DNA from: an uncultured delta proteobacterium | GTDB taxonomy: Bacteria; Myxococcota; UBA727; VGSZ01 | Direction: 5' to 3' | Length of the DNA stretch: 64,000 nucleotides | Assembly (NCBI GenBank): GCA_963775425.1 | Contig: CAVZJB010000005.1 | Coordinates: 416,001-480,000, forward strand | In this document: positions 1 to 64,000 of the stretch, in pieces | Position numbering within the stretch: the first letter of the stretch is position 1 | Layout of the letters: the number at the start of each line of letters is the position of its first letter | Notes under the pieces: model-generated | Database searches by the model: none | Told to the model about the DNA's origin: nothing | Seen by the model: only the letters and a program-made list of their open reading frames with translations | Position numbers and translations under genes: made by a program

Positions 1-1
1 C

Positions 2-987
2 AAGCCGATGAGCAGCCGTCGCCGTCGGCCAGGTTGCCGTCGTCGCACTGCTCGGCGCCCGCGGCCACGCCGTCGCCGCAGGTGGTCGAGCACGCGCTCG
101 GCGCGCCGGCACACGCATAGCCGGGCTCGACGGTGCAGACGCTCGAGCAGCCGTCGCCGTCGTCGCCGTTGCCGTCGTCGCAGTCCTCGCTGCCGGGGTC
201 GACGCTGCCGTCGCCGCACGGCGACGCCGCGCACTGGCCGCTGTTGTCGCCGCCGTCGTTGTAGTCGAGCAGCACGCCGAGGACGGCCTGGGCGCTGGCG
301 AGCTCGCTCGAGTCGATGGCGCAGTCGTCGAGGATGGCCGCGGCCGTCTGCATTGCAGGCGCGACGCCGGCGCCCGAGAGGAAAGCGCGGGTCGCGGCGA
401 GCTCCTCGGCGCTGAGCGGGCGGTTGTACGTGAGCACCCGGCCGACGCGCGCGGTGAGGTACGCCGTGCCCGGCGCGTAGATGCGCCCGACGCTGAACGG
501 ACCGCTCGCCGCCTGGTCGCTCACGTGGGGCCCCGACACCGGCGCGCCCTCGTCGACGCCGACGGTGACGCCGGGGGCCGTGTGCCCGAACTCGCCGAAC
601 ACCACCGACCAGCTCCCCACGGCGGGGCCGCCGACGTGGGCCTCCGACGGATCCCAGCCGTTGTGCGCGCCCACGCACGTTCCACGCGTTCGCCTCCACG
701 GCGCCGCTGTTGCTCCGCAGCGAGACCCCGATGTCGAGCGCGTTCAGCGCGCCCGCGATCCCGTTGGTGGCCCACGGGCTGAACGACGCCGAGCGGTCCG
801 GCATGGCGGTGGGCTCGACCTCGGCGACGATGGTCCACCCCGCACCGGGCACGTAGCTCTGCACGTCAGCGGACGACTCGAGCCACTGCGCGCCGCTGAA
901 ATCGAGCACCGTGACGCCGTCTTCGTCGACGAGCGCGGGCCGCGCCGAGGCGGTGCCCTGCGACAGGTCCTGCCCGGCGGCGCACCG
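2..987 (-). CDS. Partial LamG/ConA-like domain plus CGDG-ECDDGN cysteine-repeat (DUF4215-type) protein; 5'-truncated, frameshifted near 680, runs off the left edge
   Basis: Manual translation: [33 protein letters not shown]...EANAW / TCVGAHNGW...[17 protein letters not shown]...[26 protein letters not shown]...EQCDDGN. The frame is closed by TGA at 988-990 with no suitable start codon. Confidence 0.7.
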
Positions 988-1450
988 TCAACAACAACGG
1001 CACCGAGCAGTGCGACGACGGAAACACCACCGCCGGCGACGGCTGTGGCCCCACGTGCCAGACCGAATTCTGCGGCGACGGCACCGTCAACAACAACGGC
1101 ACCGAGCAGTGCGACGACGGAAACACCACCGCCGGCGACGGCTGTAGCCCCACCTGCCAGAGCGAGTTCTGCGGCGACGGCACCGTGAACAACAACGGCA
1201 TCGAGCAGTGCGACGATGGCAACACCACCGCTGGCGACGGCTGCGACGCCAACTGCCAGACCGAGTTCTGCGGCGACGGCTTCGTGAACAACAACGGCAC
1301 CGAGCAGTGCGACGACGGAAACACCACCGCCGGCGACGGCTGCGACGCCGCCTGCCAAGCCGAGTACTGCGGCGACGGCATCGTGAACAACGGTGAGGAG
1401 TGCGACGACGGAAACCAAGTCGCGGGAGACGGCTGCTCCGCGTCGTGCAT
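982..1450 (+). repeat. About 4.7 tandem 99-bp coding repeats (33 aa, consensus like [33 protein letters not shown])
   Basis: Units begin at 982, 1081, 1180, 1279 and 1378 with near-identical DNA. Confidence 0.9.
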
Positions 1451-2234
1451 GACCGAGTATCTCTACTGGACCAACTTCAGCCCGGGCAAAGTCGTGACGG
1501 GAACGCGTGCTGGCGAAGACGTCGTCGACTTGGTCCCGAGCGGCGTCACCAACGCTAGTGGGATCGCCATCGACCAACAAGATGGCCTGATCTTCTTCAC
1601 GGACGGTTCCGCCAACAAGATCCTACGCTCTGACTTGGACGGCTCGAACGTCGTTGAGCTTCTCGCGCTCTCAGCCGCTCCGTTCTCGATCGACCTCGAT
1701 CCGGTTCGTCAGAAGATGTGGTGGGTAGAGTCGGCCCCCGGTGTTTGGTCTGCCAACGCCGACGGATCGCAGCCGACGCTTGTTGTCGATACTTGGCCCT
1801 ACTACGCCCTGTCACTCGCCATCGATAGTCAGAACGGAAAGATCTACTGGACAGATCTTCGTGCGAGCGCAGACGGCCACGTGCATCGAGCTGACCTTGA
1901 CGGCTCCAACATCGAGGACTTCTTCATCGTCCCCTATTACGAGACGGGCATCGCGCTCGACGTCGATCATGGGTTCTTCTATGTCGTGCAGTCCAAGGAC
2001 GGAACGCTTGGACAATACGAGATCGTCAAGTGCACGCTCGACGGCTCGTCCCGAGGAACGATTGTCAGCGGTCTCCATTCTGCCAATGACATCGCGGTCG
2101 ATCCGAGCGCAGGCATGATCTACTGGACGGACCTGCGCTCGGGCACGATCTCTCGCGCAGGCCTGGACGGGAGCTCTCCGACGACGATCCTTACGATCCC
2201 GGGCGGAAGTCCTCGTGGCATTGCTCTCCCGTGA
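984..2234 (+). CDS. 5'-truncated DUF4215-type Cys-repeat protein with C-terminal YWTD (LDL-receptor class B) beta-propeller
   Basis: ECDDGN repeats, then LYWTN, IFFTD, IYWTD and IYWTD blades with R[AS]xLDGS motifs. No signal peptide; upstream in-frame stop at 897. Confidence 0.8.
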   Translation, partial: TVNNNGTEQCDDGNTTAGDGCGPTCQTEFCGDGTVNNNGTEQCDDGNTTAGDGCSPTCQSEFCGDGTVNNNGIEQCDDGNTTAGDGCDANCQTEFCGDGFVNNNGTEQCDDGNTTAGDGCDAACQAEYCGDGIVNNGEECDDGNQVAGDGCSASCMTEYLYWTNFSPGKVVTGTRAGEDVVDLVPSGVTNASGIAIDQQDGLIFFTDGSANKILRSDLDGSNVVELLALSAAPFSIDLDPVRQKMWWVESAPGVWSANADGSQPTLVVDTWPYYALSLAIDSQNGKIYWTDLRASADGHVHRADLDGSNIEDFFIVPYYETGIALDVDHGFFYVVQSKDGTLGQYEIVKCTLDGSSRGTIVSGLHSANDIAVDPSAGMIYWTDLRSGTISRAGLDGSSPTTILTIPGGSPRGIALP

Positions 2235-2593
2235 GAGCCGTCGCGCATCCCACAGAACCACAACTCGGAGCGGATGGGAGATGCGCAATGCGTGAGCGAA
2301 CGTGGAGACCGCACCGAACGACTGAGACCGCGAGGAGAGCGGCGAGGTCTTCGTGCTGTAAGGGTCATCCAATCTTGTCTCGGCGCATCGACCCCGTAGC
2401 TCCTCAATCCTCGTTCCCACGCCCATCTCCCCTCATCGCCGTCGGCGTCGCCCTCACGAAGGCCGGGGCGACGCCGGCGAGCGAGCACCGGCCTTTCATC
2501 GCTTGAGGCCGAGCCCTCCTCAGCCACGGCGAACGACAGGCGTTGCCCTCCGAGCCCGCACCTCTGCCGGACCAGCTCTCGCATGGCCATCGG

Positions 2594-3025
2594 TCACCGA
2601 TCCCAGTCACGCATCCAGTAGGTCGTCGCTCTGCCCCTGCCCTTCGTGACGACCCCGGACGTCCGCACCAGGTAGTCGAGCGAAGCCTTGACCATCTCCG
2701 CCGTCGTACGAAGCGCCTCCGCGATCACGTCGAGCCGCCGCCCGCCCCCGCCGCGAACGATCTCGCGCAACACCGCCTCCGGACCGACGTAGCCCTTAGC
2801 CACCGACGGTCGTCGCCTTGGCAAAGGAGCTTTCCTTCTACTGCGCCGTGCCTTCTTCCCGCTCCTCGATCGGCGACCGGAGGGAGCGGCCGCGCTCGAT
2901 CGCAACCGACGACCGCGCTCGACCGCATCATCGACCGCCGCGACGAGCGTGGTCACGACAGCCCTGCTGAACCCGGCTCCGCGCCCGCGGCCTTTTCGCG
3001 CGCGAGGTATCGCGCCCCGGGTCAT
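2594..3025 (-). CDS. Small basic putative DNA-binding protein (winged-helix-like C-terminus)
   Basis: K/R-rich linker, then GRRLDVIAEALRTTAEMVKASLDYLVRTSGVVTKGRGRATTYW; ATG at 3025. Confidence 0.6.
   Translation of the reverse strand: MTRGAIPRARKGRGRGAGFSRAVVTTLVAAVDDAVERGRRLRSSAAAPSGRRSRSGKKARRSRRKAPLPRRRPSVAKGYVGPEAVLREIVRGGGGRRLDVIAEALRTTAEMVKASLDYLVRTSGVVTKGRGRATTYWMRDWDR
2867..2902. repeat. 30-bp GATC-bounded palindromic repeat, intragenic copy
   Basis: cGATCGGCGACCGGAGGGAGCGGCCGCGCTCGATCg; matches copies at 27479, 34461, 40929 and 46719. Confidence 0.8.
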
Positions 3026-3344
3026 GACGACTTCGCCTTTCCCGCCGAAGCCGCCTCCGTCGGCACGATCGCGCCACGTCCGGCACAGGTAGTTGACGCC
3101 GTTCACCTGACATCGTCGAGGGCGCTCGTTGCCGACTTTTCGCGATGTGGAACGGGTCGAGGCACACGATCGCCCGCGGGCATCCGGAAGACGAATGGCG
3201 AGGGAAAGCCGGTGCCGACGAGGATGCCGTCGCCGTGACACGCAACCGTGCACGTGAGCCGCACGCGCTCGCCGTACACGCGACCGCTCGCCCATCACGC
3301 TCAGCCGCGTTCCAATGGCTCTTCGGTGGACACGCGCCATGAAA

Positions 3345-3368
3345 GCGGGGGGCAAGCCCCCGCCCTAC
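3345..3368 (-). repeat. GTAG-family REP-like palindrome
   Basis: Minus strand reads GTAG-GGCGGGGG-CTTGC-CCCCCGC: a GTAG tetramer followed by a GC hairpin, intergenic. Confidence 0.5.
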
Positions 3369-3455
3369 GGGTCGCCGACGTGCGCGGAAGAGCGGGGCGT
3401 CGCGCAGCCGGGCCGCACCACGTGCCAGTGCGGCTCTCCGATCGAGGCCGTGGTG

Positions 3456-4506
3456 TCAGAGCTCGAACATGATGAGCTTCAGGATCTGCTCCTGACCCTC
3501 ACCGATGCCGGGCTCCTCGTGGAACGAGGAGTAGACGACGCGCCCGGAGCCGTGGTCGAAGCCGACGGTCATCGGGACGTTGTCGAGCACGCTGCCGTCG
3601 AGGAGCGGGACGCCGTCGGCCTTGATGTAGACGTCGACGTCCGGGGCGGTGCCGACCATCACGCTCCACGTGGTGAGCCCGAAGTGCAGCCCGACCACCC
3701 CCGAGCCCATGCGCTGCGCGAGCGCCGGGTCGATGACGTTGGCCTGGAGCTCGGCGAGGTCGCCCTGGTCGCCGGCGCCGCGCACGTCGTCGGCGCCCAG
3801 GAAGTCGATCTTGTCGGGGAAGGCGACCTCGATGAGGTCGTACGCCTGGTCCGCGGCGTAGAGGCTGCCGCCGCGGGCGACGAAGTCGCGCAGGCGCTGC
3901 TGCATCTCGGGGTGGGCCATGTACGTGGCCTCGTTGCTCCGGCAGTTGAGGAAGAGGATGTCGTAGTTGTCGAGGCCGTCGTCGGTGGCGAGGAGCTGCT
4001 CGGCCCAGTCGCTCTGGTAGACGTCGAGCGTGGCGAGGTCGATGCCGAGCTCCTGCAGGACGCCCTCGACGCGGTCGTAATTGCTGCCGTGGACCACCGC
4101 GATGCGCAGGAGCGGATCGAGGCCGCACGCGTCGTCGGGCAGGGTGACGACGTCGTTCGCGGGGACCTCCACATCGCGCACGATGTCGACGCCGCCCTTG
4201 GTGATGTGCACGCGCTGCGGGCCCGCGACCACGCCGTCGAGCCGGAAGCGGCCGTCGGCGTCGGTGACGCCGGTGACGCGGTCGCCGCCGGCGGGGGCGA
4301 TGACGACGTCCGCGGCCGCGAGCCAGGTGGTGCCGTCGGGCTGACAGAATCCGGCCGGCCACCGAGCCGAGCGTGGGCTCGGGCTCCGGATCCGGTGCCG
4401 GCTTCTCCGGCGGCGGCTTGGTGGCGACCTGCTGGAGCGGCTCGACGCCGCAGTCGCACGAGGAGACCACCAGGAGCCCGAACGCGAGGACGAGGGCACG
4501 ATTCAT
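3456..4506 (-). CDS. Lipoprotein with carboxypeptidase-regulatory-like domain and GATase-like C-terminal domain; +1 frameshift at ~4348
   Basis: MNRALVLAFGLLVVSSC lipobox and Pro linker in one frame; CQPDGTTWL...TDADGRFRLDGV...YDILFLNC...GRVVYSSFHEE in the next. Removing one base from GATTCT joins them. Confidence 0.7.
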
Positions 4507-4652
4507 GGTCGCCTTGCTAGCGGCGCCGAACGCACTCGGCAACCACGCTCGCGACCGACGATGTGCGTCGGATCGCAGCCGGATCGGCGCCTCACCGCGG
4601 CTCGCGCGGGCGGGCGCCCTCTCGTATGCTGCGCCTCCTCGGAGAGCCGCCC

Positions 4653-6275
4653 ATGAGCCAACGCTTCGACACCCTCGTCCTCGGCAGCGGCGCCGCCGGG
4701 CTCACGTACGCGTTGAAGATGGCGGAGAGCGGCACGGTGGCCGTCGTCACCAAGCGCGACCGGATGTCGAGCAACACCCGCTACGCGCAGGGCGGCATCG
4801 CCGTCGTCGTCGACAAGACCGACTCGTTCGACGCGCACATCAAGGACACCGTCGTCGCCGGCGACGGCCTCAACAAGATCGACATCGTGCGCATGTGCGT
4901 GGAGGAGGGGCCCGCGCGGCTGCAGGAGCTGCTCGGGCTCGGCGTGCAATTCACCCGCAACCCCGACGACAGCGGCCTCGACCTCACGCGCGAGGGTGGC
5001 CACACCGCGCGCCGCGTGGTGCACGCCAAGGACACCACCGGCCTGTCCATCGAGGAGGCGCTCGTCACGGCCGCGAGCGCGCACCCGAACATCGCGTTCT
5101 TCGAGGACCACCACGTCGTCGACCTGATCACCCGGCGCAAGCTCGACGCGTCGTCGTCGTATCGTCGGCGCGGCGAGGGCGATCGCTGCCTCGGCGCCTA
5201 CGTGCTCGACCAGAAGACCAACGCGATCGAGGCGTTCCTCGGCGGCGTGGTGATGCTCGCCACCGGCGGCGCCGGCAAGGTCTACATCTATACGACCAAC
5301 CCCGACGTCGCCACGGGCGACGGCATCGCCATGGCGTATCGCGCGGGGTGCTCCGTCGCCAACATGGAGTTCTTCCAGTTCCATCCCACGGCGTTGTTCC
5401 ACCCGGCGGCGAAGAACTTCCTCATCACCGAGGCCTGCCGCGGCGAGGGCGGCGTCCTGCGGCGCCTCGACGGCGCCGCGTTCATGGCCGACTACCACCC
5501 GATGAAGGACCTCGCGCCGCGCGACATCGTCGCCCGCGCCATCGACGCGGAGCTCAAGCGCACCGGCGACAGCCACGTCGTCCTCGACATGACGCACCTG
5601 AAGCCGGACTTCCTCGACCACCACTTCCCCGGGGTGTCCGCGCAGTTGCTTCGCTTCGGGATCGACATGAAGACGCAGCCGATCCCGGTGGTGCCGGCGG
5701 CGCACTATTGCTGCGGCGGGGTCGTCGTCGACAAGGACGGCCGTACGGCGCTGCCCGGCTTGCTCGCCGCGGGCGAGACCACACACACCGGCTTGCACGG
5801 GGCCAATCGCCTCGCGTCCAACTCGTTGCTCGAGGCCGTTGTCTACGGCCACCGGGCGGCGCAGGTCTCACGGGAAATCCAACGCGACCCTCCGTCGTTG
5901 GATGTGGAGGTGCCCGAGTGGAACACCGGCTTCGCCACCGATCCCGACGAAAACGTGCTGGTCTCGCACGCGTGGGACGAGGTGCGCGCGCTGATGTGGA
6001 ACTACGTCGGCATCGTGCGCAGCAACAAGCGCCTGACGCGGGCCCAGTCCCGCCTGGCGCTGCTCGAAAAGGAGATCCGGGAGGACTACTGGAACTTCGT
6101 CCTCACCCGGGACTTCATCGAGCTGCGCAACATCAGGCTGGTTGCCTCACTCGTCGTCGAGTGCGCGCTCATGCGGCAGGAGAGCCGCGGACTGCACTAC
6201 ACTCTCGACTACCCCACACGGGACGACGCACACTGGCTGCGTGACACCGTGGTGATGAAGGGAAGCCGCTCATGA
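4653..6275 (+). CDS. nadB: L-aspartate oxidase
   Basis: GSGAAG FAD motif, YAQGGIA, REGGHT, QFHPT, HGANRLASNSLLE, ESRGLHY. Confidence 0.96.
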   Translation: MSQRFDTLVLGSGAAGLTYALKMAESGTVAVVTKRDRMSSNTRYAQGGIAVVVDKTDSFDAHIKDTVVAGDGLNKIDIVRMCVEEGPARLQELLGLGVQFTRNPDDSGLDLTREGGHTARRVVHAKDTTGLSIEEALVTAASAHPNIAFFEDHHVVDLITRRKLDASSSYRRRGEGDRCLGAYVLDQKTNAIEAFLGGVVMLATGGAGKVYIYTTNPDVATGDGIAMAYRAGCSVANMEFFQFHPTALFHPAAKNFLITEACRGEGGVLRRLDGAAFMADYHPMKDLAPRDIVARAIDAELKRTGDSHVVLDMTHLKPDFLDHHFPGVSAQLLRFGIDMKTQPIPVVPAAHYCCGGVVVDKDGRTALPGLLAAGETTHTGLHGANRLASNSLLEAVVYGHRAAQVSREIQRDPPSLDVEVPEWNTGFATDPDENVLVSHAWDEVRALMWNYVGIVRSNKRLTRAQSRLALLEKEIREDYWNFVLTRDFIELRNIRLVASLVVECALMRQESRGLHYTLDYPTRDDAHWLRDTVVMKGSRS

Positions 6276-6835
6276 AACGCATCGTCGTCGTCACCGTCGC
6301 CACCGCTGTCTCGCTCGCGCTCGCCTCGTGCAGCTCGTGCAACAAGAAGGAGGACGCGCCGCCTCCCCCGAAGAAGGTGGACCCGCACGGGCCGCCGCAG
6401 ATGCCGATGGCCGGCACCGACGCGGACAACAAGCGCATCGCCGCGCTCGATCTCCAAAAGAAGATCGACGCCGGCCTCGCGACCTTCCAGCACGACGAAA
6501 AGCCCATGGCCGCCGCCGCCGGCGCGCCGCAGCGCAAGGCCGAGTGCTGGTGGGTGGAGGGCACCCCGCGCGCGCCCAAGAAGCTCGTCATCTCCGATCT
6601 CGACGCGAGCGGCGCCGTGCAGTCGAGCGTCGACATGTACTTCGACGACAAGGGCATGCTCGAGTACGCCCACGCCCCCGACGGCCACTTCGTCTTCCAC
6701 ATGGAGGGCCTGGCCCTCTGGCTGGACCCGCAGCAGCGCGTCAAGCGCGGCGTGAAGCCGCAGGACGCGAGCGCGCGGGCGAAGGCGCTCAAGAAGGACA
6801 TGAACGACGCCCTGGCCCTCTTCAAGATCCGCTGA
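6272..6835 (+). CDS. Hypothetical lipoprotein
   Basis: LALASC lipobox; ATGA overlap with nadB. Confidence 0.75.
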   Translation: MKRIVVVTVATAVSLALASCSSCNKKEDAPPPPKKVDPHGPPQMPMAGTDADNKRIAALDLQKKIDAGLATFQHDEKPMAAAAGAPQRKAECWWVEGTPRAPKKLVISDLDASGAVQSSVDMYFDDKGMLEYAHAPDGHFVFHMEGLALWLDPQQRVKRGVKPQDASARAKALKKDMNDALALFKIR

Positions 6836-6886
6836 GCCGCGCCGGCGCGCTCGACCCCGCTCGATCGCCCGCCGCGGCGGGGACGT

Positions 6887-7321
6887 TCAGCGCTTGAAGG
6901 TGCGCACCGCCGACTTGAGATCGGGCTCGGCGGCGATGTTCAGGCTGCGCGCGTGGGTGGCGGCGGTGCGCACCGTGGCCACCAGGTGCTGCAAGCGCCA
7001 CGGCTTGGTGATCACGGCGTGGGCGCCGCCGTTTATCACCGCCTCCGCCGCCATCTCGCGGCTCGACTGCCCGCTCATGAGCACCCGCGCGATCTTCGGG
7101 TGCGTGGCGCGCAGCGAGGCGAGCAGGTCGATGCCGTCGCGCCCGGGCATCAGGTAGTCGCTGACGACGACGTCGACGGCGTGCTCGTCGACGATGGACT
7201 CCGCGTCCTTGGCGCTCGCCGAGGTGAGGACGTCCCACTCCTGCGCCCTCGCGATCTTCACCAGCGCTTCAAGCGCTTCGGCGTCGTCATCGATGAACAG
7301 GACGCGGATCGGTTTCGACAC
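6887..7321 (-). CDS. Single-domain response regulator
   Basis: VLFIDDD, VVSDYLMPGRDG, ITKPW. Confidence 0.9.
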   Translation of the reverse strand: MSKPIRVLFIDDDAEALEALVKIARAQEWDVLTSASAKDAESIVDEHAVDVVVSDYLMPGRDGIDLLASLRATHPKIARVLMSGQSSREMAAEAVINGGAHAVITKPWRLQHLVATVRTAATHARSLNIAAEPDLKSAVRTFKR

Positions 7322-7506
7322 GGCGATCCAGCATGCGACCTCCCGCGTCCGCCAACAACGCGCGTGCGTGAAGCGTCGCAAACTGCGACGCCCGTGCGTG
7401 CGCGGACCGCGCGGGGGTGCAACGAACGTTGACACGCTGTCTCGAGCTGCGCGCGGATCCACGCGGCCTTGCGCGCCTCACGCCCCTGCCCGTCCTTGGC
7501 GACCGC

Positions 7507-8430
7507 TCAGAAGCTCCAGGCTTCGAGCACGCTGTCGCCCGTGTCCTGAGACAGGACGATCTCGAACGCGGAGTCCGTGGGCTTGAACGCGAGCGTGCCG
7601 GCGTCGTCGCCGCCGCGCGTGAGCGTGCCGTGGGTCTGGCCCCAGAAGTCGGGCTCCTCGGGGACGCCGTCGAGGAACGAGCGCCGGATGAGGCCGTCGT
7701 CGAGCGAGAACGACGCGCCGTCGACCTCGCCCTCGAGGGTGAGCGCCGTGTTCCGGTTCTCGGCCGCGTTGTCGACGATGACGACCACGTTCGTGTCTGT
7801 CTCGTGCGCCGTGATGTCGAGGCCGTCGCCGGTGACCGTGAGCGTGCGCTCGGCGCTGCCGTCGTACTGCACCGAGCCCTGGTCGAACCGCGTGGTGTCC
7901 GTGCCGGTCTCGTCGAGGGTGACGCCGTAGCTGTCGCCGCCGTCGCGCACGCTGCCGTCGGCGTGACGCGTGGAGGCGCCGCCGGCGATCCTCGACGAGA
8001 GCGTGAGGTCGAACGCGCCCGCGCGCACCGCGCGGCACGCGACGTCGTGGTCGCGCAGGAAGGCCTCGTGGATGGTGGCCACCGAGGTGTCGTAGTCCGC
8101 GCGCGTCACCTGGTAGCGCGTGGTGGCGTCCTTCTGCACGAGGACGAGGGCGTCGGCGGGGGCGTCGTCGTAGGTGGTGCTTTCGCCGGTGGTGTCCACG
8201 GTGCCGTGCGTGACGGGCACCGTGGTCCCCGTGAGCTGCGCGGCCGCCACGGCGACGTCGAGGCACAAAGACACCTGCTCGTCCACGGTGAAGCGCGGCA
8301 GCACGTCGGCCGTCACCGCGCGCACCGAGGGATCCGTGTCGGAGCCGCCGTCGCCACCGCCGGGCGGCGCGCAGGCGAGCGCGAGCGTGGCGACGACGGA
8401 CGCGGCGGCGATGGAGAGGTGCGTGCGCAT
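7507..8430 (-). CDS. Hypothetical beta-rich lipoprotein
   Basis: LALAC lipobox; T/D/G-rich beta-strand pattern. Confidence 0.75.
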   Translation of the reverse strand: MRTHLSIAAASVVATLALACAPPGGGDGGSDTDPSVRAVTADVLPRFTVDEQVSLCLDVAVAAAQLTGTTVPVTHGTVDTTGESTTYDDAPADALVLVQKDATTRYQVTRADYDTSVATIHEAFLRDHDVACRAVRAGAFDLTLSSRIAGGASTRHADGSVRDGGDSYGVTLDETGTDTTRFDQGSVQYDGSAERTLTVTGDGLDITAHETDTNVVVIVDNAAENRNTALTLEGEVDGASFSLDDGLIRRSFLDGVPEEPDFWGQTHGTLTRGGDDAGTLAFKPTDSAFEIVLSQDTGDSVLEAWSF

Positions 8431-8502
8431 GAGGCGCGCACCCTAGCGCAGGGCCGCGGGAGCGTCAGCGGGCGCCTTCGGTCAGCGGGCGGCCTCGCTC
8501 GC

Positions 8503-9867
8503 TCAGCGTGCGGCCTCGGTCAGCTCGATCATCTTCTCGAGCGCCTTGCGCGCGTCCGCCGCCAGCTCGTCGCGGCTCGCGGCGTCGAGCCGCTCGCGGA
8601 AGCCGGTGGCCTCGTCGACGACGTCGCCGGGCAGCACGCGGTTGAGCTCGGGCGCCCGGTCGTGCCGAAGGAGGTCGAGCATGCCCACGAGGTGGGGCGG
8701 GTCGTTCCTCGACATGGTGGCGCAGCCGCAGCCGAGCGACGCCGCGCCCTTCACGTGCGCGGGGACGTCGGCGAGGTTGACGACGTCGACGCCCCTCTGC
8801 TTGCCCACGTCGCGCGCGTTCCGCACGAAGTGCCCCTCGGTGCCGATGGCGAGCTTGTCGCCGGCCTTGGCCTCGTCGAGGGCCTTCCACAGGTACGCGG
8901 TGGAGCCGGCGCCGTCGGCGGCGTCGACCACCTCCTGCGTGCACTCCGGGTGCACGAGCACGCGATAGCCCTGCGCGCGCCAGTACTCGATCTGCGGCAC
9001 CTTGAAGACCATGTGCACGCCGCAGAAGCTGCCCCACAACACCAGCTCCGCCGCGTCCACCCGCGCCCGCGTGGCCTCGTCGAACGCCATGTTGGCGCCG
9101 TCCCAGCCGCCCTTCCACAGGAAGGTCTTGTCCGGCGGGATCCCGACCTTCTTGCCCGCGTTCCTGCCGAGGTGCTCGTCGGGGACGAACAGGATCTTCT
9201 TTCCCTGCTCCTTCGCCCACTTCATGATCACGGCGGCGTTCGACGACGTGCACACGGCGCCGCCGGTCTTGCCCGCCAGCGCCTTCAGCCGCCCCGACGT
9301 GTTCATGTAGCAGACGACCATGAGGTCGTCGCCGTAGCGGTCGAAGAGCGCGTCGAAGAGCGGCAGCACCATGTCCTCTTTGGCGAGCGCCTCCATGGTG
9401 CAGCCCGACTTGGGGTTCGTGATGTAGACGCTCTGATCGTCGTGCTTCAACAGCGCGATGGTCTCCGCCATGAAGTGCACCGCGCTCTCGACGAAGATCT
9501 TGCGCTCCGGGTTGTTCACCGCCTGCTTGGCGAGCACGTAGCTGTCGGCGATGCGGCCGCCGTAGCGCTCGACGAGCTTCACGATCTCGCCGCCCATGTA
9601 GTAGTGCGCGAGGAGCATGAGCTTGTCGCCGAAGTGCTCGAGCGCCGGCAGGATGTAGCCGTCCATCCAGGGCAGCACGGTCTCCGGCCGGCGGTCCGGC
9701 AGCGCCAGGTACTCGTCGGCGTAGGGCTTGAGCTCCTCCTGGTACCAGTCGAGGGGCAGGTCGGTCTGGCAGATGTCCATGCCCGGCGTGAGCCGGATGC
9801 CGCTCGACTTCATCGAGCGATCGACCTCGACGGTGCGCTTCTTGGTGATGGAGACCAGGGAGGCCAT
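8503..9867 (-). CDS. nadA: Quinolinate synthase
   Basis: LAHYY, ADSY, VHFMAET, three Fe-S Cys (SGCTM, SFCGVH, GCATM), YMNTS, CTSSNA, VHPEC, GST. Confidence 0.93.
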   Translation of the reverse strand: MASLVSITKKRTVEVDRSMKSSGIRLTPGMDICQTDLPLDWYQEELKPYADEYLALPDRRPETVLPWMDGYILPALEHFGDKLMLLAHYYMGGEIVKLVERYGGRIADSYVLAKQAVNNPERKIFVESAVHFMAETIALLKHDDQSVYITNPKSGCTMEALAKEDMVLPLFDALFDRYGDDLMVVCYMNTSGRLKALAGKTGGAVCTSSNAAVIMKWAKEQGKKILFVPDEHLGRNAGKKVGIPPDKTFLWKGGWDGANMAFDEATRARVDAAELVLWGSFCGVHMVFKVPQIEYWRAQGYRVLVHPECTQEVVDAADGAGSTAYLWKALDEAKAGDKLAIGTEGHFVRNARDVGKQRGVDVVNLADVPAHVKGAASLGCGCATMSRNDPPHLVGMLDLLRHDRAPELNRVLPGDVVDEATGFRERLDAASRDELAADARKALEKMIELTEAAR

Positions 9868-9920
9868 GGGCGACCGTACCCTTGGTCCCGGTCCCGGCCA
9901 AGCTGTGGCAGCATCCGCCC

Positions 9921-10457
9921 ATGCTCTCCGTCGCCCTGCTCGTGTGCGCCGTCGCCGGATCTCCCGCGCCCGCGGAGGCGTCGGCGACGTCCCCTGCGGC
10001 GCCGGTGGTCACCTCCGATGACCGCGCGGCGGCGGCGACCACGTCGGGCATCGGCGCGTTCGTCGGCGTCGCCCTCGGCGGCGTCGTCGTGCCCGGCACC
10101 GCGGGCCTGATCGGCGGCTTCATCGGGCTGCGGCCGTCGGCGTCGGATCAGCTCCTGCTCACGACCATCGGCGGCGCGGCCGGCGCAGCGGCGGGCGGCA
10201 TCCTCGGCGCCATCCCCACCACGGAGCCGTGGATCGGCGAGCCCGCGGTGGGCGCGGCGGCCGCGCTGGGCGCCCTCGTCGGCCTCGTCCCCGCGATGAT
10301 CGTCGCGCAGCAGAAGCCGAAGACCAGTGATCCCAACGATCCGATCCGCCTGGCCCAGAGCGCCTGCCTTTTCACCGCCGTCGCCGCCGCTTCGGGCGCC
10401 GCCGCAGGCGCCGGCGCGCTCCTCGCCGCGCCCAAAGCGCGTCCTGCCGCGGAGTAG
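9921..10457 (+). CDS. Gly/Ala-rich membrane protein
   Basis: Signal-like N-terminus and several GxxxG hydrophobic segments. Confidence 0.6.
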   Translation: MLSVALLVCAVAGSPAPAEASATSPAAPVVTSDDRAAAATTSGIGAFVGVALGGVVVPGTAGLIGGFIGLRPSASDQLLLTTIGGAAGAAAGGILGAIPTTEPWIGEPAVGAAAALGALVGLVPAMIVAQQKPKTSDPNDPIRLAQSACLFTAVAAASGAAAGAGALLAAPKARPAAE

Positions 10458-10568
10458 CCAAGAGCCCTACCTGTAGGTCGCTCTCCCATCGGTCGCTCAC
10501 CGGATACGGGGTGGGGAACCCGGATCGTAGGTGGGACAGGACTCGGGTTTCGTCCGTCCGGAGGAATC

Positions 10569-11675
10569 ATGCTGCGACGCCTTCTTGTCGCCTTCGCCCC
10601 GCTGTTGCTCGCTTTCGCCGCCCAGGCGAGGCCGGAGTACCTCTCCTACTTCCCGAACAGCTCGACCATCGACGGCAACGGCTGCGTCAACTGCCATATC
10701 TCGTCGTTCGGCGGCGGCTCGCGCAACAGCTTCGGCAACGCCATGGGCAACGCGGGCCTCAACTGGGGCTCCGTGTGCCACAACGACAGCGACGGCGACG
10801 GCCAGACCAACGGCCAGGAGCTCGGAGATCCGGACTGCGTGTGGACCCGCGGCGCCAGCCCCGCGCGCACGAGCGCCATCTCGAACCCGGGCAAGTCGTC
10901 GTCCACCTCGTCGAACCCCGACGGCGGCTCCGTCCAGGGCGGCGAAGGTGAAGGCGAAGGCGAAGGCGAAGGGGAGGGCGAGGGCGAGGGCGACACCGGC
11001 GACGTCCCGCTGCAGTGCCCCGCGAACGCCACGCTCACCGCGAGCGGCTGCGCGTGTGGCGCCGGCTACGTCGCCGACAGTGCCGGAAGCGCCTGCGTCC
11101 AGGGCAGTGCGGCCTCGTGGCAGTGCGACCCGTCGTGGTTGGGCGACGGCGAGTGCGACTGCGGCTGCGGCGCCCAGGACACCGACTGCCCCGACAACAG
11201 CATCAACTCCTGCCAATGGAACGACTGCGACGCCTGGCAGCCGACGCAAGGCCTCCAGCCGAGCAGCACCAACCCCACGCAGTGCAGCGGTGGCGTCTCC
11301 GCGGGCGGCGGCGACACCGCCGTCGCCGGCACCTGCCCGGCCAACTCCACGCGCAGCGGCAACGGCTGCACCTGCAGCGGCGGCGCCACCGTCAACGCCA
11401 GCCACACCGCCTGCGTGCTCCCGCTCGGCGAGGGCGAGGGTGAGGCCGGCGAGGGCGAGGGCGAGGCCGGTGAAGGGGAGGGCGAAGGCCAGGCCGGCGA
11501 GGGCGAGGGCGAGGGGGAAGGTGAAGGCGGCGGCCCCGCCGGCGGCCCCGGCGCCGTCCCCGACGTGCCCGTGGAGCAGGTGTGGCCGGGCTGCACGTCG
11601 ACGTCGGGCAGCGGCCTGTCGTGGGCGGCGCTCGCGCTCTTCGCCGTGCTCGTGCGCCCGCGCAAGAAGAGGTAG
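10569..11675 (+). CDS. Secreted surface protein: CxxCH/temptin-like domain, (GE)n linkers, Cys-rich modules, MYXO-CTERM-like anchor
   Basis: GGAGG RBS; signal peptide; CVNCH...GGGSRNSFG...DSDGDGQTNGQELGDPDCVW; C-terminal GC...WAALALFAVLVRPRKKR. Confidence 0.85.
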   Translation: MLRRLLVAFAPLLLAFAAQARPEYLSYFPNSSTIDGNGCVNCHISSFGGGSRNSFGNAMGNAGLNWGSVCHNDSDGDGQTNGQELGDPDCVWTRGASPARTSAISNPGKSSSTSSNPDGGSVQGGEGEGEGEGEGEGEGEGDTGDVPLQCPANATLTASGCACGAGYVADSAGSACVQGSAASWQCDPSWLGDGECDCGCGAQDTDCPDNSINSCQWNDCDAWQPTQGLQPSSTNPTQCSGGVSAGGGDTAVAGTCPANSTRSGNGCTCSGGATVNASHTACVLPLGEGEGEAGEGEGEAGEGEGEGQAGEGEGEGEGEGGGPAGGPGAVPDVPVEQVWPGCTSTSGSGLSWAALALFAVLVRPRKKR

Positions 11676-11684
11676 GGTCCGCGC

Positions 11685-13163
11685 GTGCGCTCCCCTTACG
11701 GCGCCGTCTGCACGGCGCTGTCCGTTCTTACCTGGCTCTCGCTGGGCGTCTCCGCGCCCACGCAGGCGCGCCCGCACAAGCCCGCGCGGCTCGTGGTGGC
11801 CGTGCTGCCCTTCGGCTCGCACGACGGCATCAGCAAGGCCGTCGCGCGCCGCCTGCGACACTCCGTCTCGTTGTCGTCGAAGACGCGCGCCATCTCCAAC
11901 GCGCTCGACGACGCCGGTGAGTCGGGCTTCCAGCCCGTTCAGCTCGCGGCCATCCTCGGGCACCGCCACGTGGACGTCCTGGTGCGCCTCCAGTCGGATC
12001 CGGCGGGCATCGTGCTCACCGCCTTCGGCAAGGACGGTCTGCCGCGCCTGAAAAAGGAGCTGCCGCTCGAGTCCGACCGCGAGATCGTGCGCGCGGTGGC
12101 GGGCGCCCTCGGGCCCGTCCTCGAGGGGTGGCGCGACCTGAAGCCCCTGCCGCAGCACCGGGGCGACGCCGCCGGCGGCGGCGGCGGCGGCGACGACGAC
12201 GCGCCCCCGCACGCGCTCACGAGCGCCGGCGACGGCGGCGACGAGCACAAGGTCCCGCTCCACAGCATCGACGACGAGTCGGAGGGGTCCTCCGCGTCCC
12301 CCGCGGGCGACGACGACAGCAGCAGCGCGGTGGACTCCGATGAGAGCCACGAGTCCATCGACGACGTCGAGGCCGCGGCCAAGCCGGAGGGCGGCGGGCA
12401 CCACCGTTCCGTCGCCGTGTCCGCCGGGCTCGACATCGGCACGTGGAGCTGGAGCTTCGACGGCGCCCCGGACGTCAAAGCGAGCGCGGGCGCGCCCATC
12501 TTCTCGGGCGGCAGCGTGCTCCTGGACGTGTCACCACTCGCGTTCGCCGGCATCCGCTTCATCGCCGTGGACGCCGAGCTCGCCGGTGCCTTCGTGCCGT
12601 TCACGCTGCGTGGCACGCCCGTGGCGCCGCAGGAGTTCTCGTCGCCGCAGGTGCGCGCGAGCGCGCTGTTGAAGCTGCGCTACACGTTCTCCGGCGGCAC
12701 CGCCATCGGCGTGCGCGGCGGGTACCGCACCATCATCGCCGCCGCCGCCAAGCAGCAGACCAACGTCGCCGGCGCGGTCAAAAACGTCACCGTCATCCCC
12801 GCCTATCGCGTGCAGGCCATCGCCGCGGGGGTCGACGCGTTCATCCCCATCGACGTCGGCGGCCACCCGCTCGAGCTCGAGGCGCGCCTCGAGGCGCTGC
12901 CGCTCACCAGCTACGTGGAGGCCCCCGACAACCCCGGCGCGGCGTCGGTGGCGTTCGGCGGCTACGCCTTCCTCGCCGCGCGCTACGTCGACGCCTCGGG
13001 GCTGTTCATCGAGGGGCGCGTGGAGGGCACCGGCGTGCGCGTCACGTTCACCGACGTCGGCACCCGCAACGCGCTCAAGGGCGACGCGCTCGTGCCCATC
13101 GAAGGCGGCACGACGTTGAACCTCGGCGGCGCGGCCTCGCTCGGCGCGGGCTTCGAGTTCTGA
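11685..13163 (+). CDS. Outer-membrane beta-barrel protein with N-terminal periplasmic domain and acidic linker
   Basis: Signal peptide, amphipathic beta-strands, C-terminal LGAGFEF. Confidence 0.7.
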   Translation: MRSPYGAVCTALSVLTWLSLGVSAPTQARPHKPARLVVAVLPFGSHDGISKAVARRLRHSVSLSSKTRAISNALDDAGESGFQPVQLAAILGHRHVDVLVRLQSDPAGIVLTAFGKDGLPRLKKELPLESDREIVRAVAGALGPVLEGWRDLKPLPQHRGDAAGGGGGGDDDAPPHALTSAGDGGDEHKVPLHSIDDESEGSSASPAGDDDSSSAVDSDESHESIDDVEAAAKPEGGGHHRSVAVSAGLDIGTWSWSFDGAPDVKASAGAPIFSGGSVLLDVSPLAFAGIRFIAVDAELAGAFVPFTLRGTPVAPQEFSSPQVRASALLKLRYTFSGGTAIGVRGGYRTIIAAAAKQQTNVAGAVKNVTVIPAYRVQAIAAGVDAFIPIDVGGHPLELEARLEALPLTSYVEAPDNPGAASVAFGGYAFLAARYVDASGLFIEGRVEGTGVRVTFTDVGTRNALKGDALVPIEGGTTLNLGGAASLGAGFEF

Positions 13164-13176
13164 CGAGCCTTGCCAC

Positions 13177-14514
13177 TCATCGAATTCGCTTCCTGCGGCT
13201 GAGCCACCCGAGCGCGGCGAGGCCTGCCGCGGCTGACACGGTCGAGGCGCAGAGAATTCCGATCTTGGCCGCATCCAGCATGGCGGGCGGGAACGCCAGC
13301 CCGGCGATGAACAGCGACATCGTGAAGCCGATCCCGGTGAGGAGGGCGCCGGCGCCGAGGAAGGGCCAGCTCAACTCCGCGGGGCGCCGGGCGAGACCGA
13401 CGCGGACGGCGAGCCAGCTCAACGCGAACACGCCGATCGGCTTGCCGAGCGCCATGCTTGCGGCGATCGCGATGGAGACCGGCTGGCGAAAGCCCGCAAA
13501 GGAGATCGCAACGCCCGCATTGGCGAGCGCGAAGATCGGCATGATGGCGAAGCTCGCCCACGGGTGCAGCTTCATCTCGAGCTGCTCCACCGGCGACAGC
13601 GCCTCGCGCGCCGCGCGCCCGGCTTGTCGGAGGTCGGCGCGATCCTCCGTATCTCCGCTCCAGTGCTGGCCCTCTGGATAGGAAAGCACTCGGCCGAAGA
13701 TCGCGCGCAGACGTTCGTCGGTCACCCATCCTCGTGTCGGGGTCATCAGGCCGAGCAGGACACCCGCGACCGTGGGATGGATCCCCGAGGCGTCGAACGC
13801 GAGCCAGACGAACCCGCCGAGCACAAAGAAGACGGGGATGCTTCGGATCCCCAAGCGCGCGGTCCCGAGCACCACCGCGAGACCGAGGGCGGCGACGCCC
13901 AGCGCCGACCACACGACGCTCTCGCCGTAGCCAATCGCCACGACGAGGATCGCGCCCACGTCATCGAAGATGGCAAGCGAGAGGAGAAACAGGCGCAGCA
14001 CGGGGGGAATGCGGGCGCCGAGCAACGCGAGGCAGCCAATGACGAACGCGGTGTCCGTCGCCATCACGGCGCCCCAGCCGTTCGCACCTGGCTTGTTCGC
14101 CATGAGCACGAGATAGACAGACGCGGGGACAAGCATCCCGCCGAGGGCGCCGGCGAACGGCAGCGCCGCGCCCCGCCACCCGCGGAGCTCTCCGAGAACG
14201 AGCTCGCGCTTGAGCTCGAGCGCAACCACGAAGAAGAAGAGCGTCATCAAGCCGTCGTTCAGCCAGTGCTGCAAGGAGCGACTGAATTCGAAGGAGCCAA
14301 ACCGCAAGCCCACCCGGATCTGCCAGAAATGCAGGAACGGCGCCGACCACGGGGTGTTGGCGAGGATCAAGGCGGCGCAGGTTGCGACAAACAGCACGAC
14401 GCCGGCGGCGGCTTCGATCTTGAGAAAGCGTCCGAGCGGCTTGGTGAACCGGTCGGCCGCCTCGGACGGAAGCGCTTGAAGAGGGCGGACCTTCGAATTT
14501 TTTCGCGATGCCAG
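13177..14514 (-). CDS. nhaA: Na+/H+ antiporter NhaA (probable CTG start)
   Basis: WLNDGLMTLFF, LELKRE, MATDTAF, LAIFDD, PIFALANAG, GIGFTMSLFI; GGAGG 6 nt before an in-frame CTG at 14514. Confidence 0.93.
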   Translation of the reverse strand: MASRKNSKVRPLQALPSEAADRFTKPLGRFLKIEAAAGVVLFVATCAALILANTPWSAPFLHFWQIRVGLRFGSFEFSRSLQHWLNDGLMTLFFFVVALELKRELVLGELRGWRGAALPFAGALGGMLVPASVYLVLMANKPGANGWGAVMATDTAFVIGCLALLGARIPPVLRLFLLSLAIFDDVGAILVVAIGYGESVVWSALGVAALGLAVVLGTARLGIRSIPVFFVLGGFVWLAFDASGIHPTVAGVLLGLMTPTRGWVTDERLRAIFGRVLSYPEGQHWSGDTEDRADLRQAGRAAREALSPVEQLEMKLHPWASFAIMPIFALANAGVAISFAGFRQPVSIAIAASMALGKPIGVFALSWLAVRVGLARRPAELSWPFLGAGALLTGIGFTMSLFIAGLAFPPAMLDAAKIGILCASTVSAAAGLAALGWLSRRKRIR

Positions 14515-14605
14515 TCGCCGCCTCCGTCGTCGACAAGATAGCGACAAACGTGCGATCGCAGGGGAAGGCGCCTCGCCTCGGCGTCCTTGCTCGACTGCGC
14601 CCGGC

Positions 14606-14637
14606 CGATCTGTGCCGAAGCGATCTGTGCCGAAGCG
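14606..14637. repeat. Perfect 15-bp tandem direct repeat in a divergent promoter region
   Basis: CGATCTGTGCCGAAG twice (14606-14620, 14621-14635). Confidence 0.85.
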
Positions 14638-14674
14638 GGTTGCGGGGCGGCGCAGGGATCGCCACAGGGGGCGC

Positions 14675-14869
14675 ATGGACCAAAACGTCCTGCTCCTGCT
14701 CGTGCCCGTGCTGCTCATCGAGCTGTCGATGAAGGTGGTCGCGCTCGTCAGCCTCTCGCGCGCGGAGCGCACGCGCGGACCCAAGGTCGTCTGGGCACTG
14801 GCCATCGTGCTCACCACCGTCATCGGTTGGGCGCTTTACTTCATCGTCGGTCGAGACCCGCATCGATGA
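14675..14869 (+). CDS. Small two-TM protein, PLDc N-terminal (YxlE-like) family
   Basis: KVVWALAIVLTTVIGWALYFIVGR motif. Confidence 0.8.
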   Translation: MDQNVLLLLVPVLLIELSMKVVALVSLSRAERTRGPKVVWALAIVLTTVIGWALYFIVGRDPHR

Positions 14870-15843
14870 GCGCCGCCGTCGCCGTCGCCGGTCTCACCAA
14901 GCGCTTCGGCGACGTCACCGCCGTCGACGACCTCTCGCTCGTCGTCGAGGGCCCGGGCGTGTTCGGCTTCCTCGGGCAAAACGGCGCCGGCAAGTCCACG
15001 ACCATCAAGATGCTCACGGGCCTGGTGCGCCCCACCGCGGGAGACATCCGTCTGCTGGGCGAGCCGGTGCGCGCCGGCGACGGGGGCGTGCGCCGCCGGC
15101 TCGGCTACCTGCCGCAGGACCCCGGCTTCTATCCGTGGATGACGGGCGTCGAGTACCTGCTCTTCACCGCCGCGCTCTTCGGCGTGACCGGCGCCGACGC
15201 CAGGCGCAGGGCGGCCGCGTGCCTGGATCGCTGCGGCCTCGACGAGGGCGCGCGCAAGCGGCGCGTGGGCGGTTGGTCGGGCGGCATGAAGCAGCGCCTG
15301 GGCATCGCCGCGGCGCTCATCCACGAGCCCAAGCTGCTGCTCCTCGACGAGCCCGTCTCGGCGCTCGACCCCGTCGGCCGCGCCGACGTGCTCGCGCTCC
15401 TGGAGGAGCTCGGCGCCGACGCCACCGTGCTCATGTCGAGCCACATCCTCGCCGACGTCGAGCGCGTCTGCGCGGACGTCGCCATCCTCCACGAGGGCCG
15501 CCTCCTCGCGCACGAGCCGGTCGCCACGCTCAAGGCGCGCGCGCGCAAGAGCGCGTTCGACGTCACGCTCCACGCCACCGGCACCGCCGCCGAGGCCGTC
15601 GCCGCGGCGCTGCGCGCCGCCGCCGAGGTCGTCTCCGTCACGCCGTTGCCGCGCGCGCCGGGCGCGTCCGACGACGTCACGCCCCTGCGCGTCTTCGTGC
15701 GCGACACGAAGGACGGCGAGCGCGCCTTGCCCCGCCTGCTCGCCGCCGCGCAGGCGCCGGTGGTGTCGCTCGCCGTGTGCGCGCCGAGCCTCGAGGAGGT
15801 GTTCATCTCGCTCGTCGGCCACCACGAAGAGGTGCGGACGTGA
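14866..15843 (+). CDS. ABC transporter ATP-binding protein
   Basis: GQNGAGKST, SGGMKQR, LLLLDEP, SSH. Confidence 0.95.
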   Translation: MSAAVAVAGLTKRFGDVTAVDDLSLVVEGPGVFGFLGQNGAGKSTTIKMLTGLVRPTAGDIRLLGEPVRAGDGGVRRRLGYLPQDPGFYPWMTGVEYLLFTAALFGVTGADARRRAAACLDRCGLDEGARKRRVGGWSGGMKQRLGIAAALIHEPKLLLLDEPVSALDPVGRADVLALLEELGADATVLMSSHILADVERVCADVAILHEGRLLAHEPVATLKARARKSAFDVTLHATGTAAEAVAAALRAAAEVVSVTPLPRAPGASDDVTPLRVFVRDTKDGERALPRLLAAAQAPVVSLAVCAPSLEEVFISLVGHHEEVRT

Positions 15844-16611
15844 GCGGCTTCGCGGCGGTGTGCCGCAAGGAGCTGCTCGAGCAGGTGCGCACGTTCCGCT
15901 TCCTCATCGTGCTCGTCGCGCTGGTGCTCGTGGGGCTCGGCTCGCCGCTCCTGGCCAAGGTGATGCCGGAGCTGCTCTCGCGCTTCGCCGGCGACGACAC
16001 CGGAGGCGTGCAGCTCCTGTTGCTCAAGGAGCCCGGCGTCACCGACGCGCTCTTCCAGTACCAGAAGAACATGGCGCTCGTCCCGCTGCTCGTCATCTTC
16101 GTGAACATCGCCACGCTGAGCGGCGAGCGAGGGCGCGGCACGTTGCCGATGCTGCTCGTGAAGCCCGTCTCGCGCGGCACGGTGCTCCTCGCCAAGGCCG
16201 TGGTGCCGCTGGCGCTCATCGTCGCGGGCACCGCGATCGCGGCGGCGGGCTGCCTGTTGTACACGACAATCCTCTTCGGGGAGGTCGACGTCGCCGGCTT
16301 CCTCCTCGTGAACGCGCTGCTGCTCCTCTCGTTCACGGCGTACCTCGCGCTCACGCTCTTCGGCAGCGTGGTGACGCCCACCGTCGCCGCCTCTGCCGGC
16401 GTGGGCCTCGGCGGGTACGTGCTGCTCGCGCTGCTCGGCGCGCTGCCGGGCATCGGCCGCTACACGCCCGCCGGCCTCGGCAGCGCCGTCGTCGACCTGA
16501 CGCTCGGCAGGGACACGCCACACCTCGCAGGCAGCGTCGTGGCCACGGCGCTCATCACGGTCGCGCTCTTCGTCGCCGCGGAGCGGATCTTCGCGCGACA
16601 GGAGATTCTGA
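15840..16611 (+). CDS. ABC-2 type permease; stop codon apparently lost through a 1-bp insertion
   Basis: RKELLE start, ERGRGTLPMLLVKPVSR motif, about six TMs, ends FARQEI. Reading GAGATTCTGATG minus one T gives GAG ATC TGA overlapping the next ATG. Confidence 0.85.
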
Positions 16612-18362
16612 TGCGCACCTCGCGGCGCGCCGCTGCGGGTCACCGGCCCGCTTCGAGGGAGCGCCCGGTCAGAGGCGTGATCGCCGTCTTCATCGGCGTC
16701 GCCATGGGGTTGCCGTGCGCGTGCGCCAGGCCGCTGCCCGAGGCGGGCGCCCCGATCGCGCGGCTCGAGGTGCACGAAGAGGCGCGCGCGTCGCTCGGCC
16801 CCGTCGTCGGCGCCGCCGTTGTCTCCGCCGCCGTCGGCGTGCCCGGCGGCGTGGTCGAGCGCGTGCGGGTCGCGCCGGCGTCGCGCGCGACGATGAGCCT
16901 GCGCATCGACGGCGCGCTCGTCTCGGACGGCGACGGCGCCGTGCGCTACGACCAGCGCCGGCGGCAGGGGCGCGAGGTCGACGCCGTCGTCGTGCAGCGC
17001 GTCGCCCCCGGGCGCTTTGCGTGGCGGCACACGAAGGGCCTCGCCGTGTCGCGGCGTGAGGTTCGGGCGCCGGGGGTCCTCGTCGACGAGGCGCGCACGC
17101 CGATGGAGGGCGTCGGCGGCTCCCTCGCGCTGTGGTGGGCGCTCGCAGCGCGGCTGCCGCGCACCGGACCGGCCGAGACCCAGCTCGACGCGCTCGACGT
17201 CCGCGCCGGCGTGCCCGTGAAGGTCTGGGTGAGCCGCCGCCAGGCCGCCGACGTCGACGTCGACGGTGAGCGCGTGCACGCGCTGCGCTTCTTCGTATCC
17301 ACGCGCGCCTCGAGTCACACCGTGTGGATCGACGGGAGCAGCGGCGCGCTGCTGTTCCTCGACGCCGTCGGCGGCGTCTACGTGCGGCCGGGCTTCTTGC
17401 CGCCGGAGCCGCCGCCGCCGCCGCTGCCTGACGGCGTGACCGAGGAGGACCTCTCCATCCCCGCCGGCGACGTCGTGCTCGGCGCCACGCTCACGCGACC
17501 GCCGGCGAGCGACACGCCGTCGCCGGGCGTGGTGCTCATCGCGGGCAGCGGCCCCATGGACCGCGACGAGAGCCCGCTCATGGTCTTCCGCGACCTCGCC
17601 CACGGGCTCGCGGCACGCGGCTTCGCCGTCTTGCGCTACGACAAACGCGGCATCGCCGCCAGCCGCTTTGTCGACGACGAAGGGCCCCACGATCAAACCC
17701 GGGAGGCGCTCGCGCGCGACGCGCGCGCGGCGCTCGAGGCGCTCGCGCGACAGCAGGGCATGGACGCGCGCTGCCTCTCGCTCGTCGGCCACAGCGAGGG
17801 CGGCTACCTCGCGCCGCTTGTGGCGCGCGACGACGAGCGCGCCGCCGCCGTCGTGCTGCTCGCCGGACCGGTGGAGCCGCTGTTCGATCTGCTGCGGGAG
17901 CAGGCGCGGCTGATCCTGCAGGCCCACGGCTTGAGCGACGCGGAGCTCCGCGCGGGCCTCGCCGCGCAGCGCGCGACCCTCGAGCCCATCGAAGCGCGCG
18001 TGGCGCGCGCGGACCCGACGCTCGCCGACGCCGACCCGGCGACGCGATGGCTCGCGAGCTACGCCGCGTACGATCCGCTGCCCACGCTCGCGGCTCTGCA
18101 CGTGCCCGTGCTCGGGCTGTACGGCGGCGCCGACCTGCAGGTGCCCGCGTCGCAACCCGATCGCCTGCGGGCGTTCGCGCGTGAGCACAAGCGCGACGAC
18201 GTCACCGTCGAGGTCATCCCCGGCGTCGATCACACCTTCAAGGACGTCCCCGCCGGCCGCACGGGCATGGGCGTCCTCCTCGATCCCGATCGCCCCCTCG
18301 ACCCGCGCACCGTCGCGAAGATCGGCGACTGGCTCGATGCGCACGGCTGCCGTACGCGATGA
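16611..18362 (+). CDS. Secreted alpha/beta hydrolase with N-terminal beta-rich domain
   Basis: IAGSGPMDRD, LRYDKRG, GHSEGG nucleophile elbow, GGADLQV, GVDHTF. Confidence 0.85.
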   Translation: MRTSRRAAAGHRPASRERPVRGVIAVFIGVAMGLPCACARPLPEAGAPIARLEVHEEARASLGPVVGAAVVSAAVGVPGGVVERVRVAPASRATMSLRIDGALVSDGDGAVRYDQRRRQGREVDAVVVQRVAPGRFAWRHTKGLAVSRREVRAPGVLVDEARTPMEGVGGSLALWWALAARLPRTGPAETQLDALDVRAGVPVKVWVSRRQAADVDVDGERVHALRFFVSTRASSHTVWIDGSSGALLFLDAVGGVYVRPGFLPPEPPPPPLPDGVTEEDLSIPAGDVVLGATLTRPPASDTPSPGVVLIAGSGPMDRDESPLMVFRDLAHGLAARGFAVLRYDKRGIAASRFVDDEGPHDQTREALARDARAALEALARQQGMDARCLSLVGHSEGGYLAPLVARDDERAAAVVLLAGPVEPLFDLLREQARLILQAHGLSDAELRAGLAAQRATLEPIEARVARADPTLADADPATRWLASYAAYDPLPTLAALHVPVLGLYGGADLQVPASQPDRLRAFAREHKRDDVTVEVIPGVDHTFKDVPAGRTGMGVLLDPDRPLDPRTVAKIGDWLDAHGCRTR

Positions 18363-18443
18363 GGGGTTCGGGCCGGCAGCGGAAGCGGCACGTCGGCGCA
18401 TCACCCGCTCGCTCGAACCCGGGACGAGCTCCGCCGGCAGCCG

Positions 18444-19019
18444 TCAAGGACGTCGTGGCGGCCCGGAGCAAGGAGGCGGCGCACGGCGAGCACCGCGCAG
18501 CGGCGGCGCGGGGCGACGGCCCGCTCGCCAGACCAGGGCGGGCGCGAGGAAGAAGGCGAGCACGAAAAACGGCGCGGCGCCCGCGGCGGCCGAGCAGCCG
18601 AAGCCGTACTCGACGGGCGCCGTGGCGAGGGCGACAGGGCCGGCGTCGCCGCCGGACGCGTCAGCGACGTTCGGGTCCGTGCCGCCGTGGAGCTCGTCGA
18701 CGTCGGTGACGCCGTCGCCGTCGCTGTCGACGCCGTCGGCGTCGAGCTGGTCGATGGCGCTGTGCAGGGACGCGACGTCTTCGAGGACGAGCCCGCGCGC
18801 TTTGAGCGCGATGCCGAAGTCCTTGGTGACCGTGCCGATGCCGCCGACGTTGTTGGTGTGGCAGACGGTGCACTGCGGCAGCGTGTTCAGCGAGAGATAC
18901 GACTGCATCTCCGAGGGATACCCGGGGCTCGCGTGCGCGCCCGTCGCCGCGAAAACGCCGACGGCGGCGACGACGAGCGCGCGCGCGGCGCAGGCGGCTT
19001 TCGAGGGACGAGACGTCAT
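18444..19019 (-). CDS. Surface-anchored CxxCH protein with DSDGDG Ca-binding loop and MYXO-CTERM-like tail
   Basis: Signal peptide, CTVCH, DSDGDGVTDVDEL, YGFGC plus hydrophobic segment plus Arg-rich tail. Confidence 0.8.
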   Translation of the reverse strand: MTSRPSKAACAARALVVAAVGVFAATGAHASPGYPSEMQSYLSLNTLPQCTVCHTNNVGGIGTVTKDFGIALKARGLVLEDVASLHSAIDQLDADGVDSDGDGVTDVDELHGGTDPNVADASGGDAGPVALATAPVEYGFGCSAAAGAAPFFVLAFFLAPALVWRAGRRPAPPLRGARRAPPPCSGPPRRP

Positions 19020-19035
19020 CGGAAGACCTCGCGGG

Positions 19036-20229
19036 TCACAGGAAGAAGTGGAGCTGCACGAGGCCGACGACGTCGCCGGTGGCGGTGCCGCCGGCGGGGA
19101 AGGTCTCGTGATAGATGCCGTCGAGGCGAAGCTCGGTGTGCGGGAGCACGTACCAGGCCCCGCTGAGCCACACGCCCATCGTCGGCAGGCTCTGCGTGCC
19201 GTCCCCCGTGTACAGCGCCTCCAGCGCGGGCATCACGTGGATGCCGACGAAGGGCTCGTAGTCCGCCGTCAGCCAGCCGGCGCCGCCGACGTCGGTGACG
19301 CCGTCGTGCGACGTGAGGAGGGCGTCGCCCTCCGCCATCACCGCGAGCGAGTCCAGCGCCCCCCACCGGACGAACGCGCCGTGCGCCTGGCGGAACGTGG
19401 CGACGTTGGTGTTGATGTCGCGCGTGGCGTAGGTCGCGAGGCTCGACACGCCGAAGCCGAGGCGCTCGACGGCGTCGATCTCCAGGTAGCCCGAGTAGCC
19501 GCGCTCGCGCACGGCGTCGGGGCGGATCTGGTAGTTGCCCGCGATGGCCATGATCTCGCCGCGCAGCACCTCGTTGCCGAACCACAGGGAGACGCCGTGT
19601 TGTTGCTGCACGTCGCCGTTGGTGCGTGTGTAGTCGCGAACGAACGCGGTGTGCTCGTTGATGCGCAAGCCGAACGGCAGCGGCATGCGCCCCGCGCGCA
19701 GCTCCATGGCGCCGTCGAACAGCTTGAGCCCGATCCAGTGCTCGCGCGACACCAGGGCGTTGTCGGGTCCGGCGTTCGGCGAGACCACCACCGCGGGCCC
19801 GACGTTCCTCACGCCGTAGCCGAGCGCGGCGTGGGCCACCACGGGGCCGACCTCGATGGTGGCCGTGCCGTCGAGCGCCATCACCAAGGGCACCGGCAGG
19901 ATCTTTCCGCCCGCGTCGAGGAGCATGCCGCCGCCGCGGACGTTCCCCCCGAGGTTCAGCCAGTCCGGTGGCGTGAGCAGACCGAAGAGGAGCCCCGCCG
20001 TCGGCGAGGGCTCACCGCTGTCGAAGTCGGAGGCGTTGGCGTGCCATCGCACGAGCAGGTCGCTCATGCCGCGGCCGTAGGCCGTGATCTGGCCGGCGCC
20101 GCTCGGGTCGACGTGGCACGCCGCGCAGCTCGCGTAGTTATGCGTGATGGTCCACGGGTACGCCGCCGCCGGCGGTGCGAACACCGCGGCGGCGACGACG
20201 ACGAGAGCGGTACCGACGAGACCGCGCAC
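19036..20229 (-). CDS. Outer-membrane beta-barrel with N-terminal CxxCH heme motif
   Basis: Signal peptide, YP...CAACHVDPSGAGQITAYGR, beta-strand body, C-terminal VQLHFFL. Confidence 0.8.
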   Translation of the reverse strand: MRGLVGTALVVVAAAVFAPPAAAYPWTITHNYASCAACHVDPSGAGQITAYGRGMSDLLVRWHANASDFDSGEPSPTAGLLFGLLTPPDWLNLGGNVRGGGMLLDAGGKILPVPLVMALDGTATIEVGPVVAHAALGYGVRNVGPAVVVSPNAGPDNALVSREHWIGLKLFDGAMELRAGRMPLPFGLRINEHTAFVRDYTRTNGDVQQQHGVSLWFGNEVLRGEIMAIAGNYQIRPDAVRERGYSGYLEIDAVERLGFGVSSLATYATRDINTNVATFRQAHGAFVRWGALDSLAVMAEGDALLTSHDGVTDVGGAGWLTADYEPFVGIHVMPALEALYTGDGTQSLPTMGVWLSGAWYVLPHTELRLDGIYHETFPAGGTATGDVVGLVQLHFFL

Positions 20230-20232
20230 GAT

Positions 20233-20805
20233 TCACCGCTGGGCTTGGAAGGAGACGTCGATGTTGACGTCGGGCTTCATGGTGACGCCGAGGTAGACCG
20301 GGATGACGATGCCGAAGTCGTGCATGTTGAGTCCGAACGAACCCGTGGCGTTGCACAACCCTGCGGCATTGCAAGAGGTCTTGTACTTGAACGGCAGCTC
20401 CTTGCTCTTGCCGTGCAGCGTGACCGTGCCCTTGGCGTCGCCGCCGCCGTTGCCCGCCGCGGCCGGCATCTTCAACGCGGCCTTCGGCACCACCAGGCGG
20501 ACGTCGGGGTACTTGTCGACCTGGAGGTACTTGTCCTTCATGTGCCGGTCGCGGAGCGAGATGCCCGTGGTGAGGTTCTTGAGCGGCACGATGACCGTCA
20601 GGGTCTTGTCGTCCTCAGTGAGCTGGAGGTCGCCGGTCTTGCCCTCGATCTTGAAGCCGCCGGGGCCGACGCCGTGAAACGCCACCGCGGCGGGTTGCTT
20701 GGTGCGTGACACCGCGAGCGCCGCGCAGGTCCACACGGACACGACGACGGCGAGGAACGCCGCGAACCGCACACTACGAAGACCGTTGATTCCCTGTCGC
20801 ATCAT
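20233..20805 (-). CDS. YceI-family (polyisoprenoid-binding) protein
   Basis: TGISLRDRHM, YLQVDKYP, GTVTLHGKSK, DFGI. Confidence 0.88.
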   Translation of the reverse strand: MMRQGINGLRSVRFAAFLAVVVSVWTCAALAVSRTKQPAAVAFHGVGPGGFKIEGKTGDLQLTEDDKTLTVIVPLKNLTTGISLRDRHMKDKYLQVDKYPDVRLVVPKAALKMPAAAGNGGGDAKGTVTLHGKSKELPFKYKTSCNAAGLCNATGSFGLNMHDFGIVIPVYLGVTMKPDVNIDVSFQAQR

Positions 20806-20822
20806 CTGACTCCTCGTTGTCA

Positions 20823-22157
20823 TCATGGGTGAACGTCGCTCCGCGCGCGTGGAACGCGTGGAGCACCCCCGGTTTGAAGGGAGAGCGCCGGCGGCGCGGG
20901 CTGACGCCGCAACCGCTCGATCTCGTCGAGGCCGGCCTGCGCGCGATCGCGCACCGCGGGCGGGCCTTCGGCGCTCGCCGTACGCAGCAGCGGCGCCGCG
21001 CCGTCGAGATCGCCGCGCGCGATCATGCCCCAGCCCACGATGGCCGCCGCCTCGGGCGCGTGCATCGAGCGCGGGTAGCGCGCGAGGAACTGCGTGAGCG
21101 CGCGCGTGGAGCCCTCCTTGTCGCCGGCGCGTCCGAGGGCCACCGCCCGCCAGAACGACGCATCTTCGACGAGCTCGGGGCTGCCTTGCTTCAACGCCTT
21201 GTCGAAGGCCGACGCCGCCGCCGGAAAGTCGCCGGCGCGCAGCGCGTCCCAGCCGGCGCGGTACGCGGACTCGCCGAGGGCGCCCTTCGACGCGCCCGCG
21301 TCTCCGCCGCGCGCGACGACGGTTGCGTCGCCTGCATCGAGGCGAGGGGCCTCGACGTCAGGGGCGTCGACGTGCGCGGCGTCGACGTGCGCGGCGTCGA
21401 CGTGCGCGGCGTCGACGTGCGCGGGGGGCGCCGGCTCCGGGCTCTCGGCGGGGCGCGTCCAGCGCTGGCCGGCCACGAGCTCGACCGCCGGGGCGCCCGA
21501 GACGCGCACCTCGACGCGGCCGCGCAGCACGCGCACCGAGGAGAGGTGGTCGTCCAAGGCGGTGATGTCGAAGGCGGTGCCGCGCACCTCGACCTCGGCG
21601 TCGCCCGTCATCACGCGGAAGCGCTCGCCGGCGCCGAGGTGCGCGACCTCGACGGTGAGCGATCCGTCGACGAGCCGCACGATCTCGTCGGGCTGCGCGG
21701 ACACACGCGCGAACGACGCCTTGCCGAGCGCGTGCACGGTGCCGCGCTCGACCGGCGCCGGGGGCGTCACACGAGCGGGCGCAGCGACGCGAGCGGCGGC
21801 GGCCTCCTGCGCCGCGGGCGGCGCGTCGCCGGCGCGCAGCCACGCGAAGGCGACGGCGGCGCCCGCGACGACGACGATGGCGGCGGCCGCCGCGGCCGCG
21901 AGAGGCGCAGGCCGCCGTGGCGCACGCGCGAGGCGCGCGCGCGCGAGGAGCTCGGCGCGCGCGGCGTCGTGCGCCGCGGGCGTGACGGGGGCGGGGGCGG
22001 GGAGCGCGGCGGCGAGAGCGCGGAGGCTCTCGGCGGCCTGCCACGCGACGCGGCAGCGCGGGCAGCCGGCGAGGTGCTCCTCGAGCCACGGCTCGAGGCC
22101 GAGCGACGACTGGCGCGCGAGCTCGGTGGCCGGGGGGCACCCGCCGACAGGCGTCAT
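20823..22157 (-). CDS. Anti-sigma factor: zinc-binding HxxxCxxC, TM, FecR domain, TPR
   Basis: EEHLAGCPRC, TM segment, EVRGTAF, VRVLRGRVEV, C-terminal TPR (FLARYPRS); contains a 15-bp repeat tract encoding (AHVDA)n. Confidence 0.88.
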   Translation of the reverse strand: MTPVGGCPPATELARQSSLGLEPWLEEHLAGCPRCRVAWQAAESLRALAAALPAPAPVTPAAHDAARAELLARARLARAPRRPAPLAAAAAAAIVVVAGAAVAFAWLRAGDAPPAAQEAAAARVAAPARVTPPAPVERGTVHALGKASFARVSAQPDEIVRLVDGSLTVEVAHLGAGERFRVMTGDAEVEVRGTAFDITALDDHLSSVRVLRGRVEVRVSGAPAVELVAGQRWTRPAESPEPAPPAHVDAAHVDAAHVDAAHVDAPDVEAPRLDAGDATVVARGGDAGASKGALGESAYRAGWDALRAGDFPAAASAFDKALKQGSPELVEDASFWRAVALGRAGDKEGSTRALTQFLARYPRSMHAPEAAAIVGWGMIARGDLDGAAPLLRTASAEGPPAVRDRAQAGLDEIERLRRQPAPPALSLQTGGAPRVPRARSDVHP

Positions 22158-22753
22158 CGAGCGCCTCCGCCGGCGGCGTCGACGTCGGCGCGCAGACGCT
22201 TGCGCGCCTCGTGCAAGCGCCGCCACACGGTCCCCGGGGGCACGCCGAGCGCGGTGGCGACGTCGACGCCGGAGATGCCCTCGACGTCGCACATCACGAA
22301 CGCGACGCGCTGGTCGTAGGGGAGGCGGGACACGGCCTGGGCGGCGTCCTGCAAGTGGCGACGGCGGGAGAGCACGGCGTCGACCGGCGCCGGCGCCGGC
22401 GGCTCCTCGCGCACGAACACCGACGTGAACAACCGCCGCCGCGCTTCGGCGCGCACGTGGTGGCGGACCACGTTGGCGGCGATGCCGAAGATCCACGTCT
22501 TGACCGCCGCGTGGCCGCGGAAGCCCCTGGCGGCCTTGAGCACCTCGAGGAAGGTGGTCTGGGTGAGGTCCTCGAGCTGGTGCGCGTCGGCGCCCGCGAG
22601 GCGGGACAGGAAGCGGCGCACGTCGTCATGGTAGCGATCGAACAGGACGCCGAGGCCGGCGGTGTCTCCGCGCGCGCACGCCTGCAGCAGCGCGCCGTCG
22701 TCCTGCTGCCGCACCTCGCCCTGGACGAGGGTGAGCTTCGGGGACGTCGTCAT
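22154..22753 (-). CDS. ECF RNA polymerase sigma factor
   Basis: EDLTQTTFL, KTWIFGIAAN, LGVPPGTVWRRLHEARKRL. Confidence 0.93.
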   Translation of the reverse strand: MTTSPKLTLVQGEVRQQDDGALLQACARGDTAGLGVLFDRYHDDVRRFLSRLAGADAHQLEDLTQTTFLEVLKAARGFRGHAAVKTWIFGIAANVVRHHVRAEARRRLFTSVFVREEPPAPAPVDAVLSRRRHLQDAAQAVSRLPYDQRVAFVMCDVEGISGVDVATALGVPPGTVWRRLHEARKRLRADVDAAGGGAR

Positions 22754-23721
22754 GGGCGCGCCCCCAACCCGACGCCGACGCGCACGAAGGCGAGCGGCTG
22801 GCCGGCGAAGGTCTCGCCCTGCTCCTCATACGTGTTGGTGTGCGCGAGCAGCGCGACGTCCGCGCTGGTGCTCACGGAGACGAGGAGGTTTTCGCCCACG
22901 GGGATGTCGAGCGTGACGCGCCCGAGGGCACGCATGCCGAACGCGTCGATGTCGACGTCGTGCTCGTGGGGCTCGGACCACACCGGGGAGTTCCTGCTCT
23001 GCAGCCAGCCGACGCCGACGCCGACGCCGGGCCGCAGGACGAGGCCGCCGACGTCGAGGGCGAGGTCGCCGACGGCGTAGCCGTCGATGCCGACGCGGCC
23101 GGTGTCCTCGTCGGCGGAGGCTCCGGTGACGCTGGTGTCCAGGGAGGCGCGGCCGAGGAAGCCACCGCAGGCGAGTCCGAGCTTCATGCAGCCGTCTACG
23201 GCGATGGATGGCCATAGCGATCCGTCGGTTCCGAGCCCGACCTCGGCGGCCGCGCCGAGCAGTGTGCCAGCCGACGCGGCCAGCGCCGGCGCCGGCGGGA
23301 CGACGGCGACCGCCGCCGGAGGGACCCCGGCGCGCTCGAAGCGCGGCGGCGCGTCCGCCGCCACCGCGCCGCCATCGGCGTGCGCCGCCGGGGCGAGCAG
23401 CGGGTCGATGAGGTCCGTGCGCGACCAGGACTCGATGACGGCGGCGGCGGTGGCGACGTCGTGGACCCGGCGCTCGACGTCCTTGCCCGTGGGGAAGTGA
23501 CCGCGCAGCACCGTGGTGTCCTCGTCGACGCGGACGTCGACGTCGATCACGGGGCAGGGCCCGTCGCCGGCGGCGAGCACCACGCCGCGCTGCTGGAGGG
23601 CCCGCGCGAGATCGCCCACGTCGTCGCCGGCCGCGCTCGTCACGCGCACGGCGGCGACGCAGGGCGCCTCCGCGGCGTCGGCGGCGGTGGTCAGCAGGGC
23701 GAGGAGGAGAAGATCCGTCAT
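22750..23721 (-). CDS. Putative outer-membrane protein upstream of the ECF pair
   Basis: Signal-like start, C-terminal beta-strands (FVRVGVGLG); ATGA overlap with the sigma gene. Confidence 0.65.
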   Translation of the reverse strand: MTDLLLLALLTTAADAAEAPCVAAVRVTSAAGDDVGDLARALQQRGVVLAAGDGPCPVIDVDVRVDEDTTVLRGHFPTGKDVERRVHDVATAAAVIESWSRTDLIDPLLAPAAHADGGAVAADAPPRFERAGVPPAAVAVVPPAPALAASAGTLLGAAAEVGLGTDGSLWPSIAVDGCMKLGLACGGFLGRASLDTSVTGASADEDTGRVGIDGYAVGDLALDVGGLVLRPGVGVGVGWLQSRNSPVWSEPHEHDVDIDAFGMRALGRVTLDIPVGENLLVSVSTSADVALLAHTNTYEEQGETFAGQPLAFVRVGVGLGARP

Positions 23722-23888
23722 CGGGTCGTCGTGGCCGCTCAGGTCTCTCAGGTCTCTCGTTGGTGCCCGCACGCGGCTGATCCTTCGCAAGACAGGCGAA
23801 AAAAGCGCCTGAAAATCGACCGCGAAGGATCAGCGGGCGGCGGGCACCAACCGCGTGTGTTCGGCAATGTGCCGACCGTGGAGGCCCC

Positions 23889-24386
23889 GTGCAATCTGCC
23901 CCACCCCCGTCCGACGACGACGCCCCGCGCCGCGCCACCCGGCGCACGTTCCTGAAGGTCGTCGGCGTCGGCGCCGGCGTCGTCTGCGCCGGCGCGTGCA
24001 TCGTCCCGTACAGCCCGGGCAGCCCCGGGGGCGGCCCGCTCACGGCAGCCGACGTCCCCGACGGGCTCTCGTTCCTCGGCGACGGCTCACCCGTCATCAT
24101 CGGCAAGGACGCCGGCGGGCTCTACGCGATGACGTCGATCTGCACGCACCAGGGCTGCGACATGAGCAGCTCCGGCGCCGTCTCCGCCTCCGAGGTCGAC
24201 TGCTTCTGCCACGGCGCCGCCTACGACGCCAACGGCTCCCCCATCGGTGGCCCCGCGCGCGGCCCGCTGCAGCACTGGCAGCTCGTCGTCGAGGCCGACG
24301 GCACGCTCACCGTGAACGTCGGCACCCCGGTGAGCTCCTCCACGCGCGTCCCCGCCGACGTCGGCCCGCCCGACGCGGGCGCCTGA
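23889..24386 (+). CDS. Tat-exported Rieske [2Fe-2S] protein, possibly lipidated
   Basis: TRRTFLK, AGAC, CTHQGC, CFCHGAAY, GPARGPL. Confidence 0.92.
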   Translation: MQSAPPPSDDDAPRRATRRTFLKVVGVGAGVVCAGACIVPYSPGSPGGGPLTAADVPDGLSFLGDGSPVIIGKDAGGLYAMTSICTHQGCDMSSSGAVSASEVDCFCHGAAYDANGSPIGGPARGPLQHWQLVVEADGTLTVNVGTPVSSSTRVPADVGPPDAGA

Positions 24387-24388
24387 GC

Positions 24389-25783
24389 CTACGGGGACAG
24401 GGCGCGCGCGGCCTTGTCGAGCTCCGCCGGCGAGAGGTCGCGGAACAGGCGCGGCGGCATATGACGCCGATCCTCGGGCGGCAGCTTCATCCGGGCGACG
24501 GCGACGGCGCGCTCGGCGTCGTCGAGCGAGTCGATGCTCAGGGCGTCGAAGCGCGCGCGAGACAGCGTCTGGTCCAGGCGCGGGTTGTGACACTGGGCGC
24601 ACGCGTGCGCGAGGATGCCGCGCCCGTCGAGGCCGGGCTTCGGGCGATGCGACATGCCGGCGAGCGCGCTGTCGGCGAAGACGCGGCGGATGTCGGGGAT
24701 GTCGTCGGCGTCGCCGTTTCGAAACGCCACGAACGCGGCGGTGGCGCCGGCGAGCTTGCCGGCGTCGGTGACCTTGGCGTCGTGGTACGGCGGCGGGATG
24801 GCCTCGCCGCGCACGGCGGCGTCGTAGACCACGTCCCACGAGGGGCTCACGCCGGGGACGGAGTTGTCGCGCGGCTGGCCCGGCGCCGTCGCCTGCACCT
24901 CCGCTTCGACGACGGGCGCGTCGAACACGTTCGGCTGCTCACTGTTCGAGAAGCGCACGAGGTCCTCGACGACGACGGGGTTGGTCTGCGTCACGAATTC
25001 CCCCGGGATGCCCGCGACGCTCGCGTGGTGGCCGTGGGCGGCCACGGTGTCGTCGAGGAGCACGCGGCCGGAGAGCGTGAACGCCGCCTCCCAGTGCGTC
25101 CACGGGTTCTCGGGCTCCTGCATGCGGTAGATGCGCGGTGTCCCCGGCCCGTTCGGCTGGTGGCACTCGAGGCAGTCGACGACGGTGTCCTTGAGGTCCT
25201 CGTCGTCGTAGAGCGACCAACCCGTCCAGCCGCTCTCGGTGCGCTCGGTGAGCAGATCCTTGAAGGCGCAGGCGTCACCGCAGGGGAGGTCGTAGCGCAG
25301 CAGATAGAACGCGACGTCGCCGCCCGGCGGCGTGACGGCGACCTCCACGAAGCGGTCGCCGCGCGCGAAGGCGAGCGCGAGGACGTTCCCATCCGTGCGC
25401 AGCCGGTTCGGCGGGCCGTTCAGGTTCGCGGGGTGTGAAGGCAACGACACGATCACCGAGCCCGGGTTGATGGACGACACCGATCGCGACGGCAGCGCGG
25501 AGGAGTGCGCCACGAGCGAAAAGCCCGGCAGCACCTCGCCGTCGAAGGCCACGGACAGCATCGCTTGCAGCTCCGCGATGGACGACAGCTGCGGCGGGTC
25601 TTCGCCGCAGAAGGCGCGCGTGACGGCGTTGTCGCGGCCGCGCTCACACAACGCGCGGCGCTGCGCTTCGTGCGTAGGGAGCCCCGACAGGACGTCGGCG
25701 TCGACGTCGGGCTCGGGCGGCGCGCACGACGCGACGAGCAGGAGCGCGAGCGCGGTGCAGCCCGGGGCCGGACGGTGGCGCAT
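24389..25783 (-). CDS. Diheme c-type cytochrome lipoprotein of unknown family
   Basis: LVASC lipobox, CLECH, CAQCH, and HMPP as a possible distal ligand near the C-terminus. Confidence 0.8.
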   Translation of the reverse strand: MRHRPAPGCTALALLLVASCAPPEPDVDADVLSGLPTHEAQRRALCERGRDNAVTRAFCGEDPPQLSSIAELQAMLSVAFDGEVLPGFSLVAHSSALPSRSVSSINPGSVIVSLPSHPANLNGPPNRLRTDGNVLALAFARGDRFVEVAVTPPGGDVAFYLLRYDLPCGDACAFKDLLTERTESGWTGWSLYDDEDLKDTVVDCLECHQPNGPGTPRIYRMQEPENPWTHWEAAFTLSGRVLLDDTVAAHGHHASVAGIPGEFVTQTNPVVVEDLVRFSNSEQPNVFDAPVVEAEVQATAPGQPRDNSVPGVSPSWDVVYDAAVRGEAIPPPYHDAKVTDAGKLAGATAAFVAFRNGDADDIPDIRRVFADSALAGMSHRPKPGLDGRGILAHACAQCHNPRLDQTLSRARFDALSIDSLDDAERAVAVARMKLPPEDRRHMPPRLFRDLSPAELDKAARALSP

Positions 25784-25881
25784 CCCGGGATTGTCGAGAT
25801 CGCACGCGGCGACCGCAAGCACGCGCTGCTCTCTTGCGGCCGCGTCGATGCATGCACGCACGCGCGGGCGCGTCGCCGCCC

Positions 25882-27345
25882 TTACCGGGCGAGCGGGCGG
25901 GCGCGACCGTTCGGGGGCGTCAGGAGCGCGACGTCGTCGGCGCGCGCGCTCGGCGGGGGAGCGAGCGGGAGCGTCACGGTGAACGTCGATCCGCGGTCCT
26001 CGACCGACGTCACCGAGGCCGAGCCGCCGTAGGCCTCGACCACGCGGCGCACGGTCGCGAGCCCGATGCCGGCGCCGCCGACGGTGACGCCGGGCCCGCG
26101 ATAGAACGGCTCGAACACGTGCTCGCGCACCGCGGGCGCGATGCCGGGGCCGCTGTCGTCGACCTCGAGGCGACAGACGCCGGCGGCCGCGCGCGCGGTG
26201 ATACGCAGGCGGCGCTCGGGGCGGCCGTCGAGGAACTTGAGCGCGTTGCCCACGAGGTTCGCCACCACGACATGCACGAGCGCCGGCGAGCACGCGACCG
26301 TGAGCCCGGGATCGACGTCGAGCTCCAGCGACGGTTGAATCCTCTCGATCTGGGGCGCGAGGTCTTCGAGCACGCCGTCGAGCTCCGCGCTCGGCGAGGC
26401 GCGCTCCCCGTCGCCGCGGCGGGCGCCGGCGCGGGCGAAGGCGAGCAGGCCCTCGAGCACGTCCACGGTGCGGCGCGTGGCGCGATCGATGCGCCCGGCC
26501 GCCGCCGCCCGCGCCTCCGGCGTGGCGCCCGGGCGCAAGAGGAGCGGCGTGGACAGGCCGATGGGCGCGACGATGTTCTTCAGGTCGTGGGCGACGCGAC
26601 CGGCGAACGCTTCGAGGTCGCGGTTGGCGTTTTCGACGAGCTCGAGGTGAGCCGCCGTCTGACGTCGCTGGCGTCGCATGAGCACGACGAGGGAGACGCC
26701 GATGGCGAGCGTGGCGATGAACAGCGCGACGAACGACAGCACCTGCGCCATGCGCACGGAGGCCATGTCGTCCTCGGAGCGGGACAGGGCGCCGGTGCTC
26801 GAGCGGTGCGTGGCGAGCTCGAGTCGTCCGAGATCGCGCGACACGTGCTCGTGTTCGGTCTCCGCCGCGTCGAGGAGCGCCTCGGCGTCGTCGGGGTGGT
26901 CGTCGATGCGAAGCTGCAACGCGTGATCGAGCGTCGCGCGGAAGTTGCGGATGTCCGCATCGGCCACCTGCCACGCGCGCATCGACTCGCCGGGTGCGAG
27001 CAGGCCGGGGAGCTCGGCGAGCTCGCTGTCGAGGAGCGCGCGCTGCTGCACCATGGCGGCGACGATGGGCGTGAGGGTGCGCCCGCTCTCCGTGGTGGTG
27101 TCGAGGGTCTCGGCCCACAACAGGGTGATCAGCTCGCCGACGTTGCCGACGAGATAAGCCGAGCGCTCCGCCTGTCGATCGACGACGGCGTCGGCGAGCT
27201 CGACGCGGCGGATCTGCAGCGCGGACATGCCGGCGACGCCGGCGATGAGGATGAGCACGCCGGTGAGCCCGGCCGAGAGGAGCCATGGGCCGGAGAGGCC
27301 GCGAACGGCGGCCGGGCGCGGCCGCGTTCCATCGGAGCGCTGCAT
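25882..27345 (-). CDS. Membrane sensor histidine kinase
   Basis: Two TMs, VAHDLKN H-box, NLVGNALKF, DDSGPG, FEPF, GAGIGL. Confidence 0.93.
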   Translation of the reverse strand: MQRSDGTRPRPAAVRGLSGPWLLSAGLTGVLILIAGVAGMSALQIRRVELADAVVDRQAERSAYLVGNVGELITLLWAETLDTTTESGRTLTPIVAAMVQQRALLDSELAELPGLLAPGESMRAWQVADADIRNFRATLDHALQLRIDDHPDDAEALLDAAETEHEHVSRDLGRLELATHRSSTGALSRSEDDMASVRMAQVLSFVALFIATLAIGVSLVVLMRRQRRQTAAHLELVENANRDLEAFAGRVAHDLKNIVAPIGLSTPLLLRPGATPEARAAAAGRIDRATRRTVDVLEGLLAFARAGARRGDGERASPSAELDGVLEDLAPQIERIQPSLELDVDPGLTVACSPALVHVVVANLVGNALKFLDGRPERRLRITARAAAGVCRLEVDDSGPGIAPAVREHVFEPFYRGPGVTVGGAGIGLATVRRVVEAYGGSASVTSVEDRGSTFTVTLPLAPPPSARADDVALLTPPNGRARPLAR

Positions 27346-27478
27346 CCGTCCAACCTGACATCTCGTTCGTGCGCGCGCACCTGACGACGGCGGATACGAC
27401 GGCGCGGGGTGCAACGCCGCAGGGGCGCAACGCCCGCGGGCGGAGCACCGTGAGCGCGGTGGCCGTGTGAAAGCGCGC

Positions 27479-27546
27479 GATCAGCGAGCGGAGGGAGCGG
27501 CCGCGCTTCATCAGCGAGCGGAGGGAGCGGCTGCGCTGGATCAGCG
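27479..27546. repeat. Tandem pair of the 30-bp GATC-bounded palindromic repeat
   Basis: ATCAGCGAGCGGAGGGAGCGGCYGCGCT twice with a 30-bp period. Confidence 0.85.
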
Positions 27547-27663
27547 CTCATGGCGTGCGTTCGATCACGTCATTTCCGCGACGGGGCTCACACGTGGTCA
27601 CCGGGGGGGTGTGCCGCACAGCGTCGAGGCGATACGGGTACCCGCCGTTTCACCGAGGTCCCC

Positions 27664-30600
27664 ATGCGCGCCATCCGCCTCTCGCCGGTGCTCCCCCGTC
27701 TCTTCGCCGTGCCCGCCCTCGCGGCGCTGTTCGCGATCGGCTGCCAGCCCGAGGGCTTCTACCCGAAGAACGACGTCAAGCGCCCGCCGGCCGGTGACTG
27801 CAGCGCCGACGTCCCCGACGGCGTCTGCCCCGACGGGCAAACCTGCCGCGCCGGCGCCTGCCTCGACGACGCGCTCTTCTGCAGCGCCGACGTCCCCACC
27901 GGCGTGTGCGCGTCCACCGACGAGACCTGCCTCGACGGGGCGTGCGTCCCCACCGCCGATCTGTGCTCCGATCAGAACCCCGACGGACAGTGCGCCACCG
28001 ACCTCGCTTGCCACGGCGGCGTCTGCGCCACCGACGCGCCCTGCGCCGCCGACGAGCCGCTCGGCTTTTGCGACACAGGCCTGGCCTGCCTCGACGGCAC
28101 CTGCGTCGATCGCGCCACGCTGTGCAGCGCCACCAACACGAGCGGTGACTGCCGGCAGGACACGGCGTGCGTCGACGGCACCTGCGTCGACGGCGCGCTG
28201 TTGTGCTCACCCGCCAACGCGAACGGGCTGTGCGCGCAGGGCGAGAGCTGCGTCGGCGGCGGCTGCCGCACACCCGACGAGCTGTGCTCCAACGACAACC
28301 CCACCGGCGCGTGCGACGCGGGGCTCGCGTGCGTCGACGGCGCGTGTGTCGACGCGTCGCAGGCCTGCGGCTGCACCGCCACGCAGACGTGCATCGACGG
28401 CATCTGCCGCGATCCCGCGCAACTGTGCTCGACGGACAACCCCACCGGCGTCTGTGAAAACGGCGCGTCCTGCGTCGCCGGCAACTGCGAGGACCTCGGC
28501 GCGGCGTGCTCGCCGCAGAACCTCACCGGGGTCTGCCCGCCCGGCGAGCTGTGCGAGAGCGGCGCGTGCAACGCGCTCGACGGCACCGCGCTGTGCGACG
28601 ACAACAACGAGTGCACCGACGACGCCTTCGATCCCGTGCGCAACCGGTGCGTGAACACGCCGCGCGACGGCTCCTGCGACGACGGCAACGCGTGCACCAC
28701 CAACCAGTGCGTCGACGGCCAGTGCACGGGTACCCCGGTGTCCGGTTGCATCGAGCCGCCCGTCATCGACCCCGTCGTGTCGCCCACCAACGTCGGGGAG
28801 CTCGCGCTGTCGGGCACCAAGCCCGCGGGCGCGTCGGTGCAGGTGAACGGCCTCGAGGCGGTCCCCGAAAACCCCGACACCACGTGGTCGGTGACGGTGA
28901 ACCTCACGCCCGGCGACAACGCCTTCCAGATCAAGAGCATCAACGGCGCCACCGAGTCCGCGGTGCGCGAGCTGCATGTCGTCTACGACATCACGCCGCC
29001 GGTCACGCGCGTGACTCCGGACGGCGGCTCCTTCCTCTCCGGCGTCACCGCCACGCTCGCGGCCAGCGAGCCCGCCACGGTGTTCTTCACCACGGACGGC
29101 TCCGATCCCGACGACACGTCGGCGTCGTTTTCGTCGGAGAAGCGCCTGCGCGTCTTCTCGGACACGCACCTGCGGCTGCGCGCGCGCGACCTCGCGGGCA
29201 ACCTCGAGGAGCAGATCGTCGACGTCGCGTTCTCCGTCACCGGCCGCGGCACCGCGTGGCAGGACGGGCCCACGCTCGCCGCCGGGCTCTCGCTCGCCGG
29301 CGCCACCACCACCGGCCCCGACGTCTTCATCGCCGGCGGCACCTCCGGTCTCGCGCCGCAGGCGGGCGCGTACTCGTACAGCATCGCCGACGACACCTTC
29401 ACCACGCTGCCGTCCATGTCCGGCGCGCGCGACTCGCTCGCGCTCGTGGCGGTGGGCAACGACGTCTATGCCATCGGCGGTGAGAACGCGGGCACGCCGC
29501 TCAACCGCGTGGAGCTCCTCGCGGACGGCGCCTCGTCCTGGGTGCAGAGGGCGGCCATGCCGTCCACGCGCCACAGCCTGGCGGCGGTGGCGGTCGGCAC
29601 CAAGATCTACGTGTTCGGCGGCAAGACCAACGGCGGCGCCGTCCTCGACAACGTCGAGGTCTACGACATCGCGGGCGACAGTTGGAGCAACGCCGTGGCG
29701 CAGATGCCGCGGCCGCGGGCGGGCTTCGGCGCCGTCGTCATCGACGGCCTCGTCTACCTCGTCGGCGGCGAGGCCGCAGACGGCAGCCGCGTCACCGACC
29801 TCGACGTCTACAACCCCGACAACGACTCCTGGAGCACGCGCGCGCCCTTGCCGACGGGCCGCAGCTACCTCGGCGTCACCGCCGCGTTGAACCGCGGCGC
29901 CATCACGAGCGGTGAGAGGGCCATCTCGGCGGCGGGTGGGCTCCTCGTCGGTGACGCGCCCACGGCCGTCGTCGAGGAGTACATCATCGACGAGGACGTC
30001 TGGCGCCCGCGCGCCCCGCTGCCCGCGCCGCGCCACAGCGCCGCGTCGGTCACCGTGGTCACCAGCGGCGGCCTCGACAGCGAAGAGGGAGAGGGGTGGC
30101 TCATCGGCGGCCAGGAAGGCTCCAACGTCGTCGCCACCACGCGTGCCCTGCGCACCGATCTCGACTACGCCCGCGCGCTGCCGGATTTGCCGGCCGCGCG
30201 CTTCCTCCACGTCGCGGCCGCGCTGGACGACCGCATCTACCTGTTCGGCGGCCGCAACTTCACCGAGGAGACAGGCGCCTACGCGTTCGATCCGGAGACG
30301 GGCACCTACGAGGAGCTGCCGCCGTTGCCGTCGGTGCAAAACGGCCCGGGCGGCGTCGCCGTCGGCGGTCGCGTGTACGCCTTCGGCGGCGCCAACGAGT
30401 TCGCCAACGCGGTCCCCACCACCCGCGCGTACGACCCCGCGCTGCACCAGTGGGTGGAGCTGTCGCCGATGACCAGCGCCCGCCGCGACGTCGCGGTCAC
30501 CGCCGTCGGCAACGACGTGTACGTCATCGGCGGCGAAAACGGCGGCGCGCTGCAGACCGTGGAGATCTACGACGTCGCCACCGACCAGTGGCGCACGGGC

Positions 30601-31422
30601 CCGCTGCTGCCGGCGCCGCGCAAGGGCGCCATGGCCGTCACGCACGGCGGCAAGGTGCACGTCATCGGCGGGGAAGGCAGCGACGGCAGCCCCGTGGCCA
30701 CGGTGCTGCGGCTCGACGATCAGACCTGGACCACGCTCTCGGGCAGCATCCCGGTGAGCTACGGCGCGGCCTTCTCCATCCAGGGGCGCATCGCGGTGTT
30801 CGCGGGGCGCGTCTCGGGTGCGGTCTCGTCGTCGGTGATCGACTACGACGTCGCCGAAGAGCAGGTTCTGACGCCGCGCAACCCCACCGAGCTCCTGACG
30901 CCGGCGCTCGATCGCTTCGCGGCGACGTCGCTCAACGGGCGCCTGTTCTTCTTCGGCGGCAACGCCAACGCCGACATCGGTCCGAGCGGGGTGGTGACCG
31001 TGGTGGAGCTCGACGGCCGCTGCTTCGACGGTGTGCTGGACGGCACGGAGACCGCCGGCGGAGCCAACGGCGCCGATGACGGGGGCGGCTGCCCCGACGC
31101 CGGCTTCCTGCACCACACGGGCTTCCCCGGCGAGACCTTCGTCAGCGAGACGCAGGGCAGCATCACATCGGTGCAAAGCGCCATCGACGCCTGCAACGCG
31201 CACTTCGGTTCGGGCAGCTGCGCGCTCGACACGAGCTGCGACAACACCAACGGCTGCTTCACGGTGGTCCCGAGCTCGAGGCACTGCACGTGCGCCAGCG
31301 GGCCGGCATGGCACATCGGCACCACCACCTGTTACGGCGGCAGCAACATCGACGTGGCGGGCCGCGTCTCGAACTTCAGCGGCACTTGCAACGGCGGCAG
31401 CCTCGTCGGCAACTGGGACTGA
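27664..31422 (+). CDS. Large lipoprotein: Cys-rich repeats, Ig-like and Fn3-associated domains, two Kelch propellers
   Basis: FAIGC lipobox; repeated CSxxxPxGxCxxxxxCxxGxC; CDDGNACTT; VFFTTDGSDP; about 12 Kelch blades (VYAIGG...VE.YD...W). Confidence 0.88.
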   Translation: MRAIRLSPVLPRLFAVPALAALFAIGCQPEGFYPKNDVKRPPAGDCSADVPDGVCPDGQTCRAGACLDDALFCSADVPTGVCASTDETCLDGACVPTADLCSDQNPDGQCATDLACHGGVCATDAPCAADEPLGFCDTGLACLDGTCVDRATLCSATNTSGDCRQDTACVDGTCVDGALLCSPANANGLCAQGESCVGGGCRTPDELCSNDNPTGACDAGLACVDGACVDASQACGCTATQTCIDGICRDPAQLCSTDNPTGVCENGASCVAGNCEDLGAACSPQNLTGVCPPGELCESGACNALDGTALCDDNNECTDDAFDPVRNRCVNTPRDGSCDDGNACTTNQCVDGQCTGTPVSGCIEPPVIDPVVSPTNVGELALSGTKPAGASVQVNGLEAVPENPDTTWSVTVNLTPGDNAFQIKSINGATESAVRELHVVYDITPPVTRVTPDGGSFLSGVTATLAASEPATVFFTTDGSDPDDTSASFSSEKRLRVFSDTHLRLRARDLAGNLEEQIVDVAFSVTGRGTAWQDGPTLAAGLSLAGATTTGPDVFIAGGTSGLAPQAGAYSYSIADDTFTTLPSMSGARDSLALVAVGNDVYAIGGENAGTPLNRVELLADGASSWVQRAAMPSTRHSLAAVAVGTKIYVFGGKTNGGAVLDNVEVYDIAGDSWSNAVAQMPRPRAGFGAVVIDGLVYLVGGEAADGSRVTDLDVYNPDNDSWSTRAPLPTGRSYLGVTAALNRGAITSGERAISAAGGLLVGDAPTAVVEEYIIDEDVWRPRAPLPAPRHSAASVTVVTSGGLDSEEGEGWLIGGQEGSNVVATTRALRTDLDYARALPDLPAARFLHVAAALDDRIYLFGGRNFTEETGAYAFDPETGTYEELPPLPSVQNGPGGVAVGGRVYAFGGANEFANAVPTTRAYDPALHQWVELSPMTSARRDVAVTAVGNDVYVIGGENGGALQTVEIYDVATDQWRTGPLLPAPRKGAMAVTHGGKVHVIGGEGSDGSPVATVLRLDDQTWTTLSGSIPVSYGAAFSIQGRIAVFAGRVSGAVSSSVIDYDVAEEQVLTPRNPTELLTPALDRFAATSLNGRLFFFGGNANADIGPSGVVTVVELDGRCFDGVLDGTETAGGANGADDGGGCPDAGFLHHTGFPGETFVSETQGSITSVQSAIDACNAHFGSGSCALDTSCDNTNGCFTVVPSSRHCTCASGPAWHIGTTTCYGGSNIDVAGRVSNFSGTCNGGSLVGNWD

Positions 31423-31478
31423 TGCGAGGCGCGCAGCGGCATTGCCAGGGCGCGCCTCCGCGGTAGACGAGAGGGCGC

Positions 31479-32105
31479 GTGCTTCCTTCGCAAGTGCCCT
31501 GGGCCGTGCTCTTCCGCGTCGTCGCCGTGTGCGGCGCCGTGGTTCCCGGCCCGTGCACGTTCGACACGCACCGGGAGTTCGACTGCTCCCTCGGCGAGCT
31601 GTGCCCGCGCAACTTCGCGTGCGCCGATGACGGCTTCTGCAAGAGCGCCGACATCGCCTGCGCCGACGGCGAGACGCGCTGCGCGTATCCGGGCGTCGAC
31701 CGCGTGGCCATCTGTGTCGCCGACGAGGACCTCTCGTCGTCCAAGACCCACTGCGGCGGCTGCTTTCAGCGCTGCCTGGGCGCGGGCACGTGCAACGACG
31801 GCGTCTGCGAGGGCGCGCCCGCCGACGGCCGCTGCCTGCGCTCGCGCGGCAACTTCGATTGCGCCGGCGGCGCCGGCTGCGTCGACGACGGCAACGGCGA
31901 CGACGGCGTCTGCCGCACCGGCGCCGTCGGAGACGCCGGCACGCTCGAGGCGTGCAAGAGCGGCGACGACTGCGAGGACGGCCTGTGCAGCCATGGGCTC
32001 TGCACCCTCACCTGCGACTTCGGCTGCCCCGCGGGGACGGCGTGCGACGACACCGCCGTGCCGGGGGGCCTGTGCATCCCCGTCGCCGACGACGCCTGCG
32101 GTTGA
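31479..32105 (+). CDS. Cys-rich secreted protein or lipoprotein
   Basis: Hydrophobic N-terminus, HCGGC motif, many CxxxxxC modules. Confidence 0.75.
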   Translation: MLPSQVPWAVLFRVVAVCGAVVPGPCTFDTHREFDCSLGELCPRNFACADDGFCKSADIACADGETRCAYPGVDRVAICVADEDLSSSKTHCGGCFQRCLGAGTCNDGVCEGAPADGRCLRSRGNFDCAGGAGCVDDGNGDDGVCRTGAVGDAGTLEACKSGDDCEDGLCSHGLCTLTCDFGCPAGTACDDTAVPGGLCIPVADDACG

Positions 32106-32116
32106 CGGGTCGCCGG

Positions 32117-34414
32117 TCAGAACGACGCTTTGGCGCCGATGGCGGGGATGAGCGGCAGGCCGAGGTGCGGCTGCGTGTCGGTAAAGTCGAAGTTGTAGAA
32201 CGTGCCCTCGACGGGACGGCCGAACAGCGTGTTGACGTTCACCAGGTCGGCGTAGCAGTCGAGCTGGAACCAGTTGAACGTGGTGGTCCAATCCACGCGG
32301 ACGTCGACGCTCTGAAAGAGCGGGAAATTGGCGGTGTCCTTGGGCGCGGCGCGCGGCTCGAAGCGGCCGGTGTCGGCGTCGAAGGCGGCGCCGCTGACGC
32401 CGTCGTCGGGCATACCGGTGGCGATGCGGTAACGCGCGCCGACACGGAAGCCCCACGGCAACGACGTCTGCCCGACGACGCCGAGCAGGTGCGTTGTGTC
32501 GAACGGCTGCCGGTACGTGTAGTCGACGCCGAAGGGTGAGGGCGCGTCGGTGCGCTCGTTGCGCGTGATGGAGTAGGTGATCCACGCGTACCACTTGCCG
32601 GGCTTGCCCGCGCGCGCGAGCGCCTCGAGGCCGTAGGAGTGTCCCGAGCCGCCGCTGTAGACGGAGCGCTCGCCGAAGCGCGCGGGGACGGGGAAGGTGT
32701 CGGCCTTGGTGGTGAGCTCGTCGCGCCAGATGTCGAACAGCGTGGTGGACACGGTGACCATGCCGAACAGCTCCTGATCGAAGCCGCCCTGGATGTGCAG
32801 CGCCTGCTGCGGCAAGAGGTCGAAGCCCTCCGCGTGCGCCTCGGCGAGCTCGTCGGGATCGGGCGGGCGCGAGAAGCTGCCCGCCGCCACCTTCAACAAC
32901 GTCCCCCAGTCGCCGGGCGTCACCTGCCAGCTCCCGGCGAAGCGCGGCTCGAGCGACACGTGGGGCTCGCCGTCGAGCATGTACGTCTCCACGCGCAAGC
33001 CCGGCGTGAGCAACACCTCGTCGAGGGGCTCCACCGTGCCCTCGATGTACAGGCCGGCGGTGCCGCGAAAGGTCTGCTGGTGGATGCGGTCCGCGCGCGC
33101 GAAGGACTCGAGGTCCACGGGGGAGAGCTCGCGCACGGGGCTGCCCGCGTGCGCGCCGACGGCGAAGAGGCCGCCGTAGGTGATGGCGTCGCTCCTGGCG
33201 GTGGCGTCGAGGCCGACGATGACGCGCGTGTGTCGCGAGCGATAGGTGAGCTCGTCCCTGAGCTGGGCATCGAAGGTCTCGGTGTTCTTGAAGCGCACGC
33301 CACCCTGCTCGTCGAAGGTCTCGCGCGCGTACCCGATGACGGGCGTGAACGTGTGGGTGAAGCCGCCGCCGATGTTGCGCTGGTAGCGGAGGCTCAAGCG
33401 ATGAAAGTCGCTGTCCTTGTTGGAGAGGAAGGGCTCGACGGCGCCGCGGCCGTCGGCGACGTTCTCCTCGCGATCGCCGGAGCCGAAGGCGAACACCGCG
33501 AGCTCCTGCCCGGGCGCCGGGTCCCAGTCGATCTTGAGCTGGTAGTCCCAGTACGTGGGCACGAGCAGGACGCCGTCGCCGGTGCCCGACGTGGCTCGCT
33601 GCGCGTTGCGGATGAGGTCGAGGAACGAGCGGCGCGCCGACGCACCCACGGCGAGGTTCGGGGCCAGCGGCACGCCGATGAAGGCGCCGCCGTCGATGAC
33701 GTCGGCCTTGGCCAGGCCGTGGACGTCGTCGGTGGGGAGCTTCTTGGTCTTGAGCGTGACGATGCCGCCGGTGGAGCGGCCGTAGCGCGCGGAGAAGGCG
33801 CCGGGCACGAGCTCGACAGACTCGACGAAGGGCGCGTTGATGACGCTGGTGCTGCCGACGAAGTGGTAGAGGTCGGGGATCTCGTAGTCGTCGACGAAGA
33901 CGGCGCTCTCGTTGGGCTGCGCGCCGCGGATGAACAACGAGCCCTGCGAGAGGAACACGCGGCCCATGCCGGGGAAGTTCTCGATGGCCTTGGCGGGGTC
34001 GCCGTAGGTGCCGGGGAGCTCGTCGACCTCATGCCCCTCGATGTGGTGCGCGCCGCGGGCGATGTTGTCGCGCGAGCGGCGCTCGCGCACCGTGGTCTCG
34101 CCGGACTCCTTGGCCACGAGGTAGACGTCCACCGACGTGGTCCCTTCGCGCTCGAGCTTCACGGAGAGGACGGCGCGCTCGAACCCGGGCGTGTCGACGA
34201 CGAGCGTGGCCTCGCGCGCGCGCGTGTTCTCGAACTCGAGGATGAAGGCGCCCTGGTCGTCGCTGACGGCGGTGACGTCGCTGCCGAGGACGTCGACCTC
34301 GACGGCGGGGACCGGGCGGCGCGTGCCCGCCTCGCGCACGGTGCCCTCGATGCTGCCGGCGAGCGCGGGCGACGAGGCCGCGACGACCGCGGCGGCGACG
34401 AGGAGGGCCTTCAT
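32117..34414 (-). CDS. TonB-dependent receptor with N-terminal carboxypeptidase-regulatory-like domain
   Basis: Signal peptide, plug (IRGA, YHF, PGAFSARYGRSTGG), EPR, SYGLE, C-terminal GAKASF. Confidence 0.92.
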   Translation of the reverse strand: MKALLVAAAVVAASSPALAGSIEGTVREAGTRRPVPAVEVDVLGSDVTAVSDDQGAFILEFENTRAREATLVVDTPGFERAVLSVKLEREGTTSVDVYLVAKESGETTVRERRSRDNIARGAHHIEGHEVDELPGTYGDPAKAIENFPGMGRVFLSQGSLFIRGAQPNESAVFVDDYEIPDLYHFVGSTSVINAPFVESVELVPGAFSARYGRSTGGIVTLKTKKLPTDDVHGLAKADVIDGGAFIGVPLAPNLAVGASARRSFLDLIRNAQRATSGTGDGVLLVPTYWDYQLKIDWDPAPGQELAVFAFGSGDREENVADGRGAVEPFLSNKDSDFHRLSLRYQRNIGGGFTHTFTPVIGYARETFDEQGGVRFKNTETFDAQLRDELTYRSRHTRVIVGLDATARSDAITYGGLFAVGAHAGSPVRELSPVDLESFARADRIHQQTFRGTAGLYIEGTVEPLDEVLLTPGLRVETYMLDGEPHVSLEPRFAGSWQVTPGDWGTLLKVAAGSFSRPPDPDELAEAHAEGFDLLPQQALHIQGGFDQELFGMVTVSTTLFDIWRDELTTKADTFPVPARFGERSVYSGGSGHSYGLEALARAGKPGKWYAWITYSITRNERTDAPSPFGVDYTYRQPFDTTHLLGVVGQTSLPWGFRVGARYRIATGMPDDGVSGAAFDADTGRFEPRAAPKDTANFPLFQSVDVRVDWTTTFNWFQLDCYADLVNVNTLFGRPVEGTFYNFDFTDTQPHLGLPLIPAIGAKASF

Positions 34415-34460
34415 CCGGCCCGATCTAGCACCGATGGACGGCGCGGAGCACCCGTGGCGC

Positions 34461-34495
34461 TGATCGACGACCGGAGGGAGCGGCGGCGCTGATCG
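34461..34495. repeat. Diverged copy of the GATC-bounded repeat
   Basis: TGATCGACGACCGGAGGGAGCGGCGGCGCTGATCG. Confidence 0.7.
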
Positions 34496-34576
34496 ATGCC
34501 GGACACCGCGGAGCGTCGCGCGAGCCTTCGATCGCGGCGTCTGTATAGTGCGACGTCCCGCATCGAGGGAGAGACT

Positions 34577-36169
34577 GTGACTCTCATTGACTGGATGAAG
34601 CGCGCGGCGCGGCGCACCATCGACAACCGCCCCACCGACGAGAGCGCGCCCGCCACGACGTCGACGACCGAGGGCGTCGCGCGGCGCTACAAGAACATGG
34701 GTGAGATCGCGCGCGGCGGCATGGGCGCCATCGTTCAGGTGAAGGACCGCGACCTGCGGCGCACCCTGGTGATGAAGGTCTTCGATCCCGAGGACGGCAG
34801 GATCGACGACGGCAGGGTCGGCCTCTTCATCGAGGAGGCGCAGATCAACGCCCAGCTCGATCACCCGAACATCTGCCCGGTCCACGACGTGGGGCACGAC
34901 GCCGACGGCTCCCACTTCTTCACGATGAAGCTGGTGCGCGGCCGCACCCTCACGGACATGATCCACGCAGACACCTACGACCCGAGCGATCCGCGCTGTC
35001 TGCGCGAGGCCATCGAGGTGCTCGAGACGGTCTGCGACGCGCTCGCCTTCGCGCACGCCAAGGGCGTCGTGCACCGTGACTTGAAGCCCGACAACATCAT
35101 GGTGGGCGACTTCGGTCAGGTCTACCTGATGGACTGGGGCATCGCGAAGATCGTCCCCTCCACGCACGCCGAGGCCGTGACCATCGAGAGACCCGCGTCG
35201 TCGGCCATCGATCAGGCGGGGGCCATCGTCGGCACCCTCATGTACATGGCGCCCGAGCAGGCGCGCGGCGAGGCGGACGCCGTCGACGCGCGCAGCGACG
35301 TCTTCGGCGTGGGCGCCATCCTCTACGAGATCATCACCCAGATCCCGCCGTACTACGCGCAGAGCGTCGGCGAGCTCGTGTTGCAGGCGCAGTCCGCCGC
35401 GTGGCGCCCCCCGCAGGACGTGAACGGAGCGGACCTCGTGGTGCCGAGCGCGCTGTGCGCCATCTGCGAGAAGGCGCTCGCGGCCGATCCCGCGCAGCGC
35501 CACCAGAGCATCGGCGAGCTCCGCGACGACCTCGAGCAGTTCCTCGTCGGCGGCCTCACGTTCCCCACGCGCGTCGTGCCCGCGGGTGAATGCGTCGTCG
35601 TCGAGGGTGACGCCGGCGTCGAGGCGTTCATCGTCCAGCGCGGCTATTGCCGCGTGTACAAGGTGCACGACGGCGAGCAGATCGCGCTCGCCGACCTCGG
35701 ACCCGGTGACGTCTTCGGGGAGACGAGCGTGTTCGCCGACGTCCCCCGCACGGCGACGGTGCAGGCGCTCACCGACGTCACGCTCCAGGTGGTGACGAAG
35801 GAGGTCTTCGACAAGGACCTCGGGATGGCGTCGGCCATGGGCGCCTTCGTGAAGGCGCTCGCCAAGCGCTTCGTCGCCACCGACGGCGAGCTGCGGGCGC
35901 TGAAGTCGGGCGCAGCCCCGCCGGCGGCGGCGGAGGAGGCCGCGCCGGCGGTGAAGGCGCCGGCCGTGGAGACGCCTGGGGTGCAAGCGCCGCCCGCGGC
36001 GGTGGCGGCGACGAGCACGTCGAGCCCGTTCGCGCTCGTCGACGTCGCCGTGCGCCTGCAGGCGCTCTCGGACGGCAAGGAGCCGGGTGCGCTCCTCTTC
36101 GAGGCGCTCGCGCTCGGCGTGGAGGAGCTTGCGCGCCGGCGCGACGCCCGCCCGGCCGACGACGGCTGA
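34577..36169 (+). CDS. Cytoplasmic Ser/Thr protein kinase with cyclic-nucleotide-binding domain
   Basis: ARGGMG, VMK, HRDLKPDN, DWG, GTLMYMAPEQ; then FGETSVFADVPRTATV. Confidence 0.93.
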   Translation: MTLIDWMKRAARRTIDNRPTDESAPATTSTTEGVARRYKNMGEIARGGMGAIVQVKDRDLRRTLVMKVFDPEDGRIDDGRVGLFIEEAQINAQLDHPNICPVHDVGHDADGSHFFTMKLVRGRTLTDMIHADTYDPSDPRCLREAIEVLETVCDALAFAHAKGVVHRDLKPDNIMVGDFGQVYLMDWGIAKIVPSTHAEAVTIERPASSAIDQAGAIVGTLMYMAPEQARGEADAVDARSDVFGVGAILYEIITQIPPYYAQSVGELVLQAQSAAWRPPQDVNGADLVVPSALCAICEKALAADPAQRHQSIGELRDDLEQFLVGGLTFPTRVVPAGECVVVEGDAGVEAFIVQRGYCRVYKVHDGEQIALADLGPGDVFGETSVFADVPRTATVQALTDVTLQVVTKEVFDKDLGMASAMGAFVKALAKRFVATDGELRALKSGAAPPAAAEEAAPAVKAPAVETPGVQAPPAAVAATSTSSPFALVDVAVRLQALSDGKEPGALLFEALALGVEELARRRDARPADDG

Positions 36170-36504
36170 AAGGCTGACGAAAAAGAAGGCTCGTAGCAGC
36201 ACTCGGCGAAGCCGCCCACAAGGTGGCTCGCCGCGCGGAGTACGTGGCGAGGCACGGGTCCGAGCGGTGTTGTGATCCCGCTATCAGCGCACGTGGCGTG
36301 TTCGTGCGGGTCGTGTGCGCGCCGACGTGCCTCGATGCGACGTCGGCGCGGACTTCAGGGTGAGTTGCGAGTGCTTGGGCGCTCGGAATCAGCGAAGGCT
36401 AGACAACGTCGCCACCGCCGGAGCTCCTTCCGCTCCGCCGTGTGGCCGTAGCACCGTCCCCTTCCGGGTGGCTCGGATCCCGATGGATCACGTTACGCGT
36501 CCAG

Positions 36505-37956
36505 TCAGCGAAAGCGGACGTGGAGCACGCCGTCGTGCATCGACGCGGCAGGGGCGCGCGCGCGTCGCTCGCCGTCGAGCTCGACGACGACGCGGCTCAC
36601 GCCCTTCTTCGGATGCCCGAAGCGGATGCGCGCGACGGCGCCGCCCGGCTCGAGCGTGCCCTTGGGGAGCGTGCCGCCCTCGAGGTCGACCACGAGCCGC
36701 GACGGCCCCGTCAAGGTGAACACCTTCACGATCCGCGCGTCGCCCACCTTCACGGAGGCCTCGTGCACGGCGTCGCGCGGCGCCACCGTCTCGGCAAAGG
36801 TCTCCTCGCGCGCGCTCGCCTGCTGCGCGCTCGCCTTCTGCGCGGCCGCCACCTTCGCGGGCGCCGCCGTCGTCGCGGGCGCCTGCGCCTGCACCAGCTC
36901 GCGCTCGACCTCCGCCACCGGTCGCGGCGCCGTCGCGGCGGCGCGCTCCGGCGACACGGGCGCGGGCGGCGCCGTCGCCACCGTGGCGCCGCGCGTGTGC
37001 ATGCGTTGCCACCTCTTGCCCGCGAAGCCGATGCCGCTGCCGACGAGCGTCCCCGCGCACAGGAGCGCGAGCGCCGTGGGGAGCGCGCGGCTCGGCCGCT
37101 TGCGCGCCGGCGACGGCTGCCGCTCCTCGGCGATGGGGAGATGCCGCAGCGCGATGCTGCCCTCTTCGAGCTCGCGGTGCATGAGCTCCGGGTCCGCGCT
37201 TGGCGGCTCCGACGTGACGTCGAAGACCCCGTCGGCCACGCGCCAGGCGGAGTCGTCGTGGCTGGCGGGCGCGTCGTCGGCCTCGGCGATGACGGTCTCG
37301 TCGGCGGGGTCCCTCCGGAAGGTCCAGCCGACGAGGAACGACGGCGGCGTCGATGTCGGCCCGATGGTCACCGGCGCGGGCGACCCGAAGGGCCTGGTGT
37401 GGCGGAACACGCGCGCCTCCTCGGGGACGGCCAGCGGCTCGTCCTCCGGCAGCGACAGGTTCAGCGGCGGCTGCGAAAACGGCGGCAGCGACACCGCGAA
37501 CATGTCGTCGGTGGTCACGCGGCCGCGCCCGGTCTCCGCGAGGATGCTCCCGGTGATCGGCGGCAACGACGCCACCGGCGGCGGCAACGCTGCGGGCTCG
37601 GACTCCGGCTGCGTGTCCGCGAGCTGCGGCTGCACGAACCTGCGCAGCGCCGCCCGCGCGGGCGGATCGAGCGCGACGAACTTGAGGCCGACCCCGGGCA
37701 TGTTTCCGTCGACGGAGACGGGCTCGAAGGGCCGCACCCACATCACCTCGGCGGCGCGCACATGGACCTCGTGCGTGTCGACGTCGAAGCGCAAGGAGAC
37801 CCGGTCGCCCACCCGGAAGGGCTGGGTGGTCTGCAGAAAGATGCCGGTCTCGCTGACGTCGCTCCCCCACAGTCGCCGCGGGGCGGGCAGGCCGGCGGCG
37901 ACGACGTCGACCTCGGCGAAGTAGGGGGCGCGTTCGCTCAATCGGGCATTCGGCAT
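36505..37956 (-). CDS. PilZ-domain membrane protein with C-terminal AMIN-like domain
   Basis: RLSERAP, DVSETGIFL, GVGLKF; TM; VFTLTGPSRLVVDL...RIRFG...RVVVEL. Confidence 0.85.
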   Translation of the reverse strand: MPNARLSERAPYFAEVDVVAAGLPAPRRLWGSDVSETGIFLQTTQPFRVGDRVSLRFDVDTHEVHVRAAEVMWVRPFEPVSVDGNMPGVGLKFVALDPPARAALRRFVQPQLADTQPESEPAALPPPVASLPPITGSILAETGRGRVTTDDMFAVSLPPFSQPPLNLSLPEDEPLAVPEEARVFRHTRPFGSPAPVTIGPTSTPPSFLVGWTFRRDPADETVIAEADDAPASHDDSAWRVADGVFDVTSEPPSADPELMHRELEEGSIALRHLPIAEERQPSPARKRPSRALPTALALLCAGTLVGSGIGFAGKRWQRMHTRGATVATAPPAPVSPERAAATAPRPVAEVERELVQAQAPATTAAPAKVAAAQKASAQQASAREETFAETVAPRDAVHEASVKVGDARIVKVFTLTGPSRLVVDLEGGTLPKGTLEPGGAVARIRFGHPKKGVSRVVVELDGERRARAPAASMHDGVLHVRFR

Positions 37957-38037
37957 GCGCTTGTCTCCTTCCGCCGCCCATGGTGCACGGCCGGAGCCGC
38001 AATCCGAAATTTTCTGCCGCCGTGCGATAACGGCCAC

Positions 38038-39363
38038 ATGAACGAGTCCAGCCACAACAGCTACATGGAAGAGGTCCTCCAGCAGCAACAGGTCGTCGCC
38101 AAGGAGCTCAAGCGCAAGGCGGCGCCGGTGGCGGGTCCGGCGCCGGCCCTGCGGCGGCGTGCGGCGGCGGCGCCCGCGGAGGAGGAGGAGGTGGCGGAGC
38201 GCGCGGTGCAGGTGCGCATCACCGGCTTGTGGCGCTGGCGCACCGTCATCGTGCCGCCCAACGTCTGGGCGGTGCACACGCGGCGCGGGCGCAAGGACCC
38301 CGTGCACATCGGGCTCGGCGTGAGCTTCCCGTTCAACCCCGAGACCGACACGTTCCTCGTGGCCCCGGCCACCATGCAGACGCTCGCGGTCAACGCCCGC
38401 TGCATCTGCACGGAGCGCCAGGGGATCCTCGTGCAGGCCTACGTGCAGTGGATCATCGAGGACTTCAAGTCCGCGTATCAGAAGATCGACTTCTCCGACG
38501 CCGACGACCCCATGCGCATCGTCAACGTCCAGCTTCGCGAGCAGGCGGAGGCGAGCATCAAGGACAAGGTCGCCTCCATGAGCATCGACGAGGTGCTCAC
38601 GGACAAGCGCCCGCTCATCGAGGAGCTCACCGCGCGCCTGCGGTCGGTGGCCGAGGGGCAGGGGCTCAAGATCGTCACGGTGCAGATCAAGGAAGCGGTG
38701 GTGTCGTCGACGAGGTTGTGGGAGGCGTTGCAGAAGCCCTTCCGCGAAGAGCAACAGAAGATCGCGCGCCTCGCCGAGCTCGACCGCGAGCGCGCGGTGC
38801 GCGAGCGGGAGACCGCCGACGCCGCCGCCGAGCACGAGAGCGCGCGCCAGGAGCAGCGCCGCCGCGAGCAGCTCGCCGAGCAGGACGAGCGCGCTCGCGC
38901 CCAGGAGCGAGCGGAGACCGAGCGCGTGCGAAACACGGAGCAGGTGCAGTTGCAGGCGCAGCTGGCCAAGCTCGAGGGGCAGCGGGTGAAGGCCAAGCTC
39001 GACGAGCTCGCGGCCAACGAGGCGCTCGAGGGCGCGTCGGCGGCGCGCGCGATGCTGACCCTGGGGCACGAGCTCGACCGGCGCGCCCGTCAGCACGACG
39101 CCGACGCCGCCAAGGCCCGCGTCGATCTCGAGATCCTCGCGGCCCGCAGAAAGATCGAAAACGAGGTGAGCGGCGCGCGCATCGACGAGTCCCTCATCAA
39201 GATGCTGCCCGACCTGGTGGAGAAGATGCCGGCGCCGGACAAGAGCGAGGTCGTGCACATCTCGGGTGACGGCGCCGCCCCCGACGGCGTGGTGGCCGTC
39301 GCCGGCCTGGTCAAGGCGCTGCGCGCGGTGCTCGCCAGGGCCCCGGGCAACGGAGCGACGTGA
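38038..39363 (+). CDS. SPFH/flotillin-like protein
   Basis: Band-7 core (VASMSIDEVLTDK, GLKIVTVQIKE) followed by a long coiled coil. Confidence 0.85.
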   Translation: MNESSHNSYMEEVLQQQQVVAKELKRKAAPVAGPAPALRRRAAAAPAEEEEVAERAVQVRITGLWRWRTVIVPPNVWAVHTRRGRKDPVHIGLGVSFPFNPETDTFLVAPATMQTLAVNARCICTERQGILVQAYVQWIIEDFKSAYQKIDFSDADDPMRIVNVQLREQAEASIKDKVASMSIDEVLTDKRPLIEELTARLRSVAEGQGLKIVTVQIKEAVVSSTRLWEALQKPFREEQQKIARLAELDRERAVRERETADAAAEHESARQEQRRREQLAEQDERARAQERAETERVRNTEQVQLQAQLAKLEGQRVKAKLDELAANEALEGASAARAMLTLGHELDRRARQHDADAAKARVDLEILAARRKIENEVSGARIDESLIKMLPDLVEKMPAPDKSEVVHISGDGAAPDGVVAVAGLVKALRAVLARAPGNGAT

Positions 39364-39560
39364 GCATGCGCGTGACCGAGTACCGCGTGGTCGAGACGCA
39401 GGTCGTCACCGACGAGACCCTCACGCGCATCCTCAACGAGGAGACGCGCAAGGGCTGGGTCTTCGACGGCATGACCTTCGTCCCCAACGACGCCTCCAAG
39501 CGCCCGAAGATGGCCTTCGTCATCTTCGTGCGGGAGACCGAGGCCGAAGCCGATGCGTGA
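39360..39560 (+). CDS. Small DUF4177-like protein
   Basis: EYRVVE...LNEETRKGW...IFVR pattern; overlaps both neighbours. Confidence 0.7.
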   Translation: MSMRVTEYRVVETQVVTDETLTRILNEETRKGWVFDGMTFVPNDASKRPKMAFVIFVRETEAEADA

Positions 39561-40153
39561 CCCCGCTGCTCCGAGGTGCGCTCGTGGCGGCTGATCCCCG
39601 TCCCTCGCTGACGCCGGCGCTGGAGGCGCTGCTCGACGACGTCGTCGGGCGCACGCCGGAGCTCGACGGCCTCGACGCCGGCGAGATCCTCGTGGTCGGC
39701 ATCGGCGCACACGCGCGCGCGGCGGCGAGCGTTCGCTCGTTCGGCGCGGTCGCCCGCAGCGTCGTCGTCAGCGAGCGCCGCCGCCGCATCGAGCTCGGCC
39801 TGCGCCCGCCGTTCTTCCTCGAGGGCGACGCCCCGCGGCGGCTGGCCACGCTCGTGCACGAGCTCCTGCACCTCGACCCCCGGGCGCCCGGGCGGCTGCT
39901 CGAGGAAAACCGCCACCGCGCACGCTCGCACGCGTCCCTCGAGCGCGAGGCGCGCGTGCTCGCCAAGCGCTACCTCGCGGAGAACCCGACCGAGCGCGTC
40001 CTGTGCCTCGCCCACGACGGCGAGGTGCTGCTGCGGCAGTGGTTGCACCGCCCGTTCGAGAGCACCGCGCGGCAGCGCTTCACCGACGCCGACCTCTTCG
40101 AGGGACCGATCCGCATCGCGACGCGGCGCGGCGCACGCGGCGGATGGTGGTAG
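39557..40153 (+). CDS. Putative zinc metallopeptidase
   Basis: TLVHELLH (HExxH). Confidence 0.65.
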   Translation: MTPLLRGALVAADPRPSLTPALEALLDDVVGRTPELDGLDAGEILVVGIGAHARAAASVRSFGAVARSVVVSERRRRIELGLRPPFFLEGDAPRRLATLVHELLHLDPRAPGRLLEENRHRARSHASLEREARVLAKRYLAENPTERVLCLAHDGEVLLRQWLHRPFESTARQRFTDADLFEGPIRIATRRGARGGWW

Positions 40154-40169
40154 GTTCGCGAGCGACGCC

Positions 40170-40907
40170 ATGCGCATCTCCGCCTCCGCCTTCGCTCGCC
40201 TCGCGGCCGCCTCCGCCGTCGTCGCGCTCGCGCCCGCGGCCCGCGGCGCGGAGCCCACGCGCGGAGCGCTGCAGGACCCGGTCCACGACTACAAGGCCAC
40301 CTGGCCCGACGGCACCCCGCAGGGCGTCGTGGTGTTCCTCCACGGCGTGTCCCTCCACCCGTTCGAGGAGGAGGGCGCCGGCATGGACGCGCTCGCCAAG
40401 GCCGCCACCCGCCGCGGCCTCGTCGCCGTCTTCCCCGTCGGGCGCCGCGTGTGCGACTGGGAGAAGCCCAAGGTGTACGAGCGCTGCTGGCTGCTCGATC
40501 AGGTCGACGACGAGATGCGCGACGTGCGCCGCATCGTGCGCGCCGTGGAGAAGACCGCGGGCGTCCACTTCGAAAAGCGCCAGCTCATCGGCTTCAGCAA
40601 CGGCGGCTTCCTCGTCGCCGGCGCGCTCCAGCGCGGCCTGCTCGACGGCTTCACGCGCGTGGGCATCATCGCCGGCGGCCCTGTCGGCGACGTCGTGCCG
40701 CCGCCGGATTGGCGGCTGCCGCACACGTACATCGAGGTCGGCAAGGACGACCGCTGGCAGCGCGGCACCACCAAGCAGCTCATGACCATGCTGTCGACCA
40801 CCGCCTACGACGAGTCCCTGCACTACCGCGAGGTGCCCGGCGGCCACGTCTTCGACGGCCAGCACGCCGCGAGCTTCCTCGCCTGGTTCTGGGACGACGC
40901 GGGCTGA
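40170..40907 (+). CDS. Secreted alpha/beta hydrolase (esterase-like)
   Basis: Signal peptide, VFLHG, GFSNGG, GKDD, GGH. Confidence 0.85.
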   Translation: MRISASAFARLAAASAVVALAPAARGAEPTRGALQDPVHDYKATWPDGTPQGVVVFLHGVSLHPFEEEGAGMDALAKAATRRGLVAVFPVGRRVCDWEKPKVYERCWLLDQVDDEMRDVRRIVRAVEKTAGVHFEKRQLIGFSNGGFLVAGALQRGLLDGFTRVGIIAGGPVGDVVPPPDWRLPHTYIEVGKDDRWQRGTTKQLMTMLSTTAYDESLHYREVPGGHVFDGQHAASFLAWFWDDAG

Positions 40908-40928
40908 GCCGACGATGGGGCCGGTAGC

Positions 40929-40964
40929 TGATCAGCGACCGGCGGGAGCGGCCGCGCTTGATCA
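40929..40964. repeat. GATC-bounded 30-bp palindromic repeat between convergent genes
   Basis: TGATCAGCGACCGGCGGGAGCGGCCGCGCTTGATCA. Confidence 0.85.
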
Positions 40965-42059
40965 CTCGCGGACGAGCGTGAGCTCCTTGTCGAGGTCGCC
41001 GCCGCCGAGGACGAGGTTCCCGTCGCCGTCGAGGGAGGCCGAGTAGGTGATGGTCACCTTGGCCGTCGACGTCACCGTCAGCCGGCCCGTGGAGTAGCGC
41101 CACGAGCCCGAGAGCGGGCCGAAGGCGACGGAGCCGGTGGGCGCCAGCTTGAGGTGCAGCGTGTCGGTGCTGGCGGCGTCGACGACGCGCCAGGAGCCGA
41201 TGAGCTGCTCGCGCGTCAAAGGCCCCGAGACCCTCCGGTGCTCGTCGTCATCGGTGACCCTCACGCGCTGGGCGCCCGAGCGGCGGAACTTCATGTCGTC
41301 GCCTAGGTTGGGCGAGCTCAACACGAGCGAATTGCCGTCGAGCACGTAGCGGTACGACTCCGCGCCCTCGGCGATGGTGAGCACGAGCTTGCCGCCGTCG
41401 GCCTGGTAGCCGCCCTTGAGCGGTCCGAGCTGGAAGCGGCCGTCCTCCTCGAGGACGAGGTCGGGGCCGCCGCCGAGGTTGATCCACGTGCCGACGAGGG
41501 TGGCGTACATCCCCTTGCCGGCGACGGCGCGGTAGCTGCCGAGCATCCGGTCGAGGTCGCGCGTGAACGCCCCGCGCTTCTTCTGCAGCGTCTCGAAGTG
41601 GAGGACGTGGACGTGGCCGTACGCGTGCAGCGCGTACACCTCGATGGCGCGCACGGTGTGGCTGTCGCCGGAGGCGTACACGGAGAACGTCCGGCGCACC
41701 GCGGGCATCAGGCCCACGCTGGTGGGGATGTCGCCGCCGTGCTTGTAGCCGAGCTCGCTCTTGGCGGCCTCCTCGGCCTCGTCGAGCGTCTCCTTGCTGG
41801 TCTCACCGGGCCGGATGTCGCGCACGCTCACGCGCAGGATGCCGGGGACGCCGCCGACGACCTTCTTGAAGATCATCCCCGTGGTGTCGCCGGGCAGGGG
41901 CGCGAGCTGCCAGCCGCTCTCGAGGTGGATGCAGAAGCGGTGCTGCGTGTCGTCGTAGTCGCCCTTGGGGCACGCCCCGTCGCCGACGGCTCGCGCCGCG
42001 GACGGCGCTCCGAGCGCGACGGCGGCGGCGAGCGCGAGGGAGGCACCGAGCGGGCGCAT
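40962..42059 (-). CDS. Secreted protein with two lipocalin-like GxW modules
   Basis: Signal peptide; LVGTW and LIGSW repeats. Confidence 0.7.
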   Translation of the reverse strand: MRPLGASLALAAAVALGAPSAARAVGDGACPKGDYDDTQHRFCIHLESGWQLAPLPGDTTGMIFKKVVGGVPGILRVSVRDIRPGETSKETLDEAEEAAKSELGYKHGGDIPTSVGLMPAVRRTFSVYASGDSHTVRAIEVYALHAYGHVHVLHFETLQKKRGAFTRDLDRMLGSYRAVAGKGMYATLVGTWINLGGGPDLVLEEDGRFQLGPLKGGYQADGGKLVLTIAEGAESYRYVLDGNSLVLSSPNLGDDMKFRRSGAQRVRVTDDDEHRRVSGPLTREQLIGSWRVVDAASTDTLHLKLAPTGSVAFGPLSGSWRYSTGRLTVTSTAKVTITYSASLDGDGNLVLGGGDLDKELTLVRE

Positions 42060-42160
42060 GGGCGCACGATAGACGAACGCCGGGGCGCCCGGCATTCAGG
42101 ACCCCGGGGTGCGCGCAAGGCGCACATCAAGGCGTGGCGAGGCCGGCCGATGGGGGATCG

Positions 42161-43567
42161 GTGGCCCGGATCGACTCCTTCCTCGCGCAGCTCATGGCCT
42201 ACGAGGCCGAGGCCCTCCTCATCGAGAGCGGGGACAACCTCTATCTCGTGAAGGGCGAGCAGCGGCTCCCGCTCATGCACGTGCCCGCCGGCGCCATCCA
42301 GAACGCACACGTGGTGACGCTCCTCGGCGAGGTCGCGCCGCCGGAGATCTGCCGGCGGCTCGAGGCAGGTGAGGGCGCGGAGTGGGTGTACCCGTGGGGG
42401 AGCTGCTCGATCGCCTGCGCCGTCACCGTCGAAGACGGACGCATGCGCGCGCACCTCCGCGACGCCTCGGCCTTCACCGCGTCCGCTGCGGCGCCGGCGC
42501 CGCTGCGCGCCGCGCCGGACGAGGCCGCCGACGGGGTCTGGCAGGGGCCGGCCGTCGAGCGCTATCTGCGCGCGGCCCTCCGGACGGGCAGCGCGGATCT
42601 CCACCTCACCGCGGGACGCGTGCCGATGTGCCGCGTGGACGGCGAGATGGTCGCGCTGCCGGACTTCGCGCCGCTCGAGCCGTACAGCCTGCAAAAGATG
42701 ATCGAAGAGATCGTGCCCGATCGGGCCAAAACGGATCTCGACGCGACGCACGACGTCGACTTCTCCTGGGAGATCGATTGCGCGCGCGTGCGCTGCAACG
42801 TCTTTCGCGACTGCACCGGTGTGGGCGCGGTGCTCCGCGCGTTCCCGCTCCGGGCGATGACGGTGGCGGAGCTCGGCGCGCCGGCGCCGCTCGTGGCGAT
42901 GTGCGCGCAGCGCCACGGGCTCATCGTCGTCACCGGCCCGAGCGGCAGCGGCAAGTCCACCACGGCGGCCGCGTTGATCGACTGGATCAACGACAACCGC
43001 GCGGATCACATCGTCACCGTCGAGGAACCGGTGGAGATCGTGCACGTGCCGAAGCGTGCGCTGGTGAACCAGCGGCAGGTCCGCGAGCACACCGGCAGCT
43101 TCGCCCGCGCCCTGCGCGCGGCCCAGCGGGAAGACCCCGACGTGGTGTTCGTGAGCGACGTCCACGACGTCGAGACGCTCGCGACCGTCCTCGATATGGC
43201 CGAGCGGCACCTCGTCATCGTGGTGATGCACACGCGATCCGCCGCCGCCGCCCTGGAGCGCATCGTCGATCGGTTCTCGCCCGATCAACAGCACCACGCC
43301 CGCAACGTCCTCGCCGAGTGTTTGGTCGGCGTCGTGGCGCAGACGCTGTGCAAGAAGATCGGCGGCGGCCGCGCCGCGGCGTTCGAGGTCCTCGAAGGCG
43401 GCGGGGCCACGGCGACGCTCATTCGCGAGCGGCGGACGAGCGAGCTGCCGCGCACCCTCGACGCGACCCTGCGGGCCCTCGTGGACGCCGGCGTCATCGA
43501 CGCGCGCGAAGCTGTTGCGCGCGCGGTCGACCAGCGTGCCTTTCAACAGTTGAAGGCGGTCGCATGA
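42161..43567 (+). CDS. PilT/PilU-like ATPase paralogue with extra N-terminal domain and degenerate motifs
   Basis: SADLHL, RCNVF, GPSGSGKST, TVEEPVE, REDPDVVFVSDVHD, MHT, TLIRE. Confidence 0.85.
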   Translation: MARIDSFLAQLMAYEAEALLIESGDNLYLVKGEQRLPLMHVPAGAIQNAHVVTLLGEVAPPEICRRLEAGEGAEWVYPWGSCSIACAVTVEDGRMRAHLRDASAFTASAAAPAPLRAAPDEAADGVWQGPAVERYLRAALRTGSADLHLTAGRVPMCRVDGEMVALPDFAPLEPYSLQKMIEEIVPDRAKTDLDATHDVDFSWEIDCARVRCNVFRDCTGVGAVLRAFPLRAMTVAELGAPAPLVAMCAQRHGLIVVTGPSGSGKSTTAAALIDWINDNRADHIVTVEEPVEIVHVPKRALVNQRQVREHTGSFARALRAAQREDPDVVFVSDVHDVETLATVLDMAERHLVIVVMHTRSAAAALERIVDRFSPDQQHHARNVLAECLVGVVAQTLCKKIGGGRAAAFEVLEGGGATATLIRERRTSELPRTLDATLRALVDAGVIDAREAVARAVDQRAFQQLKAVA

Positions 43568-44443
43568 ACGTGTCTGTCGCCAACCCCGACATCGCACTCG
43601 ACCCGCTCGAAGCGATCACCGTCGACGACGTGGACGTCGACGATTCTCATTTCCTCGCGCGCCACGGCACCCGACGTGGTGAAGTTGCCCCCGTCGGCGG
43701 CGCTCGTGAACGCTGCGATCGCCTCGGGCGCCAAGCTCTCCGAGATCACGAAGCTCGTCGAGCTCGACACCGCGCTCGGCGAGAACATCGCGCGCCTCGC
43801 GCGCTCGGCGGCCTACACGAGCGCGGTCGGCGAGAAGGTCTCGCTGCCCTACGCGCTCATGCGCCTTGGCCGCGAAGGCGTGCGCGCCGCGTGTTTCACG
43901 TCGACGCTCGCGAAGCCCGCGCTGCGGCCGGGGCCGCTCCTCCCGCTGCGCAGCCGCGTCTGGCGGGAGTGCATCGCGTCCGCGCTCGCGTGCCAGGCGT
44001 TGGCCGGGAGCAAGGCGCCGGAGCACGACGCGTATCTCCTCGGCTTGCTCCACGACTTCGGCAAGATCCTCGCGCTCGGCATCGTCGAGGGCGCCCTCGC
44101 GCCGGGTGACGCCGGGACGTTCGCGGGGATCGGCGCGTCGTTCTTCGCCGACGCCGCCGAGCGACACCACTGCGACCTCGGGTGGATCGTCACGGACGCG
44201 TGGCACCTGCCCGAGCCCATCCCCACGGTCACCGCGCGCCACCACGTCCGCGACGACGACGATCCGCTCCACGGCCTCGTGACCGTGGCGGATCGCGTCG
44301 TGCGCGAGGCCGCCCGGCGCCGCTGGCAGATCTCGGCCGAGGACATCGAGCGCATCGACGGCATCTACACACGTGACGAGGCCATGTCCGTGCGCATCGC
44401 CATCGCCAAGCACCCCTACGTCTACACCGCCGTGACGGGTTGA
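43564..44443 (+). CDS. HDOD-domain protein; +1 frameshift at ~43645
   Basis: ELDTAL...ARSAAY, LGLLHDFGK, HCDLG...WHLP...HH. The ATG at 43564 (ATGA overlap) joins the main frame if one T is removed from GATTCT. Confidence 0.85.
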
Positions 44444-44474
44444 CCCGAAGGCCCTGGAGTGGCCCAATTCGGCG

Positions 44475-46721
44475 ATGCCGGTTCGTTCGCACGGCACCAA
44501 GCCTCACGCTCGCAGGCGCGCCGGTGGTAGCGAGACCACCACGTCCGCCGCGGGCAAGCCCAAGAGCCCCAAGAAGGCGAAGGCGACGACGTCGACCGAG
44601 GCGGGGACGTCGCCGCCGCTCGACACCGACGTGGTCACCAACGTGGCGCAAGCGGGCGCGGCGCCGCCGGGCGCCGTGCGCGTGGGACACCCCGGCCTCG
44701 CGCGCACGGAGGCGTTGGCGAGGTCGAACAAGCCGTTCGCCTCACGCAGGACCGCCGACGCCGCCGCCGACGCCGCCGCCATCGAGAGGTGCCTCGACAC
44801 GCCCAACGCGTGGTCCGTGCTGCGCAAGCACACCACCAAGAAGGACCTGCACGACGTCGGGGACATGTGCCGGCGGCTCAACCCCGAGCGCTGGCAGGAG
44901 ATCTACGCGGGCTTCTTCGACGCCGTCCTGCGCACCCAGGCGGCCAAGCCCGCGGCGTTGAAGGCGCGCGACAAGGCGCTCCCCGCGGAGTGGTTCCACG
45001 AGCCCTTCTATTACACGTACGTGCAGTACTTCGGCACCAAGGACGCGCGGAGCACCTCCACCTTCGACGACCTCATCAAGATGCTCGACTACCTCGACGA
45101 CGCGGGCATCAAGAACGTCTTCCTCCTGCCGCACTACGAGTCGCCCATGGGCGACGGCGGCTACGACGTCTCCGACTTCGCGCCGCGCAAGGACCTCGGC
45201 GGCGAGGAGGCCTTCGAACGCTTCATGGCGGAGGCCACGCGGCGCGGCTTTCGCGTCGCGACCGATCTGCCGCTCAACCACACGTCGGTGAAGCACAAGT
45301 GGTTCCAGGCGGCGCTCAAGGGCGACGCCGAGAAGCTCGACTACTACCTGCGCCGCGACGGTCGAAAGAAGGTCGGCGAGCGCGACGAAAACGGCGACAT
45401 CGTCTGCCGCTACCAGGACCCCGACGGCACCATCACCGAGCGCGTGCTGATCTTCCCCGACGTCGACCGGGAGCACGGCGAGGTGTTCGAGATCGGCGGC
45501 AAGCAGGTGAACATCTACCAGGAGTTCTACCCGTTCCAGCTCGACCTCGACCTCGAAAACCCGGCGTTGCTCGACGAGATCTTCAAGCTCGTCGGCGACG
45601 AGACCAACCAGGGCATCCTCGGCAAGCGCACCGACGCCATCGCCCACTGGATCAAGAAGCCCGGCACGGCGGCGGACGGGTTGCCCGAGACACACGCGGT
45701 GCACGCGCTCATCAAGTCCTTCCTCAAGCACGTCGCGCCGAAGGCCGTCGTCCTCCCGGAGGCCGTGCGCGGCGCCGACATCTGCGCGCAGTACTGCGGC
45801 GTCGACACCGAGGTCGCCGGCAACGCCACCAGCTCCGAGGGCGACGCGCTGTTCAACTTCGACATGCAGGGCGCGCTTCGGGAGATGCTGTACTTCCAGA
45901 CCACCACGCCGTTTTGGGAGAAGGTCTTCCGGATGCCCGCGCTGCCGGCGGACGCCACGTGGCTCAACCTGCTCGAGCACCACGACGAGACGTACCTCGG
46001 CATGATCAGCGAAGAAAACCGCGGCTGGCTCGGCAAGTACGTCGAGGACAAGGGGGGCGTCGTCTACAAAAACGGCATGAGCGCCGGCGGCCGCTACGCC
46101 GACAACCTCGGCCACGACGCCGACCGCATCGCCAACGCCGTGTTCGCCCTCTACATGACCCCCGGCGTGCCGGTGATGTACTACGGCACCGAGATAGGCG
46201 CGGGGAACAACCCGGCCCACGCCGCGCGCATGCAGAAGAAGCAGCACGGCATCTTCAAGCAGCTCGGGCTCGACGTGACGGAGGAGCAGGCCTTCGACCC
46301 ACGCGAGCTTCAGCGCGGGCCCGTGCCGGCGAAGAAGTTCGACGACGCGCGCGCCAAGAAGTCACCGCCGTTTCAAACCTTCAAGGCGCTGAACCGCCTG
46401 CGCGCCGAGCGGCCGTCGGTGCGCAGCAACCTGCTCACGCCCGTCGACAACGGCCACGACGGCGTGCTCTCGCTCGTGAAGTTCACCGACGACGGCTCGG
46501 ACACCCCCGTGCTCGCGCTCGCGAACCTCACCGGCGACAAGCAGACCCTCCGCATCCCGCTCGACCAGCTCCGCGAGAAGCTCGGCCTAAAAGACGGCAA
46601 GCCCTTCGTGCTCGAAGATCTTCTGGGCGCTGGCCGTGTGGACGCCGAGATCGCGGGCGGCGCCGTGCGCATCGAGATGCCGCCGTACGGGCGCCTGCTG
46701 CTCGACCGCCGGCTCGCTTGA
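44475..46721 (+). CDS. GH13 alpha-amylase-family enzyme, trehalose synthase (TreS)-like
   Basis: SPMGDGGYDVSDF, LNHTS, QLDL, RTDAI (nucleophile), LPEA (acid/base), HHDE, PGVPVMYYGTEIG. Confidence 0.85.
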   Translation: MPVRSHGTKPHARRRAGGSETTTSAAGKPKSPKKAKATTSTEAGTSPPLDTDVVTNVAQAGAAPPGAVRVGHPGLARTEALARSNKPFASRRTADAAADAAAIERCLDTPNAWSVLRKHTTKKDLHDVGDMCRRLNPERWQEIYAGFFDAVLRTQAAKPAALKARDKALPAEWFHEPFYYTYVQYFGTKDARSTSTFDDLIKMLDYLDDAGIKNVFLLPHYESPMGDGGYDVSDFAPRKDLGGEEAFERFMAEATRRGFRVATDLPLNHTSVKHKWFQAALKGDAEKLDYYLRRDGRKKVGERDENGDIVCRYQDPDGTITERVLIFPDVDREHGEVFEIGGKQVNIYQEFYPFQLDLDLENPALLDEIFKLVGDETNQGILGKRTDAIAHWIKKPGTAADGLPETHAVHALIKSFLKHVAPKAVVLPEAVRGADICAQYCGVDTEVAGNATSSEGDALFNFDMQGALREMLYFQTTTPFWEKVFRMPALPADATWLNLLEHHDETYLGMISEENRGWLGKYVEDKGGVVYKNGMSAGGRYADNLGHDADRIANAVFALYMTPGVPVMYYGTEIGAGNNPAHAARMQKKQHGIFKQLGLDVTEEQAFDPRELQRGPVPAKKFDDARAKKSPPFQTFKALNRLRAERPSVRSNLLTPVDNGHDGVLSLVKFTDDGSDTPVLALANLTGDKQTLRIPLDQLREKLGLKDGKPFVLEDLLGAGRVDAEIAGGAVRIEMPPYGRLLLDRRLA

Positions 46722-46757
46722 CTCAAGCGACCGGAGGGAGCGGCCGCGCTTGGGTCA
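46719..46757. repeat. Palindromic repeat copy joining two convergent stop codons; possible terminator
   Basis: TGACTCAAGCGACCGGAGGGAGCGGCCGCGCTTGGGTCA. Confidence 0.8.
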
Positions 46758-47330
46758 GTCCTCACCGCCGTTGGCGGCTTTCTGGATGAGCTGGCGGGAG
46801 GTCCGGAGCAGCCGGGCGGCACCGGAGCGATTCCCGCCGGCCTTGTCGAGGGCCTGGATCAACAAGGAACGACGCACCTCCCGCTCGAACGCGAGGAGTG
46901 AGACACGTCCGACATAGCGCGCGAGGAGCGCGTAGATGGGAGGGGGATCTTCCCGCTCCGCGCGGTCGAACGCAGACAGCAGGGTCGCCGCGGTCAGCGG
47001 TGAGTCGAGCAGGCTGTGCACCCCGAGGGAGCCGAGCGCGAACATCTCCTCGAACGTGAAGCCGTCCTTCACCGCCAACACATGCGGCGTGGGCAGGCTC
47101 AGGGTCGCGGTGCGAGCGACGTCGATCCCGGGGCCGTCGTCGAGCGTCGAGGACACGACGACGAAGTCGAGGTGGGAGCTGAGCAGGATCCGATCGATGG
47201 CGTCGGCGCGCGAGGTGCTCGCCATGACGAGGGTGCCTTGCCGGCGAAGGCCCCAGGTGAGCTGCGCGACGACTGCGCGGTCGGTGAGCGCCAGCAGCAC
47301 GTTCCGCTTACGCCGATTTCGCCTACGCAT
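46755..47330 (-). CDS. RegA/PrrA-like regulator: pseudo-receiver plus Fis-type HTH
   Basis: DFVVVSSTLDDGPG; ALDKAGGNRSGAARLLRTSRQLIQ. Confidence 0.82.
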   Translation of the reverse strand: MRRRNRRKRNVLLALTDRAVVAQLTWGLRRQGTLVMASTSRADAIDRILLSSHLDFVVVSSTLDDGPGIDVARTATLSLPTPHVLAVKDGFTFEEMFALGSLGVHSLLDSPLTAATLLSAFDRAEREDPPPIYALLARYVGRVSLLAFEREVRRSLLIQALDKAGGNRSGAARLLRTSRQLIQKAANGGED

Positions 47331-47489
47331 CTCTCCGGCAGCGTGGCACGCGCGTTCGACGCAGTGCGTTTTCGCTCAAAGTTGAGACACCGGGATATGC
47401 GACCGGTCGGTTTTCGCGCTCTCTCGCCAGGGTGGCCCGCAACAACTGTGGCAGTGCCGGTCGCCCGATCGGACTGGTAAGTGCGCCGC

Positions 47490-47891
47490 ATGTCCAATGC
47501 TCTTGAGATCGGTCCGCACCGGTTCGATTTCCAGCCACCCGCCCTCGTGTATTTGAGCTTCGTCGACAACATCGATGACGCACACGCGGCGACGGTGATC
47601 GAGGCGTGCGGCCGGTCGACCGCGAAGAAGCCGTTCGCGATCGTCTGCCACACGCCCGGGATGAAGAACGTGACGCCGCGCGCGCGCAAGGTCTTCGCGG
47701 ACGGATTCAAGAAGATGCCTCTGGTGGCCGCGGCCTTCGTGGACGCCTCCATCCGGACGCGGGCGATCGTGACGTTCGTCGTCACCGCCATCAACGTCTT
47801 CCGTTCGAAGAAGATGGCCTTCGCGTTCTTCGACCGCGAGGAAGAGGCGAAGACCTGGGCCATCACCGAGCTCGCGACCTGGACCGAGTGA
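47490..47891 (+). CDS. STAS/SEC14-like (SpoIIAA-like) small protein
   Basis: TPRARK, AAAFVDAS, FAFFDREEEAKTW pattern of myxobacterial STAS/SEC14 proteins. Confidence 0.75.
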   Translation: MSNALEIGPHRFDFQPPALVYLSFVDNIDDAHAATVIEACGRSTAKKPFAIVCHTPGMKNVTPRARKVFADGFKKMPLVAAAFVDASIRTRAIVTFVVTAINVFRSKKMAFAFFDREEEAKTWAITELATWTE

Positions 47892-47897
47892 CGGGAG

Positions 47898-48524
47898 ATG
47901 TCTCCCGTCGCGATTCGCACCCTCGAGGTGCTCGAGAACCACGTCTCCCCCATCAACGCGCGTTCCGTCTTTCGCCGCGCGCTCGATGCGGCGGGCTTCA
48001 CGCCTGAGACGATGTCCACGCGCGAGCTGACGGTCCTCTTGCCGGCGTTGAGCCGATCCGTGCGGCTCTTCGTCGACGCCCCGGTGCTTGCGCGCATCAT
48101 GTCGTCCCTCTCGGAGCTCGCCGAGGCCCGGCCGGCCACCACCGTCGAGAAGATCCCGATCGCCGACGAAGACGACGTGAGCAAGGCCCGCCTCACCGCG
48201 CGGTCCTTGTGCCGTGATGCGGCCACGCCGTCTTTGCAGGCACAGAAGATCGCAACCGCCGTGAGCGAGCTCGCGCGCAACCTCTTCCGCTACGCGACGG
48301 GCGGCGTCATCGAGCTCGAGATCACGGCGTCACCGCCGCGCTTCATCGTGCGCGCGCTCGATCGCGGCCCGGGCATCAACAACCTCCCGGAGATCCTCTC
48401 CGGCCGCTACAAGTCGCGAACGGGCATGGGGCTCGGCCTCCTCGGCACCAAGCGGATGGTGGACGAATTCGACGTCGTCACCGGGAGCACAGGCACGCGC
48501 ATCGTCGCGGTGGTGCACCTGTGA
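47898..48524 (+). CDS. rsbT: RsbT-like Ser/Thr kinase with N-terminal helical extension
   Basis: KIATAVSELARN, DRGPGI, YKSRTGMGLGLLGTKRMVDEF. Confidence 0.88.
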   Translation: MSPVAIRTLEVLENHVSPINARSVFRRALDAAGFTPETMSTRELTVLLPALSRSVRLFVDAPVLARIMSSLSELAEARPATTVEKIPIADEDDVSKARLTARSLCRDAATPSLQAQKIATAVSELARNLFRYATGGVIELEITASPPRFIVRALDRGPGINNLPEILSGRYKSRTGMGLGLLGTKRMVDEFDVVTGSTGTRIVAVVHL

Positions 48525-48607
48525 CGGCCCGGGTCGCGCCGGCCGGGGCGTCCTCGAGCGACGCCCGCTCAATCGACGAGCTCACGCTCGTCTTCGTGGA
48601 GGTGTGA
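48521..48607 (+). pseudogene. 28-codon ORF, probable internally deleted PP2C (RsbX-like) phosphatase remnant
   Basis: GTGA overlap with rsbT; MTARVAPAGASSSDARSIDELTLVFVEV*; ends 1 nt before rsbS. Confidence 0.5.
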
Positions 48608-48608
48608 A

Positions 48609-49052
48609 GTGCCATCGGACGCGTCCCCGGCCTCGATCCCCATCATCCGGCTCTGGGACATCCTGCTCGTCCCCATCCAGGGGGACCTCCCCGATCGCAT
48701 CGCAGAGCAACTGCGCGCCGACGTCCTCACGCGCGTCCAGGAGTCCGGCACGCGCCACGTCATCGTCGACGTGTCCGGCGTGTGGTTCATGGACAGCCAC
48801 CTGTGCATGGTGTTGTCGCAGCTCGCGAAGGCCGCGCGCTACATGGGCTGCTCCACCATCGTCACGGGCCTGTCGCCCGACGTGGCGCTGACGCTGCAAT
48901 CCATGGGGCTGCACATCGGCACGGGAACGACGATGCGAAACCTGGAGCAGGCGCTCGTGTCCCTCGGCGTCGCGCCCAAGAAGCGGGCCGACAAAGAAGA
49001 CGACGACATCATCCGCCGCATCACGCTCGGTGACAGGGAGAAGGAAGAATGA
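48609..49052 (+). CDS. rsbS: RsbS-like STAS antagonist
   Basis: IPIIRLWDILLVPIQGDL, DVSGVWFMDS (phospho-Ser position), GLSPDVALTL. Confidence 0.88.
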   Translation: MPSDASPASIPIIRLWDILLVPIQGDLPDRIAEQLRADVLTRVQESGTRHVIVDVSGVWFMDSHLCMVLSQLAKAARYMGCSTIVTGLSPDVALTLQSMGLHIGTGTTMRNLEQALVSLGVAPKKRADKEDDDIIRRITLGDREKEE

Positions 49053-49672
49053 ACGACGTCGTGACCTTCGATCGAATCCGAATCGCGCGCCTCGCGCAAC
49101 TCCTCGGAGCGTTGAGCATCGGGGACGGTATCGACGCCGCCAAGATCAACGTCGACACCCGCGACGAGCTCGCGGACTTCGAAGAGATGTTGAACATCTT
49201 CGCCGAGGAATACTCGGACGCGCTCGCCGAGAACGAAGAGCTGAACCGCCGCAGGCTCGAGACCATCGAGCGGCAGCAGGCCACCATCGCCGAGCTGAGC
49301 GTTCCGATCATCGATGTCTGGGACGACGTCGTCATGCTGCCCATCGTGGGCATCGTCGACACGCAACGCTCGGTGGACATGACGCAGCGGCTGCTCCGGC
49401 GTGTCGCCGCCGGAAACGCACGGTGCGTGATCATCGACCTGACCGGCATCGACGTCGTCGACACGTCCGCGACCGATCACTTGATTCGCATGATGCGCTC
49501 CGTGCAACTGCTCGGCGCGTTCTGCGTGATGTCGGGGATCTCCCCGAACATCGCCCAGACCATGGTGCAGCTCGACGTCGATATGGGCGCCGTGGCCATG
49601 GTGCGGAGCATGAAGGACGCGCTGCGCCTCTCGTTCCGGAAGCTCGACGCCCTCGAGCGCGGCGAGGGATGA
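49049..49672 (+). CDS. rsbR: RsbR-like STAS co-antagonist with short N-terminal domain
   Basis: ELSVPII, LPIVGIVDTQRS, IDLTGIDVVDT, LLGA, SGISPNIAQT. Confidence 0.88.
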   Translation: MNDVVTFDRIRIARLAQLLGALSIGDGIDAAKINVDTRDELADFEEMLNIFAEEYSDALAENEELNRRRLETIERQQATIAELSVPIIDVWDDVVMLPIVGIVDTQRSVDMTQRLLRRVAAGNARCVIIDLTGIDVVDTSATDHLIRMMRSVQLLGAFCVMSGISPNIAQTMVQLDVDMGAVAMVRSMKDALRLSFRKLDALERGEG

Positions 49673-50073
49673 CCGAGGAAGAGATCACGGTCCGCTCCAT
49701 CGTCGACGCCAGCGTGGCCGCCTCGCTGGCGCGCCGCTTCGCCGAGCGCTGCGGTCTCGAGCCGAAGGCAGCGACCGAGATCGGCATCGTCGCGCGGGAG
49801 CTCGCGACCAACATGGCGCGCCACGCCAACGAAGGCGTCCTCTACCTGCGCCTGGTGGGGGACACCGTGGAGCTCGAAGCCGTCGATTGTGGGGACGGAG
49901 CCCCGGAGGACCTCGCCCGCTCCGATCCGGGGGTCGTCGACGCCCGCGGGCGCGCGCGTGACGGGCTCGGCCAAGGGCTCGCGGTTGTGCGCCGGCTCAC
50001 GGACAGCGTCGAGGCGCGCCCCGCGCCGGGGCGCCGGGGCCTCGCCGTCGTCGCGCGCCGCCGCAAAGGGTGA
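49669..50073 (+). CDS. Second RsbT/RsbW-type GHKL ATP-binding protein (stand-alone)
   Basis: ELATNMARHA, AVDCGDG, GLGQGLAVVRRL. Confidence 0.82.
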   Translation: MTEEEITVRSIVDASVAASLARRFAERCGLEPKAATEIGIVARELATNMARHANEGVLYLRLVGDTVELEAVDCGDGAPEDLARSDPGVVDARGRARDGLGQGLAVVRRLTDSVEARPAPGRRGLAVVARRRKG

Positions 50074-50142
50074 GCCCCTGCCACATCTGTTGCACTTCAA
50101 GTGGACCGCGCAGGTGATAGGTAGCGCGCATTCGGGGGTCCC

Positions 50143-51165
50143 ATGAGCTCACTTGAAGGCAATCCGATCGATCAACTCGATGAAGTCCTGTTGGAGCCCG
50201 TCGGGCGCCGCGGCTACGCCGACTTCGACTACCCATGGCCGGCGCCGGCCGTCCCCACCGCCGCCGCGCTGGAAGCGGACGCCCGTGCGTGGGCGGTGCG
50301 TTTCGGTCTGGTGCAGGTGGCGGAGCTGCCTCGGCGCTTCGACCCGGTCAACGTCGGCCTGCTGACGGCGCTCAGCTACCCGGGCGCGCCGGCCAAGCGC
50401 CAGCACCTGATCGCGGAGCTGCTCGCCTGGATCTTCATCCAGGACGACGTCTACGACGACGCCGTCGCGTCCCACGATCCCGAGCTGCTGCACACGGTGC
50501 TCTCGGAGTACGTCGCGGTGCTCCGCGGCGCCGAGCCGGGACCGCGGGCGGGCGCGGCCAGCGTCGCGCTGGCGTCGCTGCGTGACCGAATCAACGCCGT
50601 CGCCGATCCCGCCTGGATGGATTGGTTCTGCGAATCCATGCGCGGCTTCTGGCTGGAGGGCATCGTCGCCGAGACGCGCATCCGCTCGCTCGACATCACG
50701 CCCGACGTGACCACCTACCTCCGTATGCGGGTGCACTCCATCGGCGTGCTTCCGTTCCTCGACCTCGTCGAGCTCGCCCACGGGTTCGCCTTGCCGCGCG
50801 TCGTGTGCGGCGACCCGACGATGATGAAGCTCCGCCTGCGGACGGCGCGCATCATCGCCTACGCGAACGACGTCTTCTCCTACGAGAAGGAGCGCCGCGC
50901 GGGCGATCCGAACAACCTCGTGCACGTCCTGCGGCACCACGACGGCTACTCGATCGCCGGCGCCGTCGACCGCGTCGTGCGCCTGCACGATCGCGAGCTC
51001 GAGCTGTTCCGGCGCGAGGCCGCGTCCACGCCGTTCGCCGGGATCCCGCACGTCGGCGACTTCCTCGAAGGGCACCGCGCGTGGATGCGCGGCGCCCTCG
51101 ATTGGCAGCGCATGTCGCGACGCTACACGACGGGCCGCGAGCTGCTCGACCAAGGGGCGCAATAG
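50143..51165 (+). CDS. Class I terpene cyclase (probable sesquiterpene synthase)
   Basis: DDVYD Asp-rich motif, YLRMRVHSIG effector region, NDVFSYEKE (NSE), NNLV, WQRMSRRY (WxxxxxRY). Confidence 0.93.
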   Translation: MSSLEGNPIDQLDEVLLEPVGRRGYADFDYPWPAPAVPTAAALEADARAWAVRFGLVQVAELPRRFDPVNVGLLTALSYPGAPAKRQHLIAELLAWIFIQDDVYDDAVASHDPELLHTVLSEYVAVLRGAEPGPRAGAASVALASLRDRINAVADPAWMDWFCESMRGFWLEGIVAETRIRSLDITPDVTTYLRMRVHSIGVLPFLDLVELAHGFALPRVVCGDPTMMKLRLRTARIIAYANDVFSYEKERRAGDPNNLVHVLRHHDGYSIAGAVDRVVRLHDRELELFRREAASTPFAGIPHVGDFLEGHRAWMRGALDWQRMSRRYTTGRELLDQGAQ

Positions 51166-51167
51166 CG

Positions 51168-52106
51168 ATGTTCTCCCTCGCACGCCCCACGGCAGGGGAC
51201 GCCGGCGCCCCGCAGCCGGCGCCGGCCGACGACATCGCCGCGCGCACGAACGCCGCGCTCGGCCGCGCCCTCGACGAGCACGCCGATGTCGACGGCACGC
51301 GGCCGCCGGCGTCGCTCCTCGAGGCCATGCGCTACGGCCTCCTCGCCGGCGGGAAGCGGCTGCGCCCGACGCTCGTCATCGAGAGCGCCCGCGCGGCGGG
51401 CCGGGTCTCCCTCGACGAGGCGCTCGAGCTCGCGGGGCCGGCGGCGCTGGCCGTCGAATACGTGCACACCTATTCGTTGATCCACGACGACCTCCCGGCC
51501 CTCGACAACGACACGCTCCGCCGCGGCCGGCCCACGATGCACATCCAGTTCGACGAGGCGACCGCGATCCTCGCCGGCGACGCGCTCCTGAGCGACGCCT
51601 TCGGCCTGGTGGCGCGCGCCCGGCACAACGCCGCCCGGCAGGTGCTCGAGCTGTCGTCCGCCGTCGGCAGCGCCGGCATGGTCGGCGGCCAGGTCGACGA
51701 CCTCGCGAGCGAGGGCGCCGCGCCGGACAGCGTCGACCTCCCCGCCATCCACCGCAGGAAGACGGGCAGGCTCTTCGTCGCCTCCTGCGTGCTCGGCGCG
51801 CTCTCCGCGGACGCGCCGGAGGATGTCGTGGCGATGCTCCGGGACTACGGCGCCGCGCTTGGGCTGGCCTTCCAGATCGCCGACGACGTCATCGATGCGA
51901 CGTCGACGGAGGCGCACGCGGGCAAGAACGTCGGGCGCGACGCCGAGCGGCAAAAGCCCACGTACCCGAGCCGCTTCGGCGTGAAGGCCGCGCGCGCCAT
52001 GGCCGTCGCGGCGTCGGAGCGCGCCGCCGGCCTGGTGAGCGCGCTCGGCGAAGCCGGCGACACCCTCGCGGCGCTCGCGCGCTTCGCCGCGCACCGGGAT
52101 CGCTGA
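51168..52106 (+). CDS. ispA: Short-chain polyprenyl (farnesyl) diphosphate synthase
   Basis: GGKRLRP, HTYSLIHDDLPALD..RRG, GQVDD, KT, FQIADD, GKNVGRD...KPTY; starts 2 nt after the cyclase stop. Confidence 0.9.
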   Translation: MFSLARPTAGDAGAPQPAPADDIAARTNAALGRALDEHADVDGTRPPASLLEAMRYGLLAGGKRLRPTLVIESARAAGRVSLDEALELAGPAALAVEYVHTYSLIHDDLPALDNDTLRRGRPTMHIQFDEATAILAGDALLSDAFGLVARARHNAARQVLELSSAVGSAGMVGGQVDDLASEGAAPDSVDLPAIHRRKTGRLFVASCVLGALSADAPEDVVAMLRDYGAALGLAFQIADDVIDATSTEAHAGKNVGRDAERQKPTYPSRFGVKAARAMAVAASERAAGLVSALGEAGDTLAALARFAAHRDR

Positions 52107-52235
52107 GCCCGGATCCGGGCAGGCCGGGGAAAACCCTTGAAGAATCAGGATATTGCGGCGACAGATCGCCGCCGTTCGACCGGTGAAGGGAAATGTAGGC
52201 GGGGCCGCCGATAATCGCCTCAACAGGAGGCTCCG

Positions 52236-53081
52236 ATGCCGGTCACGCTCTCAAACGACTCTCTCTCCCGCGCGCGCAACGCCTACCGCACGATCGAGCG
52301 AGAGGCGTCGGGGCCGACCAGCGAGCGGGACGAGAAGGAGATCGTCGCTGCGCTGCAGGGGCTGACGCCCACGGAGCGCGGCGAGGTCGTCCGGCTCATC
52401 AACTCGGGCTCGGACCCCATCACCACCGAGCACCTGCTCAACCACGACATCGACGACCCGGCGCTCCGCTCCACCGCCGCGCGGCTCATCCGCGAGGCCG
52501 ACGGGTTCTCCCGCGTGCCCGGCAACAGCATCATCAGCGACGTCGACAAGACGGTCCTCGACGGCGCCGGCCACCAGTACCCCGGCGTGCGCTCGCTGTA
52601 CGAGGCGCTCGGCGGCGGCGAGGGCAGCAACACGCACATCGTGAGCGCGCGCCCGCTGTCGTTCCTCTTGCCCACGGAGTTCGAGCTGCACGAGCTGCCG
52701 CACAACTCCGTGAACTACGGCAGGACGATCCCGTCGTTCTTCTCGCTGTTCGGCAGCCTCGACGGGATCATGAAGGAGAAGGTGAAGGACTGCCTCTCCG
52801 TGTTCGCCAGAAACCCCGAACGCACCTTCACGCTCGTCGGCGACACCGCCCAATCGGATCCGGCCGTGTACCGCGAGGTGCTGCGGCAAAAGCCCGAGCA
52901 GGTCGGGCTCATCCTCATCCACGAGGTCGACGGCCACGCCGCCCCCGCCGACCTCAAGAACGATCCGCACGTCGTCTGCTTCAGCGACTACGCCGACGCC
53001 GCCCGCAAGCTGGCCGCGCGCGGAGACATCACGCCGGAGCAGATGAACAAGGTGCTCGACGACGTCGCCGCCGGCCGCTGA
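52236..53081 (+). CDS. App1-like (HAD-type) phosphatidate/lipid phosphatase
   Basis: IISDVDKT (DxDxT), YPGV, VSAR, LVGDTAQSDP. Confidence 0.75.
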   Translation: MPVTLSNDSLSRARNAYRTIEREASGPTSERDEKEIVAALQGLTPTERGEVVRLINSGSDPITTEHLLNHDIDDPALRSTAARLIREADGFSRVPGNSIISDVDKTVLDGAGHQYPGVRSLYEALGGGEGSNTHIVSARPLSFLLPTEFELHELPHNSVNYGRTIPSFFSLFGSLDGIMKEKVKDCLSVFARNPERTFTLVGDTAQSDPAVYREVLRQKPEQVGLILIHEVDGHAAPADLKNDPHVVCFSDYADAARKLAARGDITPEQMNKVLDDVAAGR

Positions 53082-53107
53082 TCAAGCGCGGCCGCTGATC
53101 AGCGACC
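53079..53107. repeat. Fragments of the GATC-bounded repeat between convergent genes
   Basis: TGATCAAGCGCGGCCGC (reverse complement of the right arm) followed by TGATCAGCGACCG (left arm). Confidence 0.65.
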
Positions 53108-53108
53108 G

Positions 53109-55160
53109 TCAATCCTGCTCGAGGATCTTGAGCTCCACGCGACGGTTCTTCTCGCGGCCCGCGCGCGTCTTGTTGTCGGCGATGGGCTGGGTCTCGCCGT
53201 AGCCCTGCGACGTCAGGCGCGCGGGGGCGATCCCGTGGTCGACGAGGTAGCGCTCGACGCTGGCGGCGCGGCGCTTGGACAGGTCCATGTTGAAGTCGTC
53301 GGGGCCCTGGCTGTCGGTGTGGCCCTCGACCATCACCTTCTTGATCTCGGTGTGCGCCTTCATCACCGACGCCACCTGGTCGAGCAGGTTGAACGACTGC
53401 CGCTTGATCGTGTCCTTGCCGGTGTCGAAGTACACCGTCTGCTTCAGCTCGATCTTCTCCTTGGTCACGATGACCAGGGTCTTGCCCTTGTCGGGGCAGC
53501 CGTCGGTGTCGTCGACGCCGTTGATGGTCTCGGGCTCGTTCGGGCACTTGTCGTCGGGATCGGGGATGCCGTCCTTGTCCGTGTCGGGGCAGCCCTTGAA
53601 GTCGGCGGGCCCGGGCTTGTCGGGGCAGCGGTCGTCGTTGTCGGCGATCTTGTCGCCGTCCTTGTCGGGGCAGCCGTGCAGCTCGACGAGCCCGGCGACG
53701 TCGGGGCACCGGTCGTCCTTGTCCGCCACCGTGTCGCCGTCCTTGTCGGGGCAGCCGTGCGTCGCGGCCGGGCCCGCGTCGTCGGGGCAGGCGTCGTCGG
53801 CGTCGGTGATGCCGTCCTTGTCGCGGTCGGGCGCGGGGCAGCCCGCGAAGGCGGGGTCGCCCGCCTCGTTCGGGCACTTGTCATCCTTGTCGAGCACCGT
53901 GTCGTTGTCGTTGTCGACGTCGGGGCAGCCGTCGGCGTCCTGGAAGCCGTCGTTGTCCTCCGCCTGGTCGGGGCAGTGGTCGGCGCTGTCGGGCAAGCCG
54001 TCGCCGTCGTTGTCGGGGTCGGGGCAGCCGTCGGCGTCCTCGAAGCCGTCCTTGTCCTCGGGATCCTCGGGGCACTTGTCGTCGTCGTCCTGGATGCCGT
54101 CGTGGTCCTTGTCCGTGTCCTCGTGGGCATAGCGGACGCCGGCGAACAGGCGCAGGTCCGGTGAGCCGTAGCCCGGCAGGATGCCCGCGCCGAAGCCGCC
54201 CTCGACGTGGAGCCCCGGGAAGATCTCGTAGCGCGTGCCTGCGGCCCACTCGAGCGGGTTGGTGAGCCGCGCGTCCACCTCGGCGATGCGCTGCTCCTCG
54301 GGCGTGGCGCTCGGGTCCTGGATGAGGCCGAAGGGGTTTCGGTCGGCGGTGGCGCCGAAGAGCTCTGCGAACAGCATGAGGCTGTTCATCTTGCGCGTCA
54401 GCGACGAGAAGTCGTAGCCGACGCCGGCGCGGTAGACGAGCTCGGGGTTGATCTCGAGCGCGCCGAGGTAGCGCACCGGCTGGCGCAGGCGGTACGCGAG
54501 GTTGCCCGCCAGGCGGAAGCCGTAGACGTTCGTCGACAGCGCCACCTCGGGGATGAAGGCGAACTTGCCCGGCCCCTCGCCGAGGTAGCTGTTGCCGTAG
54601 TCGTAGGAGACGCCGCTGCCGCCGAATTTCAAGCCGCCCGCGGTGGGCAGCGTGACGGCGGGGATGATCGCGAGCGAGACGAAGTGCTTGTCCTCGCGCA
54701 GGATGCGCACCTTGGGCGCGATCTTGAGGTCGCCGATGCCGACGCTGGCGAGACCGGAGGAGACGCCGACGGCGTCGGCGAGGTTCTGCTGCACGTCGCC
54801 GCCGACCTGCAGGAACGTGATGGGCAGGTCGACGCCGAGGCTCACGTAGTCGAACAGGCCGATGGTGAACAGGGCGTCGCCGGCGACGCGGTGGGAGACG
54901 ATGTCGCCGACGACGTCGCCGTTGGCGTCGCGGATGACCAGGGGGTTGAGCGCGTAGTTGAGGTCGAGCCCCGTCTGGAAGCCCAGGTGCGTGGGGATGG
55001 AGCCCGACTCCGTGGTGACGAGCCCCTTGTCGTCGATGGCCGGCCGGAAGCGCTCGATGGGCAGCGTGAAGGCGTCGTCGCTCTGGGCGCGCACGGCCGG
55101 GGCGAAGGCGAGCCCCGCACAGAGGGCGCCGAGGGCGGGGAGGGCGGTGCGGAGCGTCAT
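53109..55160 (-). CDS. OmpA-family protein with beta-barrel and thrombospondin type 3 repeats (TraB-like architecture)
   Basis: Signal peptide, barrel, many DxDxDGxxDxxDxCP repeats, VEGHTD...LSKRRA...GYGE...NRRVE. Confidence 0.92.
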   Translation of the reverse strand: MTLRTALPALGALCAGLAFAPAVRAQSDDAFTLPIERFRPAIDDKGLVTTESGSIPTHLGFQTGLDLNYALNPLVIRDANGDVVGDIVSHRVAGDALFTIGLFDYVSLGVDLPITFLQVGGDVQQNLADAVGVSSGLASVGIGDLKIAPKVRILREDKHFVSLAIIPAVTLPTAGGLKFGGSGVSYDYGNSYLGEGPGKFAFIPEVALSTNVYGFRLAGNLAYRLRQPVRYLGALEINPELVYRAGVGYDFSSLTRKMNSLMLFAELFGATADRNPFGLIQDPSATPEEQRIAEVDARLTNPLEWAAGTRYEIFPGLHVEGGFGAGILPGYGSPDLRLFAGVRYAHEDTDKDHDGIQDDDDKCPEDPEDKDGFEDADGCPDPDNDGDGLPDSADHCPDQAEDNDGFQDADGCPDVDNDNDTVLDKDDKCPNEAGDPAFAGCPAPDRDKDGITDADDACPDDAGPAATHGCPDKDGDTVADKDDRCPDVAGLVELHGCPDKDGDKIADNDDRCPDKPGPADFKGCPDTDKDGIPDPDDKCPNEPETINGVDDTDGCPDKGKTLVIVTKEKIELKQTVYFDTGKDTIKRQSFNLLDQVASVMKAHTEIKKVMVEGHTDSQGPDDFNMDLSKRRAASVERYLVDHGIAPARLTSQGYGETQPIADNKTRAGREKNRRVELKILEQD

Positions 55161-55247
55161 GAGGCTCTCCGGGGGCGTCGACAGGAACCCGTTTCGCTAC
55201 CATGCTCCGGTGATGCACGTCCAAGAAGCCGCCGCCGGAGTCTCGCC

Positions 55248-58200
55248 GTGACCGCCGCCGTCCTCCCCGAAAAAGCGTCCGCGGGCGCCTCGACCTTTTC
55301 GTTGGCCCACAAGGTTCGCTTCGTCACGGCGGCCTCGCTCTTCGACGGGCACGACGCCGCCATCCAGATCATGCGGCGCGTGCTCCAGCAGGAGGGCGCC
55401 GAGGTCATCCACCTGGGCCATGACCGCTCGGTGGCCGACGTCGTCGACGCGGCCATCGCCGAGGACGCCCAGGGGATCGCCGTGTCCTCGTACCAGGGTG
55501 GGCACGTCGAGTACTTCACCTACATGCTCGAGCGCCTGAAGGCGCGCGGCGCGTCGCACATCCAGGTCTTCGGCGGCGGCGGCGGCGTCATCGTCCCCGA
55601 GGAGATCAAGCTGCTGCACGAGCGCGGCGTGGCCCACATCTTCTCACCCGAGGACGGCAGGAAGCTCGGGCTCGTCGGCATGATTCGCCAGATGCTGGCG
55701 GCGTGCGACCACGTGCCCGGCCCGATGCTCGCGCGGGTCCCCGAGGCGCTGTCGCCGGACAACCCCGGCGTCATCGCGCGCGCCATCACCACCCTGGAGC
55801 TCGCCCACGACGAGGGCGCCTCGCCCGAGGTGCGCCAGGCGGCCCTCACGCTGCGCGCGGACCTCGAGCAGAAGGCCAAGGCGCAGGCGAGCGCACACCT
55901 GCGGCCGCCGATCATCGGCTTCACGGGCACCGGCGGCGCCGGCAAGAGCTCGCTCATCGACGAGGTGCTCCTGCGCTTCCTCGAGGCGTTCCCCGAAAAG
56001 ACCGTCGCCGTCCTCTCGGTGGATCCCAGCCGTCGCAAGAGCGGCGGCGCCCTCCTCGGCGACCGCATCCGCATGAACGCCGCGGGCGCGCGCTTCGGCG
56101 CGCAGGGCCCGCAGGGCAAGGAGCGCGTCTACCTGCGCTCCATGGCCACGCGGCGCGCGAACCTGGCGACGTCGGCGGCGGTGAAGGAGGCGCTGTCGTT
56201 GCTGCAGCTCGCCGGCTTCGACCTCGTCATCCTCGAGACCGCCGGCATCGGCCAGAGCGACAGCGAGGTGGCGGACCTCGTCGACACGTCGGTCTACGTG
56301 ATGACCCCCGAGTACGGGGCGCCGAGCCAGCTCGAGAAGATCGACATGCTCGACTTCGCCGACCTCGTCGTCATCAACAAGTTCGACAAGCGTGGCGCCC
56401 TCGATGCCCTGCGCGACGTGCGCAAGACCTACCAGCGGAACCACAAGCTGTTCGACACGCCGGTGGACCAGCTCCCGGTGTTCGGCACGGCGGCGCACCG
56501 CTTCCACGACAAGGGCACCAACGCCTTCTTCAACGCCCTGTTCGCGCGCGTCGCGCGGGGGGCGTCACAGGGCCCGTGGACGTTCGCGCCGCTCGAGGAG
56601 GGGCCGGCGGCGACGGACTCGCTCATCCCCGCCGGGCGCACGCGCTACCTTGGCGACATCGCGGAGACGTCGAGGCGCCGGCGCAGGCTCGTCGAGGACC
56701 AGGCGCTGCTCGCGGAGCGGGCGCACGCGTGCAAGCGCGCGGCGGACGAGCTGCCCGAGGGGGAGCGCGCCCCGCTGTTGAAGCGCCACGAGGAGCTCGT
56801 GAAGGAGATGGCGCCCGAGGCGCGCGCCGTCCTCGAGGGCTGGGACGCGATGGTCGACGGCTTCTCCGCGCCGGTGCACAGCTACACCGTGCGCGGCAAG
56901 AAGATCGACGTCGACAACTACACGGAGAGCCTCTCGCACAACAAGATCCCCAAGGTGGCGCTGCCGGCGCACGCCGACTGGGGCGCGCGGGTGCGCTTCG
57001 GCATGAAGGAGAACGCGCCGGGCGCCTTCCCCTTCACCGCCGGCGTGTTCCCGTACAAGCGCACCGGCGAGGACCCCACGCGCATGTTCGCCGGCGAAGG
57101 CACGCCGGAGCGCACCAACCGCCGCTTCCACTACGTGTCGCAGGGTCAGCCCGCGGTGCGGCTGTCCACGGCGTTCGACTCCGTCACGCTCTACGGGCAG
57201 GACCCGGCGGTGCGCCCGGACATCTACGGCAAGGTCGGCAACTCGGGCGTGTCCGTGTGCAGCCTCGACGACGCCAAGCGGCTCTACTCGGGCTTCGATC
57301 TCTGCGCGCCGAGCACGTCGGTGTCGATGACCATCAACGGCCCCGCGCCCACGATGCTCGCGTTCTTCCTGAACGCCGCCATCGACGCCGCCGTCGAGCG
57401 CCGGCTGCGCAAGGACGGCTCGTGGCCCGAGGTGGATGCACGCATCGCGGCGTGGTTCAAGGAGCGCGGCATCGAGCGGCCGCGCTACCGGGGGGAGCTG
57501 CCGCCCGGCCACGACGGGATGGGCCTCGGCTTCCTCGGGCTCTCCGCCGACGCCGTCGTCGACAAGCCGCTCTACGACGAGGTCAAGGCCGGCGTCTTGC
57601 GCACCGTGCGCGGCACCGTGCAGGCCGACATCCTCAAGGAAGATCAGGCGCAGAACACCTGCATCTTCTCCGCCGAGTTCGCGCTGCGCATGATGGGCGA
57701 CGTGCAGCAGTACTTCGTCGACCACGACGTCAAGAACTTCTACAGCGTGAGCATCAGCGGCTACCACATCGCCGAAGCCGGGGCCAACCCGGTGACGCAG
57801 CTCGCGTTCACGCTCTCCAACGGCTTCACCCTCGTCGAGTACTATCGAGCGCGCGGGATGAAGGTCGACGACTTCGCGCCCAACCTCTCCTTCTTCTTCA
57901 GCAACGGGCTCGACCCGGAGTACGCCGTCATCGGCCGCGTGGCGCGGCGCATCTGGGCCGTCGCCATGCGCGACCTCTACGGCGCCGGCGAGAGGTCGCA
58001 GAAGCTCAAGTACCACATCCAGACGTCGGGCCGGTCGCTGCACGCGCAGGAGATGGCGTTCAACGACATCCGCACCACGCTGCAGGCGCTCTACGCCATC
58101 GCCGACAACTGCAACTCGCTCCACACCAACGCCTACGACGAGGCCGTCACCACGCCCACCGAAGAGAGCGTGCGGCGCGCCATCGCCATCCAGCTCGTCA

Positions 58201-58709
58201 TCAACCGCGAGCTCGGCATGATGAAGAACGAGAACCCGCTGCAGGGCTCGGCGTTCATCGAGATGCTCACCGACCTCGTCGAGGAGGCGGTGCTCGCGGA
58301 GTTCGAGGCCATCGACGCGCGCGGCGGCGTGCTCGGCGCCATGGAGTCCATGTACCAGCGCGGCAAGATCCAGGACGAGAGCCTCTACTACGAGCAGAAG
58401 AAGCTCTCCGGTGAGCTGCCCATCGTGGGCGTGAATACCTTCCTGCCGCACGACGAGAGCGACCTCGTGAAGGAGACCGCGCTCATCCGCTCGTCCGACG
58501 ACGAGAAGCAGGCGCAGATCGACGAGGTCACCGCGCTTCACGATCGCTTCCCCAAGGCGCGCGAGGAGGCCTTGCGGAACCTGAAGGAGACGGCGCGCAC
58601 GGGGGGCAACGTCTTCGGCGCCCTCATGGAGGCGGTGAAGACGTGCTCGTTGGGCTCCATCAGCCAGGCGCTGTTCGACGTCGGGGGCGCGTACCGGAGG
58701 AGCATGTGA
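55248..58709 (+). CDS. icmF: Fused isobutyryl-CoA mutase (B12 domain, MeaI GTPase, mutase)
   Basis: SLFDGHDA, GTGGAGKSS, ETAGIGQS, NKFD, TRMFAGEG, RLSTAFDS, QADILKEDQAQN, HIQTSGRSL. Confidence 0.95.
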   Translation: MTAAVLPEKASAGASTFSLAHKVRFVTAASLFDGHDAAIQIMRRVLQQEGAEVIHLGHDRSVADVVDAAIAEDAQGIAVSSYQGGHVEYFTYMLERLKARGASHIQVFGGGGGVIVPEEIKLLHERGVAHIFSPEDGRKLGLVGMIRQMLAACDHVPGPMLARVPEALSPDNPGVIARAITTLELAHDEGASPEVRQAALTLRADLEQKAKAQASAHLRPPIIGFTGTGGAGKSSLIDEVLLRFLEAFPEKTVAVLSVDPSRRKSGGALLGDRIRMNAAGARFGAQGPQGKERVYLRSMATRRANLATSAAVKEALSLLQLAGFDLVILETAGIGQSDSEVADLVDTSVYVMTPEYGAPSQLEKIDMLDFADLVVINKFDKRGALDALRDVRKTYQRNHKLFDTPVDQLPVFGTAAHRFHDKGTNAFFNALFARVARGASQGPWTFAPLEEGPAATDSLIPAGRTRYLGDIAETSRRRRRLVEDQALLAERAHACKRAADELPEGERAPLLKRHEELVKEMAPEARAVLEGWDAMVDGFSAPVHSYTVRGKKIDVDNYTESLSHNKIPKVALPAHADWGARVRFGMKENAPGAFPFTAGVFPYKRTGEDPTRMFAGEGTPERTNRRFHYVSQGQPAVRLSTAFDSVTLYGQDPAVRPDIYGKVGNSGVSVCSLDDAKRLYSGFDLCAPSTSVSMTINGPAPTMLAFFLNAAIDAAVERRLRKDGSWPEVDARIAAWFKERGIERPRYRGELPPGHDGMGLGFLGLSADAVVDKPLYDEVKAGVLRTVRGTVQADILKEDQAQNTCIFSAEFALRMMGDVQQYFVDHDVKNFYSVSISGYHIAEAGANPVTQLAFTLSNGFTLVEYYRARGMKVDDFAPNLSFFFSNGLDPEYAVIGRVARRIWAVAMRDLYGAGERSQKLKYHIQTSGRSLHAQEMAFNDIRTTLQALYAIADNCNSLHTNAYDEAVTTPTEESVRRAIAIQLVINRELGMMKNENPLQGSAFIEMLTDLVEEAVLAEFEAIDARGGVLGAMESMYQRGKIQDESLYYEQKKLSGELPIVGVNTFLPHDESDLVKETALIRSSDDEKQAQIDEVTALHDRFPKAREEALRNLKETARTGGNVFGALMEAVKTCSLGSISQALFDVGGAYRRSM

Positions 58710-60157
58710 CGTCCCGAAGCGCGACGCGGGGACCCCTCGGGCGAGCCGGCGCCTTGCACCTCGCGCTCCTCTCGTTGGCGGCGTCGGCGGCGCACGCGGG
58801 GTCCAAGGACTACGCCGTGGCCACCGTCGCGATCGCCGCCGACGGGCAGAGCGCGCAGGCGGCCGTGCGCGTGGGCCACATCGCCAAGGAGACGTTCGCG
58901 CAGCAGCCGGACGCGTCGTTGCTCGACCTCGAGAAGGTCCTCGAGGGCGCGGAGCCTCTGTGGAAGGACAAGCTCGCCGCCGCCGAGGCCGCTGCGCGCA
59001 AGGGAAAGACCGCCATGGACTCGGTGGAGCTCCCCGTGGCCGCCGACGCGTTCGCCGAGGCCATGGTCGCGTACGAGCAAGCCGTCCCCGGGCTCAAGGA
59101 CATCAACGCCGTGCGCGACACCCTCGTGCAGCAGGGCACCGTCCTGGTGCTTCAGGGCGACACGCGCTCGGGCAAGGAGGCGTTCTTCCGCGCGCTCACG
59201 CTCGACCCCGGCTACCGCATGGAGGAGGAGGGCACCAACAAGCGGGTGCTGTCCACGTTCGACGCGGCGGTGAAGACGCAGCGCAAGGCGGGTCAGGGCA
59301 CGCTCACGGTGTACGCGTCGAGCGGCGCCGCCGAGGTGTGGATCGACGGCGTGTTCCGCGGCGTCGCGCCGTTCACCGCCGACGTCTCCGCCGGCCGCCA
59401 CTACGTGCGCGTGGTGCGCGACGGTTACCTGTCCTGGGGCACGGCGGCCGAGGTCAAGCGCGGCAGCGAGGTCAGCGTTCAGGCGAGCCTGCGCCCCACC
59501 GCCAGGCTGCCCAAGCTCGAGGAGCTGTCGGCGCGCGTCACCCGTGAGCAGGAGAGCGACAAGCCCATCGCGGAGCTGGCGGCGGCGCTCAAGGTCGACC
59601 GGCTCGTCGCCATCGTCGTCAAGGATCAAAACGGCTCCGCGTCGCTCATCGCCACCATGGTGGACGGCGTGTCCGCCAAGGTCATCGCGCGCGCCAACAA
59701 GGTGTTCGCCACCGGCGACACCTTCTTCGACCACGACGTCCACAACTTCCTCGTCGACAAGATCATCCACGGTGAGGGGGCGGCGCCCGAGGAGTACGTG
59801 CCGGTGAAGCCCAAGAAGCCCGACGACAAGACCTCCATGCTCCCCGGCGAGGCCGAGAAGGTGGAGACGCCGGGCGCCGTCATCGGCGGTTGGGTGCTCA
59901 CCGGCAGCGGCGCGGCGCTCGCCGTCAACTCCGTCGTCTTCGGCATCATCAGCTACACGCTCTTCGACGATTACCGAAACAAGCTGAAGACGCAGCTCGA
60001 TCCCAACCTCGAGCCCGTGCGCAGCGCCTGGCTGACGACGTCCATCGTCACGGACGCCTCATGGATCCTCGGCGCCGCCGCCATCGCCGGCGGCACCGTC
60101 GCGCTCGTCAACGGCTACTCCGAGCAGGCGGCGCAGGAGGAGGTGTTGAACCCATGA
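58706..60157 (+). CDS. PEGA-domain membrane protein
   Basis: TPR-like helices, GAAEVWIDG...AGRHYVRVVRDGY, two C-terminal hydrophobic segments. Confidence 0.85.
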   Translation: MTSRSATRGPLGRAGALHLALLSLAASAAHAGSKDYAVATVAIAADGQSAQAAVRVGHIAKETFAQQPDASLLDLEKVLEGAEPLWKDKLAAAEAAARKGKTAMDSVELPVAADAFAEAMVAYEQAVPGLKDINAVRDTLVQQGTVLVLQGDTRSGKEAFFRALTLDPGYRMEEEGTNKRVLSTFDAAVKTQRKAGQGTLTVYASSGAAEVWIDGVFRGVAPFTADVSAGRHYVRVVRDGYLSWGTAAEVKRGSEVSVQASLRPTARLPKLEELSARVTREQESDKPIAELAAALKVDRLVAIVVKDQNGSASLIATMVDGVSAKVIARANKVFATGDTFFDHDVHNFLVDKIIHGEGAAPEEYVPVKPKKPDDKTSMLPGEAEKVETPGAVIGGWVLTGSGAALAVNSVVFGIISYTLFDDYRNKLKTQLDPNLEPVRSAWLTTSIVTDASWILGAAAIAGGTVALVNGYSEQAAQEEVLNP

Positions 60158-61065
60158 GCCGCGCGATCCCTCCACGAGCGTGGCGCGCCGCGGTGCTGCT
60201 GGCGGTGTGCGCGTCCACGGCGTCGTGCACGTTTCTCTATCTGTTCAACTCGGACCCGGAAGGGCTGCCGTGCGACTTCACCAACAGCGACCAAGGCGCC
60301 TGCCTCGACGGCTACGTCTGCGTCAACGTCGAGAGCGGCGACCCCGACAACCCCGACATCAACCCGGTGTGTCTGAAGGCGGGCGCCAAGAAGAAGGGCG
60401 AGGCCTGCGCGCGCAACGAGGAGTGCGACTCCGACCTCACGTGCAATACGCGCTTCGCCGCCTGCACCGGCGGCGGCGACGACTTCAACTGCGACCTCGT
60501 CTCCGACGCGGACAAGAACCTCGCGTGCCGCACCGTCTGTGATCCGCAAAACCCCACCGCGACCTGCAACGCCGACGAGGCCTGCGTCGACCTCGGCGAC
60601 GGCGCGCCCTTTTGTCAGAGCGGCACCTGCACGAGCGACAGCGACTGCAACGTCCACAACGGCAGCGGCTTCTGCATCGGCGAGGGGAACCCGCCGTCGA
60701 AGATCGGGTTCTGCTTCGAGGCGTGCAACCCGCTCGCGTGCAGCGGCGGGCAATGCCCGGACTGCAAAGGCGTGGACGGCGTGGTCGACGCCAGCGCCAA
60801 CTGCGTCCCCCTCCTCGACGAGGGCCTGACCACCAGCAACCGCACCATGTGCGACATCATCGGCACCACGGCGGACTTCTCCGCCTGCGATCCCCTCGGC
60901 GAGCCGTGCCAGGGCGGCGCCTTCTGCAACAACCTGATCTCCACGGGCCCCGTATGCACCCCGTGGTGCTTCTTCGACGGCAGCGATCAGGGCGGATCTC
61001 CCGGATGCTCGGCGCCCGCCCTCTGCAACAACATCGACGGCAGCACCATCGGCTTCTGCCTGTGA
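60154..61065 (+). CDS. Cys-rich lipoprotein
   Basis: TASC lipobox, many cysteines, ATGA overlap with the upstream gene. Confidence 0.8.
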   Translation: MSRAIPPRAWRAAVLLAVCASTASCTFLYLFNSDPEGLPCDFTNSDQGACLDGYVCVNVESGDPDNPDINPVCLKAGAKKKGEACARNEECDSDLTCNTRFAACTGGGDDFNCDLVSDADKNLACRTVCDPQNPTATCNADEACVDLGDGAPFCQSGTCTSDSDCNVHNGSGFCIGEGNPPSKIGFCFEACNPLACSGGQCPDCKGVDGVVDASANCVPLLDEGLTTSNRTMCDIIGTTADFSACDPLGEPCQGGAFCNNLISTGPVCTPWCFFDGSDQGGSPGCSAPALCNNIDGSTIGFCL

Positions 61066-61129
61066 CATCCCTGGATGCAGCGTCGGCCTTGATCGACATC
61101 CACGAGGCGGGAGAGGATCGCCCCGAGCG

Positions 61130-62548
61130 ATGAGTCAGGAACAGGCAAATACATTCCGCAAATACCGGGAGGCCCAGGACCCCCAGGGGAACCTCGCGTG
61201 GGCGCTGCGCCTGCAGCAGAAGGCGCTGCGCCAGGACCCCGAGGCCGCGGGGCGATTGAACGTCGAGCGCGACTTCGAGCTCACCGATGACGAGCGGGCG
61301 ATCTGGCGACTGCTCAAGCTGCCGCGCAAGTACATGGACCTCGAGCATTGCGGGCTCTTCTCCGTGGACCTGGCGCGTGGCGTGTTGCGCGGCTTCGTCG
61401 CCGCCGACGTCGTCGACATCGTCGAGATCTCCGAGGCCAAGGCGCTCCTCCCCGCGGAGATCAAGCGCGTCAAGGCGCAGCTCGCCGGCAAGGAGGTCGG
61501 CCGGCCGCGCGAGCCGTTGCGCGGCCGCGTGTACCGCCCCGACATCAGCGGGGGCGCGCCGGGGGAGGCGCCGCCGGCACAACCGGCGCCGCCGAGCGAG
61601 CCCCCCGCCGCGAGCGTGCCGGCACCGGTGGAGCTCCGGGAGCCGGCGCGCGCGCAGGCGTCTTCGCCGGGCACGCGCTCGCCGGCGTCGCGGTCCGCGG
61701 GCGGCCGGGCGCCGGCGACGAGCTCGCCGGGGATGCGGGCGCCGGCGCACACCGCGCCGGGCACGGGGCTCGACGACGACGAGCGCTTCTACGTGGCGGA
61801 GATCGAGCGGGCGTTCGCGGCCGCGCAGACGCAGAACCACTACGAGTTCCTCGGGCTGCAAAGGCCCACCGACGACGCCGCCGTGCGCGCGGCGTACGTG
61901 CGGCTCGCGCGCGAGTACCACCCCGATCGCGTCACCGGCGTGCTCGGAAAGGACGAGGGCCTGAAGGCGCACGTGGACGGGCTCTTCAAGCGCCTCGGCG
62001 AGGCCCAGGCCGCCGTCGCCAACGCCGAGGCGCGCAGCCAATACGATCGCACGCTCAACGCCCTCGGCGAGCAGGGGCAGACCTACGCCGGCGGGAAGCG
62101 CCAGCGCCGCCCCCTCGAGGCCAAGAACGCGTACCTGATGGCCGAGACCTACTTCAAGAAGAAGGACCTCAAGCAGGCGGAGGCGCACTACCGCCAGGCC
62201 GCGGTGTTCGACCCCGAAGATCCGAAGATCCTCACCGCGCTCGCGTTCTGCATCTGGCTCAACCCCGACCACGACGACAAGCAGCGCGCCGCGGAGGCGC
62301 GCAAGCGCTTGAGCGAAGTGGTCACCACGTACAGGTACGGTGACGCCGCCTACAAGCTCGGTCTGTTGTTGCGCAAGGAGAAAGACGAAGCCGGCGCCCA
62401 GCGCCAATTCTCCACCGCCAACCGCCTCGACCCCGATCACGTCGAGGCGCAGCGCGAGGTGCGCCTCACGCAGAGCCGCCACAAGAAGGCCGAGCAGGAG
62501 CGCAAGGACGCCGGAAGCTTCCTCGGCAAGCTCGGCCTCAAGAAATGA
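61130..62548 (+). CDS. DnaJ-domain and TPR protein
   Basis: NHYEFLGL...AREYHPDR...RSQYD, then TPRs. Confidence 0.88.
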   Translation: MSQEQANTFRKYREAQDPQGNLAWALRLQQKALRQDPEAAGRLNVERDFELTDDERAIWRLLKLPRKYMDLEHCGLFSVDLARGVLRGFVAADVVDIVEISEAKALLPAEIKRVKAQLAGKEVGRPREPLRGRVYRPDISGGAPGEAPPAQPAPPSEPPAASVPAPVELREPARAQASSPGTRSPASRSAGGRAPATSSPGMRAPAHTAPGTGLDDDERFYVAEIERAFAAAQTQNHYEFLGLQRPTDDAAVRAAYVRLAREYHPDRVTGVLGKDEGLKAHVDGLFKRLGEAQAAVANAEARSQYDRTLNALGEQGQTYAGGKRQRRPLEAKNAYLMAETYFKKKDLKQAEAHYRQAAVFDPEDPKILTALAFCIWLNPDHDDKQRAAEARKRLSEVVTTYRYGDAAYKLGLLLRKEKDEAGAQRQFSTANRLDPDHVEAQREVRLTQSRHKKAEQERKDAGSFLGKLGLKK

Positions 62549-62585
62549 CGCGTCGCCCCGACCCCCCGACCGCCCGGCGCGCGCC

Positions 62586-63299
62586 ATGATGCTCGCCGTC
62601 GGCCTCGCGCTCGCGACGTTGGCGGCGCCGCCGTCGACGACGCCGCCCGCGGCGGCGCCGGCTCCGCCGGGGCGGGTGAAGCTCATCGTCCTCGAGCCGG
62701 TCGGCGAGAGCGTCGACGCGGCGACCATCGCCACGATCGCCAGCCTGGTGTCCGTGGAGCTCGCGCGGGACACGCGCTACGACGTGCTCTCCGCGGGAGA
62801 CGTGAAGCGGATGACGCAGTTCTCCGCCGAAAAGCAGGACGTGGGCTGTACCGACGACGGCTGCCTGGCGGAGCTGGCGGGCGCGTTGGGGGCGAACCTC
62901 ATCGTCTACGGCGACGTGGGCAAGCTCGGCGACGTCCTCGTCGTGAACCTCAACGTCTTCGATGCCAAGAAGGCGCGCGCCGAGAGCCGCGTCTCCATCC
63001 AGGTCACGGACCCGGGCGAGCTGCCGGCTCGCATCCCGGCTGCCACGAAGCAGCTCATCGCGCCGGTGTCGAGCGCCCTGTTCGGCGGCGCCGCCGCGCC
63101 GGTGCCGTTCAACCTGCCGTGGACGGCGGGGATGATCGGCGCCGGCGTCGTCCTCGTAGGCTTCGGCGTCGCCTTCGACGCGCTCTCCGAGACGAGCAGC
63201 AACGGCGAGCTCGACATCGGCGACTTCTGCGGCCCGGTCTTCGTCGCCGCCGGCGTCGGCGCCGCCGCGCTCGGGCTGTTCGTGCCGGTGGCGCCGTGA
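62586..63299 (+). CDS. Secreted or membrane protein with CsgG/TolB-N-like domain
   Basis: GCTDDGCLAELAGALGA motif, C-terminal hydrophobic hairpin. Confidence 0.7.
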   Translation: MMLAVGLALATLAAPPSTTPPAAAPAPPGRVKLIVLEPVGESVDAATIATIASLVSVELARDTRYDVLSAGDVKRMTQFSAEKQDVGCTDDGCLAELAGALGANLIVYGDVGKLGDVLVVNLNVFDAKKARAESRVSIQVTDPGELPARIPAATKQLIAPVSSALFGGAAAPVPFNLPWTAGMIGAGVVLVGFGVAFDALSETSSNGELDIGDFCGPVFVAAGVGAAALGLFVPVAP

Positions 63300-63619
63300 A
63301 CGCCTGCCGCGCCGCCCTCGCCGCCGTCGCCCTGCTTGCCTCCTCCTGCGGCATCGCCAACGCCATCAGCGGCGACGACCTCAACAGCGACACGAGTTGC
63401 AGCGCCGGCATCGGCGACAGCGGCTGTGTCTGCACCGGCGCCGACTGCGCGTGCATCGACGGGTTCAACTGCCGTTGCTCCGGCAACGGATGCACCGTCG
63501 CCGTCGACGACGACTCCAACACGAGCTGCACCGGACCCGGGTGCGCGTGCGACGACACGCAGTGCGTCTGCGAAGGCGCCACCGGCTGCACCTGCGTCGG
63601 CGCTTGCGGAACGCCCTGA
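63296..63619 (+). CDS. Small CxC-rich lipoprotein
   Basis: LASSC lipobox, six CxC motifs, GTGA overlap with the upstream gene. Confidence 0.75.
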   Translation: MNACRAALAAVALLASSCGIANAISGDDLNSDTSCSAGIGDSGCVCTGADCACIDGFNCRCSGNGCTVAVDDDSNTSCTGPGCACDDTQCVCEGATGCTCVGACGTP

Positions 63620-63624
63620 GCTCG

Positions 63625-64000
63625 TCAGACCGGCTTGAGGATGGGCAGCGGCGCCTGCGGCAACACCGCCGTCAGCGGGAAGCGTGAGGCGATCGCGTCG
63701 TCGATGCCGAAGCCGAGGGCTTCGCGCACGGCGAGGTGGACGTGGCCCGAGGTGAGCACGATGTCGCCGTCGTCGGCGGCGACGACGTCGCCGCCCTGGA
63801 GCTTCACGGGCTTGGCGAGGATGCCGTTGGCGGCGCCTCCGCCGGGGTTGCGGGTGGTGGTGGCGCCGACCACGCGGCCGCCCTGGATGAGCGGCGTCGC
63901 CGCGCCCGCCGCCGCCACCATCATGCTGGTCACCGGCCAGTGGTCCTTGCCGCCGTCGTCGTTGTAGCGCGTCCGGCCGAAGTCCAATCCGACGACGACG
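63625..64000 (-). CDS. C-terminus of a DUF1501-family protein (partial)
   Basis: DFGRT, GKDHW, GGRVVGAT; frame open to the window edge. Confidence 0.8.
   Translation of the reverse strand, partial: VVVGLDFGRTRYNDDGGKDHWPVTSMMVAAAGAATPLIQGGRVVGATTTRNPGGGAANGILAKPVKLQGGDVVAADDGDIVLTSGHVHLAVREALGFGIDDAIASRFPLTAVLPQAPLPILKPV

Follow-up and report, generated by a model that had tools for sequence, protein, structure and literature searches.

A stressosome-type signalling cassette beside a terpene cyclase and an extra FPP synthase in an uncultured member of the Myxococcota

Genes of the signalling cassette and the terpene unit

The window (the whole 64,000-nucleotide stretch analysed, from an uncultured delta proteobacterium of the Myxococcota) contains a locus of two units in one same-strand gene string, a signalling cassette and a terpene unit, with the following features.

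46755..47330, minus strand: Fis-type HTH regulator with a receiver-like N-terminal half (Pfam HTH_8, E 3e-5)
47481..47891, plus strand: DUF7793/SpoIIAA-like STAS-fold protein (Pfam DUF7793, 25.7 bits, cut-off 26)
47898..48524, plus strand: Kin1, anti-sigma type (GHKL) Ser/Thr kinase, 208 aa (HATPase_c_2, E 6e-13)
48525..48608, plus strand: remnant of the RsbX-slot PP2C/SpoIIE phosphatase gene, last ~12-15 codons (C-terminal likeness)
48609..49052, plus strand: RsbS-like single-STAS protein (STAS, E 7e-12)
49049..49672, plus strand: RsbR-like protein with a C-terminal STAS domain (STAS, E 1.4e-14)
49669..50073, plus strand: Kin2, 134-aa single-domain anti-sigma type GHKL kinase, last gene of the cassette (HATPase_c_2, E 1e-12)
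50074..50142, plus strand: spacer between cassette and cyclase, 69 nt (confirmed)
50143..51165, plus strand: class I terpene cyclase, sesquiterpene-synthase-like, 340 aa (Terpene_syn_C_2, E 1.4e-40)
51168..52106, plus strand: extra (dedicated) farnesyl diphosphate (FPP) synthase (polyprenyl_synt, E 8e-54)
52236..53081, plus strand: App1-like HAD-type phosphatase (APP1_cat, E 2.3e-13)

ORF calls and Pfam searches recovered every gene that the first-pass annotation had listed for 46755..53081, in the families it had named, but its start was wrong: the gene at 46755 lies on the minus strand, divergent from the cassette, and the plus-strand run begins at 47481. In the Atlas, this divergent regulator has as its neighbours response regulators with a REC+HTH_8 architecture (ActR/PrrA/RegA type), and by eye its sequence may carry a Ser at the phospho-acceptor position. 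Genes within the cassette are spaced by a 6-nt gap or a 4-nt overlap, followed by the spacer (69 nt, as annotated earlier), the cyclase, a 2-nt gap and the FPP synthase, all on the plus strand. We found no terminator-like site on the plus strand of the spacer and no unusual hairpin in its folding, which did not differ from that of shuffled sequences (z 0.07). As had been stated, the usual RsbRST outputs (sigma factor, His kinase, GGDEF) are all absent by Pfam from the genes of this locus, while recognised outputs accompany two other modules of the same genome.

The cassette is of the minimal-stressosome kind, RsbR-RsbS-RsbT-RsbX, and differs from it by the addition of a second SpoIIAB/RsbW-like kinase (Kin2) and a SpoIIAA-like DUF7793 protein, and here also by the missing PP2C of the RsbX slot. 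Kin1 occupies the RsbT slot, with the gene order R-S-Kin1-PP2C in four relatives (L074, L075, L077, L095), and by the gene order of relatives the extra kinase is Kin2. The Kin1 model (pLDDT 93.3) combines an N-terminal four-helix bundle, its helices within residues 3-76, with a SpoIIAB/RsbW-like C-terminal domain. The ATP-binding boxes are intact in both kinases; in Kin2, whose nearest relative is 56% identical, the N, G1 and G2 boxes are legible as ELATNMARHA, DCGDG and GLGQGL. The top solved match of the RsbS-like protein is RsbS 6qcm (70 bits), and in the alignment the phosphorylatable Ser coincides (FMDSH versus FIDSF); for the RsbR-like protein it is Vibrio vulnificus RsbR 7o0i (106 bits), with the Thr positions of VVDT and IAQT retained; the N-terminal part of the latter is short (~70-80 aa) and has no known domain. 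The "remnant ORF" of the first-pass annotation proved real, keeping the C-terminal end of a SpoIIE/PP2C gene. Its 84-nt frame ends in IDELTLVFVEV before the stop, compared with NDDVTLLLAEVRA, FDDATVMVADLGG and others at the PP2C ends of relatives (L020, L066, L064, L063), and matches the C-terminal DD[AV]T[LV][LM][LV] of the SpoIIE/PP2C gene downstream of Kin1 in relatives. PP2C directly follows Kin1 in 49 of 63 other cassette loci, and in this genome it has been deleted down to the remnant.

The DUF7793 protein has no match among solved proteins at the sequence level, and its structure model (pLDDT 88.6) shows a STAS/SpoIIAA-like fold, its top fold matches being 2q3l/2ook (SpoIIAA-like DUF3478), RsfB, SpoIIAA, RsbV and SiaC. 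Most DUF7793 members have a Ser/Thr before xxARK, and this protein may be the antagonist partner of a kinase. Of its earlier label, STAS/SEC14, the STAS part agrees with the modelled fold; a SEC14 identity has no Pfam match behind it, the resemblance being reported only for a related SpoIIAA-like family.

The cyclase carries the motifs DDVYDD and NDVFSYEKE, and among solved structures it is closest to T-muurolol synthase 9hqd (133 bits), followed by 10-epi-cubebol synthase 7zrn (113 bits); the top NCBIfam match, isoafricanol synthase, reaches 156 bits, well below the 500-bit cut-off. It is the single PF19086 match in the 8.26-Mb genome. The FPP synthase starts 2 nt past the cyclase TAG, scores 287 bits against NF045485 FPPsyn (cut-off 275) and has the motif region YSLIHDDLPALD; the chain-length residue, a Tyr at position -5 before DDLPALD (HTYSLIHDDLPALDND), is present as noted earlier. 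The suggestion that this is an extra copy also held, as a 58% identical paralogue, likewise over the FPPsyn cut-off, lies behind xseB on another contig (C2) and is the housekeeping enzyme. The App1-like phosphatase, previously counted into the unit, follows a 129-nt gap and has its own Shine-Dalgarno site (GGAGG). Seven of the 10 family genomes have App1-like matches, in five of them full-length and with 41-45% identity, without shared neighbours, and because all seven lack the cyclase the gene is probably an unrelated neighbour outside the unit.

Distribution of the cassette and recurrence of the pairing

The cassette is a self-contained, conserved unit that is widespread in the Myxococcota, Kin1 matches (E <= 1e-20) being found in 76/401 genomes of the phylum. 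The 63 cassette loci fetched from 61 other genomes contain PP2C (53), STAS_S (44), Kin2 (43), STAS_R (37) and DUF7793 (23), the last thus being a regular cassette member, and their flanks are conserved within a genus only. Within the family, Kin1 is present in 3/10 genomes and the cyclase in 0/10. The closest cassette among the genomes, that of G017 from another family (RsbR 61% identical), has an identical gene order and ends at a convergent halogenase-like gene; the single cyclase of G017 is on a different contig.

Using tblastn and a 12-sequence HMM, we found no terpene synthase within about 9 kb of the cassette at 62 of the 63 loci. The sole exception, G047, belongs to another class, and since about 0.2 such cases would be expected by chance on a rough count, it is weak statistically when taken alone. 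Its only two PF19086 matches flank the cassette, one on each side; one is on the same strand, after a small kinase, and a SpoIIAA-like/DUF7793 gene follows each, both copies lacking the S/T-xxARK motif. These cyclases are only 25-27% identical to that of the window and are paralogues of each other (79% identical), and were therefore counted as one event; an apparent N-terminal extension is probably upstream DNA copied during the duplication. The last gene of the G047 cassette encodes an HTH_8 protein whose homology to the divergent regulator of the window is confined to 85 aa at the C-terminus (36% identity, E 1e-6).

Uncultured relatives seem to share the pairing. All four contigs above 5 kb with a cyclase orthologue (53-66% identity) match contigs of the closest RsbR orthologues (58-74%) in source and exact length in bp, which shows a shared contig and not gene order, strand or distance:

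P0005, 65% (jgi, 3 contigs, longest 54463 bp), with RsbR P0035, 74%
P0004, 66% (lgn, 9049 bp), with RsbR P0036, 73%
P0008, 53% (ncbi, 8755 bp), with RsbR P0038, 68%
P0007, 55% (lgn, 5748 bp), with RsbR P0058, 58%

The remaining four cyclases of at least 50% identity are on contigs of 1.1-3.9 kb, and homologues at ~42% identity (L026, L027, L030-L032) have no adjoining cassette genes. In a quick tree, the RsbR of the window forms one clade with P0035, P0036 and P0038 (SH-aLRT 94) and P0058 falls in another, its 58% identity marking a divergence comparable in depth with that from G017. Because these four metagenome contigs carry orthologues of both genes and G047 has an independent pairing of a cassette with cyclases, the adjacency is not unique to this genome. 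Among near relatives the linkage can be plain inherited synteny.

Possible links between signalling and terpene synthesis

The two units may be mere neighbours, a small cyclase-FPP synthase cluster with its own promoter that lies downstream of a mobile stand-alone cassette and persists by descent, a reading that we regard as possible though doubtful. It agrees with the 62 loci without a terpene synthase, with the cassette flanks differing between genera, with the absence of an adjoining cyclase in G017 and with the family counts of cyclase and Kin1. The spacer also holds a sigma-54-like -24/-12 near-match (TGCCAC-N5-TTGCA, 50079-50094), 49 nt before the cyclase start, which could be a separate promoter, but its one mismatch falls within the near-invariant GG and chance alone would give ~0.78 such matches per window. 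GC3 points both ways, being 0.96 in the FPP synthase versus 0.90-0.91 in the cassette genes, whereas the cyclase (0.91) equals the cassette. Mere descent is harder to reconcile with the link being kept on 4/4 assessable contigs, even where protein identity has fallen to 53-58%, a distance at which local gene order relative to the family has already been lost, and with the independent pairing in G047, in which unrelated cyclases are interleaved with cassette-family genes.

Gating could instead act directly on the proteins, with Kin2 holding or phosphorylating the cyclase or FPP synthase, in the manner of an anti-sigma factor with its sigma factor, or with unphosphorylated DUF7793 binding and switching the cyclase in the way that SiaC acts on the cyclase SiaD. 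Kin2 lies directly upstream of the cyclase, and in G047 a small kinase is upstream of one cyclase on the same strand and DUF7793-like genes follow both cyclases; a sigma factor or other classical target is absent from both loci, and the fold matches of the DUF7793 model, SiaC and anti-sigma antagonists among them, include 7e6g, a solved complex of SiaC with the enzyme that it activates. We nevertheless judge this improbable: the cassettes, with Kin2 in 43/63 and DUF7793 in 23/63, mostly occur without any cyclase, so that their usual target must be something else; the cyclase can be aligned over its whole length with ordinary sesquiterpene synthases, without an extra domain or docking extension (that of G047 being probably copied DNA); and the cyclase-adjacent DUF7793 copies of G047 lack S/T-xxARK. 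Very improbable, in our view, is a reverse wiring in which DUF7793 binds a terpenoid or FPP and passes this on to the kinases, so that the cell would control the pathway by feedback or sense its own volatile signal. Its top fold matches, the two Shewanella SpoIIAA-like proteins 2q3l and 2ook, are described in a passage of PMC2954212 as resembling CRAL-TRIO carriers of small nonpolar molecules, and each G047 cyclase is paired with a DUF7793-like gene. However, TM-scores to 2q3l (0.62-0.66) are not above those to ordinary anti-sigma antagonists (0.52-0.67), a sequence-level match to solved proteins is lacking, and DUF7793 is regular in cassettes without terpene genes, which argues against the dedicated terpenoid sensor proposed earlier.

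With our confidence evenly divided, we read the pairing as real co-regulation, most simply co-transcription; we think it functional because the cyclase has been kept beside the cassette over a long divergence and a second lineage has independently arrived at a pair of this kind. The gene identities, the motifs, the phosphatase deletion and the second FPP synthase copy are established. Under co-regulation, the terpene genes would be the distal genes of the cassette transcription unit or be reached by read-through over the spacer. Within the terpene unit, we read the cyclase as translationally coupled to the FPP synthase, its substrate supplier. Kin2 and the DUF7793 protein have the look of a built-in partner-switching pair. 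With the PP2C deleted, resetting would need another phosphatase, or the module would be locked, and the loss could be a sign of cassette decay in this genome. The signal-gated sesquiterpene system of the first-pass annotation thus gains from the missing usual outputs, the extra FPP synthase and the recurring pairing, and loses from the 62/63 loci without a terpene gene and from the lost phosphatase. If the cassette operon were switched on, a sesquiterpene would be made; as judged from gene position, a cell signal may in this way switch on a scent-like compound.

The gene string and its signalling proteins

Third-position G+C and the listing of open reading frames delimit a single clear plus-strand gene string in the window (G+C ~71%), with the following genes, named from Pfam.

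Genes of the string and its bounds
46755-47330, minus strand: Fis-type HTH gene, divergent (Pfam)
47481-47891, plus strand: DUF7793 protein (Pfam DUF7793, 25.7 bits against a cut-off of 26)
47898-48524, plus strand: Kin1, 208-aa kinase (HATPase_c_2)
48609-49052, plus strand: RsbS-like protein (STAS)
49049-49672, plus strand: RsbR-like protein (STAS)
49669-50073, plus strand: Kin2, 134-aa kinase (HATPase_c_2)
50143-51165, plus strand: class I terpene synthase, the cyclase (Terpene_syn_C_2), preceded by a 69-nt spacer
51168-52106, plus strand: polyprenyl synthase, the FPP synthase (FPPS), beginning 2 nt past the cyclase TAG
52236-53081, plus strand: APP1_cat protein (App1-like), 129 nt past FPPS
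from 53109: OmpA-family gene, convergent, ending the string (Pfam)

All genes of the run listed by the first-pass annotation are present and their Pfam families agree with its names; its same-strand start at 46755 has to be given up, since that coordinate belongs to the divergent minus-strand Fis-HTH gene. As far as FPPS, the genes overlap by 4 nt or lie 2-6 nt apart, except at an 84-nt stump between Kin1 and the RsbS-like gene and at the 69-nt spacer. The usual sigma output is indeed absent, with Pfam placing a sigma factor domain in no gene between 36442 and 63299. Synteny with the family genomes did not define insertion boundaries, and five loci matched at the App1-like gene alone. Relatives of the window's genes are named as Polyangiaceae, Sandaracinus and Nannocystaceae MAGs, and the genome itself comprises 8.26 Mb in 18 contigs. 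Elsewhere in the window, a T2SSE-type secretion ATPase and an HDOD-domain protein (42134-44443, plus strand) lie upstream of a GH13 alpha-amylase-family gene (44475-46721), and a 1500-aa fusion of B12-binding, MeaB/CobW GTPase and methylmalonyl-CoA mutase domains (54207-58709, plus strand) has a layout that we take to be that of a fused, IcmF-like isobutyryl-CoA mutase.

The RsbS-like protein is a single STAS domain with RsbS 6qcm as its top solved match (70 bits, E 1.5e-18), and it keeps the phosphorylatable Ser (FMDSH versus FIDSF) at the site marked by the S-to-A variant 9o4r. The RsbR-like protein, with a C-terminal STAS domain, best matches Vibrio vulnificus RsbR 7o0i among solved proteins (106 bits, E 1.4e-29) and conserves both Thr sites (VVDT and IAQT), presumably T171 and T205 of B. 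subtilis RsbRA. Pfam and NCBIfam place no N-terminal sensor domain, globin or other, in the ~70-80 residues before its STAS domain, in a search whose sensitivity is shown by the protoglobin-RsbR found elsewhere in the genome. Both kinase sequences retain the N, G1 and G2 boxes, and neither matches solved RsbT at the sequence level. Kin1, which is without a sequence match to solved proteins, is modelled (pLDDT 93.3) with a four-helix bundle at its N-terminus and, behind it, a GHKL domain of the SpoIIAB/RsbW kind, and this catalytic part aligns in structure with SpoIIAB and RsbW at TM scores of 0.75-0.89 on the target. The bundle occupies residues 1-76 (47898-48130) before the GHKL domain; over its whole length the model matches branched-chain ketoacid dehydrogenase kinase, pyruvate dehydrogenase kinase and His kinases at an rmsd of 17-20 A, so the domain types are alike but differ in their arrangement. 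An exhaustive search with Kin2 recovered 29 proteins at E <= 1e-10, the closest 56% identical, and the return of Kin2 alone at the same threshold in a word-index search was a miss of sensitivity, not an absence of relatives.

The model of the DUF7793 protein (pLDDT 88.6) has a STAS/SpoIIAA fold, with the Shewanella SpoIIAA-like DUF3478 structures 2q3l and 2ook ranking first among its fold matches, followed by RsfB, SpoIIAA, RsbV and SiaC, and this antagonist fold carries a conserved Ser/Thr at the expected position. At the sequence level the protein has no match to 2q3l or 2ook, and Pfam returns DUF7793, just below its cut-off, not PF11964. The two Shewanella proteins resemble CRAL-TRIO carriers, as described in the accessible text of PMC2954212, which is the likely reason why the first-pass annotation had called this protein STAS/SEC14. 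On the opposite strand, the Fis-HTH protein (46755-47330) resembles ActR/PrrA/RegA-type response regulators; Pfam detects no receiver domain in it, and, read by eye, a Ser stands at the position of the phospho-accepting Asp (DFVVVSS). As judged from this motif, the protein may be a pseudo-receiver open to a Ser kinase.

A widespread cassette and its deleted phosphatase

Of the 401 sampled genomes of the phylum, 76 have a match to Kin1 at E <= 1e-20. We surveyed 63 Kin1 loci from 61 genomes, using as queries the window proteins together with the PP2C, DUF7793, Fis and cyclase sequences of relatives, and found a PP2C gene in 53 loci, an RsbS-like gene in 44, Kin2 in 43, an RsbR-like gene in 37 and DUF7793 in 23. 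The PP2C gene stands directly behind Kin1 in 49 of the 63 loci, and in three of them (L063, L064 and L066) it is matched by Pfam SpoIIE. As a regular member in 23 loci without a cyclase, DUF7793 is a weaker candidate for the terpenoid sensor that the first-pass annotation had seen in it. Flanking genes are common only within a genus, so the cassette acts as an independent module that is not tied to any particular neighbour. Fis-type HTH regulators stand beside three of the non-Myxococcaceae cassettes inspected, and in one relative (G056:C334:43000-62000, L064) an NtrC-type sigma-54 activator with REC, AAA+ and HTH_8 domains (7046-8617 of the locus) lies directly upstream of the cassette on the same strand.

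Gene order within the cassette is variable. Four loci (L074, L075, L077 and L095) have the order R-S-Kin1-PP2C, which equals rsbRSTX, the widely conserved order of the minimal stressosome module according to the accessible text of PMC9237108; Kin1 therefore takes the slot of RsbT and PP2C that of RsbX. The closest cassette among the genomes searched, in a genome of another family (G017), reads Kin1-PP2C-S-R-Kin2, the window's order plus the phosphatase, with identities to the window of 45% for Kin1, 53% for S, 61% for R and 41% for Kin2. In the window itself, the 84 nt between Kin1 and the RsbS-like gene end in ...IDELTLVFVEV*, the recognisable C-terminal end of the PP2C genes of relatives. 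The remnant open reading frame suspected earlier is thus real, and is the stump of a deleted RsbX-slot phosphatase. RsbX resets the stressosome complex (PMC9237108, as far as its accessible text goes), and if this canonical logic holds here, the module without its PP2C either relies on a different phosphatase or stays fixed in a single state.

The likeness to rsbRSTX modules with varied downstream genes, such as that of Vibrio vulnificus, as characterised in the accessible text of PMC9237108, lies in the RsbS-like and RsbR-like STAS proteins with their phospho-sites kept, in a GHKL switch kinase that is directly followed, in relatives, by a single-domain PP2C, and in a downstream gene set a few bases apart. 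Unlike those modules, the window has a T-slot kinase with an N-terminal four-helix bundle, an RsbR-like protein without a globin or other known sensor domain, a permuted order, T-(X)-S-R, from which the X phosphatase is deleted, and an added kinase and SpoIIAA-like protein. Stressosome R and S proteins form a large pseudo-icosahedral particle in which the kinase is sequestered, and the window's pair would do likewise in a full stressosome. The catalytic domain of Kin1 and the antagonist fold of the DUF7793 protein also recall RsbV-RsbW and SpoIIAA-SpoIIAB, with the difference that the window locus has no sigma factor. The genome holds two further stressosome-type modules on contig C17 (176000-188000, L024, and 445000-457000, L025), both with recognised outputs: the first consists of protoglobin-RsbR, S and T followed by a HATPase_c_2-SpoIIE (kinase-PP2C) fusion, and the second leads to a His kinase with an RsbU_N-like domain. 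In the literature collection searched, we met no description of the six-gene cassette and, by title or abstract among the papers listed, no myxobacterial stressosome module. The six-gene unit is widespread in Myxococcota; its kinase in the RsbT slot has a four-helix bundle, and a second kinase and a SpoIIAA-like protein form part of it.

Terpene genes and their recurrence with the cassette

The cyclase (~340 aa) scores 139.6 bits against PF19086 (Terpene_syn_C_2; cut-off 23.7) and is the sole match to this family in the genome. Its metal-binding motifs, DDVYDD (DDxxD type) and NDVFSYEKE (NSE/DTE type), are those of bacterial sesquiterpene synthases, with which it aligns from end to end, and D101, D102, D105, N242, D243, S246 and E250 are invariant among 28 homologues. 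The top solved matches are (+)-T-muurolol synthase (9hqd, 133 bits) and 10-epi-cubebol synthase (7zrn, 113 bits), and the top NCBIfam model is isoafricanol synthase NF041624 (156 bits against a 500-bit cut-off), with no equivalog cut-off reached. All of the best matches use FPP, which is therefore very probably the substrate; these match scores are far too low for the product to be named.

FPPS carries the motifs YSLIHDDLPALD and FQIADDVID and exceeds the cut-off of the FPP synthase model (NF045485 FPPsyn, 287.1 bits against 275), in contrast to that of CrtE GGPP synthase (249 bits against 460). Under the chain-length rule for these enzymes, FPP synthases have an aromatic residue five places ahead of DDxxxxD (-5), and the Tyr pointed out by the first-pass annotation is present there, before DDLPALD. 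Three polyprenyl synthases are encoded in the genome. One, on contig C2, is 58% identical to the window's FPPS, also above the FPPsyn cut-off and placed behind xseB; the window's FPPS is therefore an extra copy, presumably dedicated to the terpene unit, as had been proposed. In other terpene clusters too, for instance with ptlA/ptlB of pentalenolactone, a cyclase is paired with an FPP synthase of its own. The third synthase (G000:C5:491362-492435), ~11 kb past the window end, has 357 aa, a DDVID first motif and Ala-Ser at -5/-4, and falls below every NCBIfam cut-off. The App1-like protein (PF09949, 50.8 bits against a cut-off of 27.1) has the HAD-type DxDxT motif as SDVDKTV. It had been counted with the terpene genes; this link is weakened by the 129-nt gap, by a GGAGG of its own and by its matches in seven of ten family genomes (five full-length, 41-45% identity), all without a cyclase and with unshared neighbours, and the App1-like gene probably lies outside the unit.

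In the genomes searched, the cyclase rarely accompanies the cassette. By tblastn with four cyclase queries, a terpene synthase occurs in the fetched flanks of one of the 63 cassette loci (L066, in G047, a genome of another class), with the same result from an HMM built from 12 cyclases, and the 63 loci yielded no homologue of FPPS or App1. The window's cyclase has no match in the ten family genomes, none in four genomes of the class of G047, one among 38 of its own order and class (the window's genome itself) and three among 41 relatives, that genome included and the other two weak; the G047 cyclase, used as a query against 41 relatives of G047, found G047 itself. Two scans of the collection returned homologues of at most 43% identity, and no cassette genes lie near the homologues of ~42% identity (L026, L027, L030, L031 and L032). 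The one cyclase of G017 sits on a different contig from its cassette, adjoining a cNMP-binding gene.

A large protein database holds eight cyclase homologues at least 50% identical to the window's, closer than in any genome searched. For the four of these on contigs longer than 5 kb, the best matches of an RsbR search include in every case a protein with the same source tag and exactly equal longest-contig size; the remaining four, on contigs of 1.1-3.9 kb, are too short to judge.

Cyclase and RsbR-like homologues with the same source tag and longest-contig size (identities in per cent)
jgi, 54463, both "3 contigs": cyclase P0005, 65%; RsbR-like P0035, 74%
lgn, 9049: cyclase P0004, 66%; RsbR-like P0036, 73%
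ncbi, 8755: cyclase P0008, 53%; RsbR-like P0038, 68%
lgn, 5748: cyclase P0007, 55%; RsbR-like P0058, 58%

Matching tag and size indicate that the two genes share a contig, in whatever order; as a check of the method, P0050 (12274) corresponds to the G017 contig L020, of the same size. Between the top eight and top five matches, chance agreement in size is of the order of 0.01, and three agreements were seen. In a quick RsbR-like tree, the window protein forms one clade with P0035, P0036 and P0038 (SH-aLRT 94) and P0058 falls in a second, while two more clades, that of G017 and another one, lie on contigs of 12-256 kb and lack a cyclase partner. From this spread, the link spans a divergence as deep as that of G017, with apparent losses of the pairing in between.

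A separate case is found in G047, where the cassette (Kin1, PP2C, RsbS-like, DUF7793-like and RsbR-like genes, then a Fis-HTH gene) has a PF19086 match on both sides, with no others in this 6.4-Mb genome. These cyclases are 25-27% identical to the window's. One comes after a small HATPase_c_2 kinase on the same strand, and each is followed by a SpoIIAA-like/DUF7793 gene. The pair is duplicated (G047:C19:53000-72000, L066; 4128-6003 and 11473-13190 of the locus), with 79% identity between the cyclases and 89% between the small genes, so the case counts as one event plus duplication. Upstream, the locus has a methyltransferase and an alpha/beta hydrolase. An apparent extra regulatory domain on the G047 cyclases was rejected, the N-terminal stretch being of low complexity and probably duplicated upstream DNA. 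Both terpene-linked loci, in the window and in G047, have a Fis-HTH protein, with homology limited to the last 85 residues. At a few cyclases per 10-Mb genome, roughly 0.2 adjacencies would be expected by chance among 61 genomes, and G047 alone is therefore weak statistics. The first-pass annotation had allowed that the adjacency might be unique to this genome; with orthologues of cyclase and RsbR sharing four contigs and an independent case in G047, it is not.

Regulation and significance of the pairing

In the simplest reading, the cyclase and FPPS would be the distal genes of the cassette's transcription unit, and terpene would be made whenever the cassette is expressed. Between 46600 and 53300, the 69-nt spacer included, no plus-strand terminator-like site was found, and the spacer folds no differently from shuffled sequences. 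The same interval has no sigma-70-like promoter, in a scan not made for high-GC myxobacterial promoters. A separate promoter for the terpene genes would find a lead, and nothing more, in the spacer element TGCCACATCTGTTGCA (TGCCAC-N5-TTGCA; 50079-50094, plus strand), a near-match to the sigma-54 -24/-12 pattern with a mismatch in the GG, which lies 49 nt before the cyclase start; it is the window's only sigma-54 match at one mismatch or fewer, where ~0.78 are expected by chance. At the G047 locus, seven matches at two mismatches or fewer stand against 12.5 expected by chance, none of them convincing. No RNA runs were listed that cover 47400-52300; one soil DNA run shares 6% of words, in pieces of 130-263 nt, two of which are identical to the window and none of which crosses a junction.

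Control could also act on the protein. Kin2 or the DUF7793 protein would then bind the cyclase, the one as an "anti-cyclase" or the other as a SiaC-like activator, and a stress or other signal would release a burst of volatile terpene. SiaABCD of Pseudomonas aeruginosa is a precedent for a partner switch with an enzyme, not a sigma factor, as its output: the STAS-like SiaC answers to a kinase and a PP2C, and it binds SiaD and activates it. The gene pairs of G047 and the fold matches of the DUF7793 protein fit such gating, the SiaC structures 6kkp, 6kko and 7e6g being among these matches, if weakly (TM 0.42-0.51), but where SiaD is a diguanylate cyclase, the window's enzyme would be a terpene cyclase. 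Since the cassette mostly occurs without a cyclase, it must usually act on another target. The predicted complex of cyclase (28-row alignment) and Kin2 (34-row alignment) scored 0.00 and 0.01, where the mark is 0.32, in runs without controls, and this speaks neither for nor against binding. We regard post-translational gating as rather improbable. Of the stress- or signal-gated sesquiterpene system first proposed, the recurrent pairing and the dedicated FPPS stand, and the sensor role and the App1 link have lost ground.

Among the papers listed in the literature collection searched, no title or abstract linked stressosomes and terpenes, and no paper at all was returned for terpene synthase with STAS domain or partner-switching with terpene. 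Downstream of rsbRSTX, PMC9237108 describes eleven architecture types of signalling domains (PP2C, GGDEF, EAL, HisKA, REC, sigma and others), and a biosynthetic enzyme is not among the downstream domains named in its accessible text. The same text gives only signalling proteins as downstream partners. Few stressosome outputs are known outside Bacillales. Were the pairing only inherited synteny, the locus would combine a small terpene cluster and a signalling operon, both of an ordinary kind. If the cassette is tied to the cyclase, a volatile detectable by GC-MS would provide an easy read-out, usable to find the input signals. Protein gating, if true, would make this the first system in which STAS/GHKL partner switching directly controls secondary metabolism, and such control would have arisen twice in Myxococcota. 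A true link between cassette and terpene genes would also bear on how, and to what end, bacteria control their terpene synthesis, a question with few leads.
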